Shown here: positions 1-64,000 of the stretch, piece after piece | How positions within the stretch are numbered: the stretch's first letter is position 1 | Layout: each line of letters opens with the position of its first letter | From: Escherichia coli | GTDB lineage: Bacteria; Pseudomonadota; Gammaproteobacteria; Enterobacterales; Enterobacteriaceae | Length of the DNA: 64,000 bases | Strand: one strand, 5' to 3' | Assembly: GCF_044647545.1 (NCBI RefSeq) | Contig: NZ_CP172818.1 | Notes under the pieces: model-generated | Database searches by the model: none | What the model was told of the DNA's origin: nothing | What the model saw: the letters and a program-made list of their open reading frames with translations, nothing else | Made by a program: the position numbers and the translations under genes

Positions 1-130
1 TAATAGACGTATTAGTTCACGAAGGGCAAAGTTCTTATAGGCGTTTACTATATTGAACAACGATTCGGACAAGGATGTAAATAATGAAAAGGATGACATG
101 TTCGAAACGATAACGGCTAAGGAGCAAGTT

Positions 131-658
131 ATGATTTTTCTCATGACGAAAGATTCTTTTCTTTTACAGGGCTTTTGGCAGTTGAAAGATAATCACGAAA
201 TGATAAAAATCAATTCCCTGTCAGAGATCAAAAAAGTAGGCAATAACCCCTTCAAGGTTATCATTGATACCTATCACAATCATATCCTTGATGAAGAAGC
301 GATTAAATTTCTGGAGAAATTAGATGCCGAGAGAATTATTGTTTTGGCACCTTATCACATCAGTAAACTAAAAGCTAAAGCGCCTATTTATTTTGTCAGC
401 CGCAAAGAAAGTATCAAAAATCTTCTTGAGATTACTTATGGTAAACACTTGCCCCATAAGAATTCACAATTATGTTTTTCACATAATCAGTTCAAAATTA
501 TGCAACTGATTCTGAAAAATAAAAATGAAAGCAATATCACGTCGACGCTCAATATTTCGCAACAAACATTAAAGATTCAGAAATTCAACATTATGTACAA
601 ACTGAAACTAAGACGTATGAGCGACATCGTCACCCTGGGTATCACATCTTATTTTTAG
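131..658 (+). CDS. gadE: GadE, LuxR-family acid-resistance transcriptional activator (175 aa)
   Basis: ORF 53..658 contains the known GadE N-terminus MIFLMTKDSF starting at the ATG at 131, with GGAG 7 bp upstream; the longer ORF start is an upstream in-frame extension. Confidence 0.9.
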   Translation: MIFLMTKDSFLLQGFWQLKDNHEMIKINSLSEIKKVGNNPFKVIIDTYHNHILDEEAIKFLEKLDAERIIVLAPYHISKLKAKAPIYFVSRKESIKNLLEITYGKHLPHKNSQLCFSHNQFKIMQLILKNKNESNITSTLNISQQTLKIQKFNIMYKLKLRRMSDIVTLGITSYF

Positions 659-996
659 TCAGGACATAAGCAACTGAAATTGATGGCTGGCATGACGAGG
701 GATGCAGATGCTGATTTCATTACCCCCGGTGATTACTAAAGGAGAGGCGAAAACGACTTTATTCCCCTGGTATATGTATCCACCAGTAGAACCCTTCGTT
801 GCCCGAATGCTGGCAGGAACTGTTGGCAGAACGGCAACATTTTTTTTGTCGTTGACCTCACCATGTCGATCACTGTGCCTGTATCCCACCTTACTGGCTG
901 ACAACCCCACTATGCCGCTGGTCTGTAAATCCCTCATATCTCTCCTCGCGCGCAATTTAAAGAACCGTTATTTCTCAAGAATTTTCAGGGACTAAA

Positions 997-2154
997 ATGA
1001 ACAGAAGAAGAAAGCTGTTAATACCGTTGTTATTCTGCGGCGCGATGCTCACCGCCTGCGATGACAAATCGGCGGAAAACGCCGCAGCCATGACGCCTGA
1101 GGTCGGTGTCGTCACACTCTCCCCCGGTTCGGTCAATGTGTTGAGCGAATTGCCCGGTAGAACCGTTCCTTATGAAGTTGCCGAGATACGTCCCCAGGTG
1201 GGCGGTATTATCATTAAACGCAACTTTATCGAAGGCGATAAAGTGAACCAGGGCGATTCGCTGTATCAGATTGATCCTGCACCTTTACAGGCCGAGCTGA
1301 ACTCCGCCAAAGGCACGCTGGCGAAAGCGCTCTCTACCGCCAGCAATGCCCGCATCACCTTTAACCGCCAGGCATCGTTGCTGAAGACCAACTACGTTAG
1401 CCGTCAGGATTACGACACCGCGCGCACCCAGTTGAATGAAGCAGAAGCCAATGTCACCGTCGCCAAAGCGGCTGTTGAACAGGCGACGATCAACCTGCAA
1501 TACGCGAATGTCACCTCGCCGATTACGGGCGTCAGCGGGAAATCGTCGGTGACCGTCGGCGCACTCGTTACCGCTAATCAGGCAGATTCGCTGGTTACCG
1601 TACAACGTCTGGACCCGATTTATGTCGATCTCACACAGTCGGTGCAGGATTTCTTGCGCATGAAAGAAGAGGTCGCCAGTGGGCAAATCAAACAGGTTCA
1701 GGGCAGTACGCCAGTACAGCTCAATCTGGAAAATGGTAAACGTTACAGCCAGACCGGCACGCTGAAATTCTCCGACCCGACGGTGGATGAAACCACGGGC
1801 TCCGTGACGTTACGGGCGATTTTCCCCAACCCAAATGGTGACTTGCTGCCTGGCATGTATGTCACGGCATTAGTGGATGAAGGTAGCCGCCAGAATGTAT
1901 TACTGGTGCCGCAGGAAGGCGTCACCCACAACGCCCAGGGTAAAGCAACGGCGCTCATTCTGGATAAAGACGATGTCGTGCAGCTACGCGAAATCGAAGC
2001 CAGCAAAGCCATCGGCGACCAGTGGGTTGTCACCTCTGGCTTGCAGGCTGGCGATCGGGTGATCGTTTCCGGTTTGCAACGCATTCGTCCGGGTATCAAA
2101 GCACGAGCAATTTCCTCCAGCCAGGAAAACGCCAGCACCGAATCGAAACAATAA
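997..2154 (+). CDS. mdtE: MdtE, RND efflux membrane fusion (periplasmic adaptor) lipoprotein, 385 aa
   Basis: Lipoprotein signal (LLFCGAMLTAC) and HlyD-like adaptor sequence; sits between gadE and mdtF as in the gadE-mdtEF operon. Confidence 0.93.
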   Translation: MNRRRKLLIPLLFCGAMLTACDDKSAENAAAMTPEVGVVTLSPGSVNVLSELPGRTVPYEVAEIRPQVGGIIIKRNFIEGDKVNQGDSLYQIDPAPLQAELNSAKGTLAKALSTASNARITFNRQASLLKTNYVSRQDYDTARTQLNEAEANVTVAKAAVEQATINLQYANVTSPITGVSGKSSVTVGALVTANQADSLVTVQRLDPIYVDLTQSVQDFLRMKEEVASGQIKQVQGSTPVQLNLENGKRYSQTGTLKFSDPTVDETTGSVTLRAIFPNPNGDLLPGMYVTALVDEGSRQNVLLVPQEGVTHNAQGKATALILDKDDVVQLREIEASKAIGDQWVVTSGLQAGDRVIVSGLQRIRPGIKARAISSSQENASTESKQ

Positions 2155-2178
2155 CGTTGCAGGCTTAAGGGGACTTTC

Positions 2179-5100
2179 ATGGCTAACTATTTTATTGATC
2201 GCCCGGTTTTTGCCTGGGTACTTGCCATTATTATGATGCTTGCAGGCGGTCTGGCGATCATGAACTTACCGGTTGCGCAGTATCCGCAGATTGCGCCACC
2301 GACCATTACCGTCAGCGCTACCTATCCAGGTGCCGATGCGCAAACGGTAGAAGACTCGGTCACTCAGGTGATTGAGCAAAATATGAATGGGCTTGATGGC
2401 CTGATGTACATGTCTTCAACCAGCGATGCGGCAGGTAATGCCTCCATCACTCTGACCTTCGAGACGGGGACATCGCCTGATATCGCACAGGTTCAGGTGC
2501 AAAATAAACTGCAACTCGCTATGCCTTCATTACCTGAAGCGGTGCAGCAGCAGGGGATTAGCGTCGATAAGTCGAGCAGTAATATCCTGATGGTAGCGGC
2601 ATTTATTTCTGATAACGGCAGCCTCAACCAGTACGATATCGCGGACTATGTAGCGTCTAATATCAAAGACCCGCTAAGCCGTACCGCGGGCGTTGGTAGC
2701 GTACAGCTCTTTGGTTCCGAGTACGCCATGCGTATCTGGCTGGACCCGCAAAAACTCAATAAATATAACCTGGTACCTTCCGATGTTATTTCCCAGATTA
2801 AGGTGCAAAACAACCAGATTTCCGGTGGTCAACTGGGTGGCATGCCACAGGCGGCAGACCAGCAACTGAACGCCTCGATCATTGTGCAGACGCGTCTGCA
2901 AACGCCGGAAGAATTTGGCAAAATCCTGTTGAAAGTTCAGCAAGATGGCTCGCAAGTGCTGCTGCGTGATGTCGCCCGCGTCGAACTTGGGGCGGAAGAT
3001 TATTCCACCGTGGCGCGCTATAACGGCAAACCTGCTGCGGGGATCGCCATCAAACTGGCTGCCGGAGCAAACGCCCTGGATACCTCGCGGGCAGTCAAAG
3101 AGGAACTGAACCGTTTATCGGCTTATTTCCCTGCAAGCCTGAAGACGGTTTATCCTTACGACACCACACCGTTTATCAAAATTTCTATTCAGGAAGTTTT
3201 CAAAACGCTGGTTGAGGCTATCATCCTCGTCTTCCTGGTCATGTATCTGTTTTTGCAGAATTTCCGCGCCACAATCATCCCGACGATTGCCGTACCGGTG
3301 GTTATTCTCGGGACGTTTGCGATCTTGTCGGCGGTCGGTTTCACCATCAACACGTTAACTATGTTCGGGATGGTGCTGGCGATAGGGTTACTGGTGGATG
3401 ACGCCATCGTGGTGGTGGAGAACGTCGAGCGTGTCATTGCGGAAGATAAGCTACCGCCGAAGGAAGCGACGCATAAATCGATGGGGCAGATCCAACGTGC
3501 GCTGGTCGGGATTGCCGTTGTTCTTTCCGCAGTGTTTATGCCGATGGCCTTTATGAGCGGTGCAACCGGGGAGATCTACCGCCAGTTCTCCATCACGCTG
3601 ATCTCCTCCATGCTGCTTTCAGTATTTGTGGCAATGAGCCTGACCCCTGCCCTGTGCGCCACCATTCTGAAAGCCGCGCCGGAAGGCGGTCACAAACCTA
3701 ACGCCCTGTTCGCACGCTTCAACACGCTGTTTGAAAAATCAACTCAGCACTATACCGATAGCACCCGCTCGCTGTTGCGTTGTACCGGTCGCTACATGGT
3801 GGTCTACCTGCTGATTTGCGCCGGGATGGCGGTGCTGTTCCTGCGTACGCCGACCTCTTTCTTACCAGAAGAGGATCAGGGGGTATTTATGACCACCGCG
3901 CAGTTACCTTCCGGTGCCACCATGGTTAACACCACGAAAGTGCTGCAACAGGTGACGGATTATTATCTGACTAAAGAGAAAGATAATGTTCAGTCGGTGT
4001 TTACCGTTGGCGGCTTTGGCTTCAGCGGCCAGGGGCAAAACAACGGCCTGGCGTTTATCAGTCTCAAGCCGTGGTCTGAACGTGTCGGTGAGGAAAACTC
4101 GGTTACCGCGATCATTCAGCGGGCAATGATTGCGTTAAGCAGTATCAATAAAGCCGTCGTCTTCCCGTTCAACTTACCCGCGGTGGCTGAACTGGGTACC
4201 GCGTCAGGTTTTGATATGGAACTGCTGGACAACGGCAATCTGGGGCACGAAAAACTGACCCAGGCGCGAAACGAGCTGTTATCACTGGCAGCGCAATCAC
4301 CGAATCAGGTCATCGGGGTACGCCCGAACGGCCTGGAAGATACGCCGATGTTCAAAGTGAACGTCAACGCTGCGAAAGCCGAGGCTATGGGGGTGGCGCT
4401 GTCTGATATCAACCAGACAATTTCCACCGCCTTCGGCAGCAGCTACGTGAACGACTTCCTCAACCAGGGGCGGGTGAAAAAAGTGTATGTCCAGGCAGGC
4501 ACGCCGTTCCGTATGTTGCCGGATAACATCAACCAATGGTATGTACGCAACGCCTCTGGCACGATGGCACCGCTTTCTGCCTATTCGTCTACCGAATGGA
4601 CCTATGGTTCACCGCGACTGGAACGCTACAACGGCATCCCGTCAATGGAGATTTTAGGTGAAGCGGCGGCCGGGAAAAGTACCGGTGACGCCATGAAATT
4701 TATGGCAGACCTGGTCGCTAAACTTCCGGCAGGCGTCGGCTACTCATGGACCGGACTGTCGTATCAGGAAGCGTTATCCTCAAATCAGGCTCCCGCGCTG
4801 TATGCCATTTCACTGGTCGTGGTGTTCCTCGCCCTCGCCGCACTTTATGAGAGCTGGTCAATTCCGTTCTCGGTGATGTTGGTTGTACCGTTAGGCGTCG
4901 TTGGCGCATTAATGGCCACCGATCTACGCGGCTTAAGTAATGACGTCTACTTCCAGGTTGGTTTGCTGACCACCATCGGGCTTTCCGCCAAAAACGCCAT
5001 CCTGATTGTCGAATTTGCCGTTGAGATGATGCAGAAAGAAGGGAAAACGCCGATAGAGGCAATCATCGAAGCGGCGCGGATGCGTTTACGCCCAATCCTG

Positions 5101-5292
5101 ATGACCTCTCTGGCCTTTATTCTCGGCGTGCTGCCGCTGGTTATCAGTCATGGTGCCGGTTCTGGCGCGCAAAACGCGGTAGGTACCGGCGTGATGGGCG
5201 GGATGTTTGCCGCAACAGTGCTGGCAATTTACTTCGTTCCGGTCTTTTTCGTTGTAGTGGAACATCTCTTTGCCCGCTTTAAAAAAGCGTAA
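2179..5292 (+). CDS. mdtF: MdtF, RND inner-membrane multidrug efflux pump (AcrB family), 1037 aa
   Basis: 1037-aa ORF with the AcrB-like N-terminus [24 protein letters not shown] and 12-TM RND architecture; 24 bp after mdtE. Confidence 0.95.
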
Positions 5293-5303
5293 CGTGTAAA
5301 TGA

Positions 5304-5337
5304 GAGTAAGGTTGAACGTGAGGGTTCAGCCTTACTC
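5304..5337. terminator. Bidirectional stem-loop between convergent mdtF and gadW
   Basis: Inverted repeat gagtaaggttgaac-gtgagg-gttcagccttactc (14-bp stem, one G-U) followed by T-rich sequence, 12 bp after the mdtF stop. Confidence 0.6.
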
Positions 5338-5654
5338 TTTCCTGCTAACCATTCACCACTCAACAACCAGCTAACCGTCAGGAATACCAGGCTTAGTACA
5401 CAGCACTGAAAGTAGAAACCACTCCAGCCATTCGTCATCAATTTAAACAACACAATACTGACCCACATTCCCGTAATCGTATGAATTGTCAGCTTAATAA
5501 TCCCAAACATGCCGAGTCTTTTCCTCCTGAAAATACCTATACCGCCTGGCAAACTGCGAAAGAGAACTAGCCGGTAGCCCGGCAGAAATCATCAGGGAAG
5601 AGTTTCACATGAAGCAGGTGTGAGATCCTGACCAATATTCAAATGCAAAATATG

Positions 5655-6383
5655 TCAGGAAAAGGTACCTGGCGAATGTTGCGCAAACTGATGTGGCGTT
5701 ACACCATAATATTGTCGAAATGTGTTTATAAAGTACGACGTACTGCTATAGCCACATTTTTCCGCAATAGTATGCAGAGGAATTTGACGTAACTCGAGTA
5801 ATCGTCTGGCCATCGACATCCTGGAGGCGAGTAATATTTTACTGAAACAGGTATTTTCATCCTGCAACTTTTTTTTGATGAGACTCTCGCTGGTATACAT
5901 TCTTTCCGCAATATCGCGCAGATACCAACGTTTGGCGATATCAAAGCTAATAAGGCGTTCAACTTTTCCTGAAACAGTACTGATACTATTGAAAAGTAAG
6001 GGGATCAGTTCTTTCTTATGAGAAAACATCGATAAACAGGAAAGATAGAGCATTTTGCTCAATATCGGCGAATTTACCCCGGAGTCATTGAAACTATCAA
6101 AAATCGCCGTCACCAGCGGCATGGGGGGTGACTGGTTAATTAACAGACGGTCTTTGCTATGTAACCCTAAATTGCGTGGTATCTGACGAATATTTTGTAA
6201 GTAATGGCAAACTGTCAGCTCATCGATATCCAGTCGTCGTGTATCCGGTGAACAAAACGCAAAATCGTCTGCCAAATTTTTATCCAGTAACAGGATACTC
6301 TCGTTATGCAACGATATTTTTTGCTGTTCATGATGAATATCGAATGAACGACGAACGAGGATCACCGAGCAGACATGAGTCAT
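5655..6383 (-). CDS. gadW: GadW, AraC-family regulator of the gad system (242 aa)
   Basis: 242-aa ORF with C-terminal AraC-type HTH; located downstream of gadX on the minus strand. Confidence 0.92.
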   Translation of the reverse strand: MTHVCSVILVRRSFDIHHEQQKISLHNESILLLDKNLADDFAFCSPDTRRLDIDELTVCHYLQNIRQIPRNLGLHSKDRLLINQSPPMPLVTAIFDSFNDSGVNSPILSKMLYLSCLSMFSHKKELIPLLFNSISTVSGKVERLISFDIAKRWYLRDIAERMYTSESLIKKKLQDENTCFSKILLASRMSMARRLLELRQIPLHTIAEKCGYSSTSYFINTFRQYYGVTPHQFAQHSPGTFS

Positions 6384-6629
6384 GACTATCCCTTATATTT
6401 CATTGCTGCGATTATTTCAATTTCAGTATACTAATGAAATGATGCCTGACTGTTTCTTAGCGCAAAAACTGCCAGATTTGGTAGGACCAAAATTTATCCA
6501 CAAAGTAGTTTTGCATAACAGTTAATTGATAATAAGTAAATGCAACACGAATATATTTTCGCACAGCGTATAGCTTATGTTTATAAAAAAATGGCTGATC
6601 TTATTTCCAGTAAAAGTTATATTTAACTT

Positions 6630-6735
6630 ACTGAGAGCACAAAGTTTCCCGTGCCAACAGGGAGTGTTATAACGGTTTATTAGTCTGGAGACGGCAGACT
6701 ATCCTCTTCCCGGTCCCCTATGCCGGGTTTTTTTT
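6630..6735 (+). ncRNA. gadY: GadY small RNA, antisense to the gadX 3' UTR
   Basis: Plus-strand sequence actgagagcacaaagtttcccgtgccaacagggagtg... ending in hairpin cccggtcccctatgccggg plus T9, in the gadX-gadW intergenic region opposite to gadX. Matches my recollection of GadY; the 5' end is approximate. Confidence 0.7.
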
Positions 6736-6751
6736 ATGTCTGAGTAAAACT

Positions 6752-7576
6752 CTATAATCTTATTCCTTCCGCAGAACGGTCAGTGCCGTAAAAATTCCCT
6801 TGCGCAGCCATACTTGCCGCCGGGCCACAGTTCGGTAATTCCTGCGCCGATCGCTCCTGATACTCTGTGGGCGTCATCCCATAATAATTTCGAAAAACGT
6901 AAATGAAATACGACACGCTGTGATATCCACAGGATACTGCAACTCGCTTAATTGAAACCCCATATATAACAATAAGTTGTAAAGCACGCTGCATCCTACA
7001 CTCAGTAAGCAACTGTGAATATGACGTACCTTCTTCGCGCAATTTTTTCTTTAACAGGCTTGGACTCATCAACAATTCGCTAGCGATTCGGGCTAATGTC
7101 CACTCATGGGCGATATTATTATTGATGACCGTACAAACTCGTGTTCGCATATTCGGTTGCAACACGTTCAGAAGTAACGGTATAAACTGCGTATCCTCAA
7201 GAAAAACAGATAACAACGCAAAGATTAATGCCCTTTTACGTAGCATTTCTGCATAGCGAAGATTCTTATTCTGCGACAGTTGCGCAACTTCCTGAAAAAC
7301 AGGAATATCTCTGGTACAGTGATGAACGAGTAATGAAGGAACTTTTTTATGTGCATGAAGTTTTAATGCCTCCTCCTTGAGCATCGGGAGAAATAATGAA
7401 AGCGTGTCTCTTGAAACTAATACGAAATTCTCAACACACTTATCCACTTGAATTTGGCTTGCATCCGCAAAAACCAGATCACCGCCATTAAAATAGCGAT
7501 ATTCACCATTAACCATGGTGAGAATATATTTATGTCTTGCGTACGCAATTAGACAATTACCATGTAGTGGTTGCAT
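6752..7576 (-). CDS. gadX: GadX, AraC-family activator of gadA/gadBC (274 aa)
   Basis: 274-aa ORF with AraC-type HTH C-terminus; immediately downstream of gadA on the minus strand. Confidence 0.93.
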   Translation of the reverse strand: MQPLHGNCLIAYARHKYILTMVNGEYRYFNGGDLVFADASQIQVDKCVENFVLVSRDTLSLFLPMLKEEALKLHAHKKVPSLLVHHCTRDIPVFQEVAQLSQNKNLRYAEMLRKRALIFALLSVFLEDTQFIPLLLNVLQPNMRTRVCTVINNNIAHEWTLARIASELLMSPSLLKKKLREEGTSYSQLLTECRMQRALQLIVIYGVSIKRVAVSCGYHSVSYFIYVFRNYYGMTPTEYQERSAQELPNCGPAASMAAQGNFYGTDRSAEGIRL

Positions 7577-7944
7577 AGTTGACTTAATATTACATAAACA
7601 TATTACTGTTTATTAATGTAGCACGCCGCCCTCTTAAGTCAAATTGATTGATAAATAAATTTAAACGAAGCGGGAGAACAGGATGATAATGTGTGATGTT
7701 CTACGGGCAGGATGACTGGATTTATAATACAAAAACGTGTTTAAGAACGCAGGGAAATTAATAGTAAGCAAATAATCCCTTTTCGTTACATTAAATATAA
7801 TCGCTACATTTAATAAACATTCATATAACATATATCTTATCAACACGATGAATAGACAGCCAATATATTATTGCGATTAATAAGCAACCGAATGCCCAGC
7901 TGTTTTTTAAAGGTTGGGCATTCGGTTTTTACAACGTTATGTTA

Positions 7945-9345
7945 TCAGGTATGTTTAAAGCTGTTCTGCTGGGCAATACCCTGCAGTTTCGGGTGGTCGC
8001 TGAGATATTTCAGGGAGGCTTTGTAGTCTTCCAGCAACAGTTCAGCAAAGTCCATTTCGAAGCCGCGACGACACATAATGCGCATCACCACGATGTCAGT
8101 GGCTTCACCGCCGAGAGTGAAGGCCGGAACCTGCCAGCCGCGCAGACGCAGACGTTCAGAGAGGTCGTAGAGGGTGTATCCTGGATCTTCACCATCTTTC
8201 AGTTTGAAGCAAACCGCCGGGATGCCTTCGTCCGGGCGACCGGTACAGATGAACTCATACGGCCCCAGTTTGGCGATTTCATCCGCCAGATAAGCGGCAA
8301 CCTGGTAGGAAGCGTTCTGTACTTTGGTATAGCCTTCACGACCGAGGCGCAGGAATTCATAGTACTGTGCAATCACCTGACCCGCCGGGCGGGAGAAGTT
8401 GATGGCGAAAGTACCAATCTGACCGCCGAGGTAGTCAACGTTGAACACCAGTTCCTGCGGCAGCGCTTCTTCATCACGCCAGATAACCCAGCCGCAGCCC
8501 AGCGGAGCCAGACCGAATTTATGGCCTGAAGCACTGATCGATTTCACACGCGGCAGGCGGAAGTCCCAGACGATATCCGGGGCGACGAACGGTGCCAGGA
8601 AGCCACCGCTGGCGGCGTCGATGTGCATGTCGATGTCGATACCGGTGTCGGCCTGGAATTTATCCAGCGCATCGTGCAGCGGCTGCGGGAACTCATAGTT
8701 ACCGGTGTAGGTCACGCCGAAAGTCGGCACCACGCCGATGGTATTTTCGTCGCAGGCTTCAATCATGCGTTTCGGGTCCATAAACAACTGACCGGGGCGC
8801 ATAGGGATCTCACGCAACTCCACATCCCAGTAGCGGGCGAATTTATGCCAGCAGATTTGTACCGGACCGCACACCAGGTTTGGTTTATCCGTTGGTTTGC
8901 CTGCGGCTTCCATACGCTTGCGCCAACGCCATTTCATCGCCATCCCGCCGAGCATACAGGCCTCGGAAGAACCAATGGTGTTGGTGCCAACGGCCTGACC
9001 ATTTTTCGGTGCAGGCGCATGCCACAGATCGGCAACCATGTTTACGCAACGCAGGTCGATTGCAGCGGATTGCGGATATTCTTCTTTGTCGATCCAGTTT
9101 TTATTGATCGACAAATCCATCAATTTATGGACGTTTTCGTCGTCCCAGGTCTGGCAGAAAGTGGCCAGGTTCTGACGAGCGTTGCCATCAAGATATAATT
9201 CATCATTGATAATCTGAAATGCAACATCATCGCGCATTTCGTGCAGCGGAAATCGTTTTGACTCCGCGATAGTAGAAATGGCCTTTGCACCAAAACGTGA
9301 ATCGAGTAGTTCTGAGCGGAAATCCGTTAACAGCTTCTGGTCCAT
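7945..9345 (-). CDS. gadA: Glutamate decarboxylase alpha, PLP-dependent (466 aa)
   Basis: ORF 7945..9408 contains the canonical Gad N-terminus [21 protein letters not shown] from the ATG at 9343-9345 and a C-terminus ending ...SFKHT. Called gadA rather than gadB because of the adjacent gadX. Confidence 0.93.
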
Positions 9346-9424
9346 TTCGAACTCCTTAAATTTATTTGAAGGCAATAAAAAAGTAGGATTTATCCGCAAT
9401 GGAAGCAAGGCATTACAGGCTTAA

Positions 9425-9444
9425 TTTAAATAACAAAATCCTAA
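9425..9444 (-). promoter_or_regulatory. GAD box (GadE/RcsB binding site) upstream of gadA
   Basis: Minus-strand sequence TTAGGATTTTGTTATTTAAA, about 80-100 bp upstream of the gadA ATG; matches the 20-bp GAD box consensus as I recall it. Confidence 0.7.
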
Positions 9445-9555
9445 GCAGAAAAACGACCTTTTATAATATAAACATTTAATATGATAATATTAAAAACAGA
9501 CTTTATTATCGTAATAAAAATCGCCCAAACACTCCTGTTCGGGCGATCAAATTAA

Positions 9556-10953
9556 TTATTGTTTATCCTGCATATACGGCGTGTAAACCCCGTTCAGACT
9601 GTGCAGGAAAGCTACGATATCATCCACATCCTCCTGCGGCAGCTCTTTGCCTACCTGATAGCGCAGCATCAGTTTCACCGCCCCGTCCAGCGTCGGCACG
9701 TCACCGCGATGGAAGTACGGTGCCGTTAAAGCAACGTTACGTAAACCGGGTACTTTCTGACGCAATTTATCACGCTCTTCTTTAGTAACATTCATACGAC
9801 CAATATCCGCCGCCGTAATTTCACCAAAGTTAAAGTCTTTTTTCAGCCCCAACGGTTCAAAGGAACGTCCGCCGAGAATAATACCACCATGACAAGTTGC
9901 ACATTTATTATCTTTAAATAATTGATAGCCTTTTTTCTGTTGCGCCGTCAGAGCATTCTCATCTCCACGCAACCATTTATCAAATGGGGAATCCGGCGTA
10001 ATTAATGTTTTCTCAAATTCAGCAATGGCATCAGTAATATTTTCGCCACTGAAACCTTGCGGATAGACTTCGAGGAACTGCGCTTTAAGCTGCGGATCTT
10101 TTTCCAGCTTAGCAATAATTTCGTCCCAGGATTTCGACGCCATTTCAATCGGGTTCAACGGCGGTCCACCAGCCTGATCCTGCAATGTTGCCGCACGACC
10201 ATCCCAGAACTGCTCAACGTTAAATACTGAGTTAAATACCGTCGGCGCGTTAATCGGCCCCACTGCGCCACCAACACCAATCGATGTTTTTCTGCCATCG
10301 ACGCCCCCCGCATTCAACGCATGGCAATGAGCGCATGAAATGGTGCTATCAGCCGATAAACGGGGATCGTGATACAGCGCAAAACCCAACGCCACTTTTT
10401 GCGCATCGGTAGGCAGTTTTTGCGGGATGGGCTGCACCGGTTCATTGCGATGCTCCGGAGCAGTATCATTGCTGGCGTAATATTCCGCGCGCTGTTTTGC
10501 AATCCAGGCCAGTATTTCCGCCCGCTCTTCATCACTCACCTTACCCGCCCAGTGTAGCGCGGTATAACGCGTTGGCGGCATAGTTTCATACTGCATCACC
10601 CATTCAATCTTATTCAGATCGCTTTGCGAAACGGGTTTATTAGCCAGCAGAGCCGCACGCACGGCCTCGAGGTTAAAAGATTTATATCCAAGCTTTATGT
10701 CGTAATCCATCAACTGTTTCGCGCCGGGAATATAATAATAGGCGGGTAATTCTGCCGAAGGTGTATGGCAATAGTCGCATCCTTTTTCACGGAGAAAGCC
10801 TAAAACCTTATTATTTTCACTGACAGCAGATGCCTGAACATCGGCCTGTTTACTGCGTTTATTATCGTGGTACCACACATAACCAGATAACCCTAAATAG
10901 CAAATCGCGACGCCAGCCAGGCCGATCGCGGTAATACGTGAGACCATTTTCAT
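9556..10953 (-). CDS. yhjA: Di-haem cytochrome c peroxidase YhjA/Ccp (465 aa)
   Basis: N-terminal membrane anchor and CxxCH haem-binding motifs (CDYCH, CAHCH, CATCH) are visible in the translation. Confidence 0.9.
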   Translation of the reverse strand: MKMVSRITAIGLAGVAICYLGLSGYVWYHDNKRSKQADVQASAVSENNKVLGFLREKGCDYCHTPSAELPAYYYIPGAKQLMDYDIKLGYKSFNLEAVRAALLANKPVSQSDLNKIEWVMQYETMPPTRYTALHWAGKVSDEERAEILAWIAKQRAEYYASNDTAPEHRNEPVQPIPQKLPTDAQKVALGFALYHDPRLSADSTISCAHCHALNAGGVDGRKTSIGVGGAVGPINAPTVFNSVFNVEQFWDGRAATLQDQAGGPPLNPIEMASKSWDEIIAKLEKDPQLKAQFLEVYPQGFSGENITDAIAEFEKTLITPDSPFDKWLRGDENALTAQQKKGYQLFKDNKCATCHGGIILGGRSFEPLGLKKDFNFGEITAADIGRMNVTKEERDKLRQKVPGLRNVALTAPYFHRGDVPTLDGAVKLMLRYQVGKELPQEDVDDIVAFLHSLNGVYTPYMQDKQ

Positions 10954-11327
10954 TATTCTTCCCTCACGGTGGTGAGTTATTGTGACCCAGAAAATTTTCC
11001 AGAATGCTGCAAACGTCTCTGCGAGACAAAGCCATCATAAAAAACAGGGAGATATGCTTTTTGATAGGAATCAATCAATTACATGAATATAAACTATCAA
11101 TAAGATAGCCAGTGCCTATTACCCAGATCAGGAATGGCATATCATGATTGCGGCGAGAGCAGGATTGAATGTTCTGAAAATGAAAAACAACACGAAATCC
11201 GTATTTTTATAAATTCCATTGATATTAGTGCGTTATATTTTTTGGCAGGTTAATAAACGTGATCCACCGCACGCTTTGTCGCCCACCAGGCGGAGCGAAT
11301 GACTACCCTTAAAGAAAAGCCCGATAA

Positions 11328-13007
<1,680 letters not shown>

Positions 13008-13057
13008 TATTTTTACAGCCAGCCGCTAACTTCCTGCTGGCTGTAAAATTATCCTCT

Positions 13058-13660
13058 TCAGGAGGAGATATTTAACATCATTGCCGCCTGGGTGCGATTT
13101 TTCACTTCCAGACGGCGATACAGGGATTCCAGATGCGCTTTTACCGTTCCGGTACTGATATTCAGCGCCCTGCCGATCTCCTTATTTGATTCGCCCGCCG
13201 CTAACATGGTTAAAATCTCCCGCTGGCGGGCGCTTAACGATTTGAGATCTTTAATGTCCTTTTCCGGCGTCGTCCGCCAGTCTCCAGGCAGAAACATCAT
13301 CCCCATCGCCGCACTATTTACCGCCAACGCAAATGTCTCGACGGTTGAATCACGAGGCACAATGGCCAGCACATTAAAATGGATAACTTCCTGTAACCAC
13401 CGTTTATTGCAATCCGTCGCCGTAATTAACACCTTAATCTCAGGAAATTGCACCACGGTTTTTTGCAGCAACCAGTAGCAAAACTCACCATCCTGATCGC
13501 CATCGAGCATCACTAAGGCTTCAGGGTAACTTTCCAGCTTTTGCCATAACTCGTCTGCCTGACTGGCCCCCTGAATACTCACTCCTGGAATACGCTGCTG
13601 TAAACTGATTTTCATTCCATGAATAAATATTGACTGCCTGTCAAACATGACTATTTGCAT
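13058..13660 (-). CDS. yhjB: LuxR/FixJ-family response-regulator-like transcription factor YhjB (200 aa)
   Basis: C-terminal LuxR-type HTH (LSARQREILTMLAAGESNKEIGRALNISTGTVKAH) and N-terminal receiver-like domain. Confidence 0.88.
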   Translation of the reverse strand: MQIVMFDRQSIFIHGMKISLQQRIPGVSIQGASQADELWQKLESYPEALVMLDGDQDGEFCYWLLQKTVVQFPEIKVLITATDCNKRWLQEVIHFNVLAIVPRDSTVETFALAVNSAAMGMMFLPGDWRTTPEKDIKDLKSLSARQREILTMLAAGESNKEIGRALNISTGTVKAHLESLYRRLEVKNRTQAAMMLNISS

Positions 13661-14179
13661 AACTGAATCTCCACCTGAATATGTTAAAAAGACTTAAGTA
13701 GTGGAAGGGTATTACCCGCGAGAAAAAATAAGAATTCGTCATTTGGCGGTGGCCATTCTACAGAGATGACGCGTAGAAAATAGTTGCCGATATAAATAGT
13801 TACAGCTAAACGCCTGAAATTACATGTCGAGGGCACTATTTAAAACAATTTTGCGGATTTCCTTATATTGATGGTTAGTACGCATGCAATTAAAAATGAA
13901 ACTCCGCGACCACAAGCAAAAATAACAAATGGCAATGAGACAAAAATAAGCACAAATGGCCAACACGTCCTCTGTTCACTTTAAAGGGAATCGCTGAAAA
14001 AAACGCTCTATTTAGGGAAATTCACCTTTCTCATAAAGCTATTCCGCCCTTTTCCTGCTGGGAAATCGCCACATTCGTCATGACAACATTGTGAAACCCG
14101 GCATTAGATGTTAGAAAAAACAATAAACATTGCGATATTCGCGTTACTGTTTCGCTGTGAACAACAATCGGTCAAAGAA

Positions 14180-15079
14180 ATGGATAAAATTCACGCAATG
14201 CAGTTGTTCATCAAAGTCGCGGAGCTGGAAAGTTTTTCCCGCGCGGCGGATTTCTTTGCTTTGCCAAAGGGAAGTGTTTCGCGCCAGATACAGGCACTGG
14301 AACATCAACTTGGCACCCAGCTTCTCCAGCGCACTACGCGACGGGTCAAACTCACGCCAGAAGGCATGACCTATTATCAACGGGCAAAAGATGTGTTGAG
14401 TAATCTCAACGAACTGGACGGTCTGTTTCAACAGGATGCCACCAGTATCAGCGGTAAATTACGCATCGACATCCCGCCAGGAATCGCGAAAAGCCTGTTA
14501 CTGCCGCGTCTGTCGGAATTTCTCTATCTGCATCCGGGAATTGAGCTGGAGCTGAGTAGCCATGACCGTCCGGTAGATATTCTTCATGATGGTTTTGATT
14601 GCGTGATACGCACTGGCGCGTTACCGGAAGATGGCGTTATCGCCCGTCCCCTCGGCAAACTGACCATGGTCAACTGTGCCAGTCCGCACTATCTGACGCG
14701 CTTTGGTTATCCGCAAAGCCCCGACGATCTGACTTCGCACGCAATAGTGCGTTACACACCGCACCTGGGTGTACATCCGTTAGGTTTTGAGGTTGCCAGC
14801 GTTAATGGCGTCCAGTGGTTTAAGTCTGGCGGCATGTTGACGGTAAACAGTAGCGAAAACTATCTCGCCGCCGGTCTTGCCGGTCTGGGGATTATTCAGA
14901 TCCCGCGCATTGCCGTGCGCGAAGCCCTGCGTGCCGGGCGGCTTATTGAAGTATTACCTGGCTACCGTGCCGAGCCGCTCTCCCTTTCGCTGATTTATCC
15001 GCAGCGTCGGGAGCTTTCCCGGCGTGTAAACCTGTTTATGCAGTGGCTGGCTGGCGTAATGAAAGAGCACCTGGACTGA
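14180..15079 (+). CDS. yhjC: LysR-family transcriptional regulator YhjC (299 aa)
   Basis: ORF 14108..15079 trimmed to the ATG at 14180 (MDKIHAMQLFIKVAELESFSRAA), a typical LysR N-terminal HTH. Confidence 0.85.
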   Translation: MDKIHAMQLFIKVAELESFSRAADFFALPKGSVSRQIQALEHQLGTQLLQRTTRRVKLTPEGMTYYQRAKDVLSNLNELDGLFQQDATSISGKLRIDIPPGIAKSLLLPRLSEFLYLHPGIELELSSHDRPVDILHDGFDCVIRTGALPEDGVIARPLGKLTMVNCASPHYLTRFGYPQSPDDLTSHAIVRYTPHLGVHPLGFEVASVNGVQWFKSGGMLTVNSSENYLAAGLAGLGIIQIPRIAVREALRAGRLIEVLPGYRAEPLSLSLIYPQRRELSRRVNLFMQWLAGVMKEHLD

Positions 15080-15127
15080 CCGACTATACTTTTTAAGAAT
15101 GACCACGACAGAAGGACAAAAGAGCGG

Positions 15128-16141
15128 ATGACGCAGGAAAACGAGATCAAACGTCCCACCCAGGATCTGGAGCACGAGCCGATTAAGCAGTTGGATAATA
15201 GCGAGAAAGGCGGCAAAGTTAGCCAGGCGCTGGAAACCGTCACCACTACTGCCGAGAAAGTCCAACGCCAACCGGTTATTGCGCACCTGATTCGCGCAAC
15301 AGAGCGCTTTAACGATCGGCTGGGTAACCAGTTTGGTGCGGCTATCACCTATTTCTCATTTTTGTCGATGATCCCGATTTTGATGGTGTCGTTTGCCGCA
15401 GGGGGCTTTGTGCTGGCCTCCCATCCGATGTTGCTACAGGATATCTTCGACAAAATTCTGCAAAACATCAGCGATCCGACGCTAGCCGCCACGTTGAAAA
15501 ACACCATCAACACCGCCGTTCAGCAGCGTACTACCGTAGGGCTTGTCGGCCTGGCGGTGGCGCTTTATTCCGGCATCAACTGGATGGGTAACCTGCGTGA
15601 AGCGATTCGCGCCCAGTCACGCGATGTCTGGGAACGCTCGCCGCAAGATCAGGAGAAGTTCTGGGTAAAATATCTGCGTGATTTTATTTCGCTGATTGGT
15701 TTGTTGATTGCGCTGATTGTGACGCTTTCGATCACCTCGGTTGCCGGTTCGGCGCAGCAAATGATTATTAGCGCCCTGCACCTGAACAGCATTGAGTGGC
15801 TGAAACCGACGTGGCGGTTGATTGGCCTGGCGATTTCCATCTTCGCCAACTATCTGCTTTTCTTCTGGATCTTCTGGCGCTTGCCGCGCCACCGTCCGCG
15901 CAAAAAAGCCCTGATTCGCGGAACATTTCTGGCTGCGATTGGTTTTGAAGTGATTAAAATCGTGATGACCTACACCCTGCCATCGCTGATGAAATCCCCC
16001 TCTGGCGCAGCATTTGGTTCCGTGCTGGGGCTGATGGCGTTTTTCTACTTCTTCGCCCGTTTGACGCTGTTTTGCGCGGCGTGGATTGCCACCGCCGAAT
16101 ATAAAGACGACCCGCGAATGCCGGGGAAAACGCAGCGGTAA
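15128..16141 (+). CDS. yhjD: Inner-membrane protein YhjD (YihY/virulence-factor BrkB family), 337 aa
   Basis: 337-aa polytopic membrane protein directly after yhjC. Confidence 0.88.
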   Translation: MTQENEIKRPTQDLEHEPIKQLDNSEKGGKVSQALETVTTTAEKVQRQPVIAHLIRATERFNDRLGNQFGAAITYFSFLSMIPILMVSFAAGGFVLASHPMLLQDIFDKILQNISDPTLAATLKNTINTAVQQRTTVGLVGLAVALYSGINWMGNLREAIRAQSRDVWERSPQDQEKFWVKYLRDFISLIGLLIALIVTLSITSVAGSAQQMIISALHLNSIEWLKPTWRLIGLAISIFANYLLFFWIFWRLPRHRPRKKALIRGTFLAAIGFEVIKIVMTYTLPSLMKSPSGAAFGSVLGLMAFFYFFARLTLFCAAWIATAEYKDDPRMPGKTQR

Positions 16142-16530
16142 TTCAATGATAATCCTGATTTAAACGCCTATACGGTACGATCATCCCCTCGCCCCTTCGT
16201 GGAGAGGATTAGTGATACAAGCCAGCCAGAGACCAGGCAACGACATGCACATAACCACCTGAAACTACATCTCTTCAGGAGCAAACAATTTCATACCAAC
16301 TCATAACCCCAGCATATAAATCCAGTTGGTAACTTTTATTTAACCTGAAACCAGTTTTATCCACTATTTATAAAATTATGTGAAGCATTTCATAGAAGAA
16401 AAATCACTGGCCTAAACATTATCCCCTTTTTGCCTGGTTTTTGACCATTTCCGCGATTTGTTACACATTGAAATATCACTTTTGCTGTGCGTAATATGGC
16501 TATTCGTTAGCCAAAAAATAAGAAAAGATT

Positions 16531-17853
16531 ATGCAAGCAACAGCCACAACACTCGACCACGAGCAAGAATACACGCCGATCAACTCGCGTAATAAAGTCC
16601 TTGTCGCCTCTCTCATTGGCACGGCCATTGAGTTCTTCGACTTTTACATTTACGCCACTGCGGCCGTTATTGTGTTTCCGCATATCTTCTTCCCGCAGGG
16701 CGATCCAACGGCAGCAACGCTACAGTCGCTCGCCACCTTCGCCATCGCCTTCGTCGCGCGCCCCATTGGCTCTGCCGTTTTTGGTCATTTTGGCGATCGC
16801 GTTGGGCGTAAAGCGACGCTGGTCGCCTCGTTGCTAACGATGGGGATTTCGACCGTGGTGATTGGTCTGCTGCCGGGCTATGCCACGATTGGTATTTTCG
16901 CCCCGCTGCTGCTGGCACTGGCTCGATTTGGTCAGGGTCTGGGCTTAGGCGGCGAATGGGGCGGAGCGGCGCTGCTGGCGACTGAAAACGCCCCACCGCG
17001 CAAACGTGCACTGTATGGCTCCTTCCCGCAACTGGGCGCACCGATTGGCTTCTTCTTTGCCAATGGCACTTTCTTGCTGCTTTCCTGGCTACTGACCGAC
17101 GAGCAGTTTATGAGCTGGGGCTGGCGTGTGCCATTTATCTTCTCGGCGGTGCTGGTCATTATCGGTCTGTATGTTCGCGTGTCGCTGCATGAGTCGCCGG
17201 TGTTTGAGAAAGTCGCTAAAGCGAAAAAACAGGTGAAGATCCCGCTGGGTACGCTGCTGACCAAACATGTTCGCGTAACCGTACTGGGTACGTTCATTAT
17301 GCTGGCAACCTATACGCTGTTTTACATCATGACGGTCTACTCTATGACCTTTAGTACCGCCGCCGCGCCAGTTGGGCTTGGCCTGCCGCGTAACGAAGTG
17401 TTGTGGATGCTGATGATGGCAGTGATTGGTTTTGGCGTGATGGTGCCAGTCGCCGGATTACTGGCTGATGCCTTTGGTCGCCGTAAAAGCATGGTAATCA
17501 TCACCACGCTGATCATCCTGTTCGCGCTGTTCGCCTTTAACCCGTTGCTCGGTTCTGGCAACCCGATTCTGGTTTTTGCCTTCCTGCTGCTGGGGTTAAG
17601 TCTGATGGGGCTGACCTTCGGTCCGATGGGCGCGCTGTTACCAGAGCTGTTCCCGACAGAAGTGCGTTACACCGGAGCATCGTTCTCTTACAACGTAGCG
17701 TCGATTCTCGGGGCTTCCGTTGCGCCGTATATCGCAGCCTGGTTGCAGACTAACTACGGGTTAGGTGCGGTGGGGTTATATCTGGCGGCGATGGCTGGCT
17801 TGACGTTAATCGCCCTGCTGCTGACCCATGAGACGCGACATCAGTCGTTGTAA
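16531..17853 (+). CDS. yhjE: MFS transporter YhjE (metabolite:H+ symporter family), 440 aa
   Basis: 12-TM MFS protein with the GRKATLVASLL motif region; 440 aa. Confidence 0.9.
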   Translation: MQATATTLDHEQEYTPINSRNKVLVASLIGTAIEFFDFYIYATAAVIVFPHIFFPQGDPTAATLQSLATFAIAFVARPIGSAVFGHFGDRVGRKATLVASLLTMGISTVVIGLLPGYATIGIFAPLLLALARFGQGLGLGGEWGGAALLATENAPPRKRALYGSFPQLGAPIGFFFANGTFLLLSWLLTDEQFMSWGWRVPFIFSAVLVIIGLYVRVSLHESPVFEKVAKAKKQVKIPLGTLLTKHVRVTVLGTFIMLATYTLFYIMTVYSMTFSTAAAPVGLGLPRNEVLWMLMMAVIGFGVMVPVAGLLADAFGRRKSMVIITTLIILFALFAFNPLLGSGNPILVFAFLLLGLSLMGLTFGPMGALLPELFPTEVRYTGASFSYNVASILGASVAPYIAAWLQTNYGLGAVGLYLAAMAGLTLIALLLTHETRHQSL

Positions 17854-17865
17854 TAAGAGTGAAAA

Positions 17866-17959
17866 GCCTGATGCGCTACGCTTATCAGGCCAGAATTTCC
17901 ATACAATATATTGAATTAGCAAGGATTTGTAAGCCGGAGGCGTTCACGCCGCATCCGGC
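17866..17959. repeat. REP elements (BIME-like pair) downstream of yhjE
   Basis: gcctgatgcgctacgcttatcaggcc (17866-17891) and gccggaggcgttcacgccgcatccggc (17933-17959) match the REP palindromic unit consensus. Confidence 0.75.
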
Positions 17960-18000
17960 ATGAACAAAGCACACTTTGCCAACAATCTAAATCTGTTTAA

Positions 18001-18025
18001 TTGCCGGATGTCAGACATCCGGCAA
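18001..18025. terminator. Perfect 12-bp-stem hairpin after the convergent yhjE and yhjG
   Basis: ttgccggatgtc-a-gacatccggcaa lies 7 bp beyond the yhjG stop; a likely terminator or REP-derived hairpin. Confidence 0.55.
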
Positions 18026-18031
18026 TTATCA

Positions 18032-20092
18032 TCACTTCTTCATCTGCGACAAAATTGTCCTGCACTGATTAGCCTCCCCTTCGGAAGGTGAGATCAGCGC
18101 CAGTAACGCCGCCGCCGGTGTTACCAGCGTTGCCAGTGCCGCCGCAACGGCTCCGCGAGCAATCAACGGCCCGGCTTTCACCCCAGCCTGCGGATTTTTA
18201 AACGTCCCACGTACATACAGCGGCGAACGCAATGTGATAATCCGAATCCCTTTACTCTCCGGATCAATAGTCAAATCCAGCTGTTCCGAAGCAAAACTTG
18301 CCGTACCGGTAACGTTAATCAACGCGTTCTCAGTATCGAAAGCAAAAATCTGCGGGCGCGCCACGCCGTTGGCAATATCCAGATTCGCCGCCGCACAGTT
18401 CACCCGCACCTCATCATCACCAAATATCGCACCGACAATGTAGTTACCGACATTCAGCCCGACAATCTCCATCAGGTTGCGGCTCACCAGCCCGTCATTC
18501 ATCAGCAGTTTCAGGTTGCCGTTACTGTTGCCTAAAAGCGCCGCCACCGAGTTACCGCTACCGCGTAGTTCCGCGTCACCGTTCATTTCCCCCAGCGTCT
18601 TCTGCATCAGTTCCACATCGGGCATCAGTTCTTTCAGTTTCAGTCGACGAGCCTGAATATCTGCCCGCCCTTGCATCGGTTTTTTATCACCTTCCAGATG
18701 AATATTCGCCGCAATGCTGCCGCCCGCCATGCCAAATTTCAGCGGTTGCAGGCGCAGGTCAGCATTTTTGAGGATGATATGAGTAGAAAGATCGCTAATC
18801 GGCAGGCTACTGCCATGCTCAATGCGCCGCCCTTTGAAGCGAACATCGGCATCCATAACGTCCCATTTATCGGTTTCGAAGCGGTCATAAGGCAGCACTT
18901 TGCCCGCAGGCTGAACGCTTTTTTCACCCTTCTTCTGTTCAGACCGTGTCGACTTTTCAGCTCCTTTCCCGGAATCAACGCCAATCAACGGTCCCAGGTC
19001 CGCCAGCCGCAATTGCCGCGACTCGACATCACCTTCCAGTTTTGGTCGTGGCTTGCCGGTGGTGTAGACCAGAGAACCGTGGATATCGCTATCGCCAATG
19101 CGCCCATTAAAGCCGCGATAATCAAAGACCGACGATTTTTCAGTGTCGATTTTCGCTACCAGCCGACCATCCGTTTCAAACGGCGGGGTATCGGGCAGCA
19201 GAACGCCCGTCAGTTCATAGAGAGCACCCAGCGAATCGCCAGAAAATTTAAGCCGTAAATCGACACCCCCCATCTTCATTGGGTCATTCACAACGCCATC
19301 AAAAGCAACACGGGTGTTACCAGAGCGGAAATCAGCCTGTACCGGAAACGGCGTCCCTTCGCCACGCAGCGCCAGCATACCGCCTATTTTTCCCGTACCC
19401 GTGAGCGGTTCACCGTTATAACGTCCCTGCGCCTTCAGGCCAAAAACGTAATCGCCCACCTTTTCTTTATCCGCTTTACCTTTCGATCCAGTAACTTCGC
19501 TGAACGGCAGCGGCTTGCCTAACGGATCAACAAAAATCTCCAGATCCGCTTTGCTTACTTTGTCATCAATCGCGATCCGCCCTTGATCGAACAGAATATT
19601 ATCCAGCCGAAACGACCACGCCGACGGCTTTGCATTCGCGTCTTTGTTGTCATCGCTGGCAAGATTAAACGTCCAGTTATTGTTCTTTTCGGAGAGGCGA
19701 ATCAGGCGCGCGTCGGGCTTTTCGAGCTTGATCCACGGCAACCAGACCGTTTTGGTCAGCAGCGCCAGCGGGGCCAGCGTCGCTTCTACTCGCGGCAAAT
19801 GCACCATTGTGACTTCGGGAATATCCGGTGGATTGCCAAGAATGATGTCTTCCGCGTGTACATGGGGCCACGGCACCCAGCTGCGCCAGCCAGTTTCTTG
19901 CTTTTGCCGCTCCCACACCACGCCCAGATCGCCACGGATAGCGAACGGACGATTCAACTCCGCAGAGACTTTCTGGTTGATGGTCGGTTTGAGTCGATTC
20001 CAGTCAAAAGTTGCAATCAAAATGATCGCCACGACAATCAACAACAAGAAAGCCCCTGAAATCGCAGCGGTTATTTTGCCTGCCTTGCTCAT
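18032..20092 (-). CDS. yhjG: AsmA-family outer-membrane biogenesis protein YhjG (686 aa)
   Basis: ORF 18032..20107 trimmed to the ATG at 20090-20092 (MSKAGKITAAISGAFLLLIVVA), with N-terminal TM anchor and large periplasmic domain. Confidence 0.88.
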   Translation of the reverse strand: MSKAGKITAAISGAFLLLIVVAIILIATFDWNRLKPTINQKVSAELNRPFAIRGDLGVVWERQKQETGWRSWVPWPHVHAEDIILGNPPDIPEVTMVHLPRVEATLAPLALLTKTVWLPWIKLEKPDARLIRLSEKNNNWTFNLASDDNKDANAKPSAWSFRLDNILFDQGRIAIDDKVSKADLEIFVDPLGKPLPFSEVTGSKGKADKEKVGDYVFGLKAQGRYNGEPLTGTGKIGGMLALRGEGTPFPVQADFRSGNTRVAFDGVVNDPMKMGGVDLRLKFSGDSLGALYELTGVLLPDTPPFETDGRLVAKIDTEKSSVFDYRGFNGRIGDSDIHGSLVYTTGKPRPKLEGDVESRQLRLADLGPLIGVDSGKGAEKSTRSEQKKGEKSVQPAGKVLPYDRFETDKWDVMDADVRFKGRRIEHGSSLPISDLSTHIILKNADLRLQPLKFGMAGGSIAANIHLEGDKKPMQGRADIQARRLKLKELMPDVELMQKTLGEMNGDAELRGSGNSVAALLGNSNGNLKLLMNDGLVSRNLMEIVGLNVGNYIVGAIFGDDEVRVNCAAANLDIANGVARPQIFAFDTENALINVTGTASFASEQLDLTIDPESKGIRIITLRSPLYVRGTFKNPQAGVKAGPLIARGAVAAALATLVTPAAALLALISPSEGEANQCRTILSQMKK

Positions 20093-20161
20093 CGTTCGCT
20101 TCCTCATATTCTTCCTGTGCCAGTCCTAAAGATAGTCCAGCCAGGCGGAAAATGAGGCAGC

Positions 20162-20929
20162 TTATAGCGCCAGAACCGCCGTATTCAGCGTTTCTATCGG
20201 TGCCGGGCGTGAAAGAAACCAGCCTTGTGCGGCGAATGCGGGCGAGTTCTGTACATCGCGCCACTCTTCCGGCGTTTCTACGCCCTCGACGATCACCCCA
20301 CGACAATAGCGATTCATGAGATGTAAAAGCTGAGAAAAGAGTGTGCGTCCTTCCGGCGACTGACGCAGCATCACAAACAGTTCTCGCGCGATTTTGATGT
20401 AGTCATAACGCACTTCACTTAGTGCAGAGAAATTTGCCATCCCGGTACCAAAATCATCCAGCCACAGCGGGCCAAATTCACACATCGAGGCAAAGGTTGA
20501 ATCTTTCGGCAGACGGATATGCTCCACCAGTTCGAAACGCAGCCAGGGAAGACGCTCAATCTGGCGCAGGATTTTTGGTTGCTGACGCAGGGCGATGAGC
20601 GTAGGGCCATCAATATTGACCGATGCCAGCAGGCCGTGCTCTATAAAGAAGTCGGCTTTTTGCGCCAGCAAATCAATCTGCTCTTTCACAACCTCCATCC
20701 GATGGCTAACGGTGATTTCAGTAAAATAGCGATCCGGCGGCAGGCGTTGCGAAGGGTTCAAGGGATGCGTGACCACCGTTAATAGCTCCACGGCCATTAA
20801 CCGTCCGCAGGTTTGATAGATCGGCTGCCAGGTGTAAGCACGCTCACACTGCAACCAAAAACGCCGTTCCTGCAAGCTCTCGATGCTTGCTTCAGGGTTG
20901 CTTATTCGCTGGATAACCTGCCTTATCAT
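20162..20929 (-). CDS. pdeH: EAL-domain c-di-GMP phosphodiesterase PdeH/YhjH (255 aa)
   Basis: ORF 20162..20974 trimmed to MIRQVIQRISNPEAS at 20927-20929; stand-alone EAL domain. Confidence 0.9.
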   Translation of the reverse strand: MIRQVIQRISNPEASIESLQERRFWLQCERAYTWQPIYQTCGRLMAVELLTVVTHPLNPSQRLPPDRYFTEITVSHRMEVVKEQIDLLAQKADFFIEHGLLASVNIDGPTLIALRQQPKILRQIERLPWLRFELVEHIRLPKDSTFASMCEFGPLWLDDFGTGMANFSALSEVRYDYIKIARELFVMLRQSPEGRTLFSQLLHLMNRYCRGVIVEGVETPEEWRDVQNSPAFAAQGWFLSRPAPIETLNTAVLAL

Positions 20930-21160
20930 CAAAGATGTCCTGTGTTTAAAAGTGATGCTGCCCGGACTCGACAAAGATTATCGGCGCGCAAGGGCAGAAC
21001 TTTACCGCCTGGCCGGGGTAAATTTCCCTACTCCACAACGGAATCTTTCAGGAATACGTTCTGGCTCAAAAAAATAATGGAACACTGTTTTAATATGGTT
21101 GACCAGCAAACCACCACAGCGCAAACTAACGCTAATTTTTTACAGATCAGGTTCACGACT

Positions 21161-22090
21161 ATGTCCAAAAAGATTGCCGTGATTGGCGAATGCATGATTG
21201 AGCTTTCCGAGAAAGGCGCGGACGTTAAGCGCGGTTTCGGCGGCGATACCCTGAACACTTCCGTCTATATCGCCCGTCAGGTCGATCCTGCGGCATTAAC
21301 CGTTCATTACGTAACGGCGCTGGGAACGGACAGTTTTAGCCAGCAGATGCTGGACGCCTGGCACGGCGAGAACGTTGATACTTCCCTGACCCAACGGATG
21401 GAAAACCGTCTGCCGGGCCTTTACTACATTGAAACCGACAGCACCGGCGAACGTACGTTCTACTACTGGCGTAACGAAGCCGCCGCCAAATTCTGGCTGG
21501 AGAGTGAGCAATCCGCGGCGATTTGCGAAGAGCTGGCGAATTTCGATTATCTCTACCTGAGCGGGATTAGCCTGGCGATCTTAAGCCCGACCAGCCGCGA
21601 AAAGCTGCTTTCCCTGCTGCGCGAATGCCGCGCCAACGGCGGAAAAGTGATTTTCGACAATAACTATCGTCCGCGCCTGTGGGCCAGCAAAGAAGAGACA
21701 CAGCAGGTGTACCAACAAATGCTGGAATGCACGGATATCGCCTTCCTGACGCTGGACGATGAAGACGCGCTGTGGGGTCAACAGCCGGTGGAAGACGTCA
21801 TTGCGCGCACCCATAACGCGGGCGTGAAAGAAGTGGTGGTGAAACGCGGGGCGGATTCTTGCCTGGTGTCCATTGCTGGCGAAGGGTTAGTGGATGTTCC
21901 GGCGGTAAAACTGCCGAAAGAAAAAGTGATCGATACCACCGCAGCTGGCGACTCTTTCAGTGCCGGTTATCTGGCGGTACGTTTGACGGGCGGCAGTGCG
22001 GAAGACGCAGCGAAACGCGGGCACCTGACCGCAAGTACCGTTATTCAGTATCGCGGCGCGATTATCCCGCGTGAAGCGATGCCAGCGTAA
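21161..22090 (+). CDS. kdgK: 2-dehydro-3-deoxygluconokinase (309 aa)
   Basis: ORF 20813..22090 trimmed to the ATG at 21161 (MSKKIAVIGECMIELSEKG); PfkB-family sugar kinase. Confidence 0.92.
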   Translation: MSKKIAVIGECMIELSEKGADVKRGFGGDTLNTSVYIARQVDPAALTVHYVTALGTDSFSQQMLDAWHGENVDTSLTQRMENRLPGLYYIETDSTGERTFYYWRNEAAAKFWLESEQSAAICEELANFDYLYLSGISLAILSPTSREKLLSLLRECRANGGKVIFDNNYRPRLWASKEETQQVYQQMLECTDIAFLTLDDEDALWGQQPVEDVIARTHNAGVKEVVVKRGADSCLVSIAGEGLVDVPAVKLPKEKVIDTTAAGDSFSAGYLAVRLTGGSAEDAAKRGHLTASTVIQYRGAIIPREAMPA

Positions 22091-22185
22091 AAGCAGCATA
22101 TGCAAAAGGCTGGATAGAGTGTTACCCCCCTATCCAGCTCATCCATAAATACCTGATGGTTGTGCTAACTCATCACCATCAGGCA

Positions 22186-23682
22186 TTACTGTACAGGTGG
22201 AATATCCGTCACTTCAGGATGTACGTCATCCGTGGCGACAGATGTGGCGGCAGCCGCAGTCGATGGGGCCATGATTTGATCCCAGGCCGCCTGCAACGCT
22301 TTCATGTTAAATTCCGGCTCGCCTTTCGGCTGCAGCAGTATTAACGCCATATCATTCGACAACTGCTGACGCAGATCCTGATTTAACATCTCCACCGTCA
22401 GGCTGTTAAGGAAATCCTGACGCAGTTTCTGATATTGCTCCGGCGCGATATCGACGACCTGATTTTGCAACGAACGCATCCGCTGCCCCATCAGAATATC
22501 GGTATCAGCTCGCGCATAGGCGGCAAACAGTTTCTGCAGCTCCAGTTTCTTTTGCGCCACTAACGCATTGAACTCTTCTTCCGGCAGACCTTTATCGCGA
22601 ACCTTCGCCAGTTCACGCGCCACCAGATTAAGGTTGCTGTTCAGCTTGTCGTTTGGTGATTCGATGTTGATGGCACACTGCGCACGCAGATACAGCACAC
22701 GACAGTCAAATCCAAGACCGATGTCTTTACTGTTACTGGCGCTTAACGCTTGCTGAACATGCCAGAACAGCGCCTCACGGGCCAGGTCCGCACGCCAGTA
22801 GCGCAGCAGTGCGGCTGATTCACGAATCGGCTGCCACGGCGTATCCCACATGATAGATAGCCGGTCCTGACGCACCGCGTCGGTCATAATACTCACCGCT
22901 TCCGCACGCAGCGGAGAAAGCGTCGGCACCGGAGCCGGTGTTTCACGTTTGCCTTTCAGTTCGCCAAACGTTTTATTGATTTGGTCGACGACCGAGCGCG
23001 CATCCACGTTTCCCACCACCAGCAGCGTCATTGCATCCGGGGTGTACCATTTCTGATAGAAATCTTTAATCTTTTCCGCTTCAACGGGTTGTTTCAGCGG
23101 ATCGGCAGGATCGTGACCTAACAAGGTTGATCCTTTCAGACGATAACGCCACCAACCCTCTTTAGTATCGGCAGGCCAGGTTGCCACCATGTCCTGACTT
23201 TGCAACGCATGGTTGATGGTTTCTGGCGTGATTGTCAGTTTGCCAGTGGCATTTGCCAGATAAGAGAGCGCTTCTTTCAGCAAGTCGTTACGGTTATTGG
23301 GCAAACTCAGATTAAACAGCGTGGTGTCATAAGAGACAATTACCGGCGGCATCGGGCGTTTAGGGTCGATCCCCTGTTGCCACAATGAACGCGCCTGTGC
23401 TGCTTCAAGGCCACCGCTTTGCGTTAACGCAATACGAGGGATGGCGTGGCTGTAACCGCTCTGTTGTGTACTTTCGGCGAGCGAACCGGTATTAACCAGC
23501 AGGCGAATTTCAACACGATCGCTGGGACGCTGGGGCGTGGTCAGCACTTGCCACTGTAAACCGTTGGAAAGCGTCCCCTGTTGCCATGCTGGATCAGGCT
23601 GGAGCGCATCTGCCTGCACATAGCCAGCAGTGGCCATCATCAGCAAACCGCCCGCTAAAAGTCGAATTTTTGTGCCCTGCAT
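22186..23682 (-). CDS. yhjJ: Periplasmic M16-family (pitrilysin-like) peptidase homologue YhjJ (498 aa)
   Basis: 498 aa with signal peptide MQGTKIRLLAGGLLMMATAGYVQA. Confidence 0.88.
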   Translation of the reverse strand: MQGTKIRLLAGGLLMMATAGYVQADALQPDPAWQQGTLSNGLQWQVLTTPQRPSDRVEIRLLVNTGSLAESTQQSGYSHAIPRIALTQSGGLEAAQARSLWQQGIDPKRPMPPVIVSYDTTLFNLSLPNNRNDLLKEALSYLANATGKLTITPETINHALQSQDMVATWPADTKEGWWRYRLKGSTLLGHDPADPLKQPVEAEKIKDFYQKWYTPDAMTLLVVGNVDARSVVDQINKTFGELKGKRETPAPVPTLSPLRAEAVSIMTDAVRQDRLSIMWDTPWQPIRESAALLRYWRADLAREALFWHVQQALSASNSKDIGLGFDCRVLYLRAQCAINIESPNDKLNSNLNLVARELAKVRDKGLPEEEFNALVAQKKLELQKLFAAYARADTDILMGQRMRSLQNQVVDIAPEQYQKLRQDFLNSLTVEMLNQDLRQQLSNDMALILLQPKGEPEFNMKALQAAWDQIMAPSTAAAATSVATDDVHPEVTDIPPVQ

Positions 23683-23901
23683 GTGAACCCCTGATCAACT
23701 ATCCTGGTAATAAAAAACTGCCCGTTGTCGGTCAGTCTAAATGACGTTAAAAACACTTCGTGTTAGACCGCAAGAACATGAAAATGTCACGGAAGAAGTG
23801 AAATAAACCTGAACTCACCCAGGTGGTAAGTTCAGGCACAGGGGTCAATTATGCGCAAACACCCGCACTCGGGGAAGGGAGTGCGGGCATAAGTGGTGAG
23901 A

Positions 23902-25224
<1,323 letters not shown>

Positions 25225-25370
25225 TTATGGGGTACCTGCGGCCTTAAAATAACACCCAGACAACATCACAGAAATGTACCTGGATCATAATTGAAACAAA
25301 AAGGTTAAAAAGTTTGAGCTGGCTCGCACAAACCAGCACTTTTTAAAGTTTTGTAATCAGTTTGGGGTAG

Positions 25371-27359
25371 CTACTTTTCTTCCAGGTAACTCTCTTCGAA
25401 GATTTCAATAGGGAGTGGGCGAGCAAAAAGGAAGCCCTGGGCAATACCAACGCCCGCTTTTGCCAGCCAGTCGCGTTGTGCTTCAGTCTCCACGCCTTCG
25501 GCAATCATTTGTAAGTTCAGGCTTTGCGCCAACATGATAATTGCAGCAATCATGCTGCTATCTTCCGGCAAGCCTTCAACAAACATTTTGTCGATTTTTA
25601 ACACGTCGATTGGCAACGATTTCATATGCTGCAGCTGACGCAGCCCTGCGTAGCCCATGCCGAAATCATCCAGCGCCACCCGAACGCCGGCATTACGCAA
25701 CGGGCGGAGGATTGCCACCGCTGCATGAGGGTCGTCAATACGTCGGCTTTCTGTCACTTCCAGAATCAGTGTTCCCGGCTGAATGCGATAGCGGGTTAAC
25801 AGTTCCAGCATATCCGCTACCATATTCGGGTGCATCAGTTGCAGCGCTGAGAGGTTTACCGACAAGGGCAACATAATGCCGCGCTCTTGCCAGGCAGCCA
25901 GCAGTCGACAGGACTCTTCCAGCACCCAGTGACCGACGGTAACCATCAGCCCACAGCACTCAATGCGATCGATTAAGCCATCCGGCAGATCCCAACTGCC
26001 ATCCGGTTGCTGGATACGCAGTAACACTTCCGCACTGACCAGTTTACCGCTGGTCATCTCGACCTGTGGCTGTAACCAAATCGCAAACTGATGATTTTCC
26101 AGTGCATTAAGGATATCGCTCTCTTCCGTCAACCGCTGCTGGGCGGCTTCCATCTGCTGCGGATCAAAGAACTGAATCTGATTCTTACCTTTATGGCGAG
26201 CGGTAAATGCCGCAGAAATAGCGCGACTGTAAAGCTGTTCGGCGGTGAGATCGCCGTAGAACATCGCCACGCCAATGCTACAGTGCGGACGGAGTTGAAT
26301 ACGTTCAATCGGCAGGCGCTCGCTCATGATAGTGAGCACTTGCTGACCTAAAGTGATTGCGTGCCACGGTTCCTGTACACCATTGGCAATGACAGCAAAG
26401 TCATAACCACTAATCTGCGCGAGGATCATACGTGGCGACAGTACCGATTTGAGTTTTTCCACCAGCGTCAGCAGCAGAATTTCTCGTTGCGCCTCTTTCA
26501 GCACGCCCGCAGTATCACGCAGGGTTTCACAGGTGATGATCATCAGCGCGGTGGTTTGTTTACGCGCGACAACCTGCTCCAGCATCTCCATCAGCAAGGC
26601 TTTGTTCGGCAAATCCGACACCGGGAAGCGCATCGCGTTTTCGTTCTGTTCTTCATAATGGCGCTGCAGCAATTGCTGGTTGAGGTTGTAACTGCGCACC
26701 AGCATACCGATTTCATCGTCCTGATGCAGACGTGGTAATGCCAGTTGGTAACCAACAAGCTCCTGGGCTGGGATGGCGTTAAGTTCACGAGCAATATTGC
26801 GTAACGGATGCAAAATCAGGCGGTTAATGCACCAGCTAATCGCCACCGTCAATATTAACGACAAAAGTAAGTAAATGGTCACTAACGTTGAGAGGGTGCT
26901 CATCACGAACTTATACATGCGGAAGGAATCCGCCTGTAGCACCAGATAGGCAATTGGCTGCGGGTTTGCCGGACGTTCGAGCGAGTAGACACCCAGCGAG
27001 ATTTGAACCGGTAGCTCAAACAGGCGAGTAACCATTACCGGTAGCGGACGCTCTGGAATAAAACTTTTACGCAGCGCCTGGAACTGGTTAGGCAGCACTA
27101 CATCGGCACGGCTGACCACGCCTGCCGGTTTAATGCTGGCAAGAATAGCTTCCGCTTCGGGAATATCGCCTTTCAAAATGGCAGAAGATAAGGGTTCGCG
27201 GACAGAGCGAGCAATGCTTTCCAGTTGCGTAGCCGTGTTATAGCGATTCTGCTGGACCAGATGGAACAGCAAAACGGTGCAAAAAATAAAAACGAACACC
27301 AGGACAACGGCTGCCACCATTGCCATCTGCTTGATTGTTAACGAGCGACTTACGCGCAA
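25371..27359 (-). CDS. pdeK: Membrane-bound c-di-GMP phosphodiesterase PdeK/YhjK (HAMP-GGDEF-like-EAL), 662 aa
   Basis: N-terminal TM/periplasmic region followed by a degenerate GGDEF domain and an EAL domain, directly upstream of the bcs locus. Confidence 0.88.
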
Positions 27360-27440
27360 ATTGTCTCCCCCCGGAAATCCCAGATTGCCGCCCGAGTATA
27401 CCCGATCGCAGCGGCATTAAGAGAGGCGCTATCTGAAAAC

Positions 27441-30400
27441 TTACCAGTCGGCGTAAGGTATCAGCGGCTGCGGCGGTAAATCCATGTCACCCTGCCATCC
27501 GGCGGCGGAATAACGTACGTAGAGCAGGAAATGGCTGGGTGCGTAATCTTTCGCCTGCTGGATATCAATTGCCGTGCCGACAAACCAGTTGGAAGTAACA
27601 CGTCGTTCAAGTAATGCCCGCGCCGTATAGCCGAAGCCCTGACTGCTGCCGCCATCGTTGGATTGCCGCGCAGCTTCTTCCTGCCAGTCGGTCGGGATCA
27701 GATTCATCAGCGGATAACGCGGCATGGTTTTGGTGCGTGAATGCGACCACGAGCCAGACGCCCCCAGCTCCCACGACCAGTTTTCCGTCCGCTCCCGCCA
27801 CATCACCGGTATGGCAAACGACAGGTATTCCTGCGGGCTGTAGTAACCGCCCTGACCAAGTGAGTAGCCACTCAGGTCTTTGTCGTAATGCCAGATCATA
27901 TTGTTAAGACCAATGGTCACACGGCGATTATTCTGGTTGATGATCTTATAGTAATAGCCCGTCATCCAGCGCACGCGCCAGTTATCTTCGACATTTTTAC
28001 CGGTTAACTGGTCACCGCTAAGCGATGCCCAGACGCCGTTTGCTTCACCTTTATCGTAGCTCAGGCTTAGCCCCACGCCGTCGGCACGCACGCCGCCCCA
28101 TTTTTTCCCGGTATTGCTCGGAGAGTCTTTTTGCCCACCAAAGGCCAGCAAAGAACTGGAGATGGGCCGACGGTGGGCGTTAACGGTGTAACCCAGCGGC
28201 CCGATATCATCGCTGTAACTGATGCCGCCAACCACATCCACCACGTTGAAGCCCATCGGCGTGGTACCGATATCCCAGCTCCAGACGTCATTTCGCCAGC
28301 CGACCGCCACGCTGGCACCGGAATCCGACTGGCTGCGGTTGCCGCTACAATCCTGTAATGTACAGGTGCCCCAGTTGTCATCCCATTTACCATCGGCATT
28401 AGTGGAGAAACTGCCGACGTTCATATTGACGAAATCACTGCGAAAGAACATCCGCCCGTCAGAATACGGCGCGTCCACCTGCAACATAGTGGTGTGCGCT
28501 TTCAGATCGGAATAACCACCGGTGCCGCTCGAACCCCAGTAATCATGCTCAAGGGTGACGTTAAGATCCTGCTGGCGATAGAGGTCCGCCGCATCGCTGC
28601 GCACGCCGCGTTTCAGCCAGTCATCTTTCTCGTCGTTACGGGTCAGTCGGGTAAAGGTGTCGTTATCCTGCGGACGCGTCGTGGTCACACCGGATGCGAC
28701 CATCGCGTCTTTGTAGGTTTCCAGCGCCTGCTTTGGATCGCCCGCCTGCGCTTCAAACTTCGCACCGTCGCGCAGCACCATCGCGCTTTCCATCGACGGT
28801 GGCTGAGATTTTGCCTGCGGGATCAACTTATTAAACGTCTGCTGCGCCGCTGCGGTATCGACAAGCTGTGCCTGCACCAGCGCCACGCGCCGCTGAGTGT
28901 TCAGCGAGGCGTTATCGGTGGCGGGAAGTTTCGCCAGTTGACTGCGCGCCGCGGCTTTGTCGCCTGCGGCAATATCCACTTCCGTCAGGCCAAGAATGGC
29001 ATCGGCGTTATTCGACTCCCGCGCCAGCACATTCTGATACGCCGTGCGGGCGGCGGTGTAATCGCGTCGCTGTTGTGCCCAGTCAGCCAGCGTAAGATCA
29101 ATGCGCGTGGAAGGCGGTTGCTGGCGTAGCATCGCCTCCGCATCCTGTTCTTTGCCACTGTCACGCAGGCGATTAGCCGTTTCCAGAATCTGATCGCTTT
29201 GCAGTCGATTAACCAGCTCCTGAATATTGCTGTTCCATTGCGCGCGCGGCAGGCTGTTGATATGCGCCAGCGCCGCTCTGTCCTGGTCATGACCAGAGAG
29301 ATACAGCCCGTAAGCGTAAACCTGCTCCGGGTCGTTCGGCTTCTGCTGTGCCAGATTGCGCATTAATGTATCAGCCTGGCTGCGTTGTCCGGCCTGCCAG
29401 AGATCCTGCGAAAGTCGGTAAGTAATCCATACGCTGCCGGGATCCAGCGCCAGTCGTTGCCGCTGAAGTGCTGCCGCCTGCGCCCATTTGCCCTGGTTTT
29501 CCAGTGCCTCTGCCTGCTGTGCCAGACGGTCGTTTTGTAGGCTGCGTTCGATATCATCAATGCTACGCCGCTGACTGGCAGAGAGCGAGGCGATAAACGC
29601 TTCAGCTTTTTCTGGCGATTGCTGGCGGTAAATATTCGCCAGCCCGCGCACGGCGTTAGTGTTGCCGCTGTCCATACGCAGGGTCTGCTGATAATAGCGT
29701 TCAGCGGCGGGGTAATCTTTGCGCGCCATCGCCACATCGCCCAGCCCCAGCACTGCATAGCTGTCGGTGTTATCGACATTACGCGCCTGCTGGAACAGGC
29801 GTTCTGCCCGGTCAGGATTATTGGCTTTCAGCGCAGCATCGCCCTGCTGGATCGCCAGCCAGTAGCGGTTTACTTTCAGCAGACTGTTCCATTTGTCGTT
29901 GTTGCTGCTGTGCGGATCCAGTGCGAGGGCTTTTTCCAGATTCGCCACCGCATTGGCGCGATCGCCTTTCTGAGAATACGCCTGGCCCAGCGCCCCCAGA
30001 GCCTCACTGTCTTTCGGGTTCGCCCGCACCGCCTGTTGTAGTTCGGGAATGGCTTTACCCGCCATGCCAGAGTCCACCGCCGCTAAACCTTGCGCACGAG
30101 CGCGGAAAGCAGGGTCGGCCAGCTGTTTTTGCTGTTCTGCCAGTTGCGATTGCGCAGCCGCTACGCTATCGCCATCGCTAAAGATCGAGAGATATTTTTT
30201 CAGTGCCTGAACGCTGGCATCGCTGACGGGCATGTCTTTAATCTGCCCGTACCAGATTTTAGAGGCCCCCTCGCGTCCGGCGTTCGATTTCGCCATTTGT
30301 TCCAGAACGGCAAAACCTTCGTCACGGCGATCGCTACTAAACAGTAATAGCGCCAGATTGTTTTGCAGGCCCGTGTTGCCCGGCGTATCCGCATTAATGC

Positions 30401-30914
30401 GTTTTAGCTGATTAATCGCTTCGCCACGGCGGGCCGGAATTTTCGCCACCGTACTCCAGTACTCGACAGCAATGTCACCTTCCGGCGGCGCACCGTTGAA
30501 CAGTTTGTTGTAACTCGCCACAGCTTCTTCCGCATGACCGGTAGTTGCCTGCAATCTTGCCTGTTGCAGTGCCTGACGACCATCCGGCGTGGAAAGCAGC
30601 ATCGTAGTCCGCGACGATTTATACGCATTTGAACTCGGCGCTAACTGCGACAGCCGATCGAGCTGTTTTTGTGCGCCATCAATATCGCCCTGACGTAACA
30701 GAGAACGAAAACGGGCGGCAACGACGTCCGGGTTATTCGGATCAATAAGTTCCAGACGATACAACGACTGTTGCACCAGGTCTTCACGATGGGTCGCTTC
30801 GCCTAACCGAACTTGCTCCAGCAACTGTTGCTGAGCGGTTGGTGCTGCCTCGACCATCGGCATGACGGCCAGACCGAGGGAAAGCGTGAATATGTTTAGT
30901 GTGAATTTGCGCAT
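27441..30914 (-). CDS. bcsC: Cellulose synthase subunit C (TPR-rich periplasmic domain plus outer-membrane beta-barrel), 1157 aa
   Basis: 1157-aa ORF with signal peptide, multiple TPR repeats and a C-terminal barrel; last gene of bcsRQABZC. Confidence 0.93.
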
Positions 30915-32002
30915 TCCTGGCCCCAGTCAGGTAATAACTCACCTTTTGTCGAGAAGCGGAAACGGTGTTGATCCCAGCCTTGTCCAAACAGGGTCAGCAC
31001 ATAGTTGTAATAGGCATCGCTGCCGGGAAAGTTATCGGCCACGCGCTGGCGCTGAACGGCCTGTGCATCGCGGTTTTGTAAAAAGGGCAGCATGGCGGCA
31101 GAAAAACCGACCGGTCCTTTACCCTGCGCTTTCCCCGTAGCCACATCCACTTTTTCTGGCGGATAGCCGTTTTTCTCGGTGAATGTCGCCATCGGTTTAA
31201 ACCGGTTGAGCATCCGCGCTTTTTGCGGATCGCTGTCAGGCATCATGCCTACCCACATGTAAACGCGGATCGCGTCGTAGCTGCTGATCAATGTTTTTTC
31301 GGCTTTTAGCTGCCAGCCTTTGTCTTTCTCATAGCGCACCCAGTCTGGCGAAAAGCCTTTCGGGGCGGTTTCCAGCAATAAACGTTGATTGGTTTCGCGC
31401 AGCGTAGTCCACGGCGCGCCAAAGCGGGTGAAATACTGCGCCAGCGTCGGCGGCAGGTAGCTGGGGTTAAAACGCCAGCTGTTATCCTCTGCAAATCCCA
31501 CTTTGCCCGGCAACAACATGGAACCCAGCCCAGGCACCGTCACCACTTCCTCCCGCGCAATACGTTTTAACAACGCGCTGCCAATGTCGGTATAACGCTG
31601 CTCTTTCCACAAACGCCCCGCCTCCAGCAACGACCAGGCCATCCAGACATCACCATCGGAGGCCGAATTGCTGTCCAGCACTTCCCACTTACTGTTCTCT
31701 TTCTTGCCCCACAGCCATGCGGGCAAACGTTCTTTTAAAGAACCCTGAGCGAGATTGTTCTGCGTCCAGTCGAGAATATTATCGAAAGCTGCACGGTCGT
31801 TAGCCGCCAGGGCAAAGAACATGCCGTAACTTTGCCCTTCGGAAGTGGTGATTTTACGCGCGTCACTTGGGTCAATGACGCGCCCTTCCTGACTGATGTA
31901 ATCCTTTTTGAACTGCTCCCAGGCAGGCCAGTTGCAGGCTGCCTGAACACTAAAGGCAGCCAGCAGCAGCATCGTCACGAGTCCACTACGCAACACATTC
32001 AT
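30896..32002 (-). CDS. bcsZ: Endo-1,4-beta-glucanase BcsZ (GH8), 368 aa
   Basis: ORF 30896..32008 begins at TTG; trimmed to the ATG at 32000-32002 ([22 protein letters not shown]). The 3' end overlaps the bcsC start by 19 bp. Confidence 0.92.
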
Positions 32003-32008
32003 CTTCAA

Positions 32009-34348
32009 TTACTCGTTATCCGGGTTAAGACGACGACGGCTGATAATACGCAGCAAACGCCACAGTACCCATGCCAGCAGCACGACGCTGATTGCCGCCA
32101 GCACCGCCAGCAGAATCGGATGGTTTGCCAGGGCATACCATAAGCGTTCGAACCACGGCAGATGGCCAACGTAATAGACGTCGCCAACGCGTAGGCTATT
32201 GATACCGGACTCGCGGATCACCGCGACCGAACCGAACATGGTGGCGCGTTTGCCGCTATCGTTCACCGCATCGTTAAGCATTTCATAACCGCGTGGGCTA
32301 TCTGCCAGCAGCGCAATCACGCTACGCTGGTCGTTATACGGCGACTGGAAGCCAATCACCGCTGCCATCGCACCGGAAGAGGTCAGCGTTGACTGAGTTT
32401 CTGCCGCGCGATCGCTCTCGTCCGGTACAATGCCGGGGAACGGGGTCTGGCGCATCGGCGTTTTCACCCAGCTTTCGGTCGCCTGCACCAACAGATCGAT
32501 CTGCTTATCGTCTTTCAGTTTGTCCGGGATACCACCGACGATCATGATGTCGGCATCTTTGCCCTGAATGGTGCTGCCATCATCGGTCACCGTCAGGTTA
32601 ATCGCCGGGAAGCCCGTCTGCGCACCGATAAAGCCAACGGTATTCAGCAAGGTTTCCATCTGTGCTTCGTTAGGCGCTTTCGGCATCACGGTGATGGTTT
32701 GTGACAGATCCGCCATCCGGCTGAACGGGAAGCCCGCGTTAGCAAAGGCGCGTAGATCCGGCATCGGAATGAAGTGGTAATACTTCGAGAAGTCGATGGT
32801 GGAATCATCACCAATCACCACATGATTCTGCACCGGCTGGAAGGTAATGCAGTTATCCACCGAACCGCCCGGCATCGGGTTCATATACTCAAAGTCAAAG
32901 CGCAGCTGGTTGGTCGCGCCCAGTTTCAGCGCCGGAATAGAGACATCCGTTTTGCCATCCAGCAAACCTTGTAATACCGGAATCCGCAGCAGCAGGCGGT
33001 TCGCCTCCTGTTTACTGCTCAGGTTGAAGGATTGCAGGAACTGGTTATTCAGGCTGATATCCATCCGCGAACTGTCTTTCACCGGCGGCATGGTGTAGCG
33101 ATAGTTGATATCCATATCAATGCCGGTACTGCGCATCAGGTAGAGATCCGGCGGCAGATTTAGCGAAACGTTAATCGCTGCTGGCTCAAGACCGCTGGAT
33201 TGTAACTGTTCTTCATAGGTTTTCAGTTCACCAAAGGTGACCGGACGATCGGTACGCACCCAGTTCGGCGCATCGTACGGCTTACGCGGTAGCAGCGGTT
33301 TCACTTCATTCACTACCACGCTTTCACCACGGAACAGAATGTTACCCTGAGCGATACCTTTCGCTGCCTGCAACAGGTCTTTGTCGTCACGACCAAACAC
33401 CACCAGCAGTTTGACGTAAGGATTCTGCGGATGGTTGATCATCTCAATCACCGGGGCTTTTACCGCCGGATGATCGTGCAGGAAGTCCGGGCGTTTGTCA
33501 TTAGTGGCAAAAACAATGGCATTGCGATTCGGCAGTTGGTTATAGAGCACCGGGAAATTCTGCCCACGCCAGCCAGAACGCGAACCAAACCACGAGGCGA
33601 CAATAGCTGATGCTTGTTGCAATCCAGTATCTGGCGTACCCGCAAAGACCATCGGCAAGGTGTTGGTGCGGTTATCACGCGGGTCAAAGAATGGTACCGG
33701 GAAGTGTGACAGGTCATTCTTCACATTCAGGGTCTGATAGGTCAAATCCAGTCCACTGCTCCGCCCAACATCCAGCCAAAGCGTGGTGCTGGCCGGGTTT
33801 TCGCACACGTCCTGATAATGGCCGACAAACTCCAGCCGCACACGGTTGAAGTCGGTAATAAACAGTGGGTTAATGGGCATTTGCGCCAGCGTTTTTTTAC
33901 CCAACTGTTCTTTGGTCACTGGCAGCACGCCCATCAGCTCATCATTGAGATAAACCTTTAACTGCGACTGGACAGGCAGTAACGATGGCGATGGCGTGTA
34001 TTCGAGGTTGAGCATCGCCTTCGTCACCACTTCATCGCTGCGCATACCAAACTCAATGCTGCCGTTCGGGTTAATGCCACGTAGCACCATGCTGCCCGGC
34101 GGCGGCGCGATTTGCGCAAAGGTCAGCTTCACATCACGCGAAGGACCGTTCTGCGCCACGATGGGGGCATCAGCGCCCTGCACGCCTGGCATCACTTGCC
34201 CCACCTGCGGATTTTGTTCCGTCTGGGCGGCTACAGCTGGCTCAGCATTGATCAGTGGTTGCGTTGCTGGCGTCGCCTGCGTCATGAAAGAGGGGAACGC
34301 ACTCATCCCCATAGCCACTGCACAAATCCAGAATAGTTTTCTTTTCAT
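32009..34348 (-). CDS. bcsB: Cellulose synthase periplasmic subunit BcsB (779 aa)
   Basis: ORF 32009..34435 trimmed to MKRKLFWICAVAMGMSAF at 34346-34348. Confidence 0.93.
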   Translation of the reverse strand: MKRKLFWICAVAMGMSAFPSFMTQATPATQPLINAEPAVAAQTEQNPQVGQVMPGVQGADAPIVAQNGPSRDVKLTFAQIAPPPGSMVLRGINPNGSIEFGMRSDEVVTKAMLNLEYTPSPSLLPVQSQLKVYLNDELMGVLPVTKEQLGKKTLAQMPINPLFITDFNRVRLEFVGHYQDVCENPASTTLWLDVGRSSGLDLTYQTLNVKNDLSHFPVPFFDPRDNRTNTLPMVFAGTPDTGLQQASAIVASWFGSRSGWRGQNFPVLYNQLPNRNAIVFATNDKRPDFLHDHPAVKAPVIEMINHPQNPYVKLLVVFGRDDKDLLQAAKGIAQGNILFRGESVVVNEVKPLLPRKPYDAPNWVRTDRPVTFGELKTYEEQLQSSGLEPAAINVSLNLPPDLYLMRSTGIDMDINYRYTMPPVKDSSRMDISLNNQFLQSFNLSSKQEANRLLLRIPVLQGLLDGKTDVSIPALKLGATNQLRFDFEYMNPMPGGSVDNCITFQPVQNHVVIGDDSTIDFSKYYHFIPMPDLRAFANAGFPFSRMADLSQTITVMPKAPNEAQMETLLNTVGFIGAQTGFPAINLTVTDDGSTIQGKDADIMIVGGIPDKLKDDKQIDLLVQATESWVKTPMRQTPFPGIVPDESDRAAETQSTLTSSGAMAAVIGFQSPYNDQRSVIALLADSPRGYEMLNDAVNDSGKRATMFGSVAVIRESGINSLRVGDVYYVGHLPWFERLWYALANHPILLAVLAAISVVLLAWVLWRLLRIISRRRLNPDNE

Positions 34349-34358
34349 CGCGTTATCA

Positions 34359-36977
34359 TCATTGTTGAGCCAAAGCCTGATCCGATGGTTGTGCCGTTTC
34401 GCTCCGCTCCGGGCGGCGCGGAATAAACGATACAACCCAGGAAACCAGAGAAGTCAGCACACGGAATATGCCCTTCACCGAAGAAGGCGCAAACTCCGCC
34501 AGATGGCGGTAGCCACGGAAGCCGAGCTTCAGAATATCCAGCAGACTTTCCAGCGGCTTATCTTCCGGATAGCTGTCCTGCCAGAGCGCCCATGTATCCG
34601 CACGGGCAAACGTACACTGCACAAAATCGATATGTTGCTGGGTGGTGAGCGGCATTAATTTCAGCCCAACTTCATTACCCATCACGCGCGCCACCTGGGT
34701 CGGGAAGACGTATTCCTGCTGACCGCGTTTAAGCAACAGATTCACTTTCTGCCCTTCCAGAATCTGCGCCTGACCGTTGATCTTGATCCCCAAACCACCG
34801 TCGGAGAAATCCTGAACGGTACACGAGAAGAGGTGACCATCTTCGCGGGCAATTGCCGCGGGCATCGTCATCTCCACGCGGTGCGATCGGCGTACCTGTT
34901 TGCTTTCTACCGATACCGCAACTGCGCCGCCAAGAACAATCAGGTTGTAGAATACCCACACCATACTGACGACCACGGTGAGCATCTCGGTTGGCGGGCC
35001 ATAGAAGTAGCGCCAGATGCCTACCGCAACGCCCACCAGGTTGAGCAGAACAAGGAAGATGTAGGGCCGCGAGATCACCCAGTCGACGTACTCTTCTTCC
35101 ACCAGTCCACCTTTGGCGGTGACGTTAAATTTGCCTTTGTGCGGGTTAATCAGCGCCACCAGCGTCGGTGGTGCGATATACCACGCCAGCACCGTTTCGT
35201 AGATTTCACTCCAGAAAGAGTGGCGATATTTGCCCTGGATCTTCGAGTTGGTCAGGCTGGCATGAATCATATGCGGCAGCACGAACAGGGCGATCATCAA
35301 CGCTGGCGCATAGATGATGTAGGCATGCAGCAGCAGGAACGCCAGCGGCGCAGTCAGGAAGATCAGTCGTGGAATGCCCGACAAGAAGTGGAACATGGCG
35401 TTGACATAGCACAGCCGCTGAGCAAACTTCAGCCCTTTACCGGTGAGCGGGTTATCGAGACGGAAGATTTGCACCATCCCGCGCGCCCAGCGAATACGCT
35501 GACCGATATGCGCCGACAGACTTTCGGTCGCCAGCCCCGCCGCCTGCGGAATACGCATATATGCAGAGGTGTAGCCACGACGGTGCAAACGCAGAGAAGT
35601 ATGCGCATCTTCGGTTACCGTTTCGACAGCAATGCCGCCAATCTCATCCAGCGGCTTACGGCGAATCACCGCACATGAACCGCAGAAGAAGGTGGCGTCC
35701 CACATATCGTTGCCATCCTGCACCAGACCATAGAACAGCGTACCTTCGTTCGGTGTTTTACGGAAACGTCCCAGGTTGCGTTCAAACGGGTCCGGTGAGA
35801 AGAAGTGGTGCGGCGTCTGCATCATCGCCAGTTGTTTTTCTTTCAGGAACCAGCCCATGGTCATTTGCAGGAACGATCGCGTTGGTACGTGGTCGCAGTC
35901 GAAAATCGACACGAACTCGCCTTTGGCATATTTCAGCGCATTGTTGATGTTGCCCGCTTTCGCATGTTCATGAGTGGTACGGGCGATATATTTCACCCCC
36001 ACGTTTTGCGCAAACTGGCGAAACTCTTCCCTGCCGCCGTCATCAAGGATCCAAATGTTCAGCTTGTCTTTCGGCCAGTCGATACCCAGCGAGGCGTAAA
36101 TCGTATTTTTCACCACGTTGAGATCTTCGTTGTAAGTCGGGACAAAGATATCCACCGACGGCCACAGCGACATATCTTTCGGCAATGGCACCGGCTGACG
36201 ATTCAGCGGCCATACCACCTGGAAGTAACCGAGCACCAGCACAATCCACGCGTACGTTTCGGCGAACAGCAGAATAAGCCCGCACACCAGGCTGACCGGA
36301 TCGTCCCAGTTCAGCGTAGAGGTGTAGCGCCACCAGATATAACGGCAAGAAACGGTCAGCGACAGCACAATCAACATTAGCGCCGAGAAGCGCCCCGGCA
36401 TCCGCCGTACGATCAGCGCTACACCCCACAGCAGCATCAGGAAGATAAACTGCGCCAGCGGGTTAAACGGCTGGGTAACGCAGATTAACGCCAGAATCAG
36501 CGAGAAGGTGACGATGATACCGAGGATCAACCGCCGCGCCCCGGCGCTCAAATGGCCGAGTTCTTTTTTCTCATCGAGATGCTGTGTTTTATGGCTAACG
36601 CGCTCAGGCAGCTCGTTCATCCATTGATGGTAACGTCCACGAATATTCTGCAGACCTGAAAATGTCCGCCTGCGCGGTTTCGGCGTTTCTTTGCGCGATG
36701 TACCGATCAGTAACCAGCATGTTTGAATGAGATAACGGACCGGGTCCAGCGGACGCGGACGCGAGGCGTTGATATGCGGATACAGGTTTTTATGTTCTGC
36801 GCGAATACGCTGCCAGCGCGGGTGCTCCAGCGGAATAAAAATCCAGGCCAGGATCAACCAAAAACAGCCGAGCGTCGCGCTGAAAGCCGACGCACCGTGA
36901 CGACGATAATCGCGATAACGCCCGATAAGCCGCGCGTTGACCGGCGGGATAAGCAACCACCGGGTCAGGATACTCAT
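34359..36977 (-). CDS. bcsA: Cellulose synthase catalytic subunit BcsA (GT2 plus PilZ), 872 aa
   Basis: ORF 34359..37025 trimmed to MSILTRWLLIPPVNARL at 36975-36977. GT2 motifs (DDG, DCDH, QRIRWARG) and a C-terminal PilZ region are visible. Confidence 0.95.
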   Translation of the reverse strand: MSILTRWLLIPPVNARLIGRYRDYRRHGASAFSATLGCFWLILAWIFIPLEHPRWQRIRAEHKNLYPHINASRPRPLDPVRYLIQTCWLLIGTSRKETPKPRRRTFSGLQNIRGRYHQWMNELPERVSHKTQHLDEKKELGHLSAGARRLILGIIVTFSLILALICVTQPFNPLAQFIFLMLLWGVALIVRRMPGRFSALMLIVLSLTVSCRYIWWRYTSTLNWDDPVSLVCGLILLFAETYAWIVLVLGYFQVVWPLNRQPVPLPKDMSLWPSVDIFVPTYNEDLNVVKNTIYASLGIDWPKDKLNIWILDDGGREEFRQFAQNVGVKYIARTTHEHAKAGNINNALKYAKGEFVSIFDCDHVPTRSFLQMTMGWFLKEKQLAMMQTPHHFFSPDPFERNLGRFRKTPNEGTLFYGLVQDGNDMWDATFFCGSCAVIRRKPLDEIGGIAVETVTEDAHTSLRLHRRGYTSAYMRIPQAAGLATESLSAHIGQRIRWARGMVQIFRLDNPLTGKGLKFAQRLCYVNAMFHFLSGIPRLIFLTAPLAFLLLHAYIIYAPALMIALFVLPHMIHASLTNSKIQGKYRHSFWSEIYETVLAWYIAPPTLVALINPHKGKFNVTAKGGLVEEEYVDWVISRPYIFLVLLNLVGVAVGIWRYFYGPPTEMLTVVVSMVWVFYNLIVLGGAVAVSVESKQVRRSHRVEMTMPAAIAREDGHLFSCTVQDFSDGGLGIKINGQAQILEGQKVNLLLKRGQQEYVFPTQVARVMGNEVGLKLMPLTTQQHIDFVQCTFARADTWALWQDSYPEDKPLESLLDILKLGFRGYRHLAEFAPSSVKGIFRVLTSLVSWVVSFIPRRPERSETAQPSDQALAQQ

Positions 36978-37726
36978 GATGCACTCCCGACTGGCGTTTT
37001 CAGCCCGGAATAGTTCAACAGGCACCAGTTAGCCAGCGTCAGTATCTCTTCAGCCGCCAGCGCATCACTGCGGTATTCACCGACTGGTTGCTTAGCCGCC
37101 AGGCATTGAGCCATCGCTTCATCACGATGAATGAGTATTGGCAGTAATCGGCGCTGGCTTTGCAACCAAAGCTGGTAAATATCGTCCTGAACCTGACTGC
37201 CGATACGGAAGTCATTAATCAAAATATGCGCGCCATCCGGCAGCGCTTGCTGATGCAGTCGGATATGGCAGTTGGCATCCACATTGACGATTGCCAGCGA
37301 GTGATCGCACAAACTCAGCAGCTGGTGGGTTATCTGTGAGGCATCACGCGGTAAGTCAATTAAAATCCACTGGTAACGCCCGCTGGCTTTTAGTTGCTGT
37401 AAGCCGGAGCAAATATCGCTCAGCCGGGTTTGCCAGTGCTGTGGATTTTCTTGTTCTTCAATGGATAACTGACCAAAAGGCAGCAAATCGAGCTGCGAGG
37501 TATAGCGCAACCCGGCGTCACGCCAGTCCTGGCCATCCAGCATAGCTCTGGCCCAGCCCTGACGGTGGGTAAAATCAACGTTAAATGACAGGCGCAACAA
37601 GTTGTCCGGGCAGGCATCGACCACCAGGACATTTTCTCCCAACATTTGTAATGACCAGGCTAATGCGGCGGTGATGGTTGTTGTCCCCACGCCTCCCCGC
37701 ACCCCCTGCAATCCCAGTACGGCCAT
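36974..37726 (-). CDS. bcsQ: BcsQ (YhjQ), MinD/ParA-family ATPase of the cellulose secretion system; intact 250-aa frame
   Basis: Uninterrupted 250-codon ORF MAVLGLQGVRGGVGTT... (Walker-A-like). The stop overlaps the bcsA ATG by 4 bp (ATGA). Codon 6 is TTG (Leu). Confidence 0.9.
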   Translation of the reverse strand: MAVLGLQGVRGGVGTTTITAALAWSLQMLGENVLVVDACPDNLLRLSFNVDFTHRQGWARAMLDGQDWRDAGLRYTSQLDLLPFGQLSIEEQENPQHWQTRLSDICSGLQQLKASGRYQWILIDLPRDASQITHQLLSLCDHSLAIVNVDANCHIRLHQQALPDGAHILINDFRIGSQVQDDIYQLWLQSQRRLLPILIHRDEAMAQCLAAKQPVGEYRSDALAAEEILTLANWCLLNYSGLKTPVGSAS

Positions 37727-37737
37727 TCACCAATCCC

Positions 37738-37926
37738 CTACTTTTGTTGCGCAAACTCTGCCAGCAACGGCCAGCGTTTTAATGCCGCGGCCAACTGTTC
37801 GCGTTGGGAAATATCGGCATAATCAATATCAGGCAGTGAAAATGCCTGCTTTAACGCCAAAATATCATTCTGGAAGATATAGCCTATCGCGGGATCAGGC
37901 AGAGTATCTGGTTCATTGTTATTCAT
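37738..37926 (-). CDS. bcsR: BcsR (YhjR), small cellulose-biosynthesis regulator (62 aa)
   Basis: ORF 37738..37968 trimmed to MNNNEPDTLPDPAIGYIF at 37924-37926; 11 bp upstream of bcsQ. Confidence 0.85.
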   Translation of the reverse strand: MNNNEPDTLPDPAIGYIFQNDILALKQAFSLPDIDYADISQREQLAAALKRWPLLAEFAQQK

Positions 37927-38197
37927 TTGCTTGATCCCTATGAAATAACCGTACCGTTCATGAGACAATTCTAACTGTGAGCATTTCGCCGGTTTATTGT
38001 TTACGGCGAGACGGGAATGTGCTCACTTTTTGACTTTCCGTTACGCAACAGAAAAAGTTAAAAACGAAAAGACTAAAATCACATGTCTTGTGACCTGCTA
38101 AATTGATTCACATGCTAAATCTGATAAGTTTTAATTTCAATGGTAGGTTTATTTCTTAGCTTTCGCTAGTAAACTGATAATCAGACAAAATGTTGAC

Positions 38198-39769
38198 ATG
38201 AGGGACATTGTGGACCCTGTATTCTCTATCGGTATCTCATCATTATGGGATGAGCTGCGACATATGCCAGCAGGCGGCGTCTGGTGGTTTAACGTCGATC
38301 GCCATGAAGATGCTATCAGTCTGGCGAATCAAACAATTGCATCCCAGGCTGAAACCGCACACGTCGCGGTCATTAGCATGGACAGCGATCCAGCGAAAAT
38401 CTTTCAATTAGATGATTCTCAAGGGCCGGGAAAAATAACATTATTTTCAATGCTAAATCATGAAAAAGGTCTATACTATTTGGCCCGTGATTTGCAGTGT
38501 TCTATTGATCCCCATAATTACCTTTTTATTCTTGTTTGCGCAAATAACGCATGGCAAAACATTCCTGCCGAGCGGCTTCGCTCATGGTTGGATAAAATGA
38601 ATAAATGGAGCCGGCTAAACCATTGTTCGCTTTTGGTAATTAATTCCGGAAATAATAACGATAAACAATTTTCATTGTTACTTGAGGAATACCGTTCACT
38701 TTTTGGTCTTGCCAGTTTGCGTTTTCAGGGCGACCAACATTTGCTGGATATTGCTTTCTGGTGCAACGAAAAAGGGGTCAGCGCCCGTCAGCAGCTTAGC
38801 GTTCAGCAACAAAATGGTTGCTGGACATTAGTTCAACACCAAGAGGCGGAAATCCAACCACGCAGCGACGAAAAACGCATTCTGAGTAATGTTTCTGTAC
38901 TTGAAGGTGCGCCGCCGCTATCGGAACACTGGCAACTGTTCAACAATAACGAAGTCCTGTTTAATGAAGCCCGTACCGCTCAGGCGGCGACGGTGGTCTT
39001 TTCTTTACAACAAAATGCGCAAATCGAGCCACTGGCCCGCAGCATTCATACTCTGCGTCGCCAGCGCGGTAGTGCGATGAAAATCCTCGTACGGGAAAAT
39101 ACCGCTAGCCTGCGCGCCACCGATGAACGTTTGTTATTGGCCTGCGGTGCAAATATGGTTATCCCATGGAATGCCCCACTCTCCCGCTGTCTGACGATGA
39201 TCGAAAGCGTGCAAGGGCAGAAGTTTAGTCGCTATGTGCCGGAAGATATCACTACCTTGCTGTCAATGACCCAGCCGCTCAAACTGCGTGGTTTCCAGAA
39301 GTGGGATGTGTTCTGTAATGCCGTCAACAACATGATGAATAACCCTCTATTACCTGCCCACGGTAAAGGCGTTCTGGTTGCCCTACGTCCGGTACCGGGT
39401 ATCCGCGTTGAGCAAGCCCTGACGCTATGTCGCCCTAATCGCACCGGCGATATCATGACCATTGGCGGTAATCGGCTGGTGCTGTTTCTCTCATTCTGTC
39501 GGATTAACGATCTGGATACCGCGTTGAATCATATTTTCCCATTGCCTACTGGCGACATTTTCTCAAACCGTATGGTCTGGTTTGAAGATGATCAAATCAG
39601 TGCCGAGCTGGTGCAGATGCGCCTGCTTGCCCCAGAACAATGGGGCATGCCGCTGCCTTTAACGCAAAGTTCTAAACCGGTCATCAATGCCGAGCACGAT
39701 GGTCGCCACTGGCGACGAATACCAGAACCAATGCGACTGTTAGATGATGCTGTGGAGCGCTCATCATGA
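38198..39769 (+). CDS. bcsE: BcsE (YhjS), c-di-GMP-binding GIL-domain protein (523 aa)
   Basis: 523-aa ORF divergent from bcsR; first gene of bcsEFG. Confidence 0.92.
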
Positions 39770-39957
39770 TGACCATCAGCGATATCATTGAAATTATTGT
39801 CGTTTGCGCACTGATATTTTTCCCGCTGGGCTATCTGGCGCGGCACTCTTTGCGACGCATTCGCGACACCTTACGTTTGTTCTTTGCTAAACCTCGTTAT
39901 GTTAAACCGGCCGGGACGTTACGCCGCACGGAAAAAGCCAGGGCAACCAAAAAATGA
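39766..39957 (+). CDS. bcsF: BcsF (YhjT), small single-TM membrane protein (63 aa)
   Basis: 63-aa ORF with hydrophobic N-terminus; overlaps the bcsE stop (ATGA) and the bcsG start. Confidence 0.85.
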
Positions 39958-41633
39958 CTCAATTTACGCAAAATACCGCCATGCCTTCTTCCCTCTGGCA
40001 ATACTGGCGCGGCCTTTCCGGCTGGAACTTCTATTTTCTGGTTAAGTTCGGCCTGTTGTGGGCGGGATATCTTAACTTCCATCCGCTCCTCAATCTGGTG
40101 TTTGCCGCGTTTCTGCTGATGCCCATTCCGCGCTACAGCCTGCATCGCTTACGCCACTGGATTGCCCTGCCGATCGGCTTTGCTTTGTTCTGGCATGACA
40201 CCTGGTTGCCTGGCCCGGAAAGCATAATGAGCCAGGGTTCGCAGGTGGCGGGGTTCAGTACCGATTATTTAATCGACCTTGTCACACGCTTTATTAACTG
40301 GCAGATGATTGGGGCCATTTTTGTTTTATTAGTGGCCTGGTTATTCCTGTCACAATGGATTCGCATTACCGTTTTTGTGGTTGCCATTCTGCTATGGCTG
40401 AACGTACTTACCCTGGCGGGACCAAGTTTCTCCTTGTGGCCAGCCGGTCAACCAACGACCACTGTAACAACGACGGGTGGTAACGCAGCGGCAACCGTTG
40501 CGGCGACGGGTGGCGCACCGGTAGTGGGTGATATGCCCGCACAAACTGCACCGCCAACAACGGCGAACCTTAACGCCTGGCTGAATAATTTCTATAACGC
40601 GGAGGCGAAACGTAAATCAATCTTCCCGTCTTCGCTGCCCGCTGATGCTCAGCCATTTGAACTACTGGTGATTAATATCTGTTCGCTTTCCTGGTCGGAT
40701 ATTGAAGCCGCCGGGTTGATGTCGCATCCGCTGTGGTCGCATTTCGATATTGAGTTCAAGAACTTTAACTCCGCCACCTCCTACAGTGGCCCGGCGGCGA
40801 TCCGTTTACTGCGCGCCAGCTGCGGGCAGACTTCGCACACTAATCTGTATCAACCGGCAAATAACGACTGCTATCTGTTTGATAACCTGTCGAAACTGGG
40901 CTTTACCCAGCACCTGATGATGGGACATAACGGCCAGTTCGGCGGTTTTTTGAAAGAAGTTCGCGAAAATGGCGGCATGCAGACCGAATTGATGGATCAA
41001 ACAAATCTGCCGGTTGTTTTGCTGGGCTTTGATGGTTCGCCGGTTTATGACGATACCGCCGTGCTTAACCGCTGGCTGGACGTTACCGAAAAAGATAAAA
41101 ACAGCCGTAGTGCCACGTTCTACAACACGCTTCCACTGCATGACGGCAACCATTATCCGGGCGTCAGCAAAACAGCGGATTACAAAGCGAGGGCGCAGAA
41201 ATTCTTTGATGAACTGGACGCCTTCTTTACTGAACTGGAGAAATCGGGTCGTAAAGTGATGGTGGTCGTGGTGCCAGAACACGGCGGCGCGCTGAAGGGC
41301 GACAGAATGCAGGTATCTGGCCTACGTGATATCCCTAGCCCGTCTATCACAGACGTCCCCGTTGGGGTGAAATTCTTCGGCATGAAGGCACCACATCAGG
41401 GGGCACCGATTGTCATCGACCAACCGAGCAGCTTCCTGGCTATCTCCGATCTGGTGGTTCGCGTTCTTGATGGCAAGATTTTCTCCGAAGACAATGTTGA
41501 CTGGAAAAAACTCACCAGTGGGTTGCCACAAACAGCACCGGTCTCCGAGAACTCAAATGCAGTAGTTATTCAATACCAGGATAAACCGTACGTTCGCCTG
41601 AACGGCGGCGACTGGGTGCCTTACCCGCAATAA
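39954..41633 (+). CDS. bcsG: BcsG (YhjU), membrane phosphoethanolamine transferase modifying cellulose (559 aa)
   Basis: 559 aa with N-terminal TM segments and a C-terminal alkaline-phosphatase-superfamily domain. Confidence 0.92.
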
Positions 41634-41643
41634 GAACGAAAAA

Positions 41644-41669
41644 GGCCGCAGAGTTTCCCCCTGCGGCCT
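41644..41669. terminator. Bidirectional hairpin between convergent bcsG and ldrD
   Basis: ggccgcag-agtttccccc-tgcggcc, flanked by an A-run upstream and a T-containing tail downstream. Confidence 0.55.
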
Positions 41670-41718
41670 GATCCGGGCGCAAATTGCCATTACGGCAGCC
41701 TGACGCCCACATGACACG

Positions 41719-41826
41719 TTACTTCCGCTTATTCAGCCAGTTCACGATCAGACTGGCAAGAATGCCAGCAATGACCGGAGCCGCTAAATCATGCCAGAAG
41801 GCCATGCCCAGCTCTGCGAGCGTCAT
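41719..41826 (-). CDS. ldrD: LdrD, type I toxin peptide (35 aa)
   Basis: C-terminal 35 codons of ORF 41719..41994 read MTLAELGMAFWHDLAAPVIAGILASLIVNWLNKRK, the Ldr peptide family; ATG at 41824-41826. Confidence 0.85.
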   Translation of the reverse strand: MTLAELGMAFWHDLAAPVIAGILASLIVNWLNKRK

Positions 41827-41875
41827 ATAGCCGCCTGAGTTGTAATGACAACGTTTCGCGGCTATTCTTGAGTGG

Positions 41876-41941
41876 TCTAGAGTCAAGATTAGCCCCCGTG
41901 ATGTTGTCAGGTGCATACCTGCAACGTGCGGGGGTTTTCTC
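41876..41941 (+). ncRNA. rdlD: RdlD antisense RNA (type I antitoxin of ldrD); approximate coordinates
   Basis: Plus-strand segment opposite the ldrD leader ending in hairpin cccccg...cgggggttttct; position inferred from the known ldr/rdl arrangement, ends not verified. Confidence 0.5.
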
Positions 41942-42301
41942 TCTCCAGCAACCAATGCCACCAGGGATAAAGCCCCCGCAACATTGCGCCTCACCGGAAC
42001 CTTTCCGGCTTGCCACTGATTCTACGATTGCTTTTTACCGTCAGCACCCGGCAATCTTCCTCATTGCGTGATGCATTCCAGCTTAATTTCTTTATTTGCA
42101 ATAGTTGCAGTTCATATCCGGGCTGACTCCAGACTGGTAGTGAAATGCGCATTTTTGTAGAATTGCGCCTCCTCGCGACCTCCCCAGTGAATCTGTTGCC
42201 TCATTTTTTACATACTGCGTATTCGACTTCTCCACCTGTTGCGCAAGAGAAACTGGGTTTATTCATTTTTGCGAGGCCGACTTCTTTCTGGACAGGACTT
42301 T

Positions 42302-43573
42302 ATGCAGCACAACACACTACCGAAACACGATCAGAAAATGCCGTTTACACGCTACGACTTCGGCTGGGTTTTATTATGCATAGGCATGGCGATTGGTGCC
42401 GGAACCGTGCTGATGCCAGTACAAATTGGCTTGAAGGGAATTTGGGTATTTATTACCGCAGCGATCATTGCTTATCCTGCCACCTGGGTAGTGCAGGACA
42501 TTTATTTAAAAACCCTTTCTGAAAGCGATTCCTGTAATGACTACACCGATATTATCAGTCATTACCTGGGGAAGAACTGGGGAATTTTCCTCGGGGTTAT
42601 CTACTTTTTGATGATTATCCACGGGATTTTTATCTACTCTCTCTCCGTGGTTTTCGACAGCGCCTCGTACCTGAAAACCTTCGGTTTAACCGATGCCGAT
42701 CTTTCACAATCTCTACTTTATAAAGTCGCCATTTTCGCCGTACTGGTGGCAATTGCGTCTGGTGGTGAACGATTACTGTTTAAGATTTCCGGGCCAATGG
42801 TGGTGGTCAAAGTAGGGATTATCGTCGTGTTCGGTTTTGCGATGATCCCGCACTGGAATTTCGCCAATATAACCGCCTTCCCGCAAGCCTCCGTCTTTTT
42901 CCGCGATGTCCTGCTTACCATTCCCTTTTGCTTCTTTTCTGCGGTATTTATTCAGGTACTTAACCCAATGAATATTGCCTATCGTAAACGGGAAGCGGAT
43001 AAAGTACTGGCAACCCGGCTCGCGCTGCGTACCCACCGAATTAGTTATGTCACGCTCATCGCGGTGATCCTGTTTTTTGCCTTTTCGTTTACCTTCTCAA
43101 TTAGCCACGAAGAAGCCGTTTCTGCCTTTGAACAAAATATCTCGGCACTGGCACTGGCCGCGCAGGTGATCCCTGGGCATATCATTCATATCACCTCTAC
43201 GGTGCTGAATATCTTTGCCGTACTGACCGCATTCTTTGGCATTTATCTCGGTTTCCACGAGGCCATTAAAGGCATTATTCTCAATCTGTTAAGCCGAATT
43301 ATTGATACCAGGAAAATTAATTCACGCGTGCTGACTCTGGCGATCTGCGCTTTTATCGTCATTACGTTGACGATTTGGGTTTCGTTTCGTGTATCGGTGC
43401 TGGTGTTCTTTCAGTTGGGAAGCCCGTTATATGGCATTGTGTCGTGCCTCATTCCGTTTTTCCTGATCTATAAAGTCGCACAACTGGAAAAACTTCGCGG
43501 ATTTAAAGCCTGGCTGATTCTGCTTTACGGCATTTTGCTATGCTTGTCGCCACTGTTGAAGCTGATTGAGTAA
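42302..43573 (+). CDS. yhjV: Putative amino-acid transporter YhjV (HAAAP/STP family), 423 aa
   Basis: ORF 42239..43573 trimmed to the ATG at 42302 ([22 protein letters not shown]); polytopic membrane protein. Confidence 0.88.
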
Positions 43574-43602
43574 ACCGGAGCGCACGGCCCCGGTTTTGTG
43601 AG

Positions 43603-44607
43603 TTAACGCTGCGGATTTTCATCCTGATCAACAGCAAAACAAGCTACCAGTTGACCGCCGTAGTCTTTTAGCTGCGGCTGCAACTGGGTGCAGGGGCCGA
43701 AGCGCCGACGACAGCGGGCGTTAAACGCGCAGCCCGGCGGTGGATTGAGCGGGCTTGGCAGTTCACCGGTGAGCTTGATGCGCTCGCGGCGATCGTCCGG
43801 GTTCAGGCGCGGCGTCGCGGAGAGTAGCGCCTGAGTGTACGGATGACGCGGGTTATTGAAGATTTGGTCCTTCGTTCCCTTCTCCACGCAGCGGCCCAGG
43901 TACATCACCATCACTTCATCGGCAATGTGCTCAACCACTGACAGGTCGTGGGAGATAAAGACATAAGACAGCCCCAACTCCTGCTGCAAATCCATCATCA
44001 GGTTGAGCACCTGCGCACGCACTGAGACGTCCAGCGCGGAAACCGGCTCATCGGCAATCACCACATCCGGGTCGAGCATCAGACCACGGGCAATGGCGAT
44101 ACGCTGACGCTGACCGCCGGAGAACATATGCGGATAGCGGTCGTAATGCTCGGTTTTCAGGCCGACTTTCGCCATCATCGACAGGGCTTTTTCCCGACGC
44201 TGATCTTTGCTTAAGCTGGTATTAATAAGCAGCGGCTCTTCAAGAATTTGCCCAACTTTTTTACGCGGATTTAGCGAACCATAGGGATTCTGAAAGACGA
44301 TCTGGATTTTCTGCCGACGCAACTTCTGCGCCTGCGGATCGTGCTTGAGCAGATCCTGCCCCTGGTAATACAGCTCACCACCGGTGGGCGTTTCGATCAT
44401 CGTCAGTAACCGACCGAGGGTCGATTTACCGCAGCCAGATTCACCTACTACTGCCAGCGTTTTGCCACGTTCAAGGTTAAACGAAACGCCGTCCAGCGCC
44501 TTCACCAGACGTTCCGGCGCGAACATACCTTTCTTCACCGGATAATGTTTTTTCAGGTCGATAGCCTGCAACAGCGGTTGTTGCGAGGTGGCCTCTTGCG
44601 TACTCAT
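43603..44607 (-). CDS. dppF: Dipeptide ABC transporter ATP-binding protein DppF (334 aa)
   Basis: Walker [10 protein letters not shown] and the ABC signature are visible; last gene of dppABCDF. Confidence 0.95.
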
Positions 44608-45587
44608 AGTGTCGGCCTCCCGGCATCATCAAGTGGGTAGTGGCATTTGGACTGACGCCCGTCAGCGAGCATATTCAGCGCCGGTTCTTCAGCGCGGCAT
44701 TTGTCAGTGGCGTAGGGGCAGCGCGGGTTAAGCAGGCAGCCGTTCGGACGGTCATACTTGCCGGGAACAACACCTGGCAACGACGCCAGACGTTCTTTAT
44801 CCTGAGCAAATTCCGGCAGCGCACGCAGCAATGCCTGAGTATACGGGTGACGCGGCGCATGGAAGATGGCGTGCGCATCGCCCGTTTCTACTACCTGGCC
44901 TGCATACATCACGATAATTTTATGTGCCGCTTCCGCCACCAGCGCCAGGTCATGGGTAATTAACACCAGCGCCATGTTCTCTTTCTGCTGTAGCTCCAGC
45001 AGCAGTTCGATGATTTGCGCCTGAATGGTCACGTCCAGCGCGGTGGTCGGTTCATCGGCAATCAGCAGTTTTGGCCGACAGGCAATCGCTATGGCGATCA
45101 TCACGCGCTGGCTCATGCCGCCGGAAAGCTGATGCGGGTAAACATCCAGACGCGATGCCGGATCGGGAATACCGACCTGATTCAGCAGGTCAATCGCCCG
45201 CTGACGGCGGGTACTTTTGTTGCCGCCCTGATGCACCTTAATCGCTTCCATAATCTGGAAACCCACGGTGTAGCACGGGTTAAGGCTGGTCATCGGGTCC
45301 TGGAAGATCATCGCCACTTCGGCACCCACCAGGTTGCGGCGCTCTTTTTCTGAGATACGCTGTAAATCCTGACCGTTAAACTCCAGCTTTTCCGCCATTA
45401 CGCGGCCCGGATAATCAATCAGCCCCATAATCGCCAGCGAACTGACCGATTTACCAGAGCCGGACTCACCCACAATCCCGACCACTTCGCCCTGTTTTAC
45501 GCTGTAGCTGATGCGGTCTACGGCGCGGAACGGTGCGCTTTCGTCGCCGAAATGCACCGATAATTTATCTACATTTAATAACGCCAT
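44604..45587 (-). CDS. dppD: Dipeptide ABC transporter ATP-binding protein DppD (327 aa)
   Basis: Walker A GESGSGKS; stop overlaps the dppF start by 4 bp. Confidence 0.95.
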
Positions 45588-45597
45588 CTCGAACCTC

Positions 45598-46500
45598 TTA
45601 CTGCTTCAGTTTGGGATCGAGCGCGTCACGCAGACCGTCACCCATCAGGTTAAATGCCAGCACCGTCAGCAGTATCGCCAGACCCGGGAAGGTCACGACC
45701 CACCAGGCGCTTTGCGCAAACTGCAACACGTCGGAGAGCATAGTGCCCCACTCCGGTGTTGGCGGCTGAGCCCCCATGCCGAGGAAACCAAGAGCAGCCA
45801 TATCGAGAATGGCGTTAGAGAAACCGAGCGACGCCTGAACAATCAGCGGCGCAAGGCAGTTCGGGAAGATGTTAATAAACATCTGGCGCATTGCCCCGGC
45901 ACCCGCCACGCGAGACGCGGTGACGTAATCGCGGTTAACTTCCACCAGCACGGCGGCGCGGGTTAAGCGCACATAATGCGGCAGCGCAACGAAGGTTAGC
46001 GCCAGCGCGGCGTTACCAATCGACGGGCCGAAAATCGCCACCAGCACCAGTGCCAGCAGTAGACTTGGCAGCGCCAGCATGATATCGACCACGCGCATGA
46101 TGATGTTATCGACCAGACCGCCAAAGTAACCAGCGATCAGGCCGAGAATAACGCCCATAATCAGCGATAACACCACTACCAGACAGCCAACCAGCAGCGA
46201 CAAGCGCGCGCCGTACATCAGCCGCGACAGCACATCACGCCCCACGTCATCAGTGCCCAGCAAGTGCGCCATGCTGCCGCCTTCCTGCCAGGCTGGCGGG
46301 GCGAGCAGTGCATCGCGGAACTGTTCCGCCGGGTTATAGGGTGCAATCCAGTTGGCAAAGATCGCGATAAACAGCACGATGACGACGTAAACCAGCCCGA
46401 CAACCGCGCCTTTGTTGCGTTTAAAATAGTGCCAGAACTCCTGTAACGGGGTCATCGGCACCGGTGCGCTAATCACTTTATTTTCAGTAACCTGTGACAT
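45598..46500 (-). CDS. dppC: Dipeptide ABC transporter permease DppC (300 aa)
   Basis: ABC permease of 300 aa within the dpp operon. Confidence 0.95.
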
Positions 46501-46509
46501 GATGTCCCC

Positions 46510-47529
46510 TTACTTCTTATGACGAATACGCGGGTTCACCACGCCGTACAGCAAATCGACCAGCAGGTTGACGAGGATAATCATCGTCGCCACCAGCAAT
46601 ACGCCGCCCTGCACTACCGGATAATCGCGGCGTTGCAGTGCGTCAATCAACCAGCGCCCCAGACCGGGCCACGAGAAGATGGTTTCAGTCAGAATCGCCC
46701 CCGCCAGCAATGTTCCCACCTGCAGGCCGATAACGGTCACCACCGGCAGCATCGCGTTACGCAGCGCATGGACGATAATCACCCGCATCCGGGTAAGACC
46801 TTTGGCACGCGCGGTGCGGATATAATCTTCGCCCAGCACTTCCAGCATCGAGGAGCGCGTCATACGCACAATGACCGCCAGCGGGATGGTACCCAGCACA
46901 ATGGCGGGTAGGATCATATGGGCGACGGCATCGATAAAGTTACCGTCTTCACCCCAGATGGCGGTGTCGATCAGCATAAAACCGGTTAACGGATTGGAAT
47001 CATCGAGGAACACCATGTCGCTCACACGACCGGAGACAGGCGTCAGGTTCCAGTGCACCGAAACCAGCATGATCAGCATCATGCCCCACCAGAAAATTGG
47101 CATCGAGTAGCCGGTCAGCGCCAGGCCAACCGCTGTGTGATCGAAAATGGAACCACGTTTAACCGCAGCCAGCACACCAACCGGAATACCGACTGCCGTC
47201 GCAAAAATCATCGCGCAGACGCCAAGTTCCAGCGTAGCCTGAAAGCGCGGCACGAACTCTTCCCATACCGGAATTCGGCTTTTCATGGAAATGCCTAAAT
47301 CACCGTGCATTACGCCCCAAATGTAATGGAGATACTGCTGCCACATCGGTTTATCTAAGCCGAGTTCAGCCAGCAATTGCGCGTGACGCTCTGGGGAGAT
47401 CCCACGCTCGCCCGCCATGATCATCACCGGATCGCCCGGGATCATGTGGACAAAGGCAAATGTGAGAAGGGTAATACCGATAAACGTGGGGATGACGAGT
47501 CCCAAACGTCGGAGAATAAACTGCAACAT
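46510..47529 (-). CDS. dppB: Dipeptide ABC transporter permease DppB (339 aa)
   Basis: ABC permease of 339 aa within the dpp operon. Confidence 0.95.
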   Translation of the reverse strand: MLQFILRRLGLVIPTFIGITLLTFAFVHMIPGDPVMIMAGERGISPERHAQLLAELGLDKPMWQQYLHYIWGVMHGDLGISMKSRIPVWEEFVPRFQATLELGVCAMIFATAVGIPVGVLAAVKRGSIFDHTAVGLALTGYSMPIFWWGMMLIMLVSVHWNLTPVSGRVSDMVFLDDSNPLTGFMLIDTAIWGEDGNFIDAVAHMILPAIVLGTIPLAVIVRMTRSSMLEVLGEDYIRTARAKGLTRMRVIIVHALRNAMLPVVTVIGLQVGTLLAGAILTETIFSWPGLGRWLIDALQRRDYPVVQGGVLLVATMIILVNLLVDLLYGVVNPRIRHKK

Positions 47530-47679
47530 AACCCGGATTCTCTATAATGACCCGCAGCCTGGAACTGCGTGTCTGTATTGCTCACAAATCAATTCCCGCC
47601 TTTGTGGGACAGGGAATGAAGTATTGCTGCCGGATGGCGCTGCACGCAGAGGCACAGCGCCACCGGGTATGGCTTTTAA

Positions 47680-49287
47680 TTATTCGATAGAGACATTTTC
47701 GAAGTGATGTTTGCCTAATGGATCAACCACATAGCCTTTAACTTCTTTGCGTACCGGTTCAAACACGGTGGAGTGAGCGATGATCAGTGCCGGAGCCTGA
47801 TCGTGCATCACGACCTGTGCTTGTTTGTACAGTTCAACACGTTTATTGTGGTCGTCGGTAGCACGCGCCGGTTGAATCAGATCTTCAAACGGTTTGTAGC
47901 ACCATTTTGAGTAGTTGGAGCCTTGTTCAGAGGCGGCGCAGCTGAACAGGGTGGCGAAGAAGTTATCCGGATCCCCGTTATCGCCAGTCCAGCCCATCAT
48001 TACCGTCTGATGCTCGCCATCTTTCGCACGCTTGAGGTACTCACCCCATTCGTAGGTGACGATTTTGGCCTGCACGCCCACTTTCGCCCAGTCTGCCTGA
48101 ATCATCTCCGCCATGCGGCGAGCATTCGGGTTATACGGACGTTGTACTGGCATTGCCCACAGGTCGATGGAGAAACCTTTTTCCAGACCCGCTTCTTTCA
48201 GCAAGGCTTTCGCTTTTTCAGGATCGTAAGTGTAGTCCTGAACGTCGTCGTTATAGCCCCACATGGTTGGCGGGATCAGGTTTTTCGCTGATACGCCCGC
48301 GCCCTGATAAACTGCTTTGATGATGGCGTCTTTGTTCACCGCGTAGGTCAGAGCCTGGCGAACTTTCACGTCATCCAGTGGTTTTTTCTGCACGTTATAC
48401 GAGAGATAACCGACATTCAGCCCCGGCATTTCCATCAGGTTGATGGATTTATCCTGCTTCATGCGGGCGATATCTGCCGGGTTCGGGTACGGCATCACCT
48501 GGCATTCGTTCTTCTGCAATTTCGCGTAACGCACGGAAGCGTCAGGAGTAATAGAGAAGACCAGCGTATCGATCTTCGGTTTGGTGCCCCAGTAGCCATC
48601 AAACGCTTTATAGCGAATACGGGAATCTTTCTGGTACTGCTGTAACTGGAACGGGCCGGTACCGATTGGGTTGAGATCCAGTTTTTCCGGTGTACCGGCT
48701 TTCATCATCGCGTCAGCATATTCTTTTGACAGAATAGAGGCGAAGTCCATTGCCAGGTCAGCGAGGAACGGCGCTTCCGGGCGAGTCAGCACAAACTGAA
48801 CGGTGTTATCGTCCACCTTTTTCACTTCGCTGATCAGCTCCGGCAAGCCCATGCCTTCAAAGTATTCGTAGCTGCCGCCAGAAACTTTATGGTACGGGTT
48901 TTGCGCGTTTTTCTGACGATCGAACGAGAACACCACGTCATCGGCGTTCAGTTCGCGCGTCGGTTTGAATTCTTTATTGTCGTGCCACTTCACACCTTTA
49001 CGCAGATGGAAGGTATAGGTTTTACCGTCTTCGCTGACTTCCCACTTTTCAGCGAGGCCCGGGATCACTTCGGTGGTGCCGATTTTAAATTCAACCAGAC
49101 GGTTATAAAGCGGTACGGAAGAGGCGTCATAGGTGGTGCCGGAGGTAAACAGCTGCGGGTTAAACCCTTCCGGAGATCCTTCTGAGCAATAAACCAGAGT
49201 TTTAGCCTGAACACTTGCTGCGACGGTCATAGCCACCAGGCTGAGACCAAGCTTCAGCATCCCTGACTTTTTCAAGGAAATACGCAT
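47680..49287 (-). CDS. dppA: Periplasmic dipeptide-binding protein DppA (535 aa)
   Basis: Signal peptide MRISLKKSGMLKLGLSLVAMTVAASVQA followed by a family-5 solute-binding domain. Confidence 0.95.
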   Translation of the reverse strand: MRISLKKSGMLKLGLSLVAMTVAASVQAKTLVYCSEGSPEGFNPQLFTSGTTYDASSVPLYNRLVEFKIGTTEVIPGLAEKWEVSEDGKTYTFHLRKGVKWHDNKEFKPTRELNADDVVFSFDRQKNAQNPYHKVSGGSYEYFEGMGLPELISEVKKVDDNTVQFVLTRPEAPFLADLAMDFASILSKEYADAMMKAGTPEKLDLNPIGTGPFQLQQYQKDSRIRYKAFDGYWGTKPKIDTLVFSITPDASVRYAKLQKNECQVMPYPNPADIARMKQDKSINLMEMPGLNVGYLSYNVQKKPLDDVKVRQALTYAVNKDAIIKAVYQGAGVSAKNLIPPTMWGYNDDVQDYTYDPEKAKALLKEAGLEKGFSIDLWAMPVQRPYNPNARRMAEMIQADWAKVGVQAKIVTYEWGEYLKRAKDGEHQTVMMGWTGDNGDPDNFFATLFSCAASEQGSNYSKWCYKPFEDLIQPARATDDHNKRVELYKQAQVVMHDQAPALIIAHSTVFEPVRKEVKGYVVDPLGKHHFENVSIE

Positions 49288-49860
49288 TATTCTGCTCCAA
49301 TTGTGATGTTTGTTGTTTTAACCCTTTGCAGTGGGTTGTCGCCGCCTGACCTTTTTTGTTTTTTGCCCGGTCGGGTCAACGTTATGAGGTGGGGATGCCG
49401 TACTAATTAACATCAGTGTAACAGTGCGGATCCTCCAGAAAATGCCCCTCGTGACCTACAATCTGTCAACAGAATGTGAAAACGTCAATACAGCCAACCG
49501 GGATTTACACCAACGGTGAGAATCAACAAACAAAGATTAAAAAAACTTCAAACAGCTATTTGCAGCAGAGAAATTTGTGCTACGCCAACACAACCAGAAC
49601 AATCAGCTTAATATTTAGCAACATTTGGTGATTAAGTTTTATGCATTTAATGAAAAAAATCTGAGGTAAAGGTGGATATCTGAGCGATTAATACCATGAA
49701 CGCTAAAACGCACAGGGGAAAATGCCAGCGCCAGCCATAAGTAACGCAAAAAAAGATTTAAGCAAATATAAAAAAAGACAATGGTTTCTGTCACAAATCC
49801 GTTAATGGATAGTGAGATATGGGGCGCAAATTTGGCAGGGAAATGTGTGGTGTGTAGATC

Positions 49861-49937
49861 GGATAAGGCGGTCGCGCCGCATCCGACAATGGGCCGGTAC
49901 ATTTGCCTGATGCGACGCTGACGCGCCTTATCAGGCC
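49861..49937. repeat. REP/BIME cluster upstream of dppA
   Basis: ggataaggcggtcgcgccgcatccgac and gcctgatgcgacgctgacgcgccttatcaggcc are REP-type palindromic units. Confidence 0.7.
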
Positions 49938-50149
49938 TGCATCGAGTCGAACCTCCTTGTCCCCCGATAAGACCGGTATTTCAATCACCACATGAGACTT
50001 CAGACGCATACAAGCTCTGCATCAATTAGCATGCTAATTTCGCCTTTGCAGTGACAGCTGATATACACGTGCTTCTGGCCAGCCCTGCGGCCTTTAACAG
50101 GTCAGACTGGCAGTGTCCGCACCTCAGGTTCTGGATGACTTTCGCTTTT

Positions 50150-50690
50150 TCTCCAGCTCCAGGCCCTTTTTTTCCAGGAGATGCTCCTGCATGGCTTTCA
50201 GATATTCATTTTTGGGCGGAAAATACGCGGGTCTTTTTTTCTCTCTTTCCGGGTTCTGTTTTCCTCGTTTTTATGGGTGTCATCAAAAAGGGGTTTGCTT
50301 TTCTCCTTCCTGCGCCTTAAAAAGGCCTCATCACCAGATTTTTTGGTTCCTTTTTTCCCATTTTTTAACCGGTTTTGGGTGGGGAAGTTTAAACCGGGGG
50401 GCGCCCGGGGGAGAGACACAATAACCGAGAGGATAAAAAAACACGCAAAGTTTTTTTTTTGGAGAAAAGAGCGCTGGTGTGTGTGTACAATGGTGTGAGA
50501 GGGGGGAGGAGAAAAAAAAAAAATATAGTGTGGGAGGGGGGGGTGTGAAAGAGGTAATATTGTTGTGGTAGAGAAGATATGACGACATGAGGGGAGGTGA
50601 TGTTTTATGGGGGGGTGTTTTTTTTAATATATGTGTGTTATATACTGTGCTTTTAGATGTGAGATAATGTTTGATATATGGGCAGTTCAT
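50150..50690. other. Anomalous low-complexity block (homopolymers T9-T10, A12-13, G8; (TG)n; near C-free stretch) between dppA and proK
   Basis: Directly visible composition anomaly: tttttttttt, aaaaaaaaaaaaa, gggggggg and gtgtgtgtgt runs, open in nearly all six frames with no protein-like ORF. Nature unknown; artefact suspected. Confidence 0.6.
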
Positions 50691-50697
50691 GGCGCGT

Positions 50698-50727
50698 CTT
50701 ATCAGGCCTACGTCGAATCGAACCTCC
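50698..50727. repeat. 30-bp REP-like direct repeat, 27/30 identical to 49927-49956, bracketing the anomalous block
   Basis: cttatcaggcctacgtcgaatcgaacctcc versus cttatcaggcctgcatcgagtcgaacctcc at 49927-49956. Confidence 0.6.
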
Positions 50728-50765
50728 CCGCCCCCGGGGGTTCTCTTCCTCATGAGCTACAGATG

Positions 50766-50797
50766 CAAAAAAGCCTGCTCGTTGAGCAGGCTTTTCG
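50766..50797 (-). terminator. proK rho-independent terminator
   Basis: Hairpin gcctgctc-gttg-agcaggc immediately 3' of the tRNA on the minus strand, followed by a short T-run on that strand. Confidence 0.65.
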
Positions 50798-50801
50798 AAT
50801 T

Positions 50802-50878
<77 letters not shown>

Positions 50879-50969
50879 AATGCGGGGCGCATCTTACTGC
50901 GCAGATACGCCCTCGTCAATCCCTTAATAGCAAAATGCCTTTTGATCGGCGAGAAAGTCAGCAGGCTTC

Positions 50970-52661
50970 TTAGTTAGCCGCTGCCTCTTTTGCCTGCGGG
51001 ATGTGGCACCAGTTGTTGTTTTCGTTAATTCCACCATCCGGTGAAGTATAGCCAAGACACCCCATGATGGTGTCGTACAGCTCTACATGACGGCGTGGCA
51101 CTTTCATGTCGGCTTCTTTTTTCAGCTGCGCAAATGCCTGCGCATTGACCGGATTTTCCAGATATTTATCCGACATCCAGACCATCATCGGCACACGGAA
51201 CTGTTCCGGCGGTGCCAGTTCACGCGGCGTGCCGTGCAGGTGCTCGCGTTCATTAATTGACTCACCGTGGTCAGCTGCATAGAACACAATCGCTTTCTTA
51301 TCGCGAACCTGATCAATCACGCTGGAAATAAAGTGATCCACATAGGTCACCGAGTTGTCGTATGAGTTGATCATCTGCGCTTTGGTACAGCCGCTATCAA
51401 CACCAATACATTCCGGCTTCCACTGCGCAAAGCTGCGCGGGTAACGCTGGGTGTAGTTAAAGTGTGAGCCTTTGGTATGCAGAATGATCAGATGCTTACC
51501 ATCCGGGTTGCGCCCCAGCGACTGCTGCATTTCGTCTACCAGCAACATATCATCTACCGGTTTGCCACGGTTACGTGGCTCCGCACCAATCTGCTCACGA
51601 TAAGCAATGTTGTCCGCCATCGTATTGCTGTAGAACCACATTTCGCTTTGCATAGCGTAGAGATCAGAAGTGAATCCTAACTGCTTCAGCACCGCGAAAA
51701 TATTCTGTTCTTTTAATGTGCGCTGCGGATTATCTTCTGCTCCACCCTGACGTACAAACATGCAACGCAGTGAGAGTTTGGTTGCAGTATCACAGGAGTA
51801 ACCACGGAACGCCGCCAGATTTTTCTCCTGAGCCAGTTTCGGTGTGGTATTGCGTTCATAGCCGAAAATGCCCATATGATCCCAGCGCGTGGTTTCACCA
51901 ATAATGAAAACGACATATGTATCATCAACGTTTTGTGGAGCCTGGTACGTAAACTTCTTCGCAGGGTTAAGGAGAGAATTGTTATCGGAAGATTCATCGA
52001 CCCGCGCCCAGGCATAAAGACCTAATGCCGAAAGCCAGTTTGATGGCAGATAAGAGTTCGCGACGACGCCGCCATAACTCGGCAAATCAACACCTGTCGC
52101 CCTCTCCACTTTCTTCTGCTGGATATCCAGCAAACGAATCGGTGCCCAAACCATAATACCTGCCAGTACGACGACCGCCAGGCTGCGAATACGCTGCCCT
52201 GGGGTTCGCAGTTGTCGGAGCAAGGTGTAACGACAGCGGTTATTCCAGATAAGGATAAGAGGCAACGCGCTTACGGCGATTAACCAGAGAATAAAGTTCA
52301 GACCAACAACTTCTTTTGACAGGTCGATATCGGTGGTCATGACGGATGCGATGATGCCATAACCAATGACTACATTAAGGAAGGTCATGTAATAGCTGGC
52401 ACCTGCGGAAAAGAGCACCACCAGCGATGCCAGAATACGCCAGCTGCGGCGGCCAAACAGCGAAAGAAGACGTAGTAAAAAGAAGGTCACCAGTACGGTG
52501 GCAGCCAGTTCAACAACAGCAGAAATGCCTTTCCAGACGGTAAAATCGTGCGCATAGCTGCCGAAACGGCGGTAAAAAACCGCGCCATTCATAAAAAGGC
52601 CAATATAGATTGCAAGCAAAAAGCTCAGCTTCTGCTGTGTAATCGATTTGATGTATCTCAT
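50970..52661 (-). CDS. eptB: Kdo2-lipid A phosphoethanolamine transferase EptB (563 aa)
   Basis: ORF 50970..52694 trimmed to [23 protein letters not shown] at 52659-52661; N-terminal TM segments plus sulfatase-like domain. Confidence 0.92.
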
Positions 52662-52984
52662 GCAAACAAACCCTGGACAAACAGGTGATAACACCCTGCT
52701 TAGCGGCTTTTCAGGCCCGGCAGGGGAAAAGTGCGGAGGTAGTCAGATAAGTAAAATCTACACGCGCGAATAAGTAGACCACAGCAAAGGGAAAAAGTGT
52801 GGGGAAAGAGTGTGCATGAAGCACAAATTTACAAAAATGCAAGTTTGAAAAGAGACTTTAGCGTTACAAAAAGCAGTAAAAAGGGCCAGTTAACTGGCCC
52901 AAATTTTACGCGTCATTGTTTATACATTGCGTTGAAGCGTTTGATTCACACTAAGGCTAAAGCCCAGTAGCTCGCGGCAGATGA

Positions 52985-54193
52985 TTAAAGGGAGCCATGC
53001 GCCTCACGCAACATTTTCTGCTCTGGCTGACGAATCGTCGTAGAGAGCGCCAGTGACAGAATCAGCAGGGCAAAAATGACGTAGAAAGTCACATAGAAGC
53101 CGCCAAACAGTGAGGCGATAATCGACCCACAAATGCTGCCGATACCGAAACCGAGATAAATCACACCGTAGTTTTTCGCCAGGTTATTGAGGCCGAAGAA
53201 CTCACTGACCAGTGACGGGAACACCGTGATAGTGCCGCCAAAGTTAAACGCCACGCAGGCAATCGCTGCAAAGAACGTCACTGCATTCAATGGTGCAAAC
53301 AGCAGGGCCGCCATACCCACCAGCGATATCACCTGACCAATGGTGATAACACGGATACGGGCGATTTTGTCAGACAGAATACCCAGCACCAGACGACCAG
53401 AAAGGTTGGCGATGGAAATAACCGTCACAGCATTGGCTGCGGAAATTGCATCAAGATGCGCCAGACTTTGAGCGATATCTTTCGCTACACCAATCACATA
53501 CAGACCACTCATGCACGCAGTCAGGAACATAACCGCTAACATCCAGTACTGCGGTTTACGCATCGACTCTGCCAGGGTGTAGTCCTTCTCCACCACACCA
53601 TTGCTGGTTTTCACTTCCTGCTTCGGCGCATCTTTCATTAACGTTGCGCCAAAGACAATCATCACCAGTACAATCGCGCCCCAAATAACAAAGGTTTTTT
53701 CCAGACCCACCGTTTCGAGCAGGTGCGTGTCGATAAATTTAAAACCCAGGCTGCCCAGACCATAAGAACCGATAGCAAAAGCAGAGATAAGTCCCTTACG
53801 CTCCGGAAACCACTTCACGCAGTTAGAGAGCGTCAGCAGGTAACCCGCGCCATCCGCCAGACCGACCAGCACACCGGCGCTTAACCACAGCATCATCAGG
53901 TTGTTGGAATGCGCGGTCAGGAAGAAGCCTAATCCCAGCAAAATGCCGGAAGCCATGGTGACGCGTTTAACGCCAAAACGTTCCTGCAATTTGCCCGCAA
54001 CAGAAGATGAAATTGCCAGCCCCAGACTTAACAAGCCGAAAGAGAAAGCAACCTGGCTTACAGGAGCCCCCAGCTTGGCAGAAAGCGCACCGTTAAACAG
54101 ACTCCAGGTATAAACCGACCCCAGAGCAAACTGGGTAATGATAGTACCGATGAGTGTCAGCCAGCGAGTACGCTGATAATTTGAAGGTGTCAT
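52985..54193 (-). CDS. yhjX: MFS transporter YhjX (oxalate/formate antiporter family), 402 aa
   Basis: ORF 52985..54238 trimmed to MTPSNYQRTRWLTLIGTIITQFALGSVYTW at 54191-54193. Confidence 0.9.
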   Translation of the reverse strand: MTPSNYQRTRWLTLIGTIITQFALGSVYTWSLFNGALSAKLGAPVSQVAFSFGLLSLGLAISSSVAGKLQERFGVKRVTMASGILLGLGFFLTAHSNNLMMLWLSAGVLVGLADGAGYLLTLSNCVKWFPERKGLISAFAIGSYGLGSLGFKFIDTHLLETVGLEKTFVIWGAIVLVMIVFGATLMKDAPKQEVKTSNGVVEKDYTLAESMRKPQYWMLAVMFLTACMSGLYVIGVAKDIAQSLAHLDAISAANAVTVISIANLSGRLVLGILSDKIARIRVITIGQVISLVGMAALLFAPLNAVTFFAAIACVAFNFGGTITVFPSLVSEFFGLNNLAKNYGVIYLGFGIGSICGSIIASLFGGFYVTFYVIFALLILSLALSTTIRQPEQKMLREAHGSL

Positions 54194-54421
54194 GGCAGTA
54201 TTCCTGCAGTAATAAAAAGGAAAAATCTCTGCTGACAACCATAACGAAGTGCGCTTTATGCCTGGGGAAAAACGGCATGAAATGCCATCAGAACGGAATG
54301 AAATGCATTAGTTCAGGAATGAATGACTCGACAATTATTCGCCAAATTTATTATTTAGTAAGTTAGTCCCCACTATCGCCACATTAGTTGTTATTTATGG
54401 GTTTCAATTGTATCTATAACG

Positions 54422-55120
54422 TTAAAATCTGGCACTAACCCCCATCGTATACAGATAGTCGCTATTGTTAGTGGTATTTTCTGCCTGAGATAGCGCCGCA
54501 TAGGCAGCAATATTTTGATTGAGCAACATATCAGCGCCTACGGTGACATCCAGCCAGTTGCCGTTCTGGTTTGTCGCCGTCATCCGGCTCAGGCCTGATT
54601 GCGCCTTCCAGATATTCTCGCCAAATTGCTGGTTATAGCTGATTTGCGCCCAGGGTCGGAGATCGCCAAGCCGGGAGTCAACACGCCAGCCTAAAGTACT
54701 CACGCTGGCATGCCATAACGGATCAGTCAGCGTGGTAGTACTGTCGCCAAACTCGTTATACATCGAGGTGGTTGTGCCATCGTAATGTAATGCCGCGACC
54801 GGACCGGTTGTAACCTGTTGATATAAAGGAAAATTCCACCCCATACTCATACTACTGGTGACATCCACAGGGGTTTCTTCCGCCAGATTGACTTCCAGTC
54901 CCAGCGCCCTTTGGCTACTTTGAATACGTTGCGACAAAATATCGTTGTAATCAGGTTGATGATCGCTATCCCAGGTGTAACGCTCTGTGGAATGTCCGGG
55001 TTGCGTATCAACGATATATTCTTGTTGCCAGGCGTAAGCTGTGTTGAGAAAAAAGGCACTGATTACCACGCTCACCAGCAGGCTTAGCTGCCAGCGACCA
55101 CCGCTTTTTTTTATGATCAT
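54422..55120 (-). CDS. yhjY: Autotransporter-beta-domain-like outer-membrane protein YhjY (232 aa)
   Basis: ORF 54422..55126 begins at GTG; trimmed to the ATG at 55118-55120 (MIIKKSGGRWQLSLL). C-terminal ...YTMGVSARF is beta-barrel-like. Confidence 0.8.
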   Translation of the reverse strand: MIIKKSGGRWQLSLLVSVVISAFFLNTAYAWQQEYIVDTQPGHSTERYTWDSDHQPDYNDILSQRIQSSQRALGLEVNLAEETPVDVTSSMSMGWNFPLYQQVTTGPVAALHYDGTTTSMYNEFGDSTTTLTDPLWHASVSTLGWRVDSRLGDLRPWAQISYNQQFGENIWKAQSGLSRMTATNQNGNWLDVTVGADMLLNQNIAAYAALSQAENTTNNSDYLYTMGVSARF

Positions 55121-55277
55121 TAACACGACTCCAGGGAAGAGCCGAATTCGGCAATATTATTGTCATTGTATGAAGGATATCGGGCATAGTAGCCCTGTAT
55201 TAAATATTGACTTTTTCACCGATGCGTCAAGAAAAGCGGCTGAAATTTTTACGATCGGGTACATAGCGAGGGAAAGT

Positions 55278-55841
55278 ATGGAACGTTGCGGCTGGGTGAG
55301 TCAGGACCCGCTTTATATTGCCTACCATGATAATGAATGGGGCGTGCCTGAAACTGACAGTAAAAAACTGTTCGAAATGATCTGCCTTGAAGGGCAGCAG
55401 GCTGGATTATCGTGGATCACCGTCCTCAAAAAACGCGAAAACTATCGCGCCAGCTTTCATCAGTTCGATCCGGTGAAGGTGGCAGCAATGCAGGAAGAGG
55501 ATGTCGAAAGACTGGTACAGGACGCCGGGATTATCCGCCATCGCGGGAAAATTCAGGCAATTATTGGTAATGCGCGGGCGTACCTGCAAATGGAACAGAA
55601 CGGCGAACCGTTTGCCGACTTTGTCTGGTCGTTTGTCAATCATCAACCACAGGTGACACAAGCCACAACGTTGAGCGAAATCCCTACATCTACGCCCGCC
55701 TCCGACGCTCTATCTAAAGCCCTGAAAAAGCGTGGTTTTAAGTTTGTTGGTACCACAATCTGTTACTCCTTTATGCAGGCATGTGGGCTGGTGAATGATC
55801 ATGTGGTTGGCTGCTGTTGCTATCCGGGAAATAAACCATGA
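55278..55841 (+). CDS. tag: 3-methyladenine DNA glycosylase I (187 aa)
   Basis: ORF 55041..55841 trimmed to the ATG at 55278 (MERCGWVSQDPLYIAYHDNEWGVP); Cys-rich C-terminus. Confidence 0.92.
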   Translation: MERCGWVSQDPLYIAYHDNEWGVPETDSKKLFEMICLEGQQAGLSWITVLKKRENYRASFHQFDPVKVAAMQEEDVERLVQDAGIIRHRGKIQAIIGNARAYLQMEQNGEPFADFVWSFVNHQPQVTQATTLSEIPTSTPASDALSKALKKRGFKFVGTTICYSFMQACGLVNDHVVGCCCYPGNKP

Positions 55842-56278
55842 TTCGGGAAGCGCAACGTTCAGAACTCCCCGCGATCCTCGAACTGTGGCTGGAAAGTACA
55901 ACCTGGGGGCATCCCTTTATAAAAGCGAATTACTGGCGTGATTGCATTCCGCTGGTGCGGGATGCCTATCTTGCCAACGCGCAAAACTGGGTCTGGGAAG
56001 AAGACGGTAAGCTTCTCGGTTTTGTCAGCATTATGGAAGGCCGATTTCTGGCTGCAATGTTTGTCGCACCGAAGGCCGTCAGACGCGGTATTGGTAAGGC
56101 GCTAATGCAGTATGTGCAGCAGCGCCATCCCCATCTGATGCTGGAGGTTTATCAAAAAAATCAACCGGCGATAGATTTTTACCAGGCGCAGGGTTTTCAC
56201 ATTGTCGATTGCGCATGGCAGGATGAAACCCAACTACCCACCTGGATTATGAGCTGGCCGGTGGTTCAAACGCTGTAA
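55838..56278 (+). CDS. yiaC: GNAT-family N-acetyltransferase YiaC (146 aa)
   Basis: 146-aa GNAT-like ORF whose ATG overlaps the tag stop (ATGA). Confidence 0.88.
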
Positions 56279-58580
56279 GTGTCAGTTCCGGACCGTTGTA
56301 TTTTTCCAGCCATGCCAGCGCCGTATTACCCGCACAGCCATTCCCCAGCCGCGAGCTGGGGAGATCTTTGGTCAGAACGTTCACCGCGCCGTTTTTACAA
56401 ATACCGTCAGCGGTTAAATCCAGATCCGGCCATGCCCCTTCATGAATGCAAATCACGCCAGGTTTAATTCCCTCGCTAATGACCGCTCCGGCAAGAATTT
56501 GCCCGCGTGCGTTCCACAGCCGAACAGTATCGCCATCTTGTATGCCGCGCGCCTGAGCATCGTCAGGATGAATGGTGACAGGCTCACGGTTTGCCACCGC
56601 GTACAATTCGCGCAGAGAACTGTAATTCAGCTGGCTGTGCAGACGATGTGCCGGATGAGCAGAAAGTACCTGCAACTGTTCCGGTTCGGCATTGCCCTGC
56701 CATTCGTCCGGCTCCAGCCACATTGGATGCCCCGGGCAATCCGGATAAGCGTAATCAGCAATACGCTGCGAGAAGATTTCAATCTTGCCGCTGGCGGTTT
56801 TTAATGGATGCGCCTGCGGATCGCGGCGAAAATCGGCGAAGCGAATAAACCGCTCGCTGTCCGGGTTTTCCGGCATCTCAATTAACTGGTTGGCTTCCCA
56901 TAACTCAGCAAATGGCGGCAATTCAACCTGCTGGCTTGCCCCGCGCTGCCGGGCAACGTTATAAAACGTTTCCAGCCATTGCAGCTCACTTTTTCCTTCC
57001 GTAAACCGCGCATAGCCGCCCTTCTCCCAACGTTCACTCAACTCGGCAAAGACATCAAAATCATTACGCGCTTCATAACGTGGAGGCACCACTTGCTTCA
57101 TCGGCACCAGATGCTGATTACTGTAATCGCCGGTCATGGTGAGATCATTACGCTCAAACGAAGTGGTCGCAGGCAGAACGATATCCGCGTGTTTCGCCGC
57201 AGCCGTCCAGAAGCATTCAGAGATCACCACCAGCTCCGGTTTTTGCCAGGCACGGATCAGGCGATTGGTATCCTGATGATGAGTAAAGTTGGCACCGCCC
57301 GCCCACCAGATAAAACGAATATCCGGGAAATGTCGGTCCATACCGTTATGTTGATATGCGCCACCAGGGTTTTCCAGTGCTTCAACAATGCGGGCGACAG
57401 GGATTTTATCTACCGCATCGGTGCCACCCGGCAAGCTGCCCTGCATGGAAGAGAGCACCGCAGCGCGGCGCGTGGGGTTACCACCATTGGCAAAATGGTA
57501 AGAAAGACCAAAACCGCCGCCGGGTGTGCCGATTTGCCCCAACATTGCCGCCAGCGTGACGAGCATCCAGTGTTTTTGCTCACCAAACTGTTGGCGCTGC
57601 ATTCCCCAGCCTGCCATCAGCATGGTGGTATTTTGGTGGAAAATAGCCGCCAGCTCGCGGATTTTCGCTGCGCCAACACCACAAATCTCTGCCGCCCATT
57701 CGGCGTTTTTCGCTATACCGTCACTCTCGCCCAGCAAATAAGAGGCGAAGACGGCATAACCTGTGGTGCAACGCGCCAGAAACGCTTCGTCGTGCCAACC
57801 ATTTTCCACCAGCGTATGGGCGATCCCCAGCATCAACGCAACATCGGTGCCCATGTGCGGAGCCACCCATTCCATTTTATCGCCAAAGAAATCGACGGTT
57901 TCCGATCGCATTGGATCAATGCAGATCAGCTTTTTCCCGCTGTCACGCAGTGCGGAAAAGTAAGAAAGCCCCTGCTCATCGGATGCATTCCACGCAATTT
58001 TCAGCGTATTGAGTGGGTTAGCACTCCATAGCACCACGACATCGCTATGTTCCAATACCAACGGCCAACTGGTTTGCTGTTGATAAACTTCGCTGCCCCC
58101 CACGACATACGGCATGATCGCCTGTGCTGCACCGGTCGAATAATCCCCCAGATGCCCGGTATAACCGCCTGCAAGCGCCATATAGCGTTGTAATAATGTC
58201 GAGGCCTTATGCAGCACGCCGTTTGAACGCCAGCCGTAGGAACCAGCAAAAATCGATGCCGGACCATAAGCCTCACGAATACGTTTATGTTGATGGTGAA
58301 TAAGCTCCAGCGCCTCATCCCAACTCACGCGAACAAATTCATCCTGCCCACGAATGCCTTGCGGATTTTCCGGTGACGCAAGAAAGCCTTTGCGCACCAT
58401 TGGAAATCGCACCCGCGTATTGCTGTGAACCTGGTCGCGAACCGCGCTCTGCAAGGAGTTTTCCATTCCTGTGGCTAACGCGCCACGCGAGCTAAACACG
58501 GTTTCGCCGTCGGTTTCAACCAGCATAGGCCCCCAGTGGGCGGCAGTCAGAACGGAATATCGTGAGGATGAGTTGGCCAA
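56247..58580 (-). CDS. bisC: Biotin sulfoxide reductase, molybdopterin oxidoreductase (777 aa)
   Basis: 777-aa DMSO-reductase-family ORF with N-terminus [19 protein letters not shown]; its 3' end overlaps the 3' end of yiaC. Confidence 0.93.
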
Positions 58581-58732
58581 ACCGAAGACTCCTGAAAGGT
58601 TAGATGTATTGAGCAGTTAAATATTACTTACAAATTTCCGAGTATTCCCAGGAATAATCTTCATGCTCACGCGGCATAATCTCCCGCCACGGAACCCGTG
58701 GCAAAGAATAAAAAGGTTATTAAGGATTAACA

Positions 58733-59392
58733 ATGAAGAAACGTGTTTATCTTATTGCCGCCGTAGTGAGTGGCGCTCTGGCGGTATCTGGCTGTACAAC
58801 TAACCCTTACACCGGCGAACGCGAAGCAGGTAAATCTGCTATCGGCGCAGGTCTGGGCTCTCTCGTTGGCGCGGGTATTGGTGCGCTCTCTTCTTCGAAG
58901 AAAGATCGCGGTAAAGGCGCGCTCATTGGCGCAGCAGCAGGCGCAGCTCTGGGCGGCGGCGTTGGTTATTACATGGATGTGCAGGAAGCGAAGCTGCGTG
59001 ACAAAATGCGCGGCACTGGTGTTAGCGTAACCCGCAGCGGGGATAACATTATCCTCAATATGCCGAACAATGTGACCTTCGACAGCAGCAGCGCAACCCT
59101 GAAACCGGCGGGCGCTAACACCCTGACCGGCGTGGCAATGGTACTGAAAGAGTATCCGAAAACGGCGGTTAACGTGATTGGTTATACCGACAGCACGGGG
59201 GGTCACGACCTGAACATGCGTCTCTCCCAGCAGCGTGCGGATTCCGTTGCCAGCGCGTTGATCACCCAGGGCGTGGACGCCAGCCGCATCCGTACTCAGG
59301 GCCTTGGCCCGGCTAACCCAATCGCCAGCAACAGCACCGCAGAAGGTAAGGCGCAAAACCGCCGTGTAGAAATTACCTTAAGCCCACTGTAA
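58733..59392 (+). CDS. yiaD: OmpA-domain outer-membrane lipoprotein YiaD (219 aa)
   Basis: Lipobox LAVSGC, Gly-rich segment and a C-terminal OmpA-like peptidoglycan-binding domain (NRRVEI). Confidence 0.92.
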   Translation: MKKRVYLIAAVVSGALAVSGCTTNPYTGEREAGKSAIGAGLGSLVGAGIGALSSSKKDRGKGALIGAAAGAALGGGVGYYMDVQEAKLRDKMRGTGVSVTRSGDNIILNMPNNVTFDSSSATLKPAGANTLTGVAMVLKEYPKTAVNVIGYTDSTGGHDLNMRLSQQRADSVASALITQGVDASRIRTQGLGPANPIASNSTAEGKAQNRRVEITLSPL

Positions 59393-59495
59393 TCCCTTTC
59401 ATGTCAGGTGATGCAGAAATCACCTGGCATTCTTCAGTTTTCCTTCATCATATTTCAGGCTAAGGTGATCGCCTTATCAGTGAATGGAGAGAAGC

Positions 59496-60470
59496 ATGAA
59501 GCCGTCCGTTATCCTCTACAAAGCCTTACCTGATGATTTACTGCAACGCCTGCAAGAACATTTCACCGTTCACCAGGTAGCAAACCTCAGCCCACAAACC
59601 GTCGAACAAAATGCAGCAATTTTTGCCGAAGCTGAAGGCTTGCTGGGTTCAAATGAGAATGTTGATGCCGCATTGCTGGAAAAAATGCCGAAACTGCGTG
59701 CCACATCAACGATCTCCGTCGGCTATGACAATTTTGATGTCGATGCGCTTACCGCCCGAAAAATTCTGCTGATGCACACACCAACCGTATTAACAGAAAC
59801 CGTCGCCGATACGCTGATGGCGCTGGTGTTGTCTACCGCTCGTCGGGTTGTGGAGGTAGCAGAACGGGTAAAAGCAGGCGAATGGACCGCGAGCATAGGC
59901 CCGGACTGGTACGGCACTGACGTTCACCATAAAACACTGGGCATTGTCGGGATGGGACGGATCGGCATGGCGCTGGCACAACGTGCGCACTTTGGCTTCA
60001 ACATGCCCATCCTCTATAACGCGCGTCGCCACCATAAAGAAGCAGAAGAACGCTTCAACGCCCGCTACTGCGATTTGGATACTCTGTTACAAGAGTCAGA
60101 TTTCGTTTGTCTGATCCTGCCGTTAACGGATGAGACGCATCATCTGTTTGGCGCAGAACAATTCGCCAAAATGAAACCCTCCGCCATTTTCATTAATGCC
60201 GGACGTGGCCCGGTGGTTGATGAAAATGCACTGATTGCTGCATTGCAGAAAGGCGAAATTCACGCCGCCGGGCTGGATGTCTTCGAACAAGAGCCACTGT
60301 CCGTAGATTCGCCGTTGCTCTCAATGGCCAACGTCGTCGCAGTACCGCATATTGGATCTGCCACCCATGAGACGCGTTATGGCATGGCCGCCTGTGCCGT
60401 GGATAATTTGATTGATGCGTTACAAGGAAAGGTTGAGAAGAACTGTGTGAATCCGCACGTCGCGGACTAA
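59496..60470 (+). CDS. ghrB: Glyoxylate/hydroxypyruvate reductase B (2-ketoaldonate reductase), 324 aa
   Basis: ORF 59484..60470 trimmed to the ATG at 59496 ([16 protein letters not shown]); D-isomer 2-hydroxyacid dehydrogenase with NAD motif GIVGMGRIG. Confidence 0.92.
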
Positions 60471-60519
60471 GCCGCGACTGCGTGGAGTAAAGCCCGATAA
60501 TCGCTCGGGCTTTTACTCT

Positions 60520-61230
60520 TTATTGGGTTGCAGTAACTGCTGTAGTCCAGGCCTGATTAAACGCCTGATGCTGTGCCGGTAATGGCGCAATCAGTTTGTT
60601 ATATTCACTTGCCTGCTGTGACGTCGGGAACTGGATGCCATTTGCGACAAAGCTCACCTGAGTACCTTGCTGAGCAATGTAGTCTCCAACCATCACCAGT
60701 TGTTGCGTGAAAGTTTGTGCAGCCGGAATCAACGGTTGCAATGCATCAGCTGGCGTCGTTACCACTTTGGTGAATGCCTGATCAAAGACCGGTTTCAGGT
60801 CATCACTCTGTTTTAACGCAGAGTGTGCAGCATCGGCCTGCAACTTCGCATTTTGCAGCTGTTGCGCCAGCACACCCAGCGAACCGTTCATTTCACGCAG
60901 TGGGCCGCTTTGCGTAACGTAATCCTGCGGTACGCGAATTGCGTTAACGCTGTCTACAACCGGGCGCAGACCGGAATCCATCGCCTGATTCACCTGCTGT
61001 GAATAACCATACAGAATCGCGTAATCAGAGACAAAAGGACCAAACTGTTTTTTCTGATCGGCAGTCAGGGTTGGTAGACGTTCACCGCTACGCATCACTG
61101 TATTCTGCAGGAAGTCGATAAACGCTTTACGCTGATCGCCTTCTTTATCAAAACACCCACTCAGGCTAACTACCATTAATAACGCCGCAAGAGGCGCAAA
61201 CCAGCGAGAGCAGGACTTTCCTGTCGCCAT
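60520..61230 (-). CDS. yiaF: Putative lipoprotein YiaF (236 aa)
   Basis: ORF 60520..61350 trimmed to MATGKSCSRWFAPLAALLMVVSLSGC (lipobox) at 61228-61230. Confidence 0.85.
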   Translation of the reverse strand: MATGKSCSRWFAPLAALLMVVSLSGCFDKEGDQRKAFIDFLQNTVMRSGERLPTLTADQKKQFGPFVSDYAILYGYSQQVNQAMDSGLRPVVDSVNAIRVPQDYVTQSGPLREMNGSLGVLAQQLQNAKLQADAAHSALKQSDDLKPVFDQAFTKVVTTPADALQPLIPAAQTFTQQLVMVGDYIAQQGTQVSFVANGIQFPTSQQASEYNKLIAPLPAQHQAFNQAWTTAVTATQ

Positions 61231-61663
61231 TTTCTTACTCCTTTCACCCAAAAAAAGCGCACAACGACACACGCGTGTCTGACGTGACAAGGATAGTCCA
61301 GGACAGGCTTGCAGGATACCCTTTCTACGTAATCTTCCTGGTAAAATCATGGAGAAAATGAAACAAGGTTAATTTGTTGTTTCATTGTTAAAAAATGATA
61401 GTGCCGTTGCTTTTTTTGTAGCCAGAGATTTACGCCTTCTCAGAACGTTAGATTTTCGAAATCTTTACAAACCGGGAGTGGTAAGAGATATATCGGCATT
61501 TATCAGATCGTTAGGTGGCTATAAGTCACGCTAAATGACTGGCTGAATCGAATCATAGCCAGAGCATGCCCTGACTACACCCCGCTGTGTCTGTTTTTCC
61601 CGACTATTCTTAATGAGCTTCGATGCAATTCACGATCCCGCAGTGTGATTTGAGGAGTTTTCA

Positions 61664-61954
61664 ATGGAATATAAAGATCCAATGCATGAGCTGTTGAGCA
61701 GCCTGGAACAGATTGTTTTTAAAGATGAAACGCAGAAAATTACCCTGACGCACAGAACAACGTCCTGTACCGAAATTGAGCAGTTACGAAAAGGGACAGG
61801 GTTAAAAATCGATGATTTCGCCCGGGTTTTGGGCGTATCAGTCGCCATGGTAAAGGAATGGGAATCCAGACGCGTGAAGCCTTCAAGTGCCGAACTAAAA
61901 TTGATGCGTTTGATTCAAGCCAACCCGGCATTAAGTAAGCAGTTGATGGAATAG
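61664..61954 (+). CDS. yiaG: HTH (XRE/Cro-type) transcriptional regulator YiaG (96 aa)
   Basis: 96-aa ORF with an HTH motif around GLKIDDFARVLGVSVAMVKEWESRR. Confidence 0.88.
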   Translation: MEYKDPMHELLSSLEQIVFKDETQKITLTHRTTSCTEIEQLRKGTGLKIDDFARVLGVSVAMVKEWESRRVKPSSAELKLMRLIQANPALSKQLME

Positions 61955-61980
61955 ACTTTTATCCACTTTATTGCTGTTTA

Positions 61981-62006
61981 CGGTCCTGATGACAGGACCG
62001 TTTTCC
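61981..62006 (+). terminator. yiaG rho-independent terminator
   Basis: cggtcctgatgacaggaccg followed by ttttcc. Confidence 0.65.
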
Positions 62007-62038
62007 AACCGATTAATCATAAATATGAAAAATAATTG

Positions 62039-62067
62039 TTGCATCACCCGCCAATGCGTGGCTTAAT
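62039..62067 (+). promoter_or_regulatory. cspA promoter (-35 TTGCAT, 17-bp spacer, -10 CTTAAT) with AT-rich upstream element
   Basis: ttgcat at 62039-62044 and cttaat at 62062-62067, with the AT-rich tract aatcataaatatgaaaaataattg upstream. Confidence 0.7.
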
Positions 62068-62075
62068 GCACATCA

Positions 62076-62234
62076 ACGGTTTGACGTACAGACCATTAAA
62101 GCAGTGTAGTAAGGCAAGTCCCTTCAAGAGTTATCGTTGATACCCCTCGTAGTGCACATTCCTTTAACGCTTCAAAATCTGTAAAGCACGCCATATCGCC
62201 GAAAGGCACACTTAATTATTAAAGGTAATACACT
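62076..62234 (+). promoter_or_regulatory. cspA 159-nt 5' UTR (cold-box and thermosensor leader)
   Basis: Leader beginning acggtttgacgtacagacc..., which matches the cspA mRNA 5' UTR as I recall it; ends at the cspA ATG. Confidence 0.7.
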
Positions 62235-62447
62235 ATGTCTGGTAAAATGACTGGTATCGTAAAATGGTTCAACGCTGACAAAGGCTTCGGCTTCATCACT
62301 CCTGACGATGGCTCTAAAGACGTGTTCGTACACTTCTCTGCTATCCAGAACGATGGTTACAAATCTCTGGACGAAGGTCAGAAAGTGTCCTTCACCATCG
62401 AAAGCGGCGCTAAAGGCCCGGCAGCTGGTAACGTAACCAGCCTGTAA
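62235..62447 (+). CDS. cspA: Major cold-shock protein CspA (70 aa)
   Basis: Exact CspA sequence [70 protein letters not shown]. Confidence 0.97.
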
Positions 62448-62474
62448 TCTCTGCTTAAAAGCACAGAATCTAAG

Positions 62475-62502
62475 ATCCCTGCCAAATGGCGGGGATTTTT
62501 TT
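62475..62502 (+). terminator. cspA rho-independent terminator
   Basis: atccctgcc-aaat-ggcggggat followed by tttttttatttg. Confidence 0.7.
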
Positions 62503-62635
62503 ATTTGTTTATTCAGGAAATAAATAATCGTTCGCGTAATAAAATCTATTATTATTTTTGTGAAGAATAAATTTGGGTGCAATGAGAATGCGCAACGCCG
62601 TAAGAAAGGCGGGAATAACTTCCCGCCGAAGACGC

Positions 62636-62788
62636 TTACTCTTTCAATTTGCAGGCTAAAAACGCCGCCAGCTCATAATTCTCCTGTTTAATATGCAATT
62701 CACACAGTGAATCTCTTATCATCCAGGTGAAAAATAAAAGCGTGAAACAAATCACTATTAAAGAAAGTAATCTATATTTCTGCGGCAT
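62636..62788 (-). CDS. hokA: HokA, Hok/Gef-family type I toxin peptide (50 aa)
   Basis: MPQKYRLLSLIVICFTLLFFTWMIRDSLCELHIKQENYELAAFLACKLKE from the ATG at 62786-62788. The IS150 end lies 32 bp upstream of this start codon. Confidence 0.85.
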   Translation of the reverse strand: MPQKYRLLSLIVICFTLLFFTWMIRDSLCELHIKQENYELAAFLACKLKE

Positions 62789-62867
62789 TCCCAGCCTCCT
62801 GTGTTGATTTCCACCGAGTATGTACTGCACCCATTTTGTTGGACGATGAAATGGAATAGCCCCTGAT

Positions 62868-63389
62868 ATGTCAAAGCCAAAATACCCTTTTGAAAAGCGC
62901 CTTGAAGTCGTGAATCACTACTTCACTACTGATGATGGTTACAGGATCATCTCGGCACGTTTTGGTGTCCCCCGAACCCAGGTCAGGACATGGGTTGCCC
63001 TCTATGAAAAACATGGAGAAAAAGGTTTAATTCCCAAACCTAAAGGTGTTAGTGCTGATCCAGAGTTGCGTATTAAGGTCGTGAAAGCTGTGATCGAGCA
63101 GCACATGTCCCTTAATCAGGCTGCTGCTCACTTTATGCTTGCTGGTAGTGGTTCTGTAGCCAGGTGGCTGAAGGTTTATGAAGAGCGCGGAGAAGCTGGT
63201 TTACGCGCGCTCAAGATTGGCACCAAAAGAAACATTGCAATATCAGTTGATCCAGAAAAAGCGGCATCAGCATTGGAGCTGTCAAAAGACCGACGTATTG
63301 AGGATCTTGAAAGGCAAGTTCGATTTCTTGAAACGCGGCTTATGTATCTAAAAAAGCTGAAAGCCTTAGCTCATCCCACGAAAAAGTGA
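62868..63389 (+). CDS. insJ: IS150 OrfA / InsJ, HTH DNA-binding transposase subunit (173 aa)
   Basis: 173-aa ORF MSKPKYPFEKRLEVVNHYF... with IS3-family OrfA HTH and leucine-zipper region. Confidence 0.92.
   Translation: MSKPKYPFEKRLEVVNHYFTTDDGYRIISARFGVPRTQVRTWVALYEKHGEKGLIPKPKGVSADPELRIKVVKAVIEQHMSLNQAAAHFMLAGSGSVARWLKVYEERGEAGLRALKIGTKRNIAISVDPEKAASALELSKDRRIEDLERQVRFLETRLMYLKKLKALAHPTKK
63350..63356 (+). other. Programmed -1 ribosomal frameshift slippery heptamer A_AAA_AAG of IS150
   Basis: ctaAAAAAAGctg near the end of orfA; the -1 frame is open from upstream of this site and continues into the DDE transposase. Confidence 0.75.
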
Positions 63390-64000
63390 AAGTACTCAAC
63401 GAGCTAAGGCAGTTTTATCCTCTTGATGAGCTTCTCAGGGCTGCGGAGATACCGCGCAGTACGTTTTATTACCATCTAAAGGCTCTCAGCAAGCCTGACA
63501 AGTATGCGGACGTTAAAAAGCGTATTGGTGAGATTTATCACGAGAATAGAGGCCGATACGGATACCGTAGGGTAACGCTGTCTCTTCATCGAGAAGGGAA
63601 ACAGATTAACCATAAAGCTGTTCAGCGCCTGATGGGAACCCTCTCACTTAAAGCAGCGATTAAGGTCAAGCGATACCGCTCTTACAGAGGAGAGGTAGGG
63701 CAAACCGCCCCTAATGTTCTCCAAAGAGATTTCAAGGCTACGCGGCCAAACGAGAAGTGGGTTACCGATGTTACTGAATTTGCAGTCAATGGGCGCAAGC
63801 TGTATTTGTCTCCAGTAATAGATCTCTTCAACAACGAAGTTATTTCTTACAGCCTTTCGGAAAGACCAGTGATGAACATGGTTGAGAATATGCTCGATCA
63901 GGCATTCAAAAAGCTTAATCCTCACGAGCATCCTGTTCTGCACTCTGACCAGGGATGGCAGTATCGTATGAGAAAATATCAAAATATTCTTAAAGAACAT
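63386..64000 (+). CDS. insK: IS150 OrfB / InsK, DDE transposase catalytic domain (partial, continues beyond window)
   Basis: Manual translation in the -1 frame gives [33 protein letters not shown]...KWVTDVTEF...HSDQGWQY with no stop before the window end; absent from the ORF track because the stop lies outside. Confidence 0.85.

Follow-up and report, generated by a model that had tools for sequence, protein, structure and literature searches.

A K-12-like gadY antisense RNA gene and gadA GAD box in the acid fitness island of an Escherichia coli genome

GadY is a small RNA described in three forms that measure 105, 90 and 59 nt and share one 3′ end (PMC3050690), and the literature reports that its build-up takes place in stationary phase and at acid pH in an RpoS-dependent manner. 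GadY overlaps the 3′ end of the gadX mRNA by at least 30 nt, and its pairing with the gadX 3′ UTR stabilises the gadX mRNA (PMC3050690) and raises GadX (PMC10057817; PMC3050690). PMC10783499, citing Opdyke 2011, states that the gadXW mRNA is cleaved by RNase III in a GadY-dependent manner; the same paper is inconsistent on the nuclease, which is RNase E in the running text and RNase III where a figure legend names it. Many antisense RNAs in the literature act on 5′ regions and lower expression, whereas GadY pairs with the 3′ UTR or intercistronic region and raises its target. By analogy, GadY may be likened to the cis-antisense RNAs that are processed with RNase III (PMC9600491, for example AsflhD/flhD), which share with it full complementarity to the target and hence a long perfect duplex that could serve as an RNase III substrate.

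The transcription of both gadY and gadA has been studied. The gadY promoter is described as RpoS- and activator-dependent (PMC10057817; PMC3050690), AppY binds to it (PMC10057817), and control of the divergent gadY-gadW promoters by GadX and GadW is credited to Tramonti 2008 in PMC4918353. At K-12 gadA, footprinting, gel shift and lacZ fusions demonstrated that RcsB and GadE bind as a heterodimer to the GAD box and that the box is needed for gadA activation (PMC2887963). In the same study, 16 bp separate the GAD box from the −35 hexamer downstream of it, the box is centred 63 bp upstream of the transcription start, RcsB/GadE protection runs from −50 to −76, and the gadA model shows a GadXW box further upstream than the GAD box. 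A region within the 17-nt spacer between the −35 and −10 hexamers has been described as the RcsB box. The GAD box is printed as TTAGGAttTTgTTATTTAAa in PMC4918353, and the published consensus for GadX/GadW is AKGKCTGWTWTTWWYMYVAK (PMC4918353).

We compared these systems with the corresponding locus in a 64,000-nucleotide stretch of an Escherichia coli genome (contig NZ_CP172818.1), which we call the window. Its collinear counterpart in K-12, at 97–98% identity, is 3658236-3721812, and the genes mdtF - gadW - gadY - gadX - gadA - ccp stand in the same order as in the acid fitness island of K-12. The spacer of interest and the protein-coding genes around it are as follows.

5655..6383, minus strand: gadW coding sequence, 242 aa, an AraC-family regulator and the downstream gene of the gadX-gadW co-transcript
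6384..6751: gadW-gadX intergenic spacer, 368 bp (the K-12 counterpart has 367 bp)
6752..7576, minus strand: gadX coding sequence, 274 aa, an AraC-family activator whose 3′ UTR is the GadY target
7945..9345, minus strand: coding sequence of gadA, for glutamate decarboxylase A (466 aa), a protein identical to K-12 GadA

The names gadW and gadX are taken from the annotation of genomes that are 100% identical over window positions 5600-9600, in which gadA and ccp follow, and the K-12 MG1655 annotation has gadW and gadX in the same order with the ncRNA gadY (b4452) between them. On the minus strand, the gadW start codon is the ATG at 6381-6383 and the gadX stop codon the TAG at 6752-6754, and the spacer is exactly what lies between the two. 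All three genes gadW, gadX and gadA are full-length and contain zero internal stop codons, and together with the K-12 gene order this bears out an earlier description of the acid-fitness-island architecture as intact. Rearrangement or decay of the locus with respect to K-12 was considered and rejected, given the collinearity of the window and the intact gad genes. GadW differs from its K-12 counterpart at 6 of 242 amino acids and GadX at 18 of 274, with a DNA divergence of ~6% across gadX. Seven of the GadX differences are bunched at residues 246-257, in the C-terminal tail. Six small open reading frames of 26–69 aa (five of them 26–47 aa) overlap the spacer, the 69-aa frame at 6176-6385 making only edge contact with it, and no supporting evidence was found for any of these six.

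A first-pass annotation, made from the sequence without database searches, had assigned the plus strand of the 368-bp spacer a GadY-like sequence that ends in a strong terminator. We found that GadY takes up only the right-hand 106 bp of the spacer, the remainder (6384-6629) being the gadW-proximal part and the gadY promoter.

6630..6735, plus strand: gadY, a small RNA gene in its full-length form (105/106 nt), lying antisense to the 3′ UTR of gadX and matching K-12 b4452 exactly
6709..6735, plus strand: intrinsic terminator of GadY, with a 6-bp stem (5 G-C pairs) and a 7-nt loop at 6709-6727, then T8 at 6728-6735

The whole window was scanned with Rfam at gathering thresholds. The GadY family (RF00122) matches positions 6627-6740 on the plus strand with 150 bits, far above its gathering score of 45 (E = 8.3e-32), and the match is full-length (model positions 1-114 of 114), all modelled base pairs being standard (zero non-standard pairs). 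Moreover, the 106-nt gadY of K-12 MG1655 (b4452) occurs in the window as an exact string, with 106/106 bases in agreement. The hairpin of the terminator, CCCGGTCCCCTATGCCGGG, is present at 6709-6727 as the first-pass annotation had it; its T9 run is actually T8, which is the sole factual slip in that account.

The likeness to K-12 GadY (b4452; RF00122) extends from the 106 nt themselves to the promoter-proximal 84 bp, the terminator, the position, the orientation and the three-stem-loop consensus. Alignment to K-12 finds gadY, its promoter and its terminator 100% identical and no difference within the gene, while the changes outside it number five in the gadW-proximal spacer (4 substitutions and one 1-bp indel, every one of them at or before 6545). 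From 6546 to 6806 there are zero differences, a stretch that takes in gadY with its promoter and terminator, as well as the final ~55 nt of gadX. The divergent gadX coding allele sets in ~70 nt past the GadY 3′ end, with 9 substitutions at 6807-6841 directly after the invariant stretch.

The predicted fold of 6630-6735 has three stem-loops, the same as in the Rfam consensus. Its energy is not unusual (−28.6 kcal/mol, z = −0.73), and 42 of 200 shuffled sequences equal or exceed its stability. On thermodynamic grounds alone GadY would have gone unnoticed, and its identification is grounded in homology and context. We put at about 97% the probability that this is the canonical gadY of the E. coli acid fitness island, set in a K-12-like architecture that is predicted to work as in K-12. 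Nothing that contradicts the gadY identification was found in the analysis. Both gadY and the GAD box of gadA were already known; they are in their usual place, agree with K-12 base for base and offer nothing new.

The sequence in front of gadY contains a candidate −10 hexamer and one of two similar GadX/GadW-like sites.

6618..6623, plus strand: candidate gadY −10 hexamer TATATT, occupying −12 to −7 when counted from the annotated 5′ end (6630), assigned by eye and identical to K-12
6591..6610, plus strand: sequence resembling a GadX/GadW box, ATGGCTGATCTTATTTCCAG, which overlaps the gadY promoter in its −35 region, with 2 mismatches to the consensus
9484..9503, minus strand: sequence resembling a GadX/GadW box, AAGTCTGTTTTTAATATTAT, located upstream of the gadA GAD box, with 2 mismatches to the consensus

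A generic sigma-70 scan of 6300-6850 did not report the gadY promoter, because no good −35 hexamer is present. The scan's single hit, at 6370-6399, was set aside as unrelated to gadY and as no more than chance would give (one hit, 1.3 expected). The two GadX/GadW-box-like sequences tie as the best matches to the published consensus in the window, where the consensus has 5 matches in total, a number not above chance (2.7 expected). We therefore take these two sites, one in the gadY promoter and the other in front of gadA, as agreeing with the literature and not as independent proof. From the identity of the promoter region to K-12, we infer that gadY would be expressed in the host strain.

The 3′ end of GadY, at 6735, is 16 nt short of the gadX stop codon, which confirms the reported overlap with the gadX 3′ UTR on the opposite strand. 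All of GadY falls downstream of the gadX stop codon, and therefore the RNA has perfect complementarity to the 3′ UTR of gadX and to the gadX-gadW intercistronic RNA. A terminator scan of both strands of 6300-6850 yielded the GadY terminator as its single site and none on the minus strand between gadX and gadW. Read on the minus strand, the GadY hairpin is followed by AAGAGGATAG and has no T-run, and thus it should not terminate gadX transcription. The absence of a minus-strand terminator fits the published co-transcript of gadX and gadW, with transcription reading through into gadW.

Several steps would connect this arrangement to an increase in GadX. A plus-strand unit of ~105 nt would be independently transcribed, with the candidate −10 at 6618-6623, a 5′ end at 6630 and a terminator end at 6735; given the shared 3′ end at 6735, the 90- and 59-nt forms of GadY would start near 6646 and 6677. 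According to the literature, GadY would pair with the gadX-gadW transcript, the duplex would be cut with RNase III taking part, and the split gadX and gadW mRNAs would be more stable, leading to more GadX. Hfq binding by GadY and the RNase III-dependent processing of the gadX-gadW mRNA that it directs are carried over from the K-12 literature and may apply here by analogy. Alternatively, GadY could do nothing but mask the 3′ end of the gadX mRNA from 3′-to-5′ exonucleases, as in the original 2004 model, and endonucleolytic processing of the co-transcript would then not be the relevant step. Secondary sources state a plain stabilisation of the gadX mRNA through 3′-end pairing (PMC10057817; PMC3050690), which agrees with masking, but the region between gadX and gadW is free of minus-strand intrinsic terminators and fits a read-through co-transcript; we judge it distinctly unlikely that masking is all that GadY does. 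The masking and processing models share one pairing and are not mutually exclusive.

We characterized the conservation of the locus across the species by comparing four 152-bp probes with 5,426 complete E. coli genomes.

6384..6535: gadW-proximal spacer probe, at least 99% identity in 143 of 5413 genomes
6600..6751: gadY probe, including part of the promoter and 16 nt downstream, at least 99% identity in 5367 of 5412 genomes
6800..6951: adjacent gadX coding probe, at least 99% identity in 1302 of 5411 genomes and 90–95% identity in 3926
9346..9497: gadA upstream probe, at least 99% identity in 749 of 5412 genomes

At the level of at least 99% identity, the gadY patch is found in 99% of complete genomes, compared to 3–24% for the equal-sized neighbouring patches. 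The gadY patch is the most conserved part of the locus and hence the most constrained, a descriptive result that fits the known biology of GadY. The probe in adjacent gadX splits into two allele classes over its 5411 genomes. The invariant block of ~260 bp (6546-6806) is flanked by this two-class gadX coding region on one side and by the variable gadW-proximal spacer on the other.

These frequencies also bear on the proposal that the gadY locus is silent here, a conserved relic whose regulatory inputs have been changed by the divergent gadX and gadW alleles. The 18 of 274 GadX residues and 6 of 242 GadW residues that differ from K-12, along with the 5 differences in the gadW-proximal spacer, would be in keeping with such a loss of inputs. 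However, the gadY promoter, gene and terminator are those of K-12, the coding sequences are all intact, and the gadX allele class is a normal one, present in about a quarter of complete genomes (1302/5411 at ≥99% identity). A silent locus lacks support and is highly improbable, and the preferred reading is that of a K-12-like gadY predicted to be at work. With an intact GadY/GadX/GadW/GadA module, glutamate-dependent acid resistance should be regulated in this strain as in K-12.

The source of the conservation can be interpreted in more than one way. Conservation of 6546-6806 could come from DNA-level constraints and not from selection on RNA-RNA pairing, considering that a GadX/GadW-box-like site overlaps the gadY promoter and that further inputs and roles have been reported, including AppY at the gadY promoter, the titration of CsrA by GadY and its promotion of biofilm formation (PMC10057817), and SdiA-related roles. 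Binding sites would explain why the promoter (~6585-6629) is conserved, but not why the 106-nt transcribed region in its entirety and the 3′ end of gadX are, and we regard DNA-level constraint as an unlikely origin of the entire block. The pairing is cis-antisense and its complementarity is automatic; consequently, covariation adds no information, and sequence data do not separate DNA-level from RNA-level constraints.

Selection on GadY/gadX pairing would be only one part of the picture if the invariant block marked something more, for example a recombination boundary kept by selection on the double-stranded RNA substrate, or extra trans roles of GadY that have fixed its sequence species-wide. 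We hold such an additional function to be unlikely, a speculative suggestion that goes beyond the conservation contrast shown here.

Upstream of gadA, the minus strand carries the GAD box followed by the core promoter.

9425..9444, minus strand: GAD box TTAGGATTTTGTTATTTAAA, 20 bp with 0 mismatches, the published RcsB/GadE heterodimer site for gadA activation
9380..9408, minus strand: gadA core promoter, with −35 TTGCTT at 9408-9403, a 17-nt spacer and −10 TACTTT at 9385-9380

The true start of gadA is the ATG at 9345. An open reading frame called with a TTG start at 9408 was rejected as the start of gadA, being an upstream extension of it. Read along the minus strand, the GAD box (9444-9425) is followed by 16 nt, TTGCTT, 17 nt, TACTTT, 34 nt and the ATG. 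The first-pass annotation had located the GAD box at these very coordinates, and we found it there as an exact sequence that is unique in the window: TTAGGATTTTGTTATTTAAA has a single match in the 64 kb even when 3 mismatches are allowed, and a match was found in 0 of 100 dinucleotide-preserving shuffles. Significant matches were thus obtained for both of the elements that had been named, GadY and the GAD box.

The geometry agrees with the published one (PMC2887963), with a 16-nt gap to the −35 hexamer and a box centre at 9434.5, which is 62.5 nt from 9372. Based on the published centring figure of 63 bp, the gadA transcription start would be at ~9372. From the GAD box to the gadA ATG, the sequence is identical to K-12. 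The K-12 gadA promoter has the same 20 bp, the same 16-nt distance, the same −35 and −10 hexamers and the same sequence through the ATG, and the differences, 5 substitutions, are all further upstream, towards ccp: 2 lie between the GadX/GadW-box-like sequence at 9484-9503 and the GAD box, and 3 lie beyond 9484-9503, two of these near the ccp end. The RcsB/GadE heterodimer would be expected to bind the intact GAD box and to activate gadA as in K-12. A degenerate GadE motif from ChIP-exo, TTARGAWWWWAAATA, had 4 matches in the window with up to 2 mismatches (2.4 expected), none of them at gadA; the motif as printed fails to recover the canonical box, and so only the 20-bp literal sequence was used.

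RefSeq automated annotation of near-identical genomes has no feature under gadY, and an Rfam-based pass would add the gene. The same Rfam scan returned an ES205 small RNA match at 776-847 (105 bits, cut-off 86), downstream of gadE, which collinearity with K-12 would place at ~131-658 of the window. By the same collinearity, the ES205 match corresponds to the 3′ part of the K-12 ncRNA gadF (b4718, 3658992-3659082), so that a second acid-island small RNA is present and intact. Further along, the rdlD antitoxin RNA at 41875-41940 on the plus strand (88 bits, cut-off 50) marks the ldrD/rdlD type I toxin-antitoxin locus in the position expected from K-12. The remaining Rfam matches are those expected for the region, namely naRNA4 (REP-type), tRNA-Pro and the cspA thermoregulator.

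The window departs from K-12 at a few other places. Between yhjD and yhjE, ~130 bp (16136-16268) are left unaligned to K-12 by megablast, and at 47667-47670 the window is without ~154 bp that K-12 has between dppB and dppA (3705931-3706085). A truncated IS3-family element occupies ~49965-50690, between dppA and the tRNA-Pro gene proK. Strain FDAARGOS_497 agrees with the window over both flanks at 100% identity and carries at this place an intact IS3-family element, ~770 bp of which are missing from the window. The stretch ~50205-50685 has only ~65–70% identity to the IS3-family element, with an abrupt return to 100% at ~50686, and no complete E. coli genome matches it above 81%. Its substitutions create homopolymers (T10, A12, G8) and GT repeats and bring C down to 12%, and 7 of the window's 24 homopolymers of at least 7 bases fall within these 481 bp. 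Such a pattern probably stems from faulty base calling, or from misassembly at a repeat, in the source record and not from natural decay.

A 46-nt direct repeat, 83% identical between its two copies (49919-49964 and 50690-50735), brackets the IS remnant. The left copy overlaps a REP-type Rfam match, naRNA4 at 49857-49937, and the remnant thus appears to lie inside or adjacent to REP-like sequence. At the far end of the window (~62821-64000), collinearity with K-12 runs through hokA/sokA into IS150 (K-12 3720633-3722075) in one continuous BLAST alignment; judging from this alignment, IS150 appears to be at the same site as in K-12, with the element cut by the window end.

Follow-up and report, generated by a model that had tools for sequence, protein, structure and literature searches.

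The window analysed here, a stretch of DNA 64 kb long, comes from Escherichia coli, the 701 bases around the feature under study being 100% identical to those of strain FDAARGOS_497 and 96% identical to those of K-12 MG1655. Two genes converge at this locus. The first, yhjE, codes for an MFS transporter and occupies positions 16531..17853 of the + strand, ending in a TAA stop codon at 17851-17853 (according to both the list of open reading frames and the RefSeq annotation of the 100%-identical strain). The second, yhjG, codes for a protein of the AsmA family and occupies 18032-20092 of the - strand (RefSeq annotation); its stop codon, at 18032-18034, is the first of a tandem pair, TGA TGA, that is evident at 18029..18034 from sequence and annotation. 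The gap separating the two genes (17854-18031, 178 bp) consists, from left to right, of a 12-nt spacer, a Y-type REP, an AT-rich linker of 37 nt, the tetranucleotide GTAA followed by a Z-type REP, a 30-nt flank, 7 further nucleotides and a palindrome. An earlier sequence-only reading had described this convergent gap as filled by two REP units and a strong hairpin, and all three are present where it had placed them.

Compared with shuffled sequence, the entire gap folds far more stably, whichever strand is taken (z ~ -5.7). A scan of the gap for promoters and terminators returned nothing above chance, and a scan of the gap against Rfam returned no curated RNA family, the matches being limited to sub-threshold ones of ES036 (to the L linker) and naRNA4 (to a REP), along with noise in the form of miRNA and snoRNA models on the palindrome. 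Small open reading frames in the gap were considered as genes and rejected, as they are only frames of 21-43 amino acids crossing the repeats. Longer YhjE variants (453 and 461 amino acids) were likewise considered as products of read-through into the REP and turned out to be internal in-frame duplications. The content of the yhjE/yhjG gap is made up of ordinary intergenic elements and does not represent a new system. REPs, BIME-1/RIP elements and 3' stem-loops have long been known in E. coli intergenic regions, and in this respect the locus matters little; what the present analysis adds is the separation of the REPs from an older hairpin, a correction of the terminator label attached to them, and a count of the alleles of the locus in 5,426 genomes.

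The BIME-1/RIP element downstream of yhjE

BIME-1 elements are single units in which one Y and one Z1 REP stand in inverse orientation on either side of a long, well-conserved linker (L), frequently with an IHF site in it (Ton-Hoang et al. 2012). In the yhjE/yhjG gap, the Y-type unit (GCCTGATGCGCTACGCTTATCAGGCC, 17866..17891, - strand) starts 12 nt past the yhjE stop codon and is recognised by its inverted-repeat arms, its RNA fold (-13.4/-14.6 kcal/mol) and its alignment to the Y REP of another BIME-1. The end on which GTAG is expected points toward the linker, but TTCT stands in place of GTAG (TTCA in K-12), and none of the strains sampled has GTAG in its Y REP, whereas the Y REP of the other BIME-1 copy with which it aligns does have CTAC. 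The linker itself (17892..17928, 37 nt) was assigned to the L type from an Rfam match and an IHF pattern scan. It covers all 43 positions (1-43) of the model RF02751 (ES036), the consensus of which amounts to the L linker plus GTAGGCC, with a score of 26.5 bits (E = 0.002) that lies under the gathering score of 37.6. Within it, ATTCAATATATTG (17904-17916, - strand) agrees with the IHF consensus WATCAANNNNTTR at 12 of 13 positions; this consensus with one mismatch is expected about once per kb by chance, so the site is weak evidence when taken alone.

The second REP unit (17929..17960, + strand) is of the Z type, as indicated by the REP head pattern, by strain alignments and by a match to naRNA4. 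Its body, GCCGGAGGCGTTCACGCCGCATCCGGCA, lies at 17933-17960 with GTAA before it, matches the REP head pattern exactly and also fits the REP portion of Rfam naRNA4; it was assigned to Z1 rather than Z2 because it accompanies an L linker. When aligned with the copies of K-12 and nine other strains, this unit proves to be decayed in the window, GTAG having become GTAA and a 3-bp deletion (ATA) having eliminated the bulge of the stem, while K-12 has an intact GTAGGCCGGATAAGGCGTTCACGCCGCATCCGGCA at this position and K-12-type alleles keep both GTAG and the ATA bulge. To the right of the Z REP lies a flank of 30 nt (TGAACAAAGCACACTTTGCCAACAAT, 17961..17990) that forms a small hairpin and is kept in an independent BIME-1 copy located between yddM and fdnI. 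That copy aligns over both REPs and over the 30-nt right flank, and since the flank is included in the alignment, the repeated unit is taken to run from 17866 to about 17990.

The two REPs are thus inverted relative to each other, each with its GTAG side turned toward the linker, and form one non-tandem unit. Both show, in arms, folds, pattern and alignment, the imperfect palindrome (30-40 nt) that is typical of Y and Z REPs, with GTAG itself absent from either in the window. REPs without GTAG are decayed members of the family and not non-members. Judged by its sequence features, the assembly of REP, linker, REP and flank is one BIME-1/RIP unit. What had been described as a REP cluster therefore does contain two REPs, but these form a single BIME-1 together with the linker and flank, and the palindrome is separate from it. 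The element resembles the BIME-1/RIP/RIB (repetitive IHF-binding palindromic element) family in having Y and Z REPs inverted around an L linker with an IHF-like site, as well as in being a single unit of a dispersed family with an extragenic position at the 3' ends of genes. It differs in that its Y REP has no GTAG and its Z REP, in the window, has GTAA and no 3-nt bulge, and in that its IHF site is a predicted one. A 701-bp query spanning the element finds a median of 7 places per genome at megablast stringency. Further REPs occur elsewhere in the window.

This feature is already known from the literature, as Darling et al. (2010) took the same locus as an example. The K-12 copy, at exactly the same locus, was called a RIP element with a 'REPt' terminator, and the hypervariability of the locus and the replacement of the RIP element in some strains were already reported (Darling 2010). 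We found no definition of 'REPt', and look-ups in RepRanger, TERMITe, Nanopore and IHF ChIP data yielded nothing on the yhjE/yhjG locus.

The copy present in the window is decaying and probably immobile. Binding and cleavage by the REP-associated transposase TnpA-REP need both GTAG, a tetranucleotide conserved 5' of the stem foot, and the mismatch in the stem (Ton-Hoang et al. 2012); in the window neither REP has GTAG, and the Z REP has lost the stem bulge as well. As to its origin, the element is most economically seen as an insertion, within the E. coli lineage, into the stretch separating the end of yhjE from the hairpin, and its local effects are likely to be generic ones, in the form of stem-loops added to the 3' UTR of yhjE and, if the predicted site is functional, a linker to which IHF might bind. 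The short distance between the first REP and the yhjE stop codon could also dampen yhjE translation. According to Liang, Rudd & Deutscher (2015), as summarised in PMC12306157, translation is reduced by REPs that lie no more than 15 nt from a stop codon. With 12 nt for the Y REP relative to yhjE and 3 nt for the palindrome relative to the yhjG stops, both structures fall within that distance, but the palindrome is no REP, and a lowered synthesis of YhjE or YhjG would be a prediction.

The single-copy palindrome and the age of the hairpin

The palindrome, TAATTGCCGGATGTC-A-GACATCCGGCAATTA, covers 31 nt (17998..18028), with perfect 15-bp arms on both sides of one central base, and starts 3 nt past the tandem TGA TGA stops of yhjG. 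It had been described as a 25-nt palindrome with a 12-bp stem, which is real at 18001-18025 and understates its true extent by leaving out the ends of the 15-nt arms. It is the longest perfect inverted repeat of the 64-kb window, and arms of 15 nt were reached in 0 of 100 first-order Markov simulations. As RNA, either strand forms a stem of 14 bp closed by a loop of 3 nt, with folding energies of -20.9 and -21.1 kcal/mol (z-scores of -6.8 and -5.3, respectively).

We considered the palindrome as a dispersed repeat and rejected this possibility, as it occurs in a single copy per genome. In the window, no second copy is present at up to 3 mismatches (0 expected). The 61-mer around the hairpin has a median of 1 place per genome and is found in 3,613/5,426 genomes, 2,775 of which carry it unchanged. 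When the exact 21-nt core was sought in species-representative genomes, it was found in three: once in E. coli, and in Erwinia and Actinoplanes, where the matches are due to chance. With the Z REPs, the palindrome shares only the 9-nt motif CATCCGGCA/TGCCGGATG. Being single-copy, having a perfect stem and lacking GTAG in either flank, it does not qualify as a REP and stands apart from the REP cluster.

The yhjE/yhjG gaps of Salmonella, Kosakonia and Klebsiella are much shorter (39, 38 and 37 bp respectively), and in each of them the only such structure is a single GC-rich hairpin of -20 to -24 kcal/mol, which is not followed by a U-tract; REPs are absent. The Salmonella stem, GCGCCGGATG-GCGT-CATCCGGCGC, is a recognisable homologue of the E. 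coli stem, while the stems of Klebsiella and Kosakonia are unrelated to it in sequence. A 40-bp gap with the hairpin only is also found within E. coli, the type strain ATCC 11775 being among the carriers of this allele. Because the outgroup gaps and the short E. coli allele hold the hairpin without the BIME-1, the hairpin is the older of the two, and comparison of the gaps shows that the most economical history is one that starts from an ancestral hairpin, beside which the BIME-1 was inserted later.

In an alignment of only four sequences, from E. coli and Salmonella, three stem pairs differ at both of their positions, one of these double changes being from T:A to C:G within E. coli, in strain SCPM-O-B-8794; such compensatory changes have to be read with the caveat that palindromes can also correct themselves through templated (strand-switch) mutation, in which case RNA structure need not be under selection. 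What has been kept between genera is the position and the structure of the hairpin and not its sequence, which suggests a role for the folded strand rather than for a sequence bound by a protein.

Transcript ends around the hairpin

The sequence-only reading had proposed that the palindrome and the REPs act as a bidirectional terminator. Were this terminator an intrinsic (Rho-independent) one serving both genes, U-rich tracts of 7-8 nt would be expected past the stem. The palindrome has the GC-rich stem-loop of such terminators but is followed by UCAUCACU on the + strand, with 3 U among 8 positions, and by AACAGAUU on the - strand, with 2 among 8, neither of which is a U-tract, and it has no flanking A/T tracts. 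Its similarity to a canonical bidirectional intrinsic terminator is thus limited to a symmetric GC-rich hairpin between convergent genes, and to a 21-nt core that is the same as that of an Erwinia hairpin. In contrast, two true bidirectional terminators with a stem of this kind do have such tracts: the one at positions 50769-50795 of the window has an A-tract before and a T-tract after its stem, and so does the one in the convergent gap of Erwinia that holds the identical 21-nt core.

RNA 3' ends mapped in K-12 bear directly on this question. Term-seq places a + strand 3' end at K-12 position 3676288, in M63 medium, with 753 reads (Adams 2021, PMC7815308, supplementary file 1). This read count is modest, and the other two growth conditions gave no curated end here. 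The 61-mer surrounding it is identical in K-12 and in the window, where the equivalent position is 18030 (+), 2 nt past the base of the stem. The sequence-only reading had staked its proposal on 3' ends being found at this position, and on the + strand there is one. For the - strand, the list has no 3' end anywhere in 36758xx-36762xx, an interval that includes the palindrome and REP unit 1 (Adams 2021, PMC7815308), an absence that may merely reflect low expression of yhjG.

The same data set does contain a Rho-termination region on the - strand, with its peak at K-12 position 3675920, inside and antisense to yhjE (Adams 2021, PMC7815308, supplementary file 2). The approximate equivalent of this peak in the window is 17665 (-), and it is there that yhjG read-through is stopped. 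Coverage across the region goes from 56 to 20 reads without the Rho inhibitor bicyclomycin (BCM) and from 101 to 111 with it, yielding a Rho score of 3.08 (p = 9e-5), although these read counts (20-111) are small (Adams 2021, PMC7815308). As BCM restores coverage of the - strand, yhjG transcription must largely pass both the hairpin and the REPs before being stopped by Rho, and this Rho-dependent stop contradicts an efficient intrinsic terminator in the - direction. No Rho region is reported for the + strand (Adams 2021, PMC7815308). Past the hairpin, the + strand RNA has more C than G (C/G of 1.5-1.9 over 400 nt), as expected for a Rho loading region.

We therefore consider a bidirectional intrinsic terminator for both genes to be unlikely. 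The strength and symmetry of a hairpin located between convergent genes would agree with it, as would the + strand 3' end so close to the stem, the hairpin of REP unit 1 being followed on the - strand by UUUUCACU (5 U in 8), and the EcoGene-derived wording 'REPt transcription terminator' used for the RIP element (Darling 2010). These points have to be set against the want of a U-tract or of A/T tracts at the palindrome, unlike at 50769-50795 and in the Erwinia gap, against the empty terminator scan of the gap, against coverage under BCM (101 to 111) that leaves little room for factor-independent termination across the gap, and against the lists of Adams 2021, which have no - strand 3' end at either the palindrome or REP unit 1. 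What is supported of the proposal is the + strand 3' end at 18030; a bidirectional terminator in the intrinsic sense is not supported. Even this + strand end is not placed as it would be in an intrinsic terminator, where 3' ends normally lie several nucleotides into the U-tract and not 2 nt past the stem.

Another kind of bidirectional terminator is reported not to depend on a U-tract or on Rho. By Ju et al. (2019) and in the preprint by Wang et al. (2022), E. coli hairpins that lie where two genes converge, and that lack the appearance of intrinsic terminators, are described as pausing polymerases from both sides, with termination following from head-on and then rear-end collisions. The yhjE/yhjG hairpin shares with this class its location between convergent genes and its lack of intrinsic features, and its presence in an ancestral gap of ~38 bp, a few nucleotides away from both stop codons in four genera, agrees with such a function. 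The class is, however, said in those sources to be Rho-independent, yet read-through on the - strand is Rho-sensitive here, and high expression of both genes is reportedly needed, whereas the read counts at this locus are low. Nor do the lists of Adams 2021 contain overlapping 3' ends on both strands, the only mapped end being that of the + strand. For these reasons a collision-type terminator also seems improbable as the main function of the hairpin.

A different role is suggested by the work of Dar & Sorek (2018), in which Rho-dependent transcripts end just past stable stem-loops devoid of U-tracts, to which they have been trimmed back by PNPase and RNase II, REPs often serving as such stem-loops. 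The palindrome has several features in common with these protective structures: there is no U-tract after it and no A-tract upstream, the 3' end lies directly past the stem, the RNA beyond it is rich in C and poor in G, and, on the opposite strand, Rho stops transcription at a more distant point. It differs from them in serving two convergent genes, and in that the dependence of its + strand end on Rho and exonucleases is a predicted one. The best reading of the palindrome is consequently that of a 3'-end-protecting or pause hairpin and not that of a bidirectional intrinsic terminator. The mRNA-stabilising role that had been suggested along with the terminator fits the findings of Dar & Sorek (2018).

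As a 3'-end-protecting or pause hairpin, the palindrome could work as follows. Since its sequence is palindromic, the mRNAs of yhjE and yhjG would both fold the same stem of 14 pairs (~ -21 kcal/mol). For want of a U-tract, this hairpin alone would most likely not release RNA polymerase, and transcription would run on past it until stopped by Rho, as seen on the - strand and, we infer, on the + strand as well. Exonucleases working in the 3' to 5' direction would next shorten the RNA as far as the hairpin, and the hairpin would set and protect the steady-state 3' end. The hairpin may also pause polymerases and thereby favour the collision of converging polymerases at the boundary between the two genes. 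The + strand 3' end might alternatively reflect a weak intrinsic or collision-driven termination event at the hairpin.

Taken as a whole, an account in which a shared, 3'-end-protecting hairpin stands beside a later BIME-1/RIP insertion seems likely to us. A more specific proposal is that the functional core of the gap is the single-copy hairpin and not the REPs, in other words that an ancient stem-loop without a U-tract, sitting in a gap of ~38 bp and kept in structure but not in sequence across the Enterobacteriaceae, acts as a shared 3'-end or pause/collision element of both mRNAs. This we put forward as a tentative and rather doubtful extension of that account.

Structural alleles among E. 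coli genomes

To the history of the gap can be added its present variability, which we surveyed in 5,426 complete E. coli genomes. Three structural alleles emerge: 1) the BIME-1 with the hairpin, in a gap of 178 or 181 bp, is carried by 3,595 genomes (~66%), 763 of which are near-identical to the window; 2) an unrelated GC-rich palindromic repeat, in a gap of 233 bp, replaces both BIME-1 and hairpin in 1,602 genomes (~30%); 3) the hairpin alone, in a gap of 40 bp, is found in ~180-215 genomes (~3-4%). The 3-bp deletion in the Z REP is a character of the 763 window-type genomes. Two matches of partial coverage were considered as insertion alleles and rejected, as they have an ordinary 178-bp gap and owe their low coverage to a megablast artefact. 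No IS was seen in the gap, with a leftover beyond the three alleles of at most ~1% of the 5,426 genomes (roughly 13-50 genomes), this being an indirect bound.

The sequence-only reading had also noted that sites of this kind are known targets for IS insertion and recombination. The locus is indeed a hotspot of repeat turnover, as attested by the report of Darling (2010) and by the three structural alleles, but no IS was found at the site. This bears on the possibility that the gap plays its role at the DNA level, the palindrome being a dimer operator, a cruciform or a recombination site and the BIME-1 an IHF site of the nucleoid or a target for IS or transposases. A perfect 31-bp palindrome has the shape of a dimer site, IHF sites are frequent in BIME-1 linkers, REPs are documented as IS targets, and the locus is structurally polymorphic. 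We nevertheless regard a DNA-level role as very improbable, since the hairpin stays in place and remains equally stable from genus to genus when its sequence does not persist (the stems of Klebsiella and Kosakonia being unrelated), since the region where the 3' ends of two genes meet holds no promoter in need of regulation, and since both REPs of the window lack GTAG, one lacks the bulge as well, and no IS allele was seen among the genomes surveyed apart from the ~1% or less left over.

As about 30% of the genomes have replaced both, neither the BIME-1 nor the hairpin is indispensable. For the BIME-1, this raises the question of whether it has any local function or is neutral DNA, either selfish or relic, an interpretation that would be compatible with the hairpin acting as a 3'-end-protecting element. 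The decay of its REPs (loss of GTAG, and the 3-bp deletion in 763 genomes), its absence or replacement in about a third of the genomes, and the location of the curated 3' end at the old hairpin and not at the REPs would all be accounted for in this way. On the other hand, a REP 12 nt from a stop codon is within the range in which REPs are reported to affect translation, and REP stem-loops generally stabilise upstream mRNA (Dar & Sorek 2018). Neutrality of the BIME-1 is thus a possibility worth retaining, though not the one we would favour.

If the single-copy hairpin is indeed the functional core of the gap, the three alleles would amount to a natural experiment on how shared hairpins and inserted repeats influence the expression of convergent genes. 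They could also be used as natural, isogenic-like variants in tests of REP or hairpin effects on such genes. The repeat that replaces the BIME-1 and the hairpin is itself strongly folded (-93 and -103 kcal/mol over 241 nt). Since it is also structured, a stable 3' structure is present in every one of the alleles. This GC-rich replacement repeat may resemble the 'Box C' family of E. coli.

Alternative alleles of the yhjE-yhjG gap

The 178-bp gap between the convergent yhjE and yhjG genes is replaced in 1,602 of the 5,426 complete E. coli genomes by a 233-bp allele, as seen in E. coli STEC367 (positions 755-987 of locus L003) and likewise in O104:H4 2011C-3493. This allele stands in place of both the BIME-1 and the hairpin, which are gone, and consists of ~61-bp units in tandem, with GC-rich palindromes (CCCTCTCCCTGAAAGGGAGAGGG) and inverted ends of 35 nt. 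The GC-rich repeat is a dispersed one, found at a median of 6 places per genome, and is probably similar to the 'Box C' family. A decayed half-copy of the same type of repeat (TCCCCTCGCCCCTTCGTGGAGAGGATTAGTGATAC) lies at window positions 16182-16215, in the yhjD-yhjE gap. A repeat element on this side of yhjE was reported by Darling (2010).

A second allele, limited to the hairpin in a gap of 40 bp, occurs in E. coli FDAARGOS_1300 (752-791 of locus L004), and the type strain ATCC 11775 is 100% identical to it. Its flanks are only ~91% identical to those of other E. coli, and its hairpin carries two mismatches in the outer stem (TAACTG...CAACTA). The hairpin-only allele has the appearance of an old haplotype that persists in ~3-4% of genomes.

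Variation in the flanking genes and their annotation

In the cattle isolate E. coli F1 E4, an A-to-T change at the equivalent of window position 18031 (TCATCA to TCTTCA) removes the second of the tandem TGA stop codons of yhjG and leaves the hairpin unchanged. A version of the 61-mer surrounding the hairpin that differs by 1 mismatch, at some position within it, is found in O157:H7 strains too. In two E. coli YhjE variants, P0004 (461 aa) and P0009 (453 aa), internal segments of the transporter, 21 and 13 residues long, respectively, are duplicated in tandem and in frame; the variants are not extended at the C terminus into the REP sequence. The PGAP annotation of E. coli UTME-7 includes a 'hypothetical protein' pseudogene with a frameshift that spans the last part of yhjE and the REP region (242-363 of locus L011); this is probably a spurious call on repeat sequence.

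BIME-1 and REP sequences at other sites

A further BIME-1 was found in the yddM-fdnI gap of E. coli KE48 (1440-1700 of locus L015), between two near-identical terminator hairpins with A-tract and T-tract (AAAAAAATGGCRCC...GCGCCATTT). This arrangement resembles a duplication of the target terminator upon BIME-1 insertion. The record carrying it, the 385-kb 'plasmid unnamed1', is a plasmid by label, yet contains chromosomal genes (adhP, fdnHI). Within the window, a BIME-2-like pair of Z and Y REPs with a short linker is located at 49854-49940, and a lone REP half (CTTATCAGGCCTAC) at 50695-50711.

Bidirectional intrinsic terminators

The window also contains a textbook bidirectional intrinsic terminator (AAAAGCCTGCTCGTTGAGCAGGCTTTT, 50769-50795), with a 12-bp stem and A and T tracts, which ranks second by length among the window's perfect inverted repeats. 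The canonical form of such terminators is illustrated by a site in Erwinia sp. 198 (754-774 of locus L007), where a 21-nt core identical to that of the yhjE/yhjG hairpin is flanked by A5 and T7 tracts, with a pckA-like gene on one side and a convergent gene on the other. The match between the Erwinia core and that of the yhjE/yhjG hairpin is due to chance.

Follow-up and report, generated by a model that had tools for sequence, protein, structure and literature searches.

The question raised by this locus is whether a stretch of Escherichia coli chromosome that reads as a complete cellulose secretion locus has all its parts intact, and whether anything in it goes beyond what is known of such systems. 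The window analysed here, 64,000 nucleotides of contig NZ_CP172818.1, carries nine bcs genes in two divergent operons (Table 1). We consider it very probable that they form a genetically complete cellulose secretion locus of the canonical E. coli-like (type II) kind, accompanied by neighbouring c-di-GMP phosphodiesterase genes. According to the list of open reading frames and a script run over the window, all nine bcs reading frames are uninterrupted. Every coordinate given in the first-pass annotation was reproduced, exact to the base, and so was the divergence of the two operons from a shared AT-rich region of 271 bp. The same gene boundaries are found in the RefSeq annotation of the identical chromosome FDAARGOS_497 and in that of K-12 MG1655. 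Fifteen or more RefSeq chromosomes of E. coli match the 14,193-bp (14.2-kb) locus at 100% identity, and their annotation names the genes bcsC, Z, B, A, Q, R, E, F and G. No sequence feature contradicting the Bcs identification was found in the locus.

Table 1. Features of the bcs locus and its c-di-GMP neighbours (positions in the 64,000-nucleotide window)
Feature	Position	Strand	Description
pdeH (yhjH)	20162-20929	-	255 aa stand-alone EAL c-di-GMP phosphodiesterase; Pfam EAL E=4.5e-32
pdeK (yhjK; hmsP in PGAP)	25371-27359	-	TTG start; membrane-bound phosphodiesterase
bcsRQABZC operon	27441-37926	-	from the ORF list and script
bcsC	27441-30914	-	1157 aa outer-membrane export subunit; Pfam BCSC_C and multiple TPR families
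bcsZ	30896-32002	-	368 aa periplasmic GH8 endoglucanase; Pfam Glyco_hydro_8 E=1e-160
bcsB	32009-34348	-	779 aa periplasmic co-catalytic subunit; Pfam BcsB E=4.5e-224
bcsA	34359-36977	-	872 aa c-di-GMP-activated cellulose synthase; Pfam GT2 families, Cellulose_synt, PilZ
bcsQ	36974-37726	-	250 aa MinD/ParA-like (SIMIBI) ATPase; Pfam CBP_BcsQ E=8.8e-114
bcsR (yhjR)	37738-37926	-	62 aa, first gene of bcsRQABZC; Pfam CBP_BcsR
Divergent control region	37927-38197		271 bp, 36% GC, as annotated
71-bp block	38107-38177		nearly invariant across Enterobacteriaceae
Candidate bcsR promoter	38112-38140	-	-35 TTGAAA (38140-38135), 17-bp spacer, -10 TAGCAT (38117-38112)
Candidate bcsE -10 region	38167-38175	+	TAGTAAACT (TAGTAA or TAAACT); invariant columns
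bcsEFG operon	38198-41633	+	from the ORF list and script
bcsE as annotated	38198-39769	+	523 aa c-di-GMP-binding regulator; Pfam CBP_BcsE E=1.4e-226
Shine-Dalgarno-like GAGGGA, then GTG	38200-38212	+	probable true bcsE start (GTG = 38210-38212)
bcsF	39766-39957	+	63 aa single-pass membrane protein; Pfam CBP_BcsF
bcsG	39954-41633	+	559 aa cellulose-modifying phosphoethanolamine transferase; Pfam CBP_BcsG
GC-rich hairpin	41643-41669		directly after bcsG

The identity of the proteins was examined through their domains, motifs and structural relatives. The Pfam family matches of every protein lie far over the cut-off, and all catalytic and c-di-GMP-binding Bcs motifs that we checked are present. 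The synthase operon is headed by bcsR and bcsQ; the Walker A motif of BcsQ, GVRGGVGTTT at residues 8-17, is of the deviant type. BcsA combines the GT2 signature (D,D,D,QxxRW) with a C-terminal PilZ signature (RxxxR, D/NxSxxG) and contains the motifs DCD360, FFCGS430, TED455, QRIRW493, RRSHR696 and DFSDGG723; the last two, together with the Pfam match, bear out the PilZ domain originally assigned to it. The genes for BcsB, BcsZ (GH8) and BcsC follow bcsA within its operon. Residues E55 and D243 are present in BcsZ, while BcsC consists of TPR repeats and a C-terminal beta-barrel, preceded by an N-terminal signal-peptide-like sequence of 23 letters. The hallmark genes bcsE, bcsF and bcsG form a separate divergent operon on the plus strand, opposite bcsR. 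PF10995, which we take to be the GIL-domain family, matches BcsE end to end, and this protein also has an I-site-like RxGD motif (R415-T-G-D), in agreement with the GIL domain attributed to it before. In BcsG, the presumed nucleophile (S278) and the residues that we take to be metal ligands (C243, H396 and E442) are all present. Solved E. coli Bcs structures align with the whole length of BcsA (9fmv, 7lby, 9b8v), BcsE (9fnn, 6ybb) and BcsG (9b8v, 9fmv, 6pcz). Structures of type II Bcs systems come from E. coli 1094 and from K-12-derived constructs. The domain search that the first-pass annotation had put forward as a way to refute its reading found GT2 and PilZ in BcsA, the BcsE family in BcsE, and EAL in both PdeK and PdeH.

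In gene content, order, orientation, lengths, junctions, domains and motifs, the locus is like the type II Bcs system, reportedly the E. coli-like class in the classification of Romling and Galperin 2015, and differs from it by allelic variation only. This is the well-described biology that had been announced, a canonical system already known. The bcs region of K-12 MG1655 (b3529-b3538) has an identical architecture, with the same gene order and lengths and a protein identity per gene of 98.4-100%; bcsF is identical at the nucleotide level and BcsB shows 12 substitutions. The allele found here is common to the genomes that match it at 100%, strain IMT16316 among them. The adjacent region is matched best by the record of a strain named ST648. 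The allele may belong to the ST648 lineage.

Codon 6 of bcsQ reads TTG (leucine) in this locus and TAG (stop) in K-12, where the lesion, 17T>A, leaves a cellulose-negative pseudogene (PMC5944007). With open frames, complete motifs and this TTG, the assertion that all parts are intact holds, and not trivially, unlike in K-12. An intact bcs sequence is no guarantee that cellulose is made. The amount produced also hinges on DgcC or DgcQ, diguanylate cyclases whose genes lie beyond the window, and on CsgD, likewise encoded elsewhere. Some E. coli strains, such as BL21-Gold(DE3) and H10407, have bcs genes free of nonsense mutations and are still cellulose-negative (PMC5944007). The locus could be sequence-intact yet phenotypically silent in the present strain, through missense variants or missing upstream signalling, but we regard this as unlikely. 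Silence would fit the 3-16 amino-acid differences per large subunit from K-12, the existence of group A strains with no detectable cellulose and no bcs nonsense mutations (PMC5944007), the recurrent selection of cellulose loss in some lineages (PMC10881479) and the IS1-mediated deletion of the control region observed in other genomes. However, no substitution touches the catalytic and binding motifs that were checked, and the identical allele is present in many independent isolates of human, avian and environmental origin, which argues for its maintenance.

The script also found the overlaps that had been described between neighbouring genes: 4 bp at Q/A, E/F and F/G (ATGA in each case) and 19 bp at Z/C, so that at these four junctions stop and start codons overlap as in coupled cistrons. 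The gaps measure 11 bp (R/Q), 10 bp (A/B) and 6 bp (B/Z). The overlaps recur in most of about 80 related Enterobacteriaceae species, and among these exact junction lengths are kept at Q/A (-4 in 76/81 species), Z/C (-19 in 70/76), A/B (+10 in 62/80) and B/Z (+6 in 65/76). Overlapping or near-abutting stop and start codons would aid co-translation of the subunits in fixed proportions, and the junctions may reflect translational coupling of the bcs cistrons. It is possible, if somewhat doubtful, that the overlaps reflect nothing more than the ordinary compactness of E. coli operons, the cistrons initiating independently and without functional coupling. Junctions of the same kind (-4, +10, +9) occur in the adjacent dppFDCB operon, so the tight bcs junctions, though real and conserved, are not unusual, and ATGA is the commonest overlap class in bacterial genomes. 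Moreover, bcsA (GGAG), bcsF (GGAG) and bcsQ (AGGGGA) have well-spaced Shine-Dalgarno-like sequences of their own, and thus coupling is not required by the sequence. On the other hand, the exact junction lengths recur in 62-76 of those species, though loci of other genera have only about 77% nucleotide identity with the present one. Neither bcsB nor bcsC (AGGA abutting ATG) has a well-placed Shine-Dalgarno sequence, which favours re-initiation by ribosomes ending the upstream gene, and BcsR and BcsQ have to be co-expressed in order to fold (PMC7439463). Translational coupling is the reading that we tentatively prefer. Within bcsR, a terminator-like hairpin (37848-37830, minus strand) lies where a putative intrinsic terminator was predicted earlier (PMC7439463).

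Other Enterobacteriaceae (Salmonella, Citrobacter, Enterobacter, Klebsiella, Kosakonia, Kluyvera, Raoultella and others) share the junction geometry, the 71-bp block and a bcsE start made of GAGGGA and GTG. In this respect, the annotated start of bcsE is probably mis-set. We compared 82 aligned loci from related Enterobacteriaceae, 81 of them full-length. At the position of GTG 38210, a start codon stands in 81/81 full-length loci (GTG 66, ATG 15), whereas at that of the annotated ATG 38198 only 12/82 loci have one. GAGGGA stands about 6 nt 5' of the GTG and is invariant; BcsE thus probably begins there, 4 codons after the annotated ATG. A 523-aa BcsE starting at ATG 38198, with the conserved GTG being merely Val5, seems improbable to us. 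This ATG is in frame and open, RefSeq and the K-12 annotation use it, and its position is occupied by ATG or TTG in other Escherichia and Salmonella (L006-L009, L014, L078). However, it has no Shine-Dalgarno sequence 5' of it, the aligned codon is a non-start in 70/82 loci (AAG 42, ACG 13, TAG 2, others), and the Enterobacter and Klebsiella annotations take the equivalent of the GTG. If bcsE starts at 38210, the right edge of the control region moves and its length becomes 283 bp. At the other end of the operon, the hairpin after bcsG has its T-run on the minus strand, which makes it the apparent terminator of ldrD; for bcsG, a terminator function is no more than possible.

The control region differs from that of K-12 by 5 substitutions and 1 indel. 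With a longer bcsR-side segment, the whole intergenic region measures 244-302 bp in Escherichia, Salmonella, Citrobacter and Kluyvera, against 155-165 bp in most other genera, which are devoid of a segment of about 110 bp (37950-38060) that is single-copy in E. coli. The 71-bp block is made of three conserved segments (38107-38125, 38130-38151 and 38159-38177) separated by two short variable spacers. Among 80 unique intergenic sequences, conservation reaches at least 95% at most columns, and mean identity is 85% in the block versus a random-level 43-50% in the flanks. Within E. coli, the block is at least 99% identical in 5114/5136 genomes; Pantoea and one uncultured lineage are without it.

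We found no published promoter dissection of the bcs control region in the literature, and our promoter assignments are based on consensus matches and conservation. A consensus scan gave the candidate bcsR promoter, with every column of its hexamers at least 95% conserved. For bcsE, a candidate -10 region could be proposed, with no recognisable -35 found for it; TATAAT occurs near its position in two distant relatives (L082 and L084), and the distance from the block to the bcsE start is nearly fixed in the aligned sequences. A simple scan returned no more promoter-like sites than shuffled sequence does. We infer that the block best fits the back-to-back core promoters of bcsRQABZC and bcsEFG, which would sit within it, possibly with an operator. 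That the block acts instead as RNA (a structured leader, a riboswitch or a small RNA) is very unlikely in our judgement. Conservation does extend well past the promoter hexamers, over segments of 19-22 nt, and control of bcsRQ transcription elongation via BcsE, S10 and NusB has been hypothesised (PMC7439463). However, Rfam has no match to the block even at E<=10, and the sole small hairpin visible by eye in E. coli (TTAGC/GCTAG, about 38155-38170) is broken in Enterobacter without compensation. The variable spacers sit exactly where promoter spacers would, and the two predicted start sites fall at the edges of the block, much of which would thus be transcribed in neither direction. Paired promoters would account best for this element.

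The c-di-GMP genes beside the locus are also intact at their EAL sites. PdeK had been placed immediately upstream; pdeK is actually downstream of bcsC and on its strand, 81 bp past the stop codon, and is upstream in plus-strand coordinates only. No terminator-like site was found between the two genes in the scan. PdeK contains GAPES3, HAMP, GGDEF (E=2.8e-11) and EAL domains, as anticipated for the last two, with the EAL motifs EVL444, DDFG564 and EGVE621, and differs from the K-12 protein at 5 amino acids. A motif search did not find the GGDEF active-site motif ([GSRH][GD][DE][ED]F) in PdeK, and such a degenerate GGDEF domain agrees with earlier work (PMC7397504), in which PdeK also acts, bound to BcsB, as a local sink for c-di-GMP. 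As in the PdeK/DgcC module of that study, pdeK here directly follows bcsC and encodes the matching set of domains with its EAL site intact, but dgcC is absent from the window. PdeH, said to be about 7 kb away and by coordinates 6.5 kb from bcsC, is 100% identical to K-12 PdeH and is annotated by that name in an identical genome; its EAL assignment is confirmed by Pfam and by ELL48, DDFG158 and EGVE215.

Previous work shows how these parts operate together (PMC7840130, PMC11470070, PMC7439463, PMC7397504, PMC8892547). BcsA polymerises UDP-glucose once dimeric c-di-GMP binds PilZ, BcsB forms a periplasmic crown, and BcsRQ with BcsE form a cytosolic vestibule, which BcsF brings to the membrane, where the vestibule keeps c-di-GMP beside BcsA. 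BcsG decorates the nascent glucan with phosphoethanolamine, BcsZ trims the glucan and BcsC carries it through the outer membrane; PdeK on BcsB opposes DgcC as a local c-di-GMP sink, and PdeH lowers the global pool.

In summary, this is an ordinary, well-studied biofilm-cellulose cluster, whose only loose ends are the bcsE start and the conserved 71-bp stretch. From its sequence, the locus is predicted to secrete phosphoethanolamine-cellulose in response to c-di-GMP.

The first-pass annotation had described a divergent cellulose locus, and all of its gene coordinates were reproduced by the ORF list and by a script that extracts the reading frames. None of the nine extracted bcs reading frames contains an internal stop codon. 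The overlaps it gave were confirmed as 4 bp at bcsQ/bcsA, bcsE/bcsF and bcsF/bcsG and 19 bp at bcsZ/bcsC; the remaining junctions are short gaps (bcsR/bcsQ, 11 bp; bcsA/bcsB, 10 bp; bcsB/bcsZ, 6 bp). The shared control region between the annotated start codons of bcsR and bcsE (37927-38197) is indeed 271 bp long, with 36% GC. One statement has to be corrected: pdeK was placed upstream of the locus, which is wrong in transcriptional terms, as it lies downstream on the same strand, 81 bp past the stop codon of bcsC. No terminator-like site was detected in the gap between them. The annotation is accurate and its interpretation is supported; this is a textbook locus, already known.

Features of the window, with the Pfam families matched by the proteins (bcs coordinates from the ORF list and the extracted reading frames)
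Feature	Coordinates	Strand	Pfam families or remark
bcsR	37738-37926	-	CBP_BcsR
bcsQ	36974-37726	-	CBP_BcsQ
bcsA	34359-36977	-	GT2 families, Cellulose_synt, PilZ
bcsB	32009-34348	-	BcsB
bcsZ	30896-32002	-	Glyco_hydro_8
bcsC	27441-30914	-	BCSC_C, TPR families
bcsE (as annotated)	38198-39769	+	CBP_BcsE
bcsF	39766-39957	+	CBP_BcsF
bcsG	39954-41633	+	CBP_BcsG
pdeK	25371-27359	-	GAPES3, HAMP, GGDEF, EAL
pdeH	20162-20929	-	EAL
ldrD toxin gene (single)	41719-41826	-	between bcsG and yhjV
rdlD antitoxin RNA	41875-41940	+	between bcsG and yhjV
ES205 sRNA	776-847		Rfam match
GadY sRNA	6627-6740		Rfam match; acid-resistance island
naRNA4 (REP-derived RNA)	49857-49937		Rfam match; after dppA
tRNA	50805-50878		Rfam match; tRNA-Pro annotated at the corresponding FDAARGOS_497 position
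cspA 5'-UTR thermosensor	62075-62502		Rfam match

The bcs locus is among the best-characterised exopolysaccharide systems, and cryo-EM structures of the assembled machine exist; the locus as such offers nothing new. The domain predictions made for the Bcs proteins, PdeK and PdeH were borne out, each expected Pfam family being matched far above the cut-off. A motif check found DCD360, FFCGS430, TED455 and QRIRW493 in BcsA, together with RRSHR696 and DFSDGG723 of its PilZ domain, R415TGD in BcsE, the Walker A motif GVRGGVGTTT in BcsQ, C243, S278, H396 and E442 in BcsG, and E55 and D243 in BcsZ. PdeK carries EVL444, DDFG564 and EGVE621 and no GGDEF motif; PdeH carries ELL48, DDFG158 and EGVE215. 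For BcsA, BcsE and BcsG, the match to solved E. coli structures extends over the whole protein. The mechanism is taken from the literature, our analysis covering the presence and integrity of the parts: c-di-GMP at the PilZ domain of BcsA switches on glucan polymerisation, BcsB builds the periplasmic crown, BcsRQ and BcsE make up the cytosolic vestibule with BcsF as recruiter, BcsG adds phosphoethanolamine, and the last steps, periplasmic processing and export, fall to BcsZ and BcsC (PMC7840130, PMC11470070, PMC7439463, PMC8892547).

That all parts are intact also holds: protein identity to the laboratory strain K-12 MG1655 is 98.4-100%, and the checked motifs are free of substitutions. The sole qualitative difference is codon 6 of bcsQ, TAG in K-12 and TTG (Leu) in the window. 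This K-12 lesion (17T>A) abolishes cellulose production (PMC5944007) and, according to the statement in that paper citing Serra et al., has been repaired experimentally. The intact bcsQ is one of three points of residual value here, the others being the probable revision of the bcsE start and the sharply delimited, uncharacterised conserved element of the control region, both described below. A 1.5-kb segment running from bcsQ through bcsR and the control region into bcsE is unbroken in 5,122 of the 5,426 complete E. coli genomes and has no match in 115. In E. coli SW071611 (retrieved segment L085, 1939-2778) an IS1 takes the place of the entire control region and of the 5' ends of both bcsR and bcsE, which would silence both bcs operons simultaneously; about 190 further complete genomes match the segment in part. 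For ST95, a convergent loss of the ability to make cellulose has been described (PMC10881479). The source strain thus keeps the genetic capacity to make cellulose. Since cellulose shapes biofilm architecture and host interaction and is repeatedly lost, this intactness has a modest practical meaning.

The 14,193-bp interval is 100% identical in at least 15 RefSeq E. coli chromosomes (FDAARGOS_497, IMT16316, MS6198 and ECONIH1 among them) and has some level of match in 5,424 of 5,426 complete E. coli genomes. The bcs gene boundaries are the same in the RefSeq annotation of an identical genome and in K-12 MG1655, and the K-12 neighbourhood is shared, with yhjG-pdeH-kdgK-yhjJ-dctA-pdeK on one side and ldrD/rdlD-yhjV-dppFDCBA on the other. 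For about 12 kb to the right (41000-53000, bcsG to eptB) the best matches reach 98.7% at most. Genomes sharing the identical bcs locus have an IS3-family element between dppA and tRNA-Pro, for which the 1.7-kb gap of the window would leave too little room. An identical bcs locus beside a 98.7% flank suggests either a recombination boundary or a lineage outside the complete genomes. The window has one ldr/rdl copy, whereas FDAARGOS_497 has four tandem ldr copies; as the bcs locus is identical, close relatives can differ in how many units of this type I toxin-antitoxin array they carry. The Rfam matches (Table) are those expected for an E. coli chromosome at this place.

Full bcs loci on plasmids were considered and rejected, such matches being chromosomes or chromosome fragments filed as plasmids. 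Among the bcs plasmid matches, only an orphan bcsC is truly plasmid-borne. Plasmid pEC1515-2 (NZ_CP021846.1; retrieved segment L003, 6988-10461) carries a stand-alone full-length bcsC together with roughly the last 120 bp of bcsZ, and the same gene, flanked by IS1, IS3 and Tn3, is found on about 125 other E. coli plasmids of 90-270 kb. Its ORF is intact, with 99.3% protein identity to K-12 BcsC, and the protein ends in PYAND instead of PYADW, without the aromatic last residue that is typical of outer-membrane barrels.

Junction geometry was surveyed in 79 loci of other Enterobacteriaceae species, collected with a BcsE alignment as query and with genes placed by tblastn. The 4-bp bcsQ/bcsA overlap recurs in 76/81 loci and the 19-bp bcsZ/bcsC overlap in 70/76; bcsE/bcsF overlaps by 4 bp in 60/80 and by 7 bp in 18, and bcsF/bcsG by 8, 4 or 7 bp in 75/80. 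The gaps are similarly kept, at 10 bp for bcsA/bcsB (62/80) and 6 bp for bcsB/bcsZ (65/76). A well-spaced Shine-Dalgarno sequence is present for bcsA, bcsF and bcsQ and absent for bcsB and bcsC, where, in bcsC, AGGA directly abuts the ATG. This geometry fits translational coupling and does not prove it; the inference is reasonable, if ordinary, and junctions of the same style occur in the neighbouring dpp operon.

The start of bcsE probably needs revision. At the position of the annotated ATG (38198), only 12 of 82 aligned loci have a start codon, and the other 70 have a non-start codon (among them AAG in 42, ACG in 13 and TAG in 2). In contrast, the codon aligned to Val5 (GTG 38210) is GTG in 66 and ATG in 15, that is, in 81/81 full-length loci, and it is invariably preceded by (A)AGAGGGAC. 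The annotated E. coli ATG lacks a Shine-Dalgarno sequence, its own G belonging to the GAGGGA motif, and Enterobacter and Klebsiella annotations already begin BcsE at the GTG position. Comparative evidence thus makes GTG 38210 the most likely start, a four-codon correction giving a protein of 519 aa and a control region of 283 bp. If true, residue numbers shift by 4, affecting N-terminal tagging of the BcsE domain reported to bind S10.

Alignment of 80 unique bcsR-bcsE intergenic sequences delimits a 71-bp block (38107-38177) in which most columns are at least 95% conserved. It consists of TTCACATGCTAAATCTGAT (38107-38125), TTTAATTTCAATGGTAGGTTTA (38130-38151, the central 22 bp) and GCTTTCGCTAGTAAACTGA (38159-38177), in this order, with two short variable spacers between them. 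The block has a mean identity to the window of 85%, compared with 43-50% for its flanks and 71% for BcsE (amino acid); over roughly 25 genera the block is nearly invariant and the flanks fall to random-level identity. Within E. coli, 5,114 of the 5,136 genomes holding the block (99.6%) have it at 99% identity or more, while the adjoining 161 bp reach this level in just 662 of 5,142. Its distance to the bcsE start is nearly fixed, and that to bcsR varies, intergenic lengths being 155-302 bp. No function for the block is assigned in the searchable literature.

Several readings of the control region were rejected. The control region has no Rfam match at E<=10 and its small hairpin is not conserved, which argues against an RNA element; the Escherichia-specific segment and the block are both single-copy per genome, which argues against a repeat or mobile element. 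Within the block, a mini-ORF of 15 codons (ATG 38112 to TAG 38159) has no Shine-Dalgarno sequence, differs in length between genera and is equally invariant at all three codon positions, which is not a coding signature. Comparison by eye with CRP, FNR, CpxR, RcsAB, IHF, sigma-28 and sigma-E consensus sequences gave nothing convincing.

A consensus scan of the minus strand finds a candidate promoter at 38140-38112 (TTGAAA, 17-bp spacer, TAGCAT) with both hexamers invariant. For the plus strand, a candidate -10 (TAGTAA or TAAACT) is available in the invariant TAGTAAACT at 38167-38175; two distant relatives show TATAAT at about the same place, and this candidate bcsE promoter has no recognisable -35. 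We infer that the block holds back-to-back promoters whose predicted starts fall near 38105 (minus) and 38182 (plus), an arrangement that would account for its edges and for the placement of the variable spacers. As conservation reaches well beyond the hexamers, an additional bound factor is suggested. Measured from the predicted bcsE start site, the central segment sits about 41.5 bp upstream, which is where a class II activator would be placed.

A search of ROSE (PMC10301672), dRNA-seq (PMC4681348) and Salmonella ChIP-exo (PMC10794520) data found no entry for bcsE, bcsR, yhjR or yhjS. The searchable literature yielded work on Vibrio, Burkholderia, Dickeya and acetic-acid bacteria only, and no published study dissecting a bcs promoter in enterobacteria. 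A terminator-like hairpin lies within bcsR (37848-37830), where Zouhir et al. placed a putative intrinsic terminator when discussing their BcsE-S10/NusB hypothesis (PMC7439463). A stretch of about 110 bp (37950-38060) in the bcsR-side leader is missing from most other genera, although long bcsR-bcsE intergenic regions occur in Escherichia, Salmonella, Citrobacter and Kluyvera alike. Being single-copy in E. coli, this stretch is not a dispersed repeat; it holds a 17-nt imperfect inverted repeat (37967-37983 and 38020-38036). A second inverted repeat, of 21 nt (37938-37958 and 38139-38159, 81% complementary, 180 nt apart), pairs the bcsR ribosome-binding region with the central segment of the block and could be relevant only if the bcsR transcript begins upstream of 38159.

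We tentatively propose, as a possibility we hold to be rather unlikely, that beyond two core promoters the block contains a shared operator, for some regulator or for an elongation-control input (e.g. the proposed BcsE-S10/NusB link), that would set the transcription of the two bcs operons jointly throughout the Enterobacteriaceae. The block provides a sharply delimited target for mapping the promoters and regulators of enterobacterial bcs operons.

Follow-up and report, generated by a model that had tools for sequence, protein, structure and literature searches.

The bcs locus and its reading frames

The 64-kb stretch of Escherichia coli DNA analyzed here, which we refer to as the window, contains a cellulose synthesis locus in which bcsRQABZC is read from the minus strand and the bcsEFG operon diverges from it on the plus strand. 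Within this locus, bcsQ (36974..37726, minus strand) encodes a MinD/ParA-like SIMIBI ATPase of the cellulose secretion system, as judged from the open reading frame list, the translation, NCBIfam matches, and structure alignment. The gene begins with ATG, runs for 250 codons, and has no internal stops. Its 5' end reads ATG GCC GTA CTG GGA TTG CAG, and its product reads MAVLGLQGVRGGVGTTT...VGSAS*. An earlier note, made from the sequence alone, had described bcsQ as an intact 250-codon frame with TTG (Leu) at codon 6 (37709..37711, minus strand), and the reading frame list and the translation agree on both points. Because the chance of a 250-codon open frame is (61/64)^250, or about 6e-6 by our own arithmetic, this frame is not due to chance. 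The bcsQ stop codon TGA (36976-36974) overlaps the bcsA start codon ATG (36977-36975), forming an ATGA translational-coupling junction (36974..36977, minus strand); this overlap had also been described earlier and is confirmed by the sequence and the coordinates.

BcsQ scored 540 bits against the NCBIfam equivalog NF007460 (cutoff 399), with residues 1-250 aligning to model positions 1-250, and 292.7 bits against TIGR03371 (cutoff 157.85). The coordinates and the family matches of the neighboring genes place bcsQ between bcsR and bcsA in bcsRQABZC. Assembly of the cellulose secretion machine requires BcsQ, a MinD/ParA-like ATPase, together with BcsR. Near-identity to the characterized protein suggests that the BcsQ encoded here would likewise bind ATP, dimerize, and be needed for cellulose secretion.

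The remaining genes of the locus are also intact. Upstream of bcsQ, bcsR (yhjR; 37738..37926, minus strand) encodes a 62-residue protein of K-12 length that differs from its K-12 counterpart at one residue and scores 75.8 bits against NF040717. The cellulose synthase catalytic subunit is encoded by bcsA (34359..36977, minus strand; 872 aa), which has no stops and three amino acid differences from K-12, and its product scores 1792.8 bits against NF008558 over residues 1-872. Comparison with K-12 and NCBIfam matches identified, on the same strand, bcsB (32009..34348; 779 aa), the endoglucanase gene bcsZ (30896..32002; 368 aa), and bcsC, which encodes the outer-membrane channel (27441..30914; 1157 aa). 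By the same evidence, the plus strand carries bcsE (38198..39769; 523 aa), which is the first gene of its operon, bcsF (39766..39957; 63 aa), whose product is identical to that of K-12, and the phosphoethanolamine transferase gene bcsG (39954..41633; 559 aa). Adjoining the bcs operon is an intact pdeK (yhjK/hmsP; 25371..27359, minus strand), again identified by K-12 comparison and NCBIfam, which encodes a c-di-GMP phosphodiesterase whose role has been described (PMC7397504).

Altogether, the nine bcs genes are all present and collinear, each of them and pdeK has its K-12 length, and every Bcs protein exceeds its NCBIfam equivalog cutoff over its full length. Gene-by-gene alignment to K-12 revealed no hidden frameshifts, stops, or indels in the nine bcs genes or pdeK, which bears out the earlier statement that bcsRQABZC and bcsEFG are full length. 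Scanning the entire window for Rfam families and tRNAs turned up no unexpected RNAs near the locus; the hits were the cspA 5' UTR, GadY, ES205, rdlD, naRNA4, and tRNA-Pro(CGG), all of which are expected.

Cellulose production from an intact locus

Because bcsRQABZC, bcsEFG, and pdeK are all intact, the locus appears structurally able to make phosphoethanolamine-cellulose. The actual cellulose output of a strain depends on RpoS, CsgD, DgcC, and the level of c-di-GMP, and the regulators csgD, dgcC, and rpoS are located outside the window. The description of the locus as cellulose-competent in the earlier note is therefore apt at the level of the locus, where the genes are full length, but overstated at the level of the strain, as BL21, H10407, and a plasmid-cured ST648 variant illustrate.

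It is conceivable, though we consider it unlikely, that regulation or a missense change renders the source strain cellulose-negative despite its intact locus, such that "cellulose-competent" would be wrong in practice. BL21 and H10407 possess all of the bcs genes, yet they yield no detectable cellulose or calcofluor signal (PMC5944007). From pdeK to bcsG, a stretch of 16,263 bp, the window has no mismatches to the isolate IMT16316 or to a second isolate, FDAARGOS_497, and IMT16316 was reported to form both curli and cellulose when grown on Congo red at 28 C (PMC4794485). Because IMT16316 is cellulose-positive with an identical locus, the missense changes in this set of alleles are compatible with function. 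Cellulose was, however, lost in PCV16316, a plasmid-cured variant of IMT16316 with the same chromosome (PMC4794485), and an intact locus is thus necessary but not sufficient for cellulose. The intact locus makes cellulose-dependent biofilm phenotypes possible in the source strain, and its identity to that of a cellulose-positive isolate makes such phenotypes worth testing.

Codon 6 and the relationship to K-12

In MG1655 (NC_000913.3), codon 6 of bcsQ (b3534) is TAG, and the gene is annotated as a pseudogene. The base that separates the two alleles lies at window position 37710 and is the sole mismatch in 121 alignment columns between the bcsQ region of the window and MG1655. The K-12 nonsense SNP has been given as "17 T>A" (PMC5944007), and the TAG allele is also stated in descriptions of strain AR3110 (PMC7397504, PMC5014196). 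The cellulose-negative state of K-12 is attributed to this codon (PMC5944007, PMC5014196), and its repair restores cellulose (PMC5944007, PMC7397504, PMC5014196). The earlier statement that K-12 carries TAG here was thus correct, with alignment, annotation, and literature in agreement.

We then asked how common each allele is. Counting exact 57-mers only, which leaves about 1,340 genomes with other SNPs inside the 57-mer unassigned, the TTG version is present in 3,552 complete E. coli genomes and the TAG version in 349. Among the matches listed for the TAG 57-mer, all 60 of 60 carriers appear to be K-12 laboratory strains or their derivatives. TTG at codon 6 is the ancestral state, and the K-12 TAG is a lineage-specific nonsense mutation of a laboratory strain.

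The presence of TTG had seemed at odds with an otherwise K-12-like window, and three explanations had been offered: a non-K-12 strain, a repaired derivative, or a mistaken view of the K-12 allele. The premise itself did not survive alignment. Identity between the window and MG1655 is about 97.3% over about 42 kb; the two long aligned blocks are 97.3-97.4% identical over 25.9 kb and 97.2% identical over a further 13.3 kb. In 1-kb bins, identity ranges from 93.3 to 99.2% outside one repeat-rich spacer, and no bin reaches 99.3%. The window therefore departs from the K-12 lineage both at codon 6, which is TTG rather than TAG, and in overall identity, which is far from near-100%; bcsQ alone has 16 differences. 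Since the K-12-like premise was wrong, no contrast is left to explain, and the first of the three explanations is the answer, given the divergence from MG1655 and the identity to natural isolates.

The second explanation would make the window part of a K-12 derivative with a repaired bcsQ, like AR3110, or with a wild-type bcsQ introduced by P1 transduction. Such strains are known (PMC7397504, PMC5014196), the gene order and the IS150-hokA junction of the window are those of K-12, and a P1 transduction fragment can reach about 100 kb, in principle enough to span all 64 kb. We nevertheless regard this origin as extremely improbable. Differences of about 2.7% from MG1655 extend along all 42 kb, 15 further differences accompany the codon-6 base within bcsQ, and the locus is identical to that of natural isolates. 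The junction with hokA is found in 1,653 genomes, and nothing in the 64 kb suggests that a K-12 recipient acquired DNA of ST648 origin. A point-repaired K-12 derivative is effectively refuted, as the divergence across 42 kb and the 16 differences in bcsQ rule out an AR3110-like history. The third explanation, that K-12 also has TTG, can be dismissed, as it is contradicted by the TAG of NC_000913.3, the pseudogene annotation of b3534, the 349 complete genomes with the exact TAG 57-mer, and explicit statements in PMC5944007, PMC7397504, and PMC5014196.

The IS150 element itself (62821..64000, plus strand) is cut by the end of the window and lies outside the bcs system. The earlier observation that it sits beside hokA holds, and its junction is collinear with that of MG1655. 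Its use as a K-12-like sign does not hold, because 1,653 of 5,426 complete E. coli genomes, many of them non-K-12, have this junction too, and we rejected it as a mark of K-12 ancestry. Neither this junction nor the shared gene order is a K-12 marker. We also observed that, whereas the window has the exact K-12 junction and orientation, the IS150 next to hokA in FDAARGOS_497 is in the opposite orientation and seems to be displaced by about 40 bp. Either recurrent independent IS150 insertion at a hot spot in hokA/sokA or exchange of the segment between lineages might account for such a distribution, which we propose only tentatively.

The window bcsQ among known alleles and structures

We conclude that the window bcsQ is the ordinary wild-type allele from a natural E. 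coli strain outside K-12 whose background is ST648-like, a reading to which we assign a probability of roughly 0.96; we met no evidence that contradicts it. The open frame encodes full-length BcsQ, and ribosomes could be expected to traverse it as far as the ATGA overlap, which would give them access to bcsA. For K-12, a polar loss of bcsABZC expression has been proposed. With ribosomes able to reach bcsA through the overlap, a loss of that kind would not be predicted to arise here. E. coli normally has an intact bcsQ; this is already known, and no novel reading for bcsQ survives. The K-12 nonsense allele, a documented domestication lesion, is the exception and not the rule, and a reference-based "difference from K-12" should not be taken as a feature of the query.

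The closest relatives of the window are consistent with this reading. Across the bcsQ region, identity to a strain named ST648 is 100%, and in the ST648 isolates IMT16316 (NZ_CP023815.1) and FDAARGOS_497 (NZ_CP033850.1) bcsQ is annotated in RefSeq as an intact CDS, WP_000279524.1. Between 21 and 62 kb, almost all 1-kb bins match FDAARGOS_497 at 100% identity. Positions 1-22000 share 99.9% identity with a group of genomes, among them MS6198, ECONIH1, and Ecol_881. No exact match to the entire window was found in the complete-genome collection; the best matches are 99.9-100% identical over most of it and differ structurally at the ldr repeats, the dppA-proK spacer, and IS150. In place of the single ldr/rdlD unit of the window, IMT16316 and FDAARGOS_497 carry four copies of the ldr toxin, and FDAARGOS_497, unlike the window, has an IS3 between dppA and proK. 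The background thus appears ST648-like on the basis of locus identity rather than MLST, the seven genes of which presumably map outside the 64-kb window.

Compared with the K-12 pseudogene (b3534; MG1655, W3110), the window bcsQ has the same locus and length and 97.88% nucleotide identity, equivalent to 16 differences, and beyond codon 6 (*6L) the proteins differ only by M197I and E207Q. AR3110, a "de-domesticated" W3110 in which codon 6 was changed from TAG to TTG, has the same sense allele as the window (PMC7397504), but is otherwise K-12, from which the window is about 2.7% divergent throughout. A close characterized counterpart is wild-type E. coli BcsQ (YhjQ), as found in strain 1094 and in solved BcsRQ complexes (PDB 6YBU, 6YAR, 6YB3). 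The two proteins are both 250 residues long and share the N-terminal GVRGGVGTTT P-loop region, and their genes share the position between bcsR and bcsA and the ATGA overlap. The window BcsQ aligns end to end with 6YBU chain A, with 246 of 250 residues identical over residues 1-250 (E = 3e-167), and equally with 6YAR (246/250). Relative to the crystallized sequence, it has D172 for N, I197 for M, Q207 for E, and A249 for K, and, judging from the alignment, none of these four substitutions falls in the N-terminal nucleotide-binding loop.

The bcsQ reading frame and its codon 6 allele

In the ORF list, bcsQ occupies 36974..37726 on the minus strand as a 250-amino-acid frame with an ATG start. Its 5' end reads ATG GCC GTA CTG GGA TTG CAG on that strand, which places TTG at codon 6 (37711-37709), and the translation, MAVLGLQGVRGGVGTTTITAALAWSLQ...KTPVGSAS*, runs without interruption to a TGA stop (36976-36974) that forms an ATGA overlap with the bcsA start codon (ATG, 36977-36975, minus strand). 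The ORF list, sequence and translation thus bear out the intact 250-codon gene, TTG codon and bcsA overlap described in the earlier note. By our own arithmetic, the chance of a 250-codon open frame is approximately 6e-6. The encoded protein matches the NCBIfam equivalog NF007460 over its whole length (540 bits; cutoff 399), and aligns end to end, with 246/250 residues identical, to E. coli BcsQ as solved in 6YBU and 6YAR, which are BcsRQ structures. In every testable respect, it belongs to the BcsQ family.

For K-12 we used positions 3680000-3725000 of NC_000913.3, whose annotation lists bcsQ (b3534) as a pseudogene. Across 121 aligned columns at the 5' end of bcsQ, the sole difference between the window and the K-12 strain MG1655 is codon 6, TTG versus TAG. 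The K-12 lesion has been written as "TTG/TAG (17 T > A)" and assigned to the K-12 common ancestor, and its repair restores cellulose production (PMC5944007); AR3110, a derivative of the K-12 strain W3110 with codon 6 changed from TAG to TTG, is cellulose-proficient (PMC7397504, PMC5014196). The alignment and these reports show that the earlier note gave the K-12 allele correctly, and the alignment refutes the alternative that K-12 also carries TTG.

We then counted both alleles among complete genomes by exact matches to a 57-mer centred on the SNP. The TTG version is found in 3,552 genomes and the TAG version in 349, with approximately 1,340 further genomes that have other SNPs inside the 57-mer left out of both counts. 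All 60 TAG carriers among the matches listed look like K-12 laboratory derivatives, including MG1655 sublines, C600, J53, DH5alpha, DH1, HMS174, RV308 and NCM3722. Intact bcsQ is the usual state, with K-12 as the exception.

Relationship of the window to K-12 and to natural isolates

The two long blocks that BLAST aligned between the window and the MG1655 stretch span 25.9 kb (97.38% identity) and 13.3 kb (97.16%), and each 1-kb bin, one repeat-rich spacer excepted, lies between approximately 93% and 99.2%. Over its full length bcsQ is 97.88% identical to K-12, and the codon 6 base is just one of 16 differences. Natural isolates, among them the strains named ST648, IMT16316 (NZ_CP023815.1), ECONIH1, MS6198 and FDAARGOS_497 (NZ_CP033850.1), match the bcsQ region at 100% identity, and positions 1-22000 are 99.9% identical to most genomes of this same set. 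Between 21 and 62 kb, nearly all 1-kb bins are 100% identical to FDAARGOS_497, and the stretch bounded by the stop codons of pdeK and bcsG (16,263 bp) matches both FDAARGOS_497 and IMT16316 without a single mismatch. The divergence of approximately 2.7% from MG1655, together with this identity to natural isolates, refutes the earlier view that the window is otherwise K-12-like. Judged on the window by itself, a K-12 transductant with a tract of ST648 DNA longer than 64 kb is formally conceivable as the source, but it is highly improbable and nothing supports it; a point-repaired K-12 strain resembling AR3110 is ruled out by the 2.7% divergence.

Against a background of approximately 97.5% identity to K-12, local divergence peaks at 28742-29741 inside bcsC (93.3%) and at 52742-54741 in the eptB-yhjX region (approximately 94%). 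In BcsC, 11 of 16 substitutions cluster at residues 576-728, which we take to be the TPR region. Such peaks are compatible with the mosaicism that ordinary recombination between phylogroups produces.

The exact window is absent from 5,426 complete E. coli genomes, and its source is therefore a relative outside this collection. For 40000-64000, identity to the best-ranked complete genomes is no higher than 99.1-99.2%, with 97% of the stretch covered; most 1-kb bins there match ST648-like genomes at 100%, but structural differences (ldr, IS3 and IS150) interrupt the match. Only one ldr toxin/rdlD antisense RNA unit is present at 41636-42036 (Rfam rdlD, 41875-41940), whereas the otherwise identical IMT16316 and FDAARGOS_497 carry four ldr copies in tandem; this type I toxin-antitoxin repeat varies in copy number or, possibly, collapsed in the source assembly. 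In the dppA-proK spacer (window 49920-50040 and 50001-51000), FDAARGOS_497 has an IS3-family element that is missing from the window. This spacer, which contains a naRNA4/REP-type element (Rfam, 49857-49937), is the least conserved stretch relative to both K-12 (84%, 12 gaps) and FDAARGOS_497 (85%); compared with K-12, it also contains a short internal duplication. Rfam and tRNA scans of the window returned expected elements only.

IS150 (62821-64000) lies beside hokA (approximately 62630-62790); the window ends within the element, with the far junction beyond view. The element is 99.2% identical to the K-12 copy, and its hokA junction aligns collinearly with the one in MG1655, at the exact K-12 site and orientation. 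The earlier note treated this arrangement as a K-12 hallmark. The element and junction are real, but they do not mark K-12: a 241-base probe across the junction was at least 80% covered in 1,653 of the 5,426 complete genomes, and many of these belong to isolates from patients or animals. In FDAARGOS_497, the IS150 by hokA has the opposite orientation to that in the window and K-12, within flanking DNA 100% identical to the window, and the aligned coordinates (window 62821-64000 versus 44037-45711 of L002, the FDAARGOS_497 stretch) put its insertion point apparently some 40 bp away. These differences suggest either that IS150 has inserted repeatedly at hokA/sokA or that lineages have exchanged the segment.

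The bcs locus and cellulose production

The genes pdeK, bcsC, bcsZ, bcsB, bcsA, bcsQ, bcsR, bcsE, bcsF and bcsG have exactly their K-12 lengths and proper starts and stops, with no internal stops or indels relative to K-12 and 0 to 16 amino-acid substitutions per protein. All nine Bcs proteins score above curated NCBIfam cutoffs at full length, and the claim of full-length bcsRQABZC and bcsEFG holds. In FDAARGOS_497 and IMT16316, RefSeq annotates the identical bcs genes as intact CDSs.

BcsQ is a MinD/ParA-like ATPase that works with BcsR and is essential to the E. coli cellulose secretion system, according to PMC5944007, which cites Le Quere and Ghigo (2009), and to the solved BcsRQ structures. 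The K-12 stop abolishes cellulose either by loss of BcsQ or by polarity on downstream genes (PMC5944007). What is observed in the window is the open bcsQ frame, the ATGA stop/start overlap with bcsA and the complete bcsRQABZC/bcsEFG set. Given the open frame, translation would run through bcsQ as far as the bcsA overlap, in which case neither K-12 defect should apply. The regulators RpoS, CsgD and DgcC are encoded elsewhere in the genome, beyond the 64-kb window.

BL21 and H10407 have complete bcs loci and give no calcofluor signal (PMC5944007). The best indirect evidence comes from IMT16316, which shares the identical pdeK-to-bcsG stretch: on Congo-red medium at 28 C this strain was reported to form both cellulose and curli, and its plasmid-cured variant did not (PMC4794485). 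The allele set in the window is thus compatible with function, and cellulose expression depends on genetic background. The intact bcsQ is nothing new: it is a known allele, WP_000279524.1, already in RefSeq in identical loci, and the apparent anomaly arose from setting a wild strain against a domesticated reference.

What the first reader, a model, noticed from the sequence alone, without database searches (positions are those of the whole stretch)
41719..41960. ldrD/rdlD type I toxin-antitoxin module between the bcsEFG and yhjV transcription units
A 35-codon ORF encodes MTLAELGMAFWHDLAAPVIAGILASLIVNWLNKRK, an Ldr-family membrane toxin. It is hidden at the 3' end of a longer artefactual 91-aa ORF in the track. 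The opposite strand over its leader carries a GC hairpin plus T-run consistent with the Rdl antisense RNA. It would be missed by size-filtered gene callers.
Basis: partly seen in the sequence, partly recalled or inferred. Interest (0 to 1): 0.3.

Follow-up and report, generated by a model that had tools for sequence, protein, structure and literature searches.

The report
Known ldrD/rdlD toxin-antitoxin module
This is the well-known E. coli ldrD/rdlD module, a 35-residue membrane toxin gene kept in check by a small antisense RNA, sitting where it does in strain K-12, so the finding is correct but ordinary.

Summary
The observation and the interpretation both hold.

- **Toxin:** a 35-codon ORF on the minus strand (41826..41719) matches Pfam Ldr_toxin over its full length (90.7 bits, cut-off 27). 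It is 33/35 identical to K-12 LdrD and matches PDB 5LBJ.
- **Antitoxin:** on the plus strand, 41875..41940 matches Rfam rdlD end to end (88.1 bits, cut-off 50). It differs from K-12 rdlD at one base.
- **Context:** bcsE-bcsF-bcsG / ldrD / rdlD / yhjV, as in K-12. 5,425 of 5,426 complete E. coli genomes have a match to the unit.
- **91-aa ORF:** its N-terminal extension is not conserved in LDR-A/B/C, so it is an artefact as a protein.
- **Extent:** the functional unit is wider than reported (~41636..42024). It includes an inferred toxin promoter, a 185-nt leader and a terminator.
- **Mechanism:** RdlD's target ends 48 nt upstream of the ldrD AUG, so repression must be indirect. A comparison of 48 units from several enterobacterial genera supports a hok-like folded mRNA.
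- **Local twist:** flanks are 100% identical to E. coli 20AR0192, which carries two tandem modules. The window's single copy is a chimera of the two, either a real unequal crossover or an assembly collapse.

Verdict: already known, low interest.

The parts
41719..41826 (-). ldrD coding sequence: 35 codons plus stop. The peptide has a single hydrophobic helix (most hydrophobic 15-residue stretch is residues 14-28) and a C-terminal KRK.
   Evidence: ORF and translation. Pfam PF13940 90.7 bits, full length. PDB 5LBJ 'Small toxic polypeptide LdrD', E 9.5e-19, residues 1-35. Hydropathy. The exact peptide is in public data on 831 contigs.
41875..41940 (+). rdlD antisense RNA gene: a single-stranded 5' tail of about 16 nt, a long GC-rich hairpin (about 41891..41936) and a U-run.
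   Evidence: Rfam RF01813 88.1 bits, model positions 1-66 of 66. The K-12 rdlD annotation maps to 41875..41938. Fold z = -5.1. Terminator-like site. 65/66 identical to K-12.
41840..41868 (+). Inferred rdlD promoter: -35 TTGTAA (41840-41845), 17-nt spacer, -10 TATTCT (41863-41868), 6 nt before the rdlD 5' end.
   Evidence: Read from the sequence. Identical in K-12 LDR-D and conserved in LDR-A/B/C. It falls below the threshold of the consensus scan. Inference, not mapped.
42019..42024 (-). Inferred ldrD -10 box, TAGAAT. The transcript start is inferred about 7 nt downstream, near 42011.
   Evidence: GTAGAAT, TAGTAT or TAATAT (TATAGGAT in the Kluyvera units, no clear match in Pluralibacter) sits at a fixed distance from the 5' hairpin in Escherichia, Citrobacter, Klebsiella, Salmonella and Pseudocitrobacter units, while sequence further upstream diverges completely. 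LDR homology begins at about 42012. Inference.
41827..42011 (-). ldrD 5' untranslated leader (~185 nt). It contains the RdlD-complementary segment (41940..41875), and the SD AGGCGG (41836..41831) lies 4 nt before the AUG.
   Evidence: Nearly invariant between LDR-D and LDR-A/B/C and more conserved than the CDS. Consensus structure on 48 units.
41907..41984 (-). Upstream ORF in the leader: ATG 41984, 25 codons (MLRGLYPWWHWLLERENPRTLQVCT), stop 41909..41907, with SD-like GGUGAGG 4 nt upstream. It is a candidate for the proposed 'ldrX'-type leader ORF.
   Evidence: An ATG or GTG start is detected at the same position in 41 of 44 unique units. Length and frame vary (11-88 codons), and the start is lost (ACG or GCG) in three units. 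The ldrX hypothesis is cited in PMC4147584 and PMC8167048. Its identity with ldrX was not verified.
41858..41896 (-). Predicted target hairpin in the ldrD leader: arms 41896-41884 and 41870-41858, loop 41883-41871. Nine loop bases (41883..41875) are complementary to RdlD nt 1-9.
   Evidence: Consensus helix 6, 99% of cells paired, 2 pairs with compensatory change. The loop is the most variable segment among paralogues.
41676..41990 (-). Long-range fold-back. The 5' GGCGC (41990-41986) pairs with the 3' UTR GCGCC (41680-41676), and 41852-41843, just upstream of the SD, pairs with the 3' UTR 41692-41683.
   Evidence: Single-sequence fold -181.3 kcal/mol, z = -7.7. Consensus helices 1 (invariant in 48/48) and 7 (3 pairs with compensatory change).
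41636..41669 (-). ldrD intrinsic terminator: 11-bp GC-rich stem (41669..41643) plus a T-run. It abuts the bcsG stop codon (41631-41633).
   Evidence: Terminator scan. Consensus helix 11 with 4 compensatory pairs.
41699..41709 (.). Apparent recombination junction. To the left the window equals tandem copy c1 of E. coli 20AR0192, and to the right it equals copy c2.
   Evidence: Allele-by-allele comparison. Flanks are 100% identical over 5,634 and 5,698 bp.

Best explanation
The locus is the chromosomal ldrD/rdlD type I toxin-antitoxin module (LDR-D) of E. coli. The minus strand gives an mRNA of about 375 nt (inferred start near 42011, terminator near 41636). It has a 185-nt structured leader and encodes the 35-residue LdrD peptide, a single-helix inner-membrane toxin with a cytoplasmic KRK tail. 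The plus strand gives the 64-66-nt RdlD RNA (41875..41940), which is perfectly complementary to the middle of that leader. RdlD's target ends 48 nt upstream of the AUG and 38 nt upstream of the SD, so it cannot block the ribosome-binding site directly. The most likely course of events is as follows. (1) The full-length mRNA is held translationally inert by a fold-back in which the 5' end and the segment just upstream of the SD pair with the 3' UTR, while the SD sits in a small local hairpin. (2) RdlD's single-stranded 5' tail nucleates on the loop of a leader hairpin and the duplex then extends. (3) The duplex prevents the leader from supporting ldrD translation, by blocking ribosome transit from an upstream ORF and/or the refolding needed to expose the SD, and it is cut by RNase III. 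Shown in K-12 (literature): LdrD toxicity, rescue by RdlD, and an RNase III-dependent dsRNA at the overlap. Shown here: gene identities, geometry, and conservation and covariation of the RNA helices. Inferred: transcript ends, promoters, steps 1-3, and expression in this strain.
For: Identity:
- Pfam Ldr_toxin 90.7 bits against a cut-off of 27.
- Rfam rdlD 88.1 bits against 50, full length.
- 33/35 identical to K-12 LdrD and 65/66 to K-12 rdlD.
- PDB 5LBJ match.
- Collinear with the K-12 annotation.
- 5,425 of 5,426 complete E. coli genomes have a match to the unit.

Geometry: 48-nt gap between the RdlD target and the AUG.

RNA structure:
- The window mRNA folds at -181.3 kcal/mol, z = -7.7.
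- On 48 units, 79 consensus pairs are 98.6% paired, against 38-50% when partners are slid.
- 13 pairs show compensatory change, against 5.7 +/- 1.5 in shuffles (0 of 500 reach the observed value).
- The helix coordinates were mapped back to the window.
- Across the pattern scan, every enterobacterial Rdl-type hairpin with enough flanking sequence has an Ldr ORF on the opposite strand, and no unrelated hairpin does.

Literature:
- LdrD is toxic and RdlD counteracts it; the antitoxin overlaps the 5' UTR, not the RBS; the ldrX coupling model is stated to be unconfirmed (PMC4147584).
- A ~21-nt dsRNA peak lies in the rdlD/ldrD overlap, at K-12 3,698,166-3,698,199, which maps to window ~41882..41915. 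Both RNAs are slightly stabilised in an rnc mutant (PMC7373196).
- LdrD forms an alpha-helical transmembrane domain (PMC8309996).
Against: - There are no expression data for this strain.
- The consensus promoter scan found no sigma-70-like site at its threshold, so both promoters are read by eye and by conservation only.
- The Rdl hairpin shows no double-sided covariation (0 pairs). Its lower stem was fixed by my search pattern.
- RNAalifold derived the mRNA consensus structure from the same alignment on which the pairs were counted, which inflates agreement.
- The upstream ORF start is missing in three units that still have intact ldr genes, and its frame is not conserved. This weakens obligatory translational coupling.
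- A 2021 review states that the RdlD mechanism is unknown.
- ldrD and rdlD deletion mutants showed no change in proton-gradient dissipation in one study.
- A window-specific base at 42015, between the -10 box and the start, has unknown effect.
Confidence: 0.9

Rival explanations
1. The single module in the window is not the true genomic state. The source genome carries two tandem Ldr/Rdl modules, as E. coli 20AR0192 does, and the assembly collapsed the 483-bp repeat into one chimeric copy.
For: The flanks are 100.000% identical to 20AR0192 over 11.3 kb, yet the unit is a mosaic: the c1 allele up to 41699, c2 from 41709, c1 again at 41901, then c2. No complete E. coli genome has this 383-bp unit at more than 98.4% identity. 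Tandem arrays of these units are common: two units 483 bp apart in Escherichia sp. E1V33, and two or three in the Klebsiella oxytoca-group genomes.
Against: A real unequal crossover gives the same main pattern. The related strain ST648 has a genuine single copy, of c1 type, in a complete genome, so copy number does vary in this lineage. The base at 42015 is unique to the window and is not explained by collapsing c1 and c2. The A at 41901 is also the commonest state across the family.
Confidence: 0.35
2. RdlD acts strictly as Sok does: it blocks translation of a leader ORF (ldrX) whose translation is required for ldrD translation. RNase III cleavage is secondary.
For: The model was proposed in the literature. 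A leader ORF start with an SD-like GGUGAGG is detected in 41 of 44 unique units, and the ORF runs into the RdlD-complementary region. In some Citrobacter and Kluyvera units it is fused in frame to ldr. A sub-threshold Rfam 'sok' alignment covers 41977..41824 and ends on the ldrD AUG (22.6 bits against 59).
Against: In the window the conserved ORF starts 44 nt upstream of the RdlD target and stops at 41907, 81 nt before the ldrD AUG. It therefore overlaps neither RdlD's likely nucleation site at its start codon nor the ldrD initiation region. The start is lost in Citrobacter sedlakii, C. amalonaticus and Pluralibacter units, and it stops after 11 codons in Klebsiella spallanzanii. The only ATG inside the RdlD target (41916, in frame with ldrD) is specific to LDR-D. 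I could not retrieve the original definition of ldrX.
Confidence: 0.3
3. The real product is a longer protein, either the 91-aa ORF from GTG 41994 or a 65-aa form from ATG 41916, rather than the 35-aa peptide.
For: The frame is open for 63 or more codons upstream of the ldrD ATG in LDR-D type units.
Against: Pfam matches only residues 57-91. The extension is absent from LDR-A/B/C and varies from 3 to 63 open codons among genera. The ldrD ATG has its own SD, AGGCGG, at 4-nt spacing. The solved structure and the toxicity work used the 35-mer.
Confidence: 0.03
4. The module is an inert chromosomal relic: sequence-intact, but neither expressed nor consequential in this strain.
For: Roles of chromosomal type I systems are debated. 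ldrD and rdlD mutants had no phenotype in proton-gradient assays. The close relative's other copy, c1, carries W30S, and a Pseudocitrobacter copy has a premature stop, so decay does occur in the family.
Against: The ORF, SD, both promoter-like boxes, the RdlD hairpin and all mRNA helices are intact and match K-12, where both RNAs are detected. Strong conservation of non-coding elements across genera argues for selection. An rdlD mutant showed slightly increased depolarisation.
Confidence: 0.1

Closest known systems
E. coli K-12 ldrD (b4453) / rdlD (b4454), the LDR-D module
   Same: Same position between bcsG and yhjV, same strands and spacing. The peptide is 33/35 identical and rdlD 65/66 identical. 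Leader, SD, terminator and promoter-like boxes are collinear, with about 13 differences in the 669-bp intergenic region.
   Different: Peptide substitutions F3L and M26L; this exact variant is itself common, on 831 public contigs. RdlD has A instead of G at 41901, turning a G.U pair into A-U, which is the commoner state in the family. There is a unique base at 42015. The unit is a c1/c2 chimera relative to a two-copy relative.
E. coli K-12 LDR-A/B/C (ldrABC / rdlABC tandem array near kdsA-chaA)
   Same: Same architecture and about 81% nucleotide identity over window 41630..42012. The 5' leader is nearly identical, and the Rdl lower stem and terminator are the same.
   Different: Peptide identity is only 21/35. 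The Rdl 5' tail and apical loop differ, which probably sets cognate specificity. A 1-nt indel before the SD changes the upstream frame. The chromosomal location is different.
hok/sok (with mok) of plasmid R1 and its chromosomal homologues
   Same: It works alike. A small membrane toxin is made from a stable, highly folded mRNA with a long leader. A short cis-antisense RNA targets the leader rather than the toxin's RBS. There is 5'-3' fold-back pairing, a leader ORF and RNase III cleavage of the duplex.
   Different: It is not a member. There is no Hok Pfam match, and the Rfam sok model scores 22.6 bits against a gathering score of 59. The leader ORF does not overlap the toxin start in the window. 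3' processing and activation have not been shown for ldr.
Fst / RNAI-RNAII (par locus of pAD1): the Fst/Ldr toxin superfamily
   Same: The literature places Ldr and Fst in one toxin superfamily: a single transmembrane helix with a conserved Pro...Gly (P17-x-x-x-G21 here) and a charged C-terminus. Both cause nucleoid condensation on overexpression.
   Different: The RNA arrangement and hosts (Firmicutes) are different. No detectable sequence match was sought or found here. The similarity is taken from the literature only.

Membership tests
Ldr/Rdl type I toxin-antitoxin (LDR) family | A hydrophobic peptide of about 35 residues matching the Ldr toxin profile | tested here: met
   Pfam PF13940 90.7 bits (cut-off 27), positions 1-35 of 35. 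PDB 5LBJ LdrD, E 9.5e-19. NCBIfam gave no hit.
Ldr/Rdl type I toxin-antitoxin (LDR) family | A cis-encoded antisense sRNA of the Rdl family on the opposite strand | tested here: met
   Rfam RF01813 88.1 bits (gathering 50), full length, at 41875..41940 on the plus strand.
Ldr/Rdl type I toxin-antitoxin (LDR) family | The antisense RNA overlaps the toxin mRNA's 5' leader, not its RBS or start codon | tested here: met
   The RdlD-complementary segment 41940..41875 ends 48 nt upstream of the AUG (41826) and 38 nt upstream of the SD. The layout is as described in PMC4147584.
Ldr/Rdl type I toxin-antitoxin (LDR) family | Embedded in a long-direct-repeat unit homologous to the other LDR copies | tested here: met
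   About 81% identity to K-12 LDR-A, -B and -C over window 41630..42012. Tandem 483-bp copies in a relative with identical flanks.
Ldr/Rdl type I toxin-antitoxin (LDR) family | LdrD orthology: position between bcsG and yhjV | tested here: met
   Collinear with NC_000913.3 bcsG-ldrD-rdlD-yhjV. The peptide is closest to LdrD (33/35, against 21/35).
Ldr/Rdl type I toxin-antitoxin (LDR) family | The peptide is toxic on overexpression, and toxicity is relieved by the cognate Rdl | not testable with these tools
   Shown for K-12 LdrD/RdlD in the literature. Not shown for the L3/L26 peptide or the A27 RdlD variant.
Ldr/Rdl type I toxin-antitoxin (LDR) family | Both transcripts are made: a stable toxin mRNA and a short antisense RNA | not testable with these tools
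   Only sequence signals are available: conserved -10-like boxes and terminators. K-12 northern and dsRNA data are in PMC7373196.
hok/sok family | Match to the Hok toxin or sok/hok-leader RNA models | tested here: not met
   Pfam reports only Ldr_toxin. Rfam sok RF01794 scores 22.6 bits, below the gathering score of 59.
hok/sok family | A leader ORF (mok-like) whose start is targeted by the antisense RNA and which overlaps the toxin start | tested here: inconclusive
   A conserved leader ORF start exists at 41984. In the window, however, it lies outside the RdlD target and the ORF ends 81 nt before the ldrD AUG. It is fused to ldr only in some genera.

The most novel reading that the evidence does not exclude
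The comparative data suggest that ldr mRNAs across Enterobacteriaceae share a hok-like architecture. This comprises a 5'-3' clamp invariant in all 48 units compared, a covarying helix tying the pre-SD segment to the 3' UTR, a covarying target hairpin whose variable loop is complementary to RdlD's 5' tail, and a leader ORF whose start, but not its frame or peptide, is conserved. A 2021 review calls the RdlD mechanism unknown, so this would be a concrete and testable model: fold-back inhibition, plus tail-loop recognition, plus ribosome transit rather than a leader peptide. It may already have been proposed in papers I could not read (Kawano 2002 and 2012; Gerdes and Wagner 2007).
Probability: 0.2. 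Interest if true: 0.35.

Novelty: already known. Interest (0 to 1): 0.08.

Why it matters
It matters little beyond correct annotation. ldrD/rdlD is a textbook type I toxin-antitoxin pair, present in essentially every E. coli genome. Three things are useful in practice:
- rdlD and the full transcript architecture are often left unannotated in automatically annotated genomes.
- This locus varies in copy number and can be chimeric or collapsed in assemblies.
- The leader and 3' UTR carry conserved RNA helices that give a testable model for a regulatory mechanism reviews still describe as unresolved.

Tried and rejected
- **NCBIfam:** the scan of the peptide returned nothing. I rely on Pfam and PDB instead.
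- **Promoter scan:** the generic scan found no site at its 9-of-12 threshold. The promoter boxes are therefore inferred from conservation.
- **Unavailable papers:** I tried to read Kawano 2012 (RNA Biol) and Fozo 2008 (MMBR) for the exact ldrX coordinates and mapped transcript ends. Neither is held, so identity between the 41984 uORF and 'ldrX' is unverified.
- **Rdl hairpin covariation:** the test gave 0 compensatory pairs. The family is too conserved and my search pattern fixed the lower stem, so I do not claim covariation support for RdlD itself.
- **Sub-threshold Rfam 'sok' hit:** treated as a hint of analogy, not membership.
- **Non-enterobacterial pattern hits:** those in Rothia, cyanobacteria, Planctomycetes MAGs and others lack any Ldr ORF. 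I rejected them as ordinary terminator hairpins.
- **Longer product:** the 91-aa or 65-aa in-frame extension was rejected as the product on conservation grounds.
- **Second copy:** a search for another Ldr copy elsewhere in the window found none (tblastn).
Full report
**1. Observation**

The minus strand carries an ATG at 41826..41824 and a stop at 41721..41719. Together they enclose 35 codons that translate to MTLAELGMAFWHDLAAPVIAGILASLIVNWLNKRK. The peptide matches Pfam PF13940 (Ldr_toxin) over all 35 profile positions at 90.7 bits (cut-off 27, E 5.8e-26). The 91-aa ORF matches the same model only in residues 57-91. NCBIfam returned nothing.

On the plus strand, Rfam RF01813 (rdlD antitoxin) matches 41875..41940 end to end at 88.1 bits (gathering 50; E 2.6e-17 for the whole window, 3.5e-19 for the local search). 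That RNA folds into a 5' single-stranded tail followed by a long GC-rich hairpin and UUUUCU. The fold energy is -31.7 kcal/mol, z = -5.1, with none of 200 shuffles as stable, and the terminator scan flags the same site.

**2. Context and identity**

The 559-aa ORF ending at 41633 is bcsG, and the ORF starting near 42303 is yhjV. The K-12 record annotates bcsG, ldrD (minus strand), rdlD (plus strand) and yhjV in the same order and spacing. A base-by-base alignment of the intergenic region is collinear, with about 13 differences in 669 columns. K-12 rdlD maps to window 41875..41938.

- The peptide is 33/35 identical to K-12 LdrD (F3L, M26L). It is only 21/35 identical to LdrA, B and C.
- rdlD differs from K-12 at one base (41901, G to A).
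- The peptide matches the solved structure 5LBJ, 'Small toxic polypeptide LdrD', over residues 1-35.
- Its most hydrophobic 15-residue stretch is residues 14-28, and it ends in KRK.
- This exact peptide variant is present in public data on 831 contigs. The K-12 variant is on 995.
- 5,425 of 5,426 complete E. coli genomes have a match to the unit, with a median of four places per genome.
- No other Ldr copy exists in the window.

**3. True extent of the module**

Homology to K-12 LDR-A/B/C (about 81%) spans window 41630..42012, which is wider than the reported interval. In an alignment of the toxin strand, the leader from about 42012 to 41925 is almost invariant between LDR-D and LDR-A/B/C, more so than the coding sequence.

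A -10-like box sits at a fixed distance upstream of the conserved 5' hairpin in most genera compared: Escherichia, Citrobacter, Klebsiella, Salmonella and Pseudocitrobacter. It reads TAGAAT at 42024..42019 in the window, with TAGTAT or TAATAT elsewhere; the Kluyvera units have a divergent TATAGGAT, and Pluralibacter shows no clear match. Sequence further upstream is unrelated. I therefore infer a transcript start near 42011.

A GC-rich hairpin at 41669..41643 with a T-run on the minus strand abuts the bcsG stop codon. This gives an mRNA of about 375 nt. For rdlD, TTGTAA (41840-41845), a 17-nt spacer and TATTCT (41863-41868) precede the 5' end by 6 nt, and these boxes are conserved in the paralogues. 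These promoter and end assignments are inferences. The generic promoter scan found nothing at its threshold.

**4. The longer ORF and the leader**

The in-frame extension that creates the 91-aa ORF is specific to LDR-D type copies. In LDR-A/B/C a 1-nt indel before the SD changes the frame, and a stop lies 31 codons upstream. Across 44 unique units from several genera, the open in-frame stretch ranges from 3 to 63 codons. 'Artefactual' is justified for the protein.

The leader does, however, hold a recurrent short ORF. It has an ATG at 41984 preceded by GGUGAGG, runs 25 codons and stops at 41909..41907. The start is found at the same position in 41 of 44 unique units. Three observations argue against a conserved peptide:
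- Its length runs from 11 to 88 codons.
- The shared nucleotides are read in a different frame in LDR-C and in the Klebsiella group.
- The start is lost (ACG or GCG) in three units that still have intact ldr genes.

Reviews cite a proposed leader ORF, 'ldrX', whose translation would be coupled to ldrD and blocked by RdlD, and they say this is unconfirmed. I could not obtain the papers that define ldrX, so I do not equate the two.

**5. Related loci elsewhere**

I made one scan of species-representative genomes for TTAGCCCCCG-N(18-36)-CGGGGGTTTT. It gave 68 loci. Every enterobacterial hit with enough flank has an Ldr-profile ORF (39-86 bits) on the opposite strand at the expected place. These are Citrobacter, Kluyvera, Pseudocitrobacter, Pluralibacter, the Klebsiella oxytoca group, Salmonella enterica subsp. 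arizonae and diarizonae, and other Escherichia. None of the unrelated hits (Rothia, assorted MAGs) has one, so those are ordinary terminators.

On 43 distinct Rdl sequences, the hairpin is paired in 96.3% of cells, against 42-53% for slid controls. There is no double-sided covariation, and the lower stem was fixed by my pattern. At the pair affected by the window's 41901 A, A-U is the commonest state (22 sequences) and K-12's G.U is rare (4).

**6. How it probably works**

The RdlD-complementary segment (41940..41875) ends 48 nt upstream of the ldrD AUG and 38 nt upstream of the SD AGGCGG. Direct occlusion of the ribosome-binding site is therefore excluded, as the literature also notes.

The window's inferred full-length mRNA folds at -181.3 kcal/mol, z = -7.7. 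A consensus fold of 48 units gives 79 pairs that are 98.6% paired, against 38-50% when slid. Thirteen pairs show compensatory change, against 5.7 +/- 1.5 in shuffles (0 of 500 reach the observed value) and 3-7 when slid. The caveat is that the structure was derived from the same alignment.

Mapped to the window, the helices are:
- **5'-3' clamp:** GGCGC 41990-41986 with GCGCC 41680-41676, invariant in 48 of 48 units.
- **5' stem:** 41985-41970 with 41941-41923. It buries the leader ORF's AUG, and its right arm lies inside the RdlD target.
- **Target hairpin:** 41896-41884 with 41870-41858. Its 13-nt loop contains the complement of RdlD nt 1-9, and it has two compensatory pairs. The loop is the most variable part among paralogues.
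- **Pre-SD to 3' UTR helix:** 41852-41843 with 41692-41683, with three compensatory pairs.
- **SD hairpin:** a small hairpin pairing the SD (41835-41832) with codons 2-3.
- **Terminator:** four compensatory pairs.

This is the hok logic: an inert fold-back mRNA, with antisense recognition through a single-stranded tail and a target loop. In K-12, a ~21-nt RNase III-dependent dsRNA peak lies in the overlap, at coordinates that map to window ~41882..41915. Both RNAs are slightly stabilised in an rnc mutant. LdrD overexpression causes rapid growth arrest and nucleoid condensation. LdrA causes an ATP drop within minutes, which is the basis for a membrane-directed action. A 2021 review states that the molecular mechanism of RdlD is unknown. 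The steps I propose are inference, supported by conservation and not demonstrated.

**7. A local peculiarity**

The 12-kb neighbourhood is 99.9% identical to E. coli ST648, but the 721-bp ldrD interval is only 98.8% identical to it. No complete genome has the 383-bp unit at more than 98.4%. The explanation lies in strain 20AR0192. Its flanks are 100.000% identical to the window over 5,634 and 5,698 bp, and it carries two tandem modules 483 bp apart. Each has a full-length rdlD (86.3 and 87 bits).

The window equals copy c1 up to 41699 and copy c2 from 41709 on. The exceptions are 41901 (the c1 allele) and 42015 (unique to the window). The window peptide equals the c2 peptide, whereas c1 and ST648 have W30S. 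The window copy is therefore either a product of unequal crossover or gene conversion, or a collapsed assembly of a two-copy array. Sequence alone cannot decide. Tandem arrays also occur in Escherichia sp. E1V33 and in the Klebsiella oxytoca-group genomes.

**8. Comparison and verdict**

This is the LDR-D (ldrD/rdlD) module, and it meets every sequence-testable defining feature of the Ldr/Rdl family. It works like hok/sok but is not a member of that family: the Rfam sok model scores 22.6 bits against a gathering score of 59, and there is no Hok profile match. The finding is already known and of low interest. The only mildly new material is the comparative RNA-structure model and the copy-number chimera.

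Noticed in passing
window 41634-42302, compared with L004 (NZ_CP195401.1) 5635-6785: A strain with 100% identical flanks has two tandem Ldr/Rdl modules (483-bp period) where the window has one. The window copy is a c1/c2 chimera with its junction at 41699-41709, plus a c1 allele at 41901 and a unique base at 42015. It is either a real recombination product or an assembly collapse.
   Followed up: yes
window 41984-41907 (minus strand): A 25-codon upstream ORF in the ldrD leader, with an SD-like GGUGAGG. Its start codon is conserved in most enterobacterial Ldr units, but its frame and length are not (11-88 codons, fused to ldr in some Citrobacter and Kluyvera units, start lost in three units).
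   Followed up: yes
window 41824-41977 (minus strand): A sub-threshold Rfam 'sok' (RF01794) alignment to the ldrD leader, ending exactly on the ldrD AUG (22.6 bits, gathering 59, E 0.0086). It is suggestive of hok-like leader organisation but is not a family match.
   Followed up: partly
L002 (NZ_CP008697.1) and L004 (NZ_CP195401.1): The RefSeq/PGAP annotation of these genomes calls the ldr CDS but lists no rdlD ncRNA, although Rfam finds full-length rdlD there. The antitoxin RNA is the part that automatic annotation misses, not the toxin.
   Followed up: partly
window 6627-6740 (+), 776-847 (+), 49857-49937 (+), 62075-62502 (+), 50802-50878 (-): Other RNA features above Rfam gathering scores: GadY (150 bits), ES205 sRNA (105 bits), naRNA4/CssrE (63.3 bits) and the cspA thermoregulator 5' UTR (500 bits). 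There is also a tRNA-Pro (CGG). All are consistent with the K-12 gadW-to-cspA region.
   Followed up: no
L055 (NZ_JABWSY010000055.1, 'Bacillus sp.', 503-bp contig, coverage 0.66): It carries an Rdl hairpin identical to the window's LDR-D type, including the GTGATG variant. This is almost certainly Escherichia contamination in a Bacillus assembly.
   Followed up: no
L059 (Pseudocitrobacter vendiensis) 1258-1642: The ldr ORF has a premature stop at codon 31 (…AAIVGW*RNRK), which removes the basic C-terminal tail. It is a likely inactivated toxin copy with an intact Rdl hairpin.
   Followed up: no
L064 (Klebsiella spallanzanii) 5536-6879; L044, L062 (K. oxytoca, K. michiganensis): Tandem arrays of two or three Ldr/Rdl units with a period of about 477-480 bp. 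The peptides have D or E instead of H at position 12 (WDD/WED in place of WHD), and there is an 8-9-nt insertion in the leader's apical loop.
   Followed up: no

Follow-up and report, generated by a model that had tools for sequence, protein, structure and literature searches.

A garbled block between direct repeats beside proK in an Escherichia coli ST648-type chromosome is very probably an assembly artefact at an IS1397 site

What separates the two direct repeats that lie next to proK in this Escherichia coli chromosome: an integrated element, a duplication, or sequence that the organism does not have? The preliminary description of the 64-kb stretch of DNA analysed here (64,000 nucleotides of contig NZ_CP172818.1, hereafter the window) reported 27/30 direct repeats about 770 bp apart that enclose a low-complexity block, and both observations hold. 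The two 30-mers are on the + strand at positions 49927–49956 and 50698–50727, with a start-to-start spacing of 771 bp and mismatches at 3 of 30 positions; they are the only two sites in the window with three or fewer mismatches to the 30-mer, and none is present in shuffled sequences (expectation 0.00). The two copies remain similar beyond the 30-mers, over 46 nt in all at 83% identity (49919–49964 and 50690–50735), and all eight differences between the left and right copies over this length are transitions. The initial ~14 nt of both 30-mers correspond to the right arm of a REP palindrome, the second REP of a BIME (Table 1). The low complexity of the enclosed block is evident in a GC skew of up to +0.9 between 50450 and 50650, and in 19 homopolymer runs of 5 or more, compared with 4 in the insertion sequence (IS) that occupies this site in related genomes.

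The window is from an E. coli chromosome of ST648 type, and the gene order at the locus is dppA, the intergenic region, proK and eptB. Rightward of the block, the window matches many ST648-type genomes at 100.0% identity over 9.3 kb, and leftward it matches NZ_CP008697.1 at 99.9% over 9.9 kb. When the block is set aside, only a few dozen differences separate the remaining 62.8 kb from NZ_CP008697.1. The intergenic region contains two REP palindromes in opposite orientation that score above the gathering threshold for a BIME (RF02564). A search with the REP consensus gave a single match, with two mismatches, to the second REP at 49905–49940, and the right arm of this REP, from about 49921, falls within the suspect block.

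Searching 5426 complete E. coli genomes with positions 49300–51000 (1701 bases) identified 218 with at least 80% query coverage at one place. Among the matches listed (30 records), all 30 span 2364–2367 bp compared with the 1701 query bases, and an intact IS would give the 665 bp excess in these records. The inserted sequence is an element of 1432 bp (ST648-type genome L001, 2124–3555) annotated as an IS3-family orfAB transposase with a programmed frameshift, and its ends are TGAACTG...CAGTTCA. It is inserted in the REP loop with a 4-bp TGGC duplication (...gacgc TGGC, IS, TGGC gcgtcttatcagg...), and the left end of the IS follows ...gacgctggc in all close relatives. The relatives' element has high full-length identity to a named copy, with 97.0% identity over 1432 bp and no gaps to an IS1397-family copy in L005, which is likewise REP-borne and has a GTGA duplication. 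The name IS1397 is based on the RefSeq annotation in L005 ('IS3-like element IS1397 family transposase') and on a publication stating that insertion of IS1397 is specific to E. coli REPs (PMC1525189). The underlying biology, IS1397 targeting REP loops, in this case within the dppA–proK spacer in 218 of 5426 complete genomes, is already known. We note that in L005, strain WP8-S18-ESBL-07, the IS1397-family copy is in a REP directly beside rayT, a REP-associated tyrosine transposase gene (L005 967–1464, 1627–3058).

The ST648-type lineage therefore carries a 1432-bp IS1397-family element in the REP loop between dppA and proK, and the block in the window occupies exactly the interval of this element, which bears out the earlier proposal that the repeats delimit the event. 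The preliminary description also suggested a comparison with reference genomes, and this shows that the 30-mer is present once in K-12 (L002), which has no insert, and once each in the ST648-type genomes L001 and L004 (NZ_CP008697.1), which have the intact IS to its left.

In the window, the interval of the relatives' IS is filled by 771 bp (49919–50689) that contain a shortened copy of the IS, in two garbled fragments, with errors growing along the + strand. There is an exact match of 23 nt to the IS at 49960–49982. The block lacks IS positions 1–574, and with them the left inverted repeat, as well as some 130 bases (~641–771) from inside the IS. Each deletion joint has a short shared string: CCCCCG where the flank meets IS position 575, and CATCA at the joint internal to the IS. 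The deletions may stem from a chimeric PCR template or from an IS that is truly truncated. In contrast to the relatives' element, the window copy is 78–79% identical over two fragments, has stop codons that break all three − strand frames and so has no intact orfAB, and has neither a left end nor an identical duplication, with TGAC on the left and TGGC on the right. The left target-duplication copy is TGGC in the ST648-type lineage. The origin of the block can nonetheless be traced with 19 informative sites at which the ST648-type IS and the 97%-identical L005 copy differ: in the block, 16 of them show the ST648-type state and none shows the L005 state, and the template was thus the lineage's own IS. 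A different IS1397 variant, or another IS3-family element, was considered as the source and is rejected by the same comparison.

Table 1. Features of the dppA–proK intergenic region and proK in the window
Feature	Position	Strand	Remarks
BIME, two REP palindromes in opposite orientation	49857..49937	+	Rfam naRNA4 (RF02564), 63.3 bits; gathering score 59.5
Left repeat copy, judged part of the artefact	49919..49964	+	Imitates an IS-free site: REP right arm and 30 nt of proK-side flank
Garbled fragment, approximately IS positions 575–640	49960..50027	+	Transposase encoded on − strand; BLAST of intact IS 79% over 72 columns
Garbled fragment, approximately IS positions 772–1432, including right terminal ...GCAGTTCA	50039..50689	+	BLAST of intact IS 78% over 669 columns
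Right repeat copy, genuine chromosome	50690..50735	+	TGGC target-duplication copy, right arm of the IS-split REP and start of the tRNA-like unit downstream of proK
Putative proK terminator, hairpin then T run directly downstream of proK	50767..50795	−	Read by eye: aaaaaagcctgctcgttgagcaggctttt
proK, tRNA-Pro(CGG)	50802–50878	−	ARAGORN; Rfam tRNA 60.7 bits; T-arm contains ggattcgaacctcc

The departures of the block from the IS have a distinctive profile. The block matches the true IS at an identity of 0.99 over 50068–50212 and then at 0.80, 0.77, 0.68 and 0.68 in successive segments of ~110–130 nt, before identity returns to 1.00 at 50682, eight bases short of the IS end. The copy stays in register, with 126 mismatches compared with 17 gap positions. 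Over the last 230 nt, C is kept at only 6 of 38 positions, and its replacements across the whole aligned stretch are 24 T, 17 G and 7 A. In 83 of the 126 mismatches, compared with 59.5 expected, the erroneous base is the true base of a neighbouring position, a number reached by none of 2000 shuffles. The mismatches favour no codon position of orfA (40/33/39), and the transposase frame does not survive. This gradient, with a copy in register, copying of neighbours and no codon bias, is an error profile of the type seen in reads. A natural divergent homologue under selection is rejected by the even codon distribution and the broken frames. The substitution matrix likewise rejects DGR-like or deaminase-like mutagenesis, the former because there is no A-specific pattern.

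The block also appears to be restricted to this record. No match above 80% to positions 50200–50700 was found in complete E. coli genomes, the left junction is absent from all 5426 of them, and six ORFs of the block are all absent from a collection of 15 billion proteins. The block is thus absent from close relatives even though the flanks are essentially identical to theirs.

The explanation that we favour, and regard as very probable, is that 49919–50689 is not the true sequence of the organism and represents low-quality filler in an assembly gap caused by a multi-copy insertion sequence. Divergence of ~30% that is confined to the IS footprint inside identical flanks, together with a one-way gradient of accuracy, is the behaviour of a bad read and not of evolution, nor of any mutagenic enzyme known to us. 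There are two or more copies of this IS in ST648-type genomes, and short-read contigs would therefore end at its boundaries; a multi-copy IS would break a short-read assembly in this way, leaving good contigs on either side, and the gap was then probably bridged by one or a few poor reads. The error pattern most resembles the tail of a dye-terminator (Sanger) read of a gap-closing PCR product, although the platform is a guess. In-register substitutions that grow over about 470 nt fit such a read tail better than they fit nanopore or PacBio reads, in which errors are mostly indels. The true locus is most likely REP left arm, TGGC, intact IS1397, TGGC, REP right arm and proK. The preliminary description had raised repeat-mediated duplication or assembly collapse as one possibility, and of these an assembly error comes near the truth; there is no sign that the 30-bp repeats caused it, and the multi-copy IS is the likelier trigger.

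The error is strictly local and the rest of the window is clean. Two single-base indels relative to NZ_CP008697.1, at window positions 848 and 5876, affect two genes, one for a hypothetical protein and gadW, whose copies in that genome carry the RefSeq flag 'frameshifted', and because these errors probably belong to the reference, they do not detract from the quality of the window outside the block. There are several other departures from relatives. Nine substitutions relative to NZ_CP008697.1 are clustered at 41709–42015, adjoining ldrD, and most other ST648-type genomes are ~484 bp longer in the left-flank stretch (10,384 compared with 9,901 bp); this probably reflects copy-number variation of ldr toxin repeats. 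The yhjD–yhjE spacer (16151–16216) contains a short G-rich repeat element with a cluster of small indels, and reads ...cgtggagaggattagtgatacaagcc in the window and ...cggggagaggattagggtgagggggtacaagcc in NZ_CP008697.1. At the right end of the window, 62817–64000 is 98.8% identical to the IS150 between hokA and glyS of NZ_CP008697.1 (L004 23304–24487) and is in the opposite orientation, representing either an inverted IS150 or an inversion breakpoint.

The two repeat copies differ in standing. From 50682 onwards the window is 100% identical to ST648-type genomes, and this includes the right repeat, which is genuine; the filler starts with the left repeat, which makes up its first 46 nt. Whether the organism has the left copy and the block is doubtful, whereas their presence in the window sequence is not in question. 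The left copy differs from K-12 by five transitions, and at the three sites that distinguish K-12 from the right copy it agrees with K-12 throughout; with these three informative sites and five private transitions it is not merely a noisy copy of the right flank. Several sources for the left copy were considered and rejected. One is an E. coli paralogue: a search with 49934–49990 gave only the 23-nt IS stretch, and the best match to 49900–50075 in the 5426 genomes is the K-12-type allele at 91.2%. Another is the natural allele of a different species, and the exact 30-mer and a 21-mer core have no matches in 100,044 species representatives. A mixed-template Sanger trace from empty and occupied sites is also rejected, as by eye the IS base is in register at none of the eight odd positions. 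Decay of base calling alone leaves the two internal deletions unexplained, as well as the 46-nt left copy with its K-12 states and five private transitions, and these features point to a chimeric or foreign template, or to a second processing step. On the artefact explanation the repeat pair is without biological function, and represents neither a target duplication nor an att site.

The resemblance of the repeats to a tRNA T-arm, also noted in the preliminary description, is real, and the TCGAACCTCC motif of the repeats recurs in the proK T-arm at 50820–50829. Downstream of proK lies a conserved tRNA-linked unit (tcgaatcgaacctcc ... terminator hairpin) that all of the E. coli examined possess, with a single copy in the ST648-type chromosome and in the window; the hairpin is kept in K-12, where there are two copies. 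The genuine right copy runs into this unit at the T-arm-like TCGAATCGAACCTCC, which explains the resemblance, and the resemblance is unrelated to the block. In K-12, the unit is tandemly duplicated together with a 19-nt proK 3′ fragment (L002 744–1076, compared with window 50712–50878), and RefSeq annotates it as 'RtT sRNA'. The Rfam RtT covariance model has no match at E≤1 over 49300–51000.

Three other readings need to be weighed against the artefact explanation. Site-specific integration beside proK, in which a tRNA 3′ fragment would have given rise to the 30-bp repeats as attL and attR, was proposed in the preliminary description and accounts for direct repeats with a T-arm-like TCGAACCTCC near a tRNA gene and for the single copy in empty-site genomes, although the artefact explanation predicts the single copy equally. 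However, neither repeat overlaps proK or its 3′ end, the nearer one ending at 50727, 75 nt from the gene, and the T-arm-like motif belongs to the conserved unit that is found in all E. coli examined and is tandem in K-12. The interval is just 771 bp and contains neither an integrase-like ORF nor cargo; its ORFs are short and of low complexity (≤140 aa), and the DNA aligns to an IS3-family transposase gene. Moreover, the relatives have a classical IS insertion at this same point, and that element duplicates 4 bp rather than 30. We therefore reject integration, which has next to no probability of being correct. A reading with rather more in its favour, although still unlikely, is that a real structural variant underlies bad base calls, with an IS1397 truncated to ~575–1432, and perhaps with a second internal deletion, following a real duplication of the flank, such that only the base noise is artefactual. 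The joints at CCCCCG and CATCA are of the kind produced by illegitimate recombination, or by PCR template switching, and deletions of 574 and about 130 bp are beyond the reach of base-calling decay alone. But copies from a recent duplication in this genome would be identical, whereas here 8 of 46 positions distinguish left from right and the left copy is of another allele type; furthermore, the left target-duplication copy is altered (TGAC), no shorter element is present at the site among the matches listed, and the sequence around both joints is of poor quality.

The remaining reading is a natural mutated remnant, in which localised hypermutation or ancient decay of IS1397 is bounded by a duplicated flank. 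The record does state the sequence as such, and the strand asymmetry in the loss of C might in principle be reminiscent of deaminase-type damage. The lost C residues are, however, replaced by all three other bases, and the remaining bases are affected too; errors follow a positional gradient with an abrupt stop at the IS boundary, wrong bases copy their neighbours, and there are many small indels and run expansions. The divergence of about 30% also lies within flanks that are 100% identical to those of intact-IS relatives, and we consider a natural remnant very improbable. To our knowledge, no bacterial mechanism gives this error spectrum. The particular version in which an IS1397 was truncated and then hypermutated in a very recent lineage, with strand-biased loss of C and expansion of runs, and bounded by a duplicated and diverged flank, would if true be the equivalent in bacteria of repeat-targeted mutagenesis acting on mobile elements, and would imply a form of localised mutagenesis of insertion sequences that is new. 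We give it very little credence, and the evidence is strongly against such mutagenesis here.

The block is thus almost certainly not a real biological feature; integration is rejected, and the suggestion of an assembly error was essentially right. The significance is one of quality control. Annotators of this record would miss an intact copy of IS1397, spurious ORFs could be called within the block (e.g. low-complexity ORFs of 140 aa and 105 aa), and the site could be misread as an integration hotspot.

The locus can be compared with four known systems. The element in the relatives is like IS1397 in the REP loop of a BIME in its 1432-bp length, its orfAB, its position in the loop and its 4-bp duplication, and the block derives from that variant; the window copy differs in lacking the left 574 bp with the left inverted repeat and ~130 internal bp, in an overall identity of 78%, and in having no surviving frame. 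Repeats at tRNA-linked units of the RtT type are a second comparison. The right copy enters a unit that starts with the T-arm-like TCGAATCGAACCTCC and ends in the proK terminator, but the window has only one such unit, with no Rfam RtT match, and these units are conserved chromosomal features, unlike the pair spaced by 771 bp. The att repeats of tRNA-targeting integrative elements are similar in being direct repeats with tRNA-like sequence near a tRNA gene, but in the window neither copy reaches into the tRNA gene, integrase and cargo are both missing, and one of the copies is not credible as real sequence. Among gap-closure artefacts, in which a poor read tail fills a contig break induced by a repeat, the likeness is in the block edges at the IS boundaries, the error gradient, the perfect flanks and the restriction to one record, and the block differs in its 46-nt left copy with a K-12-like allele and in its two deletions, which are atypical of a read tail.
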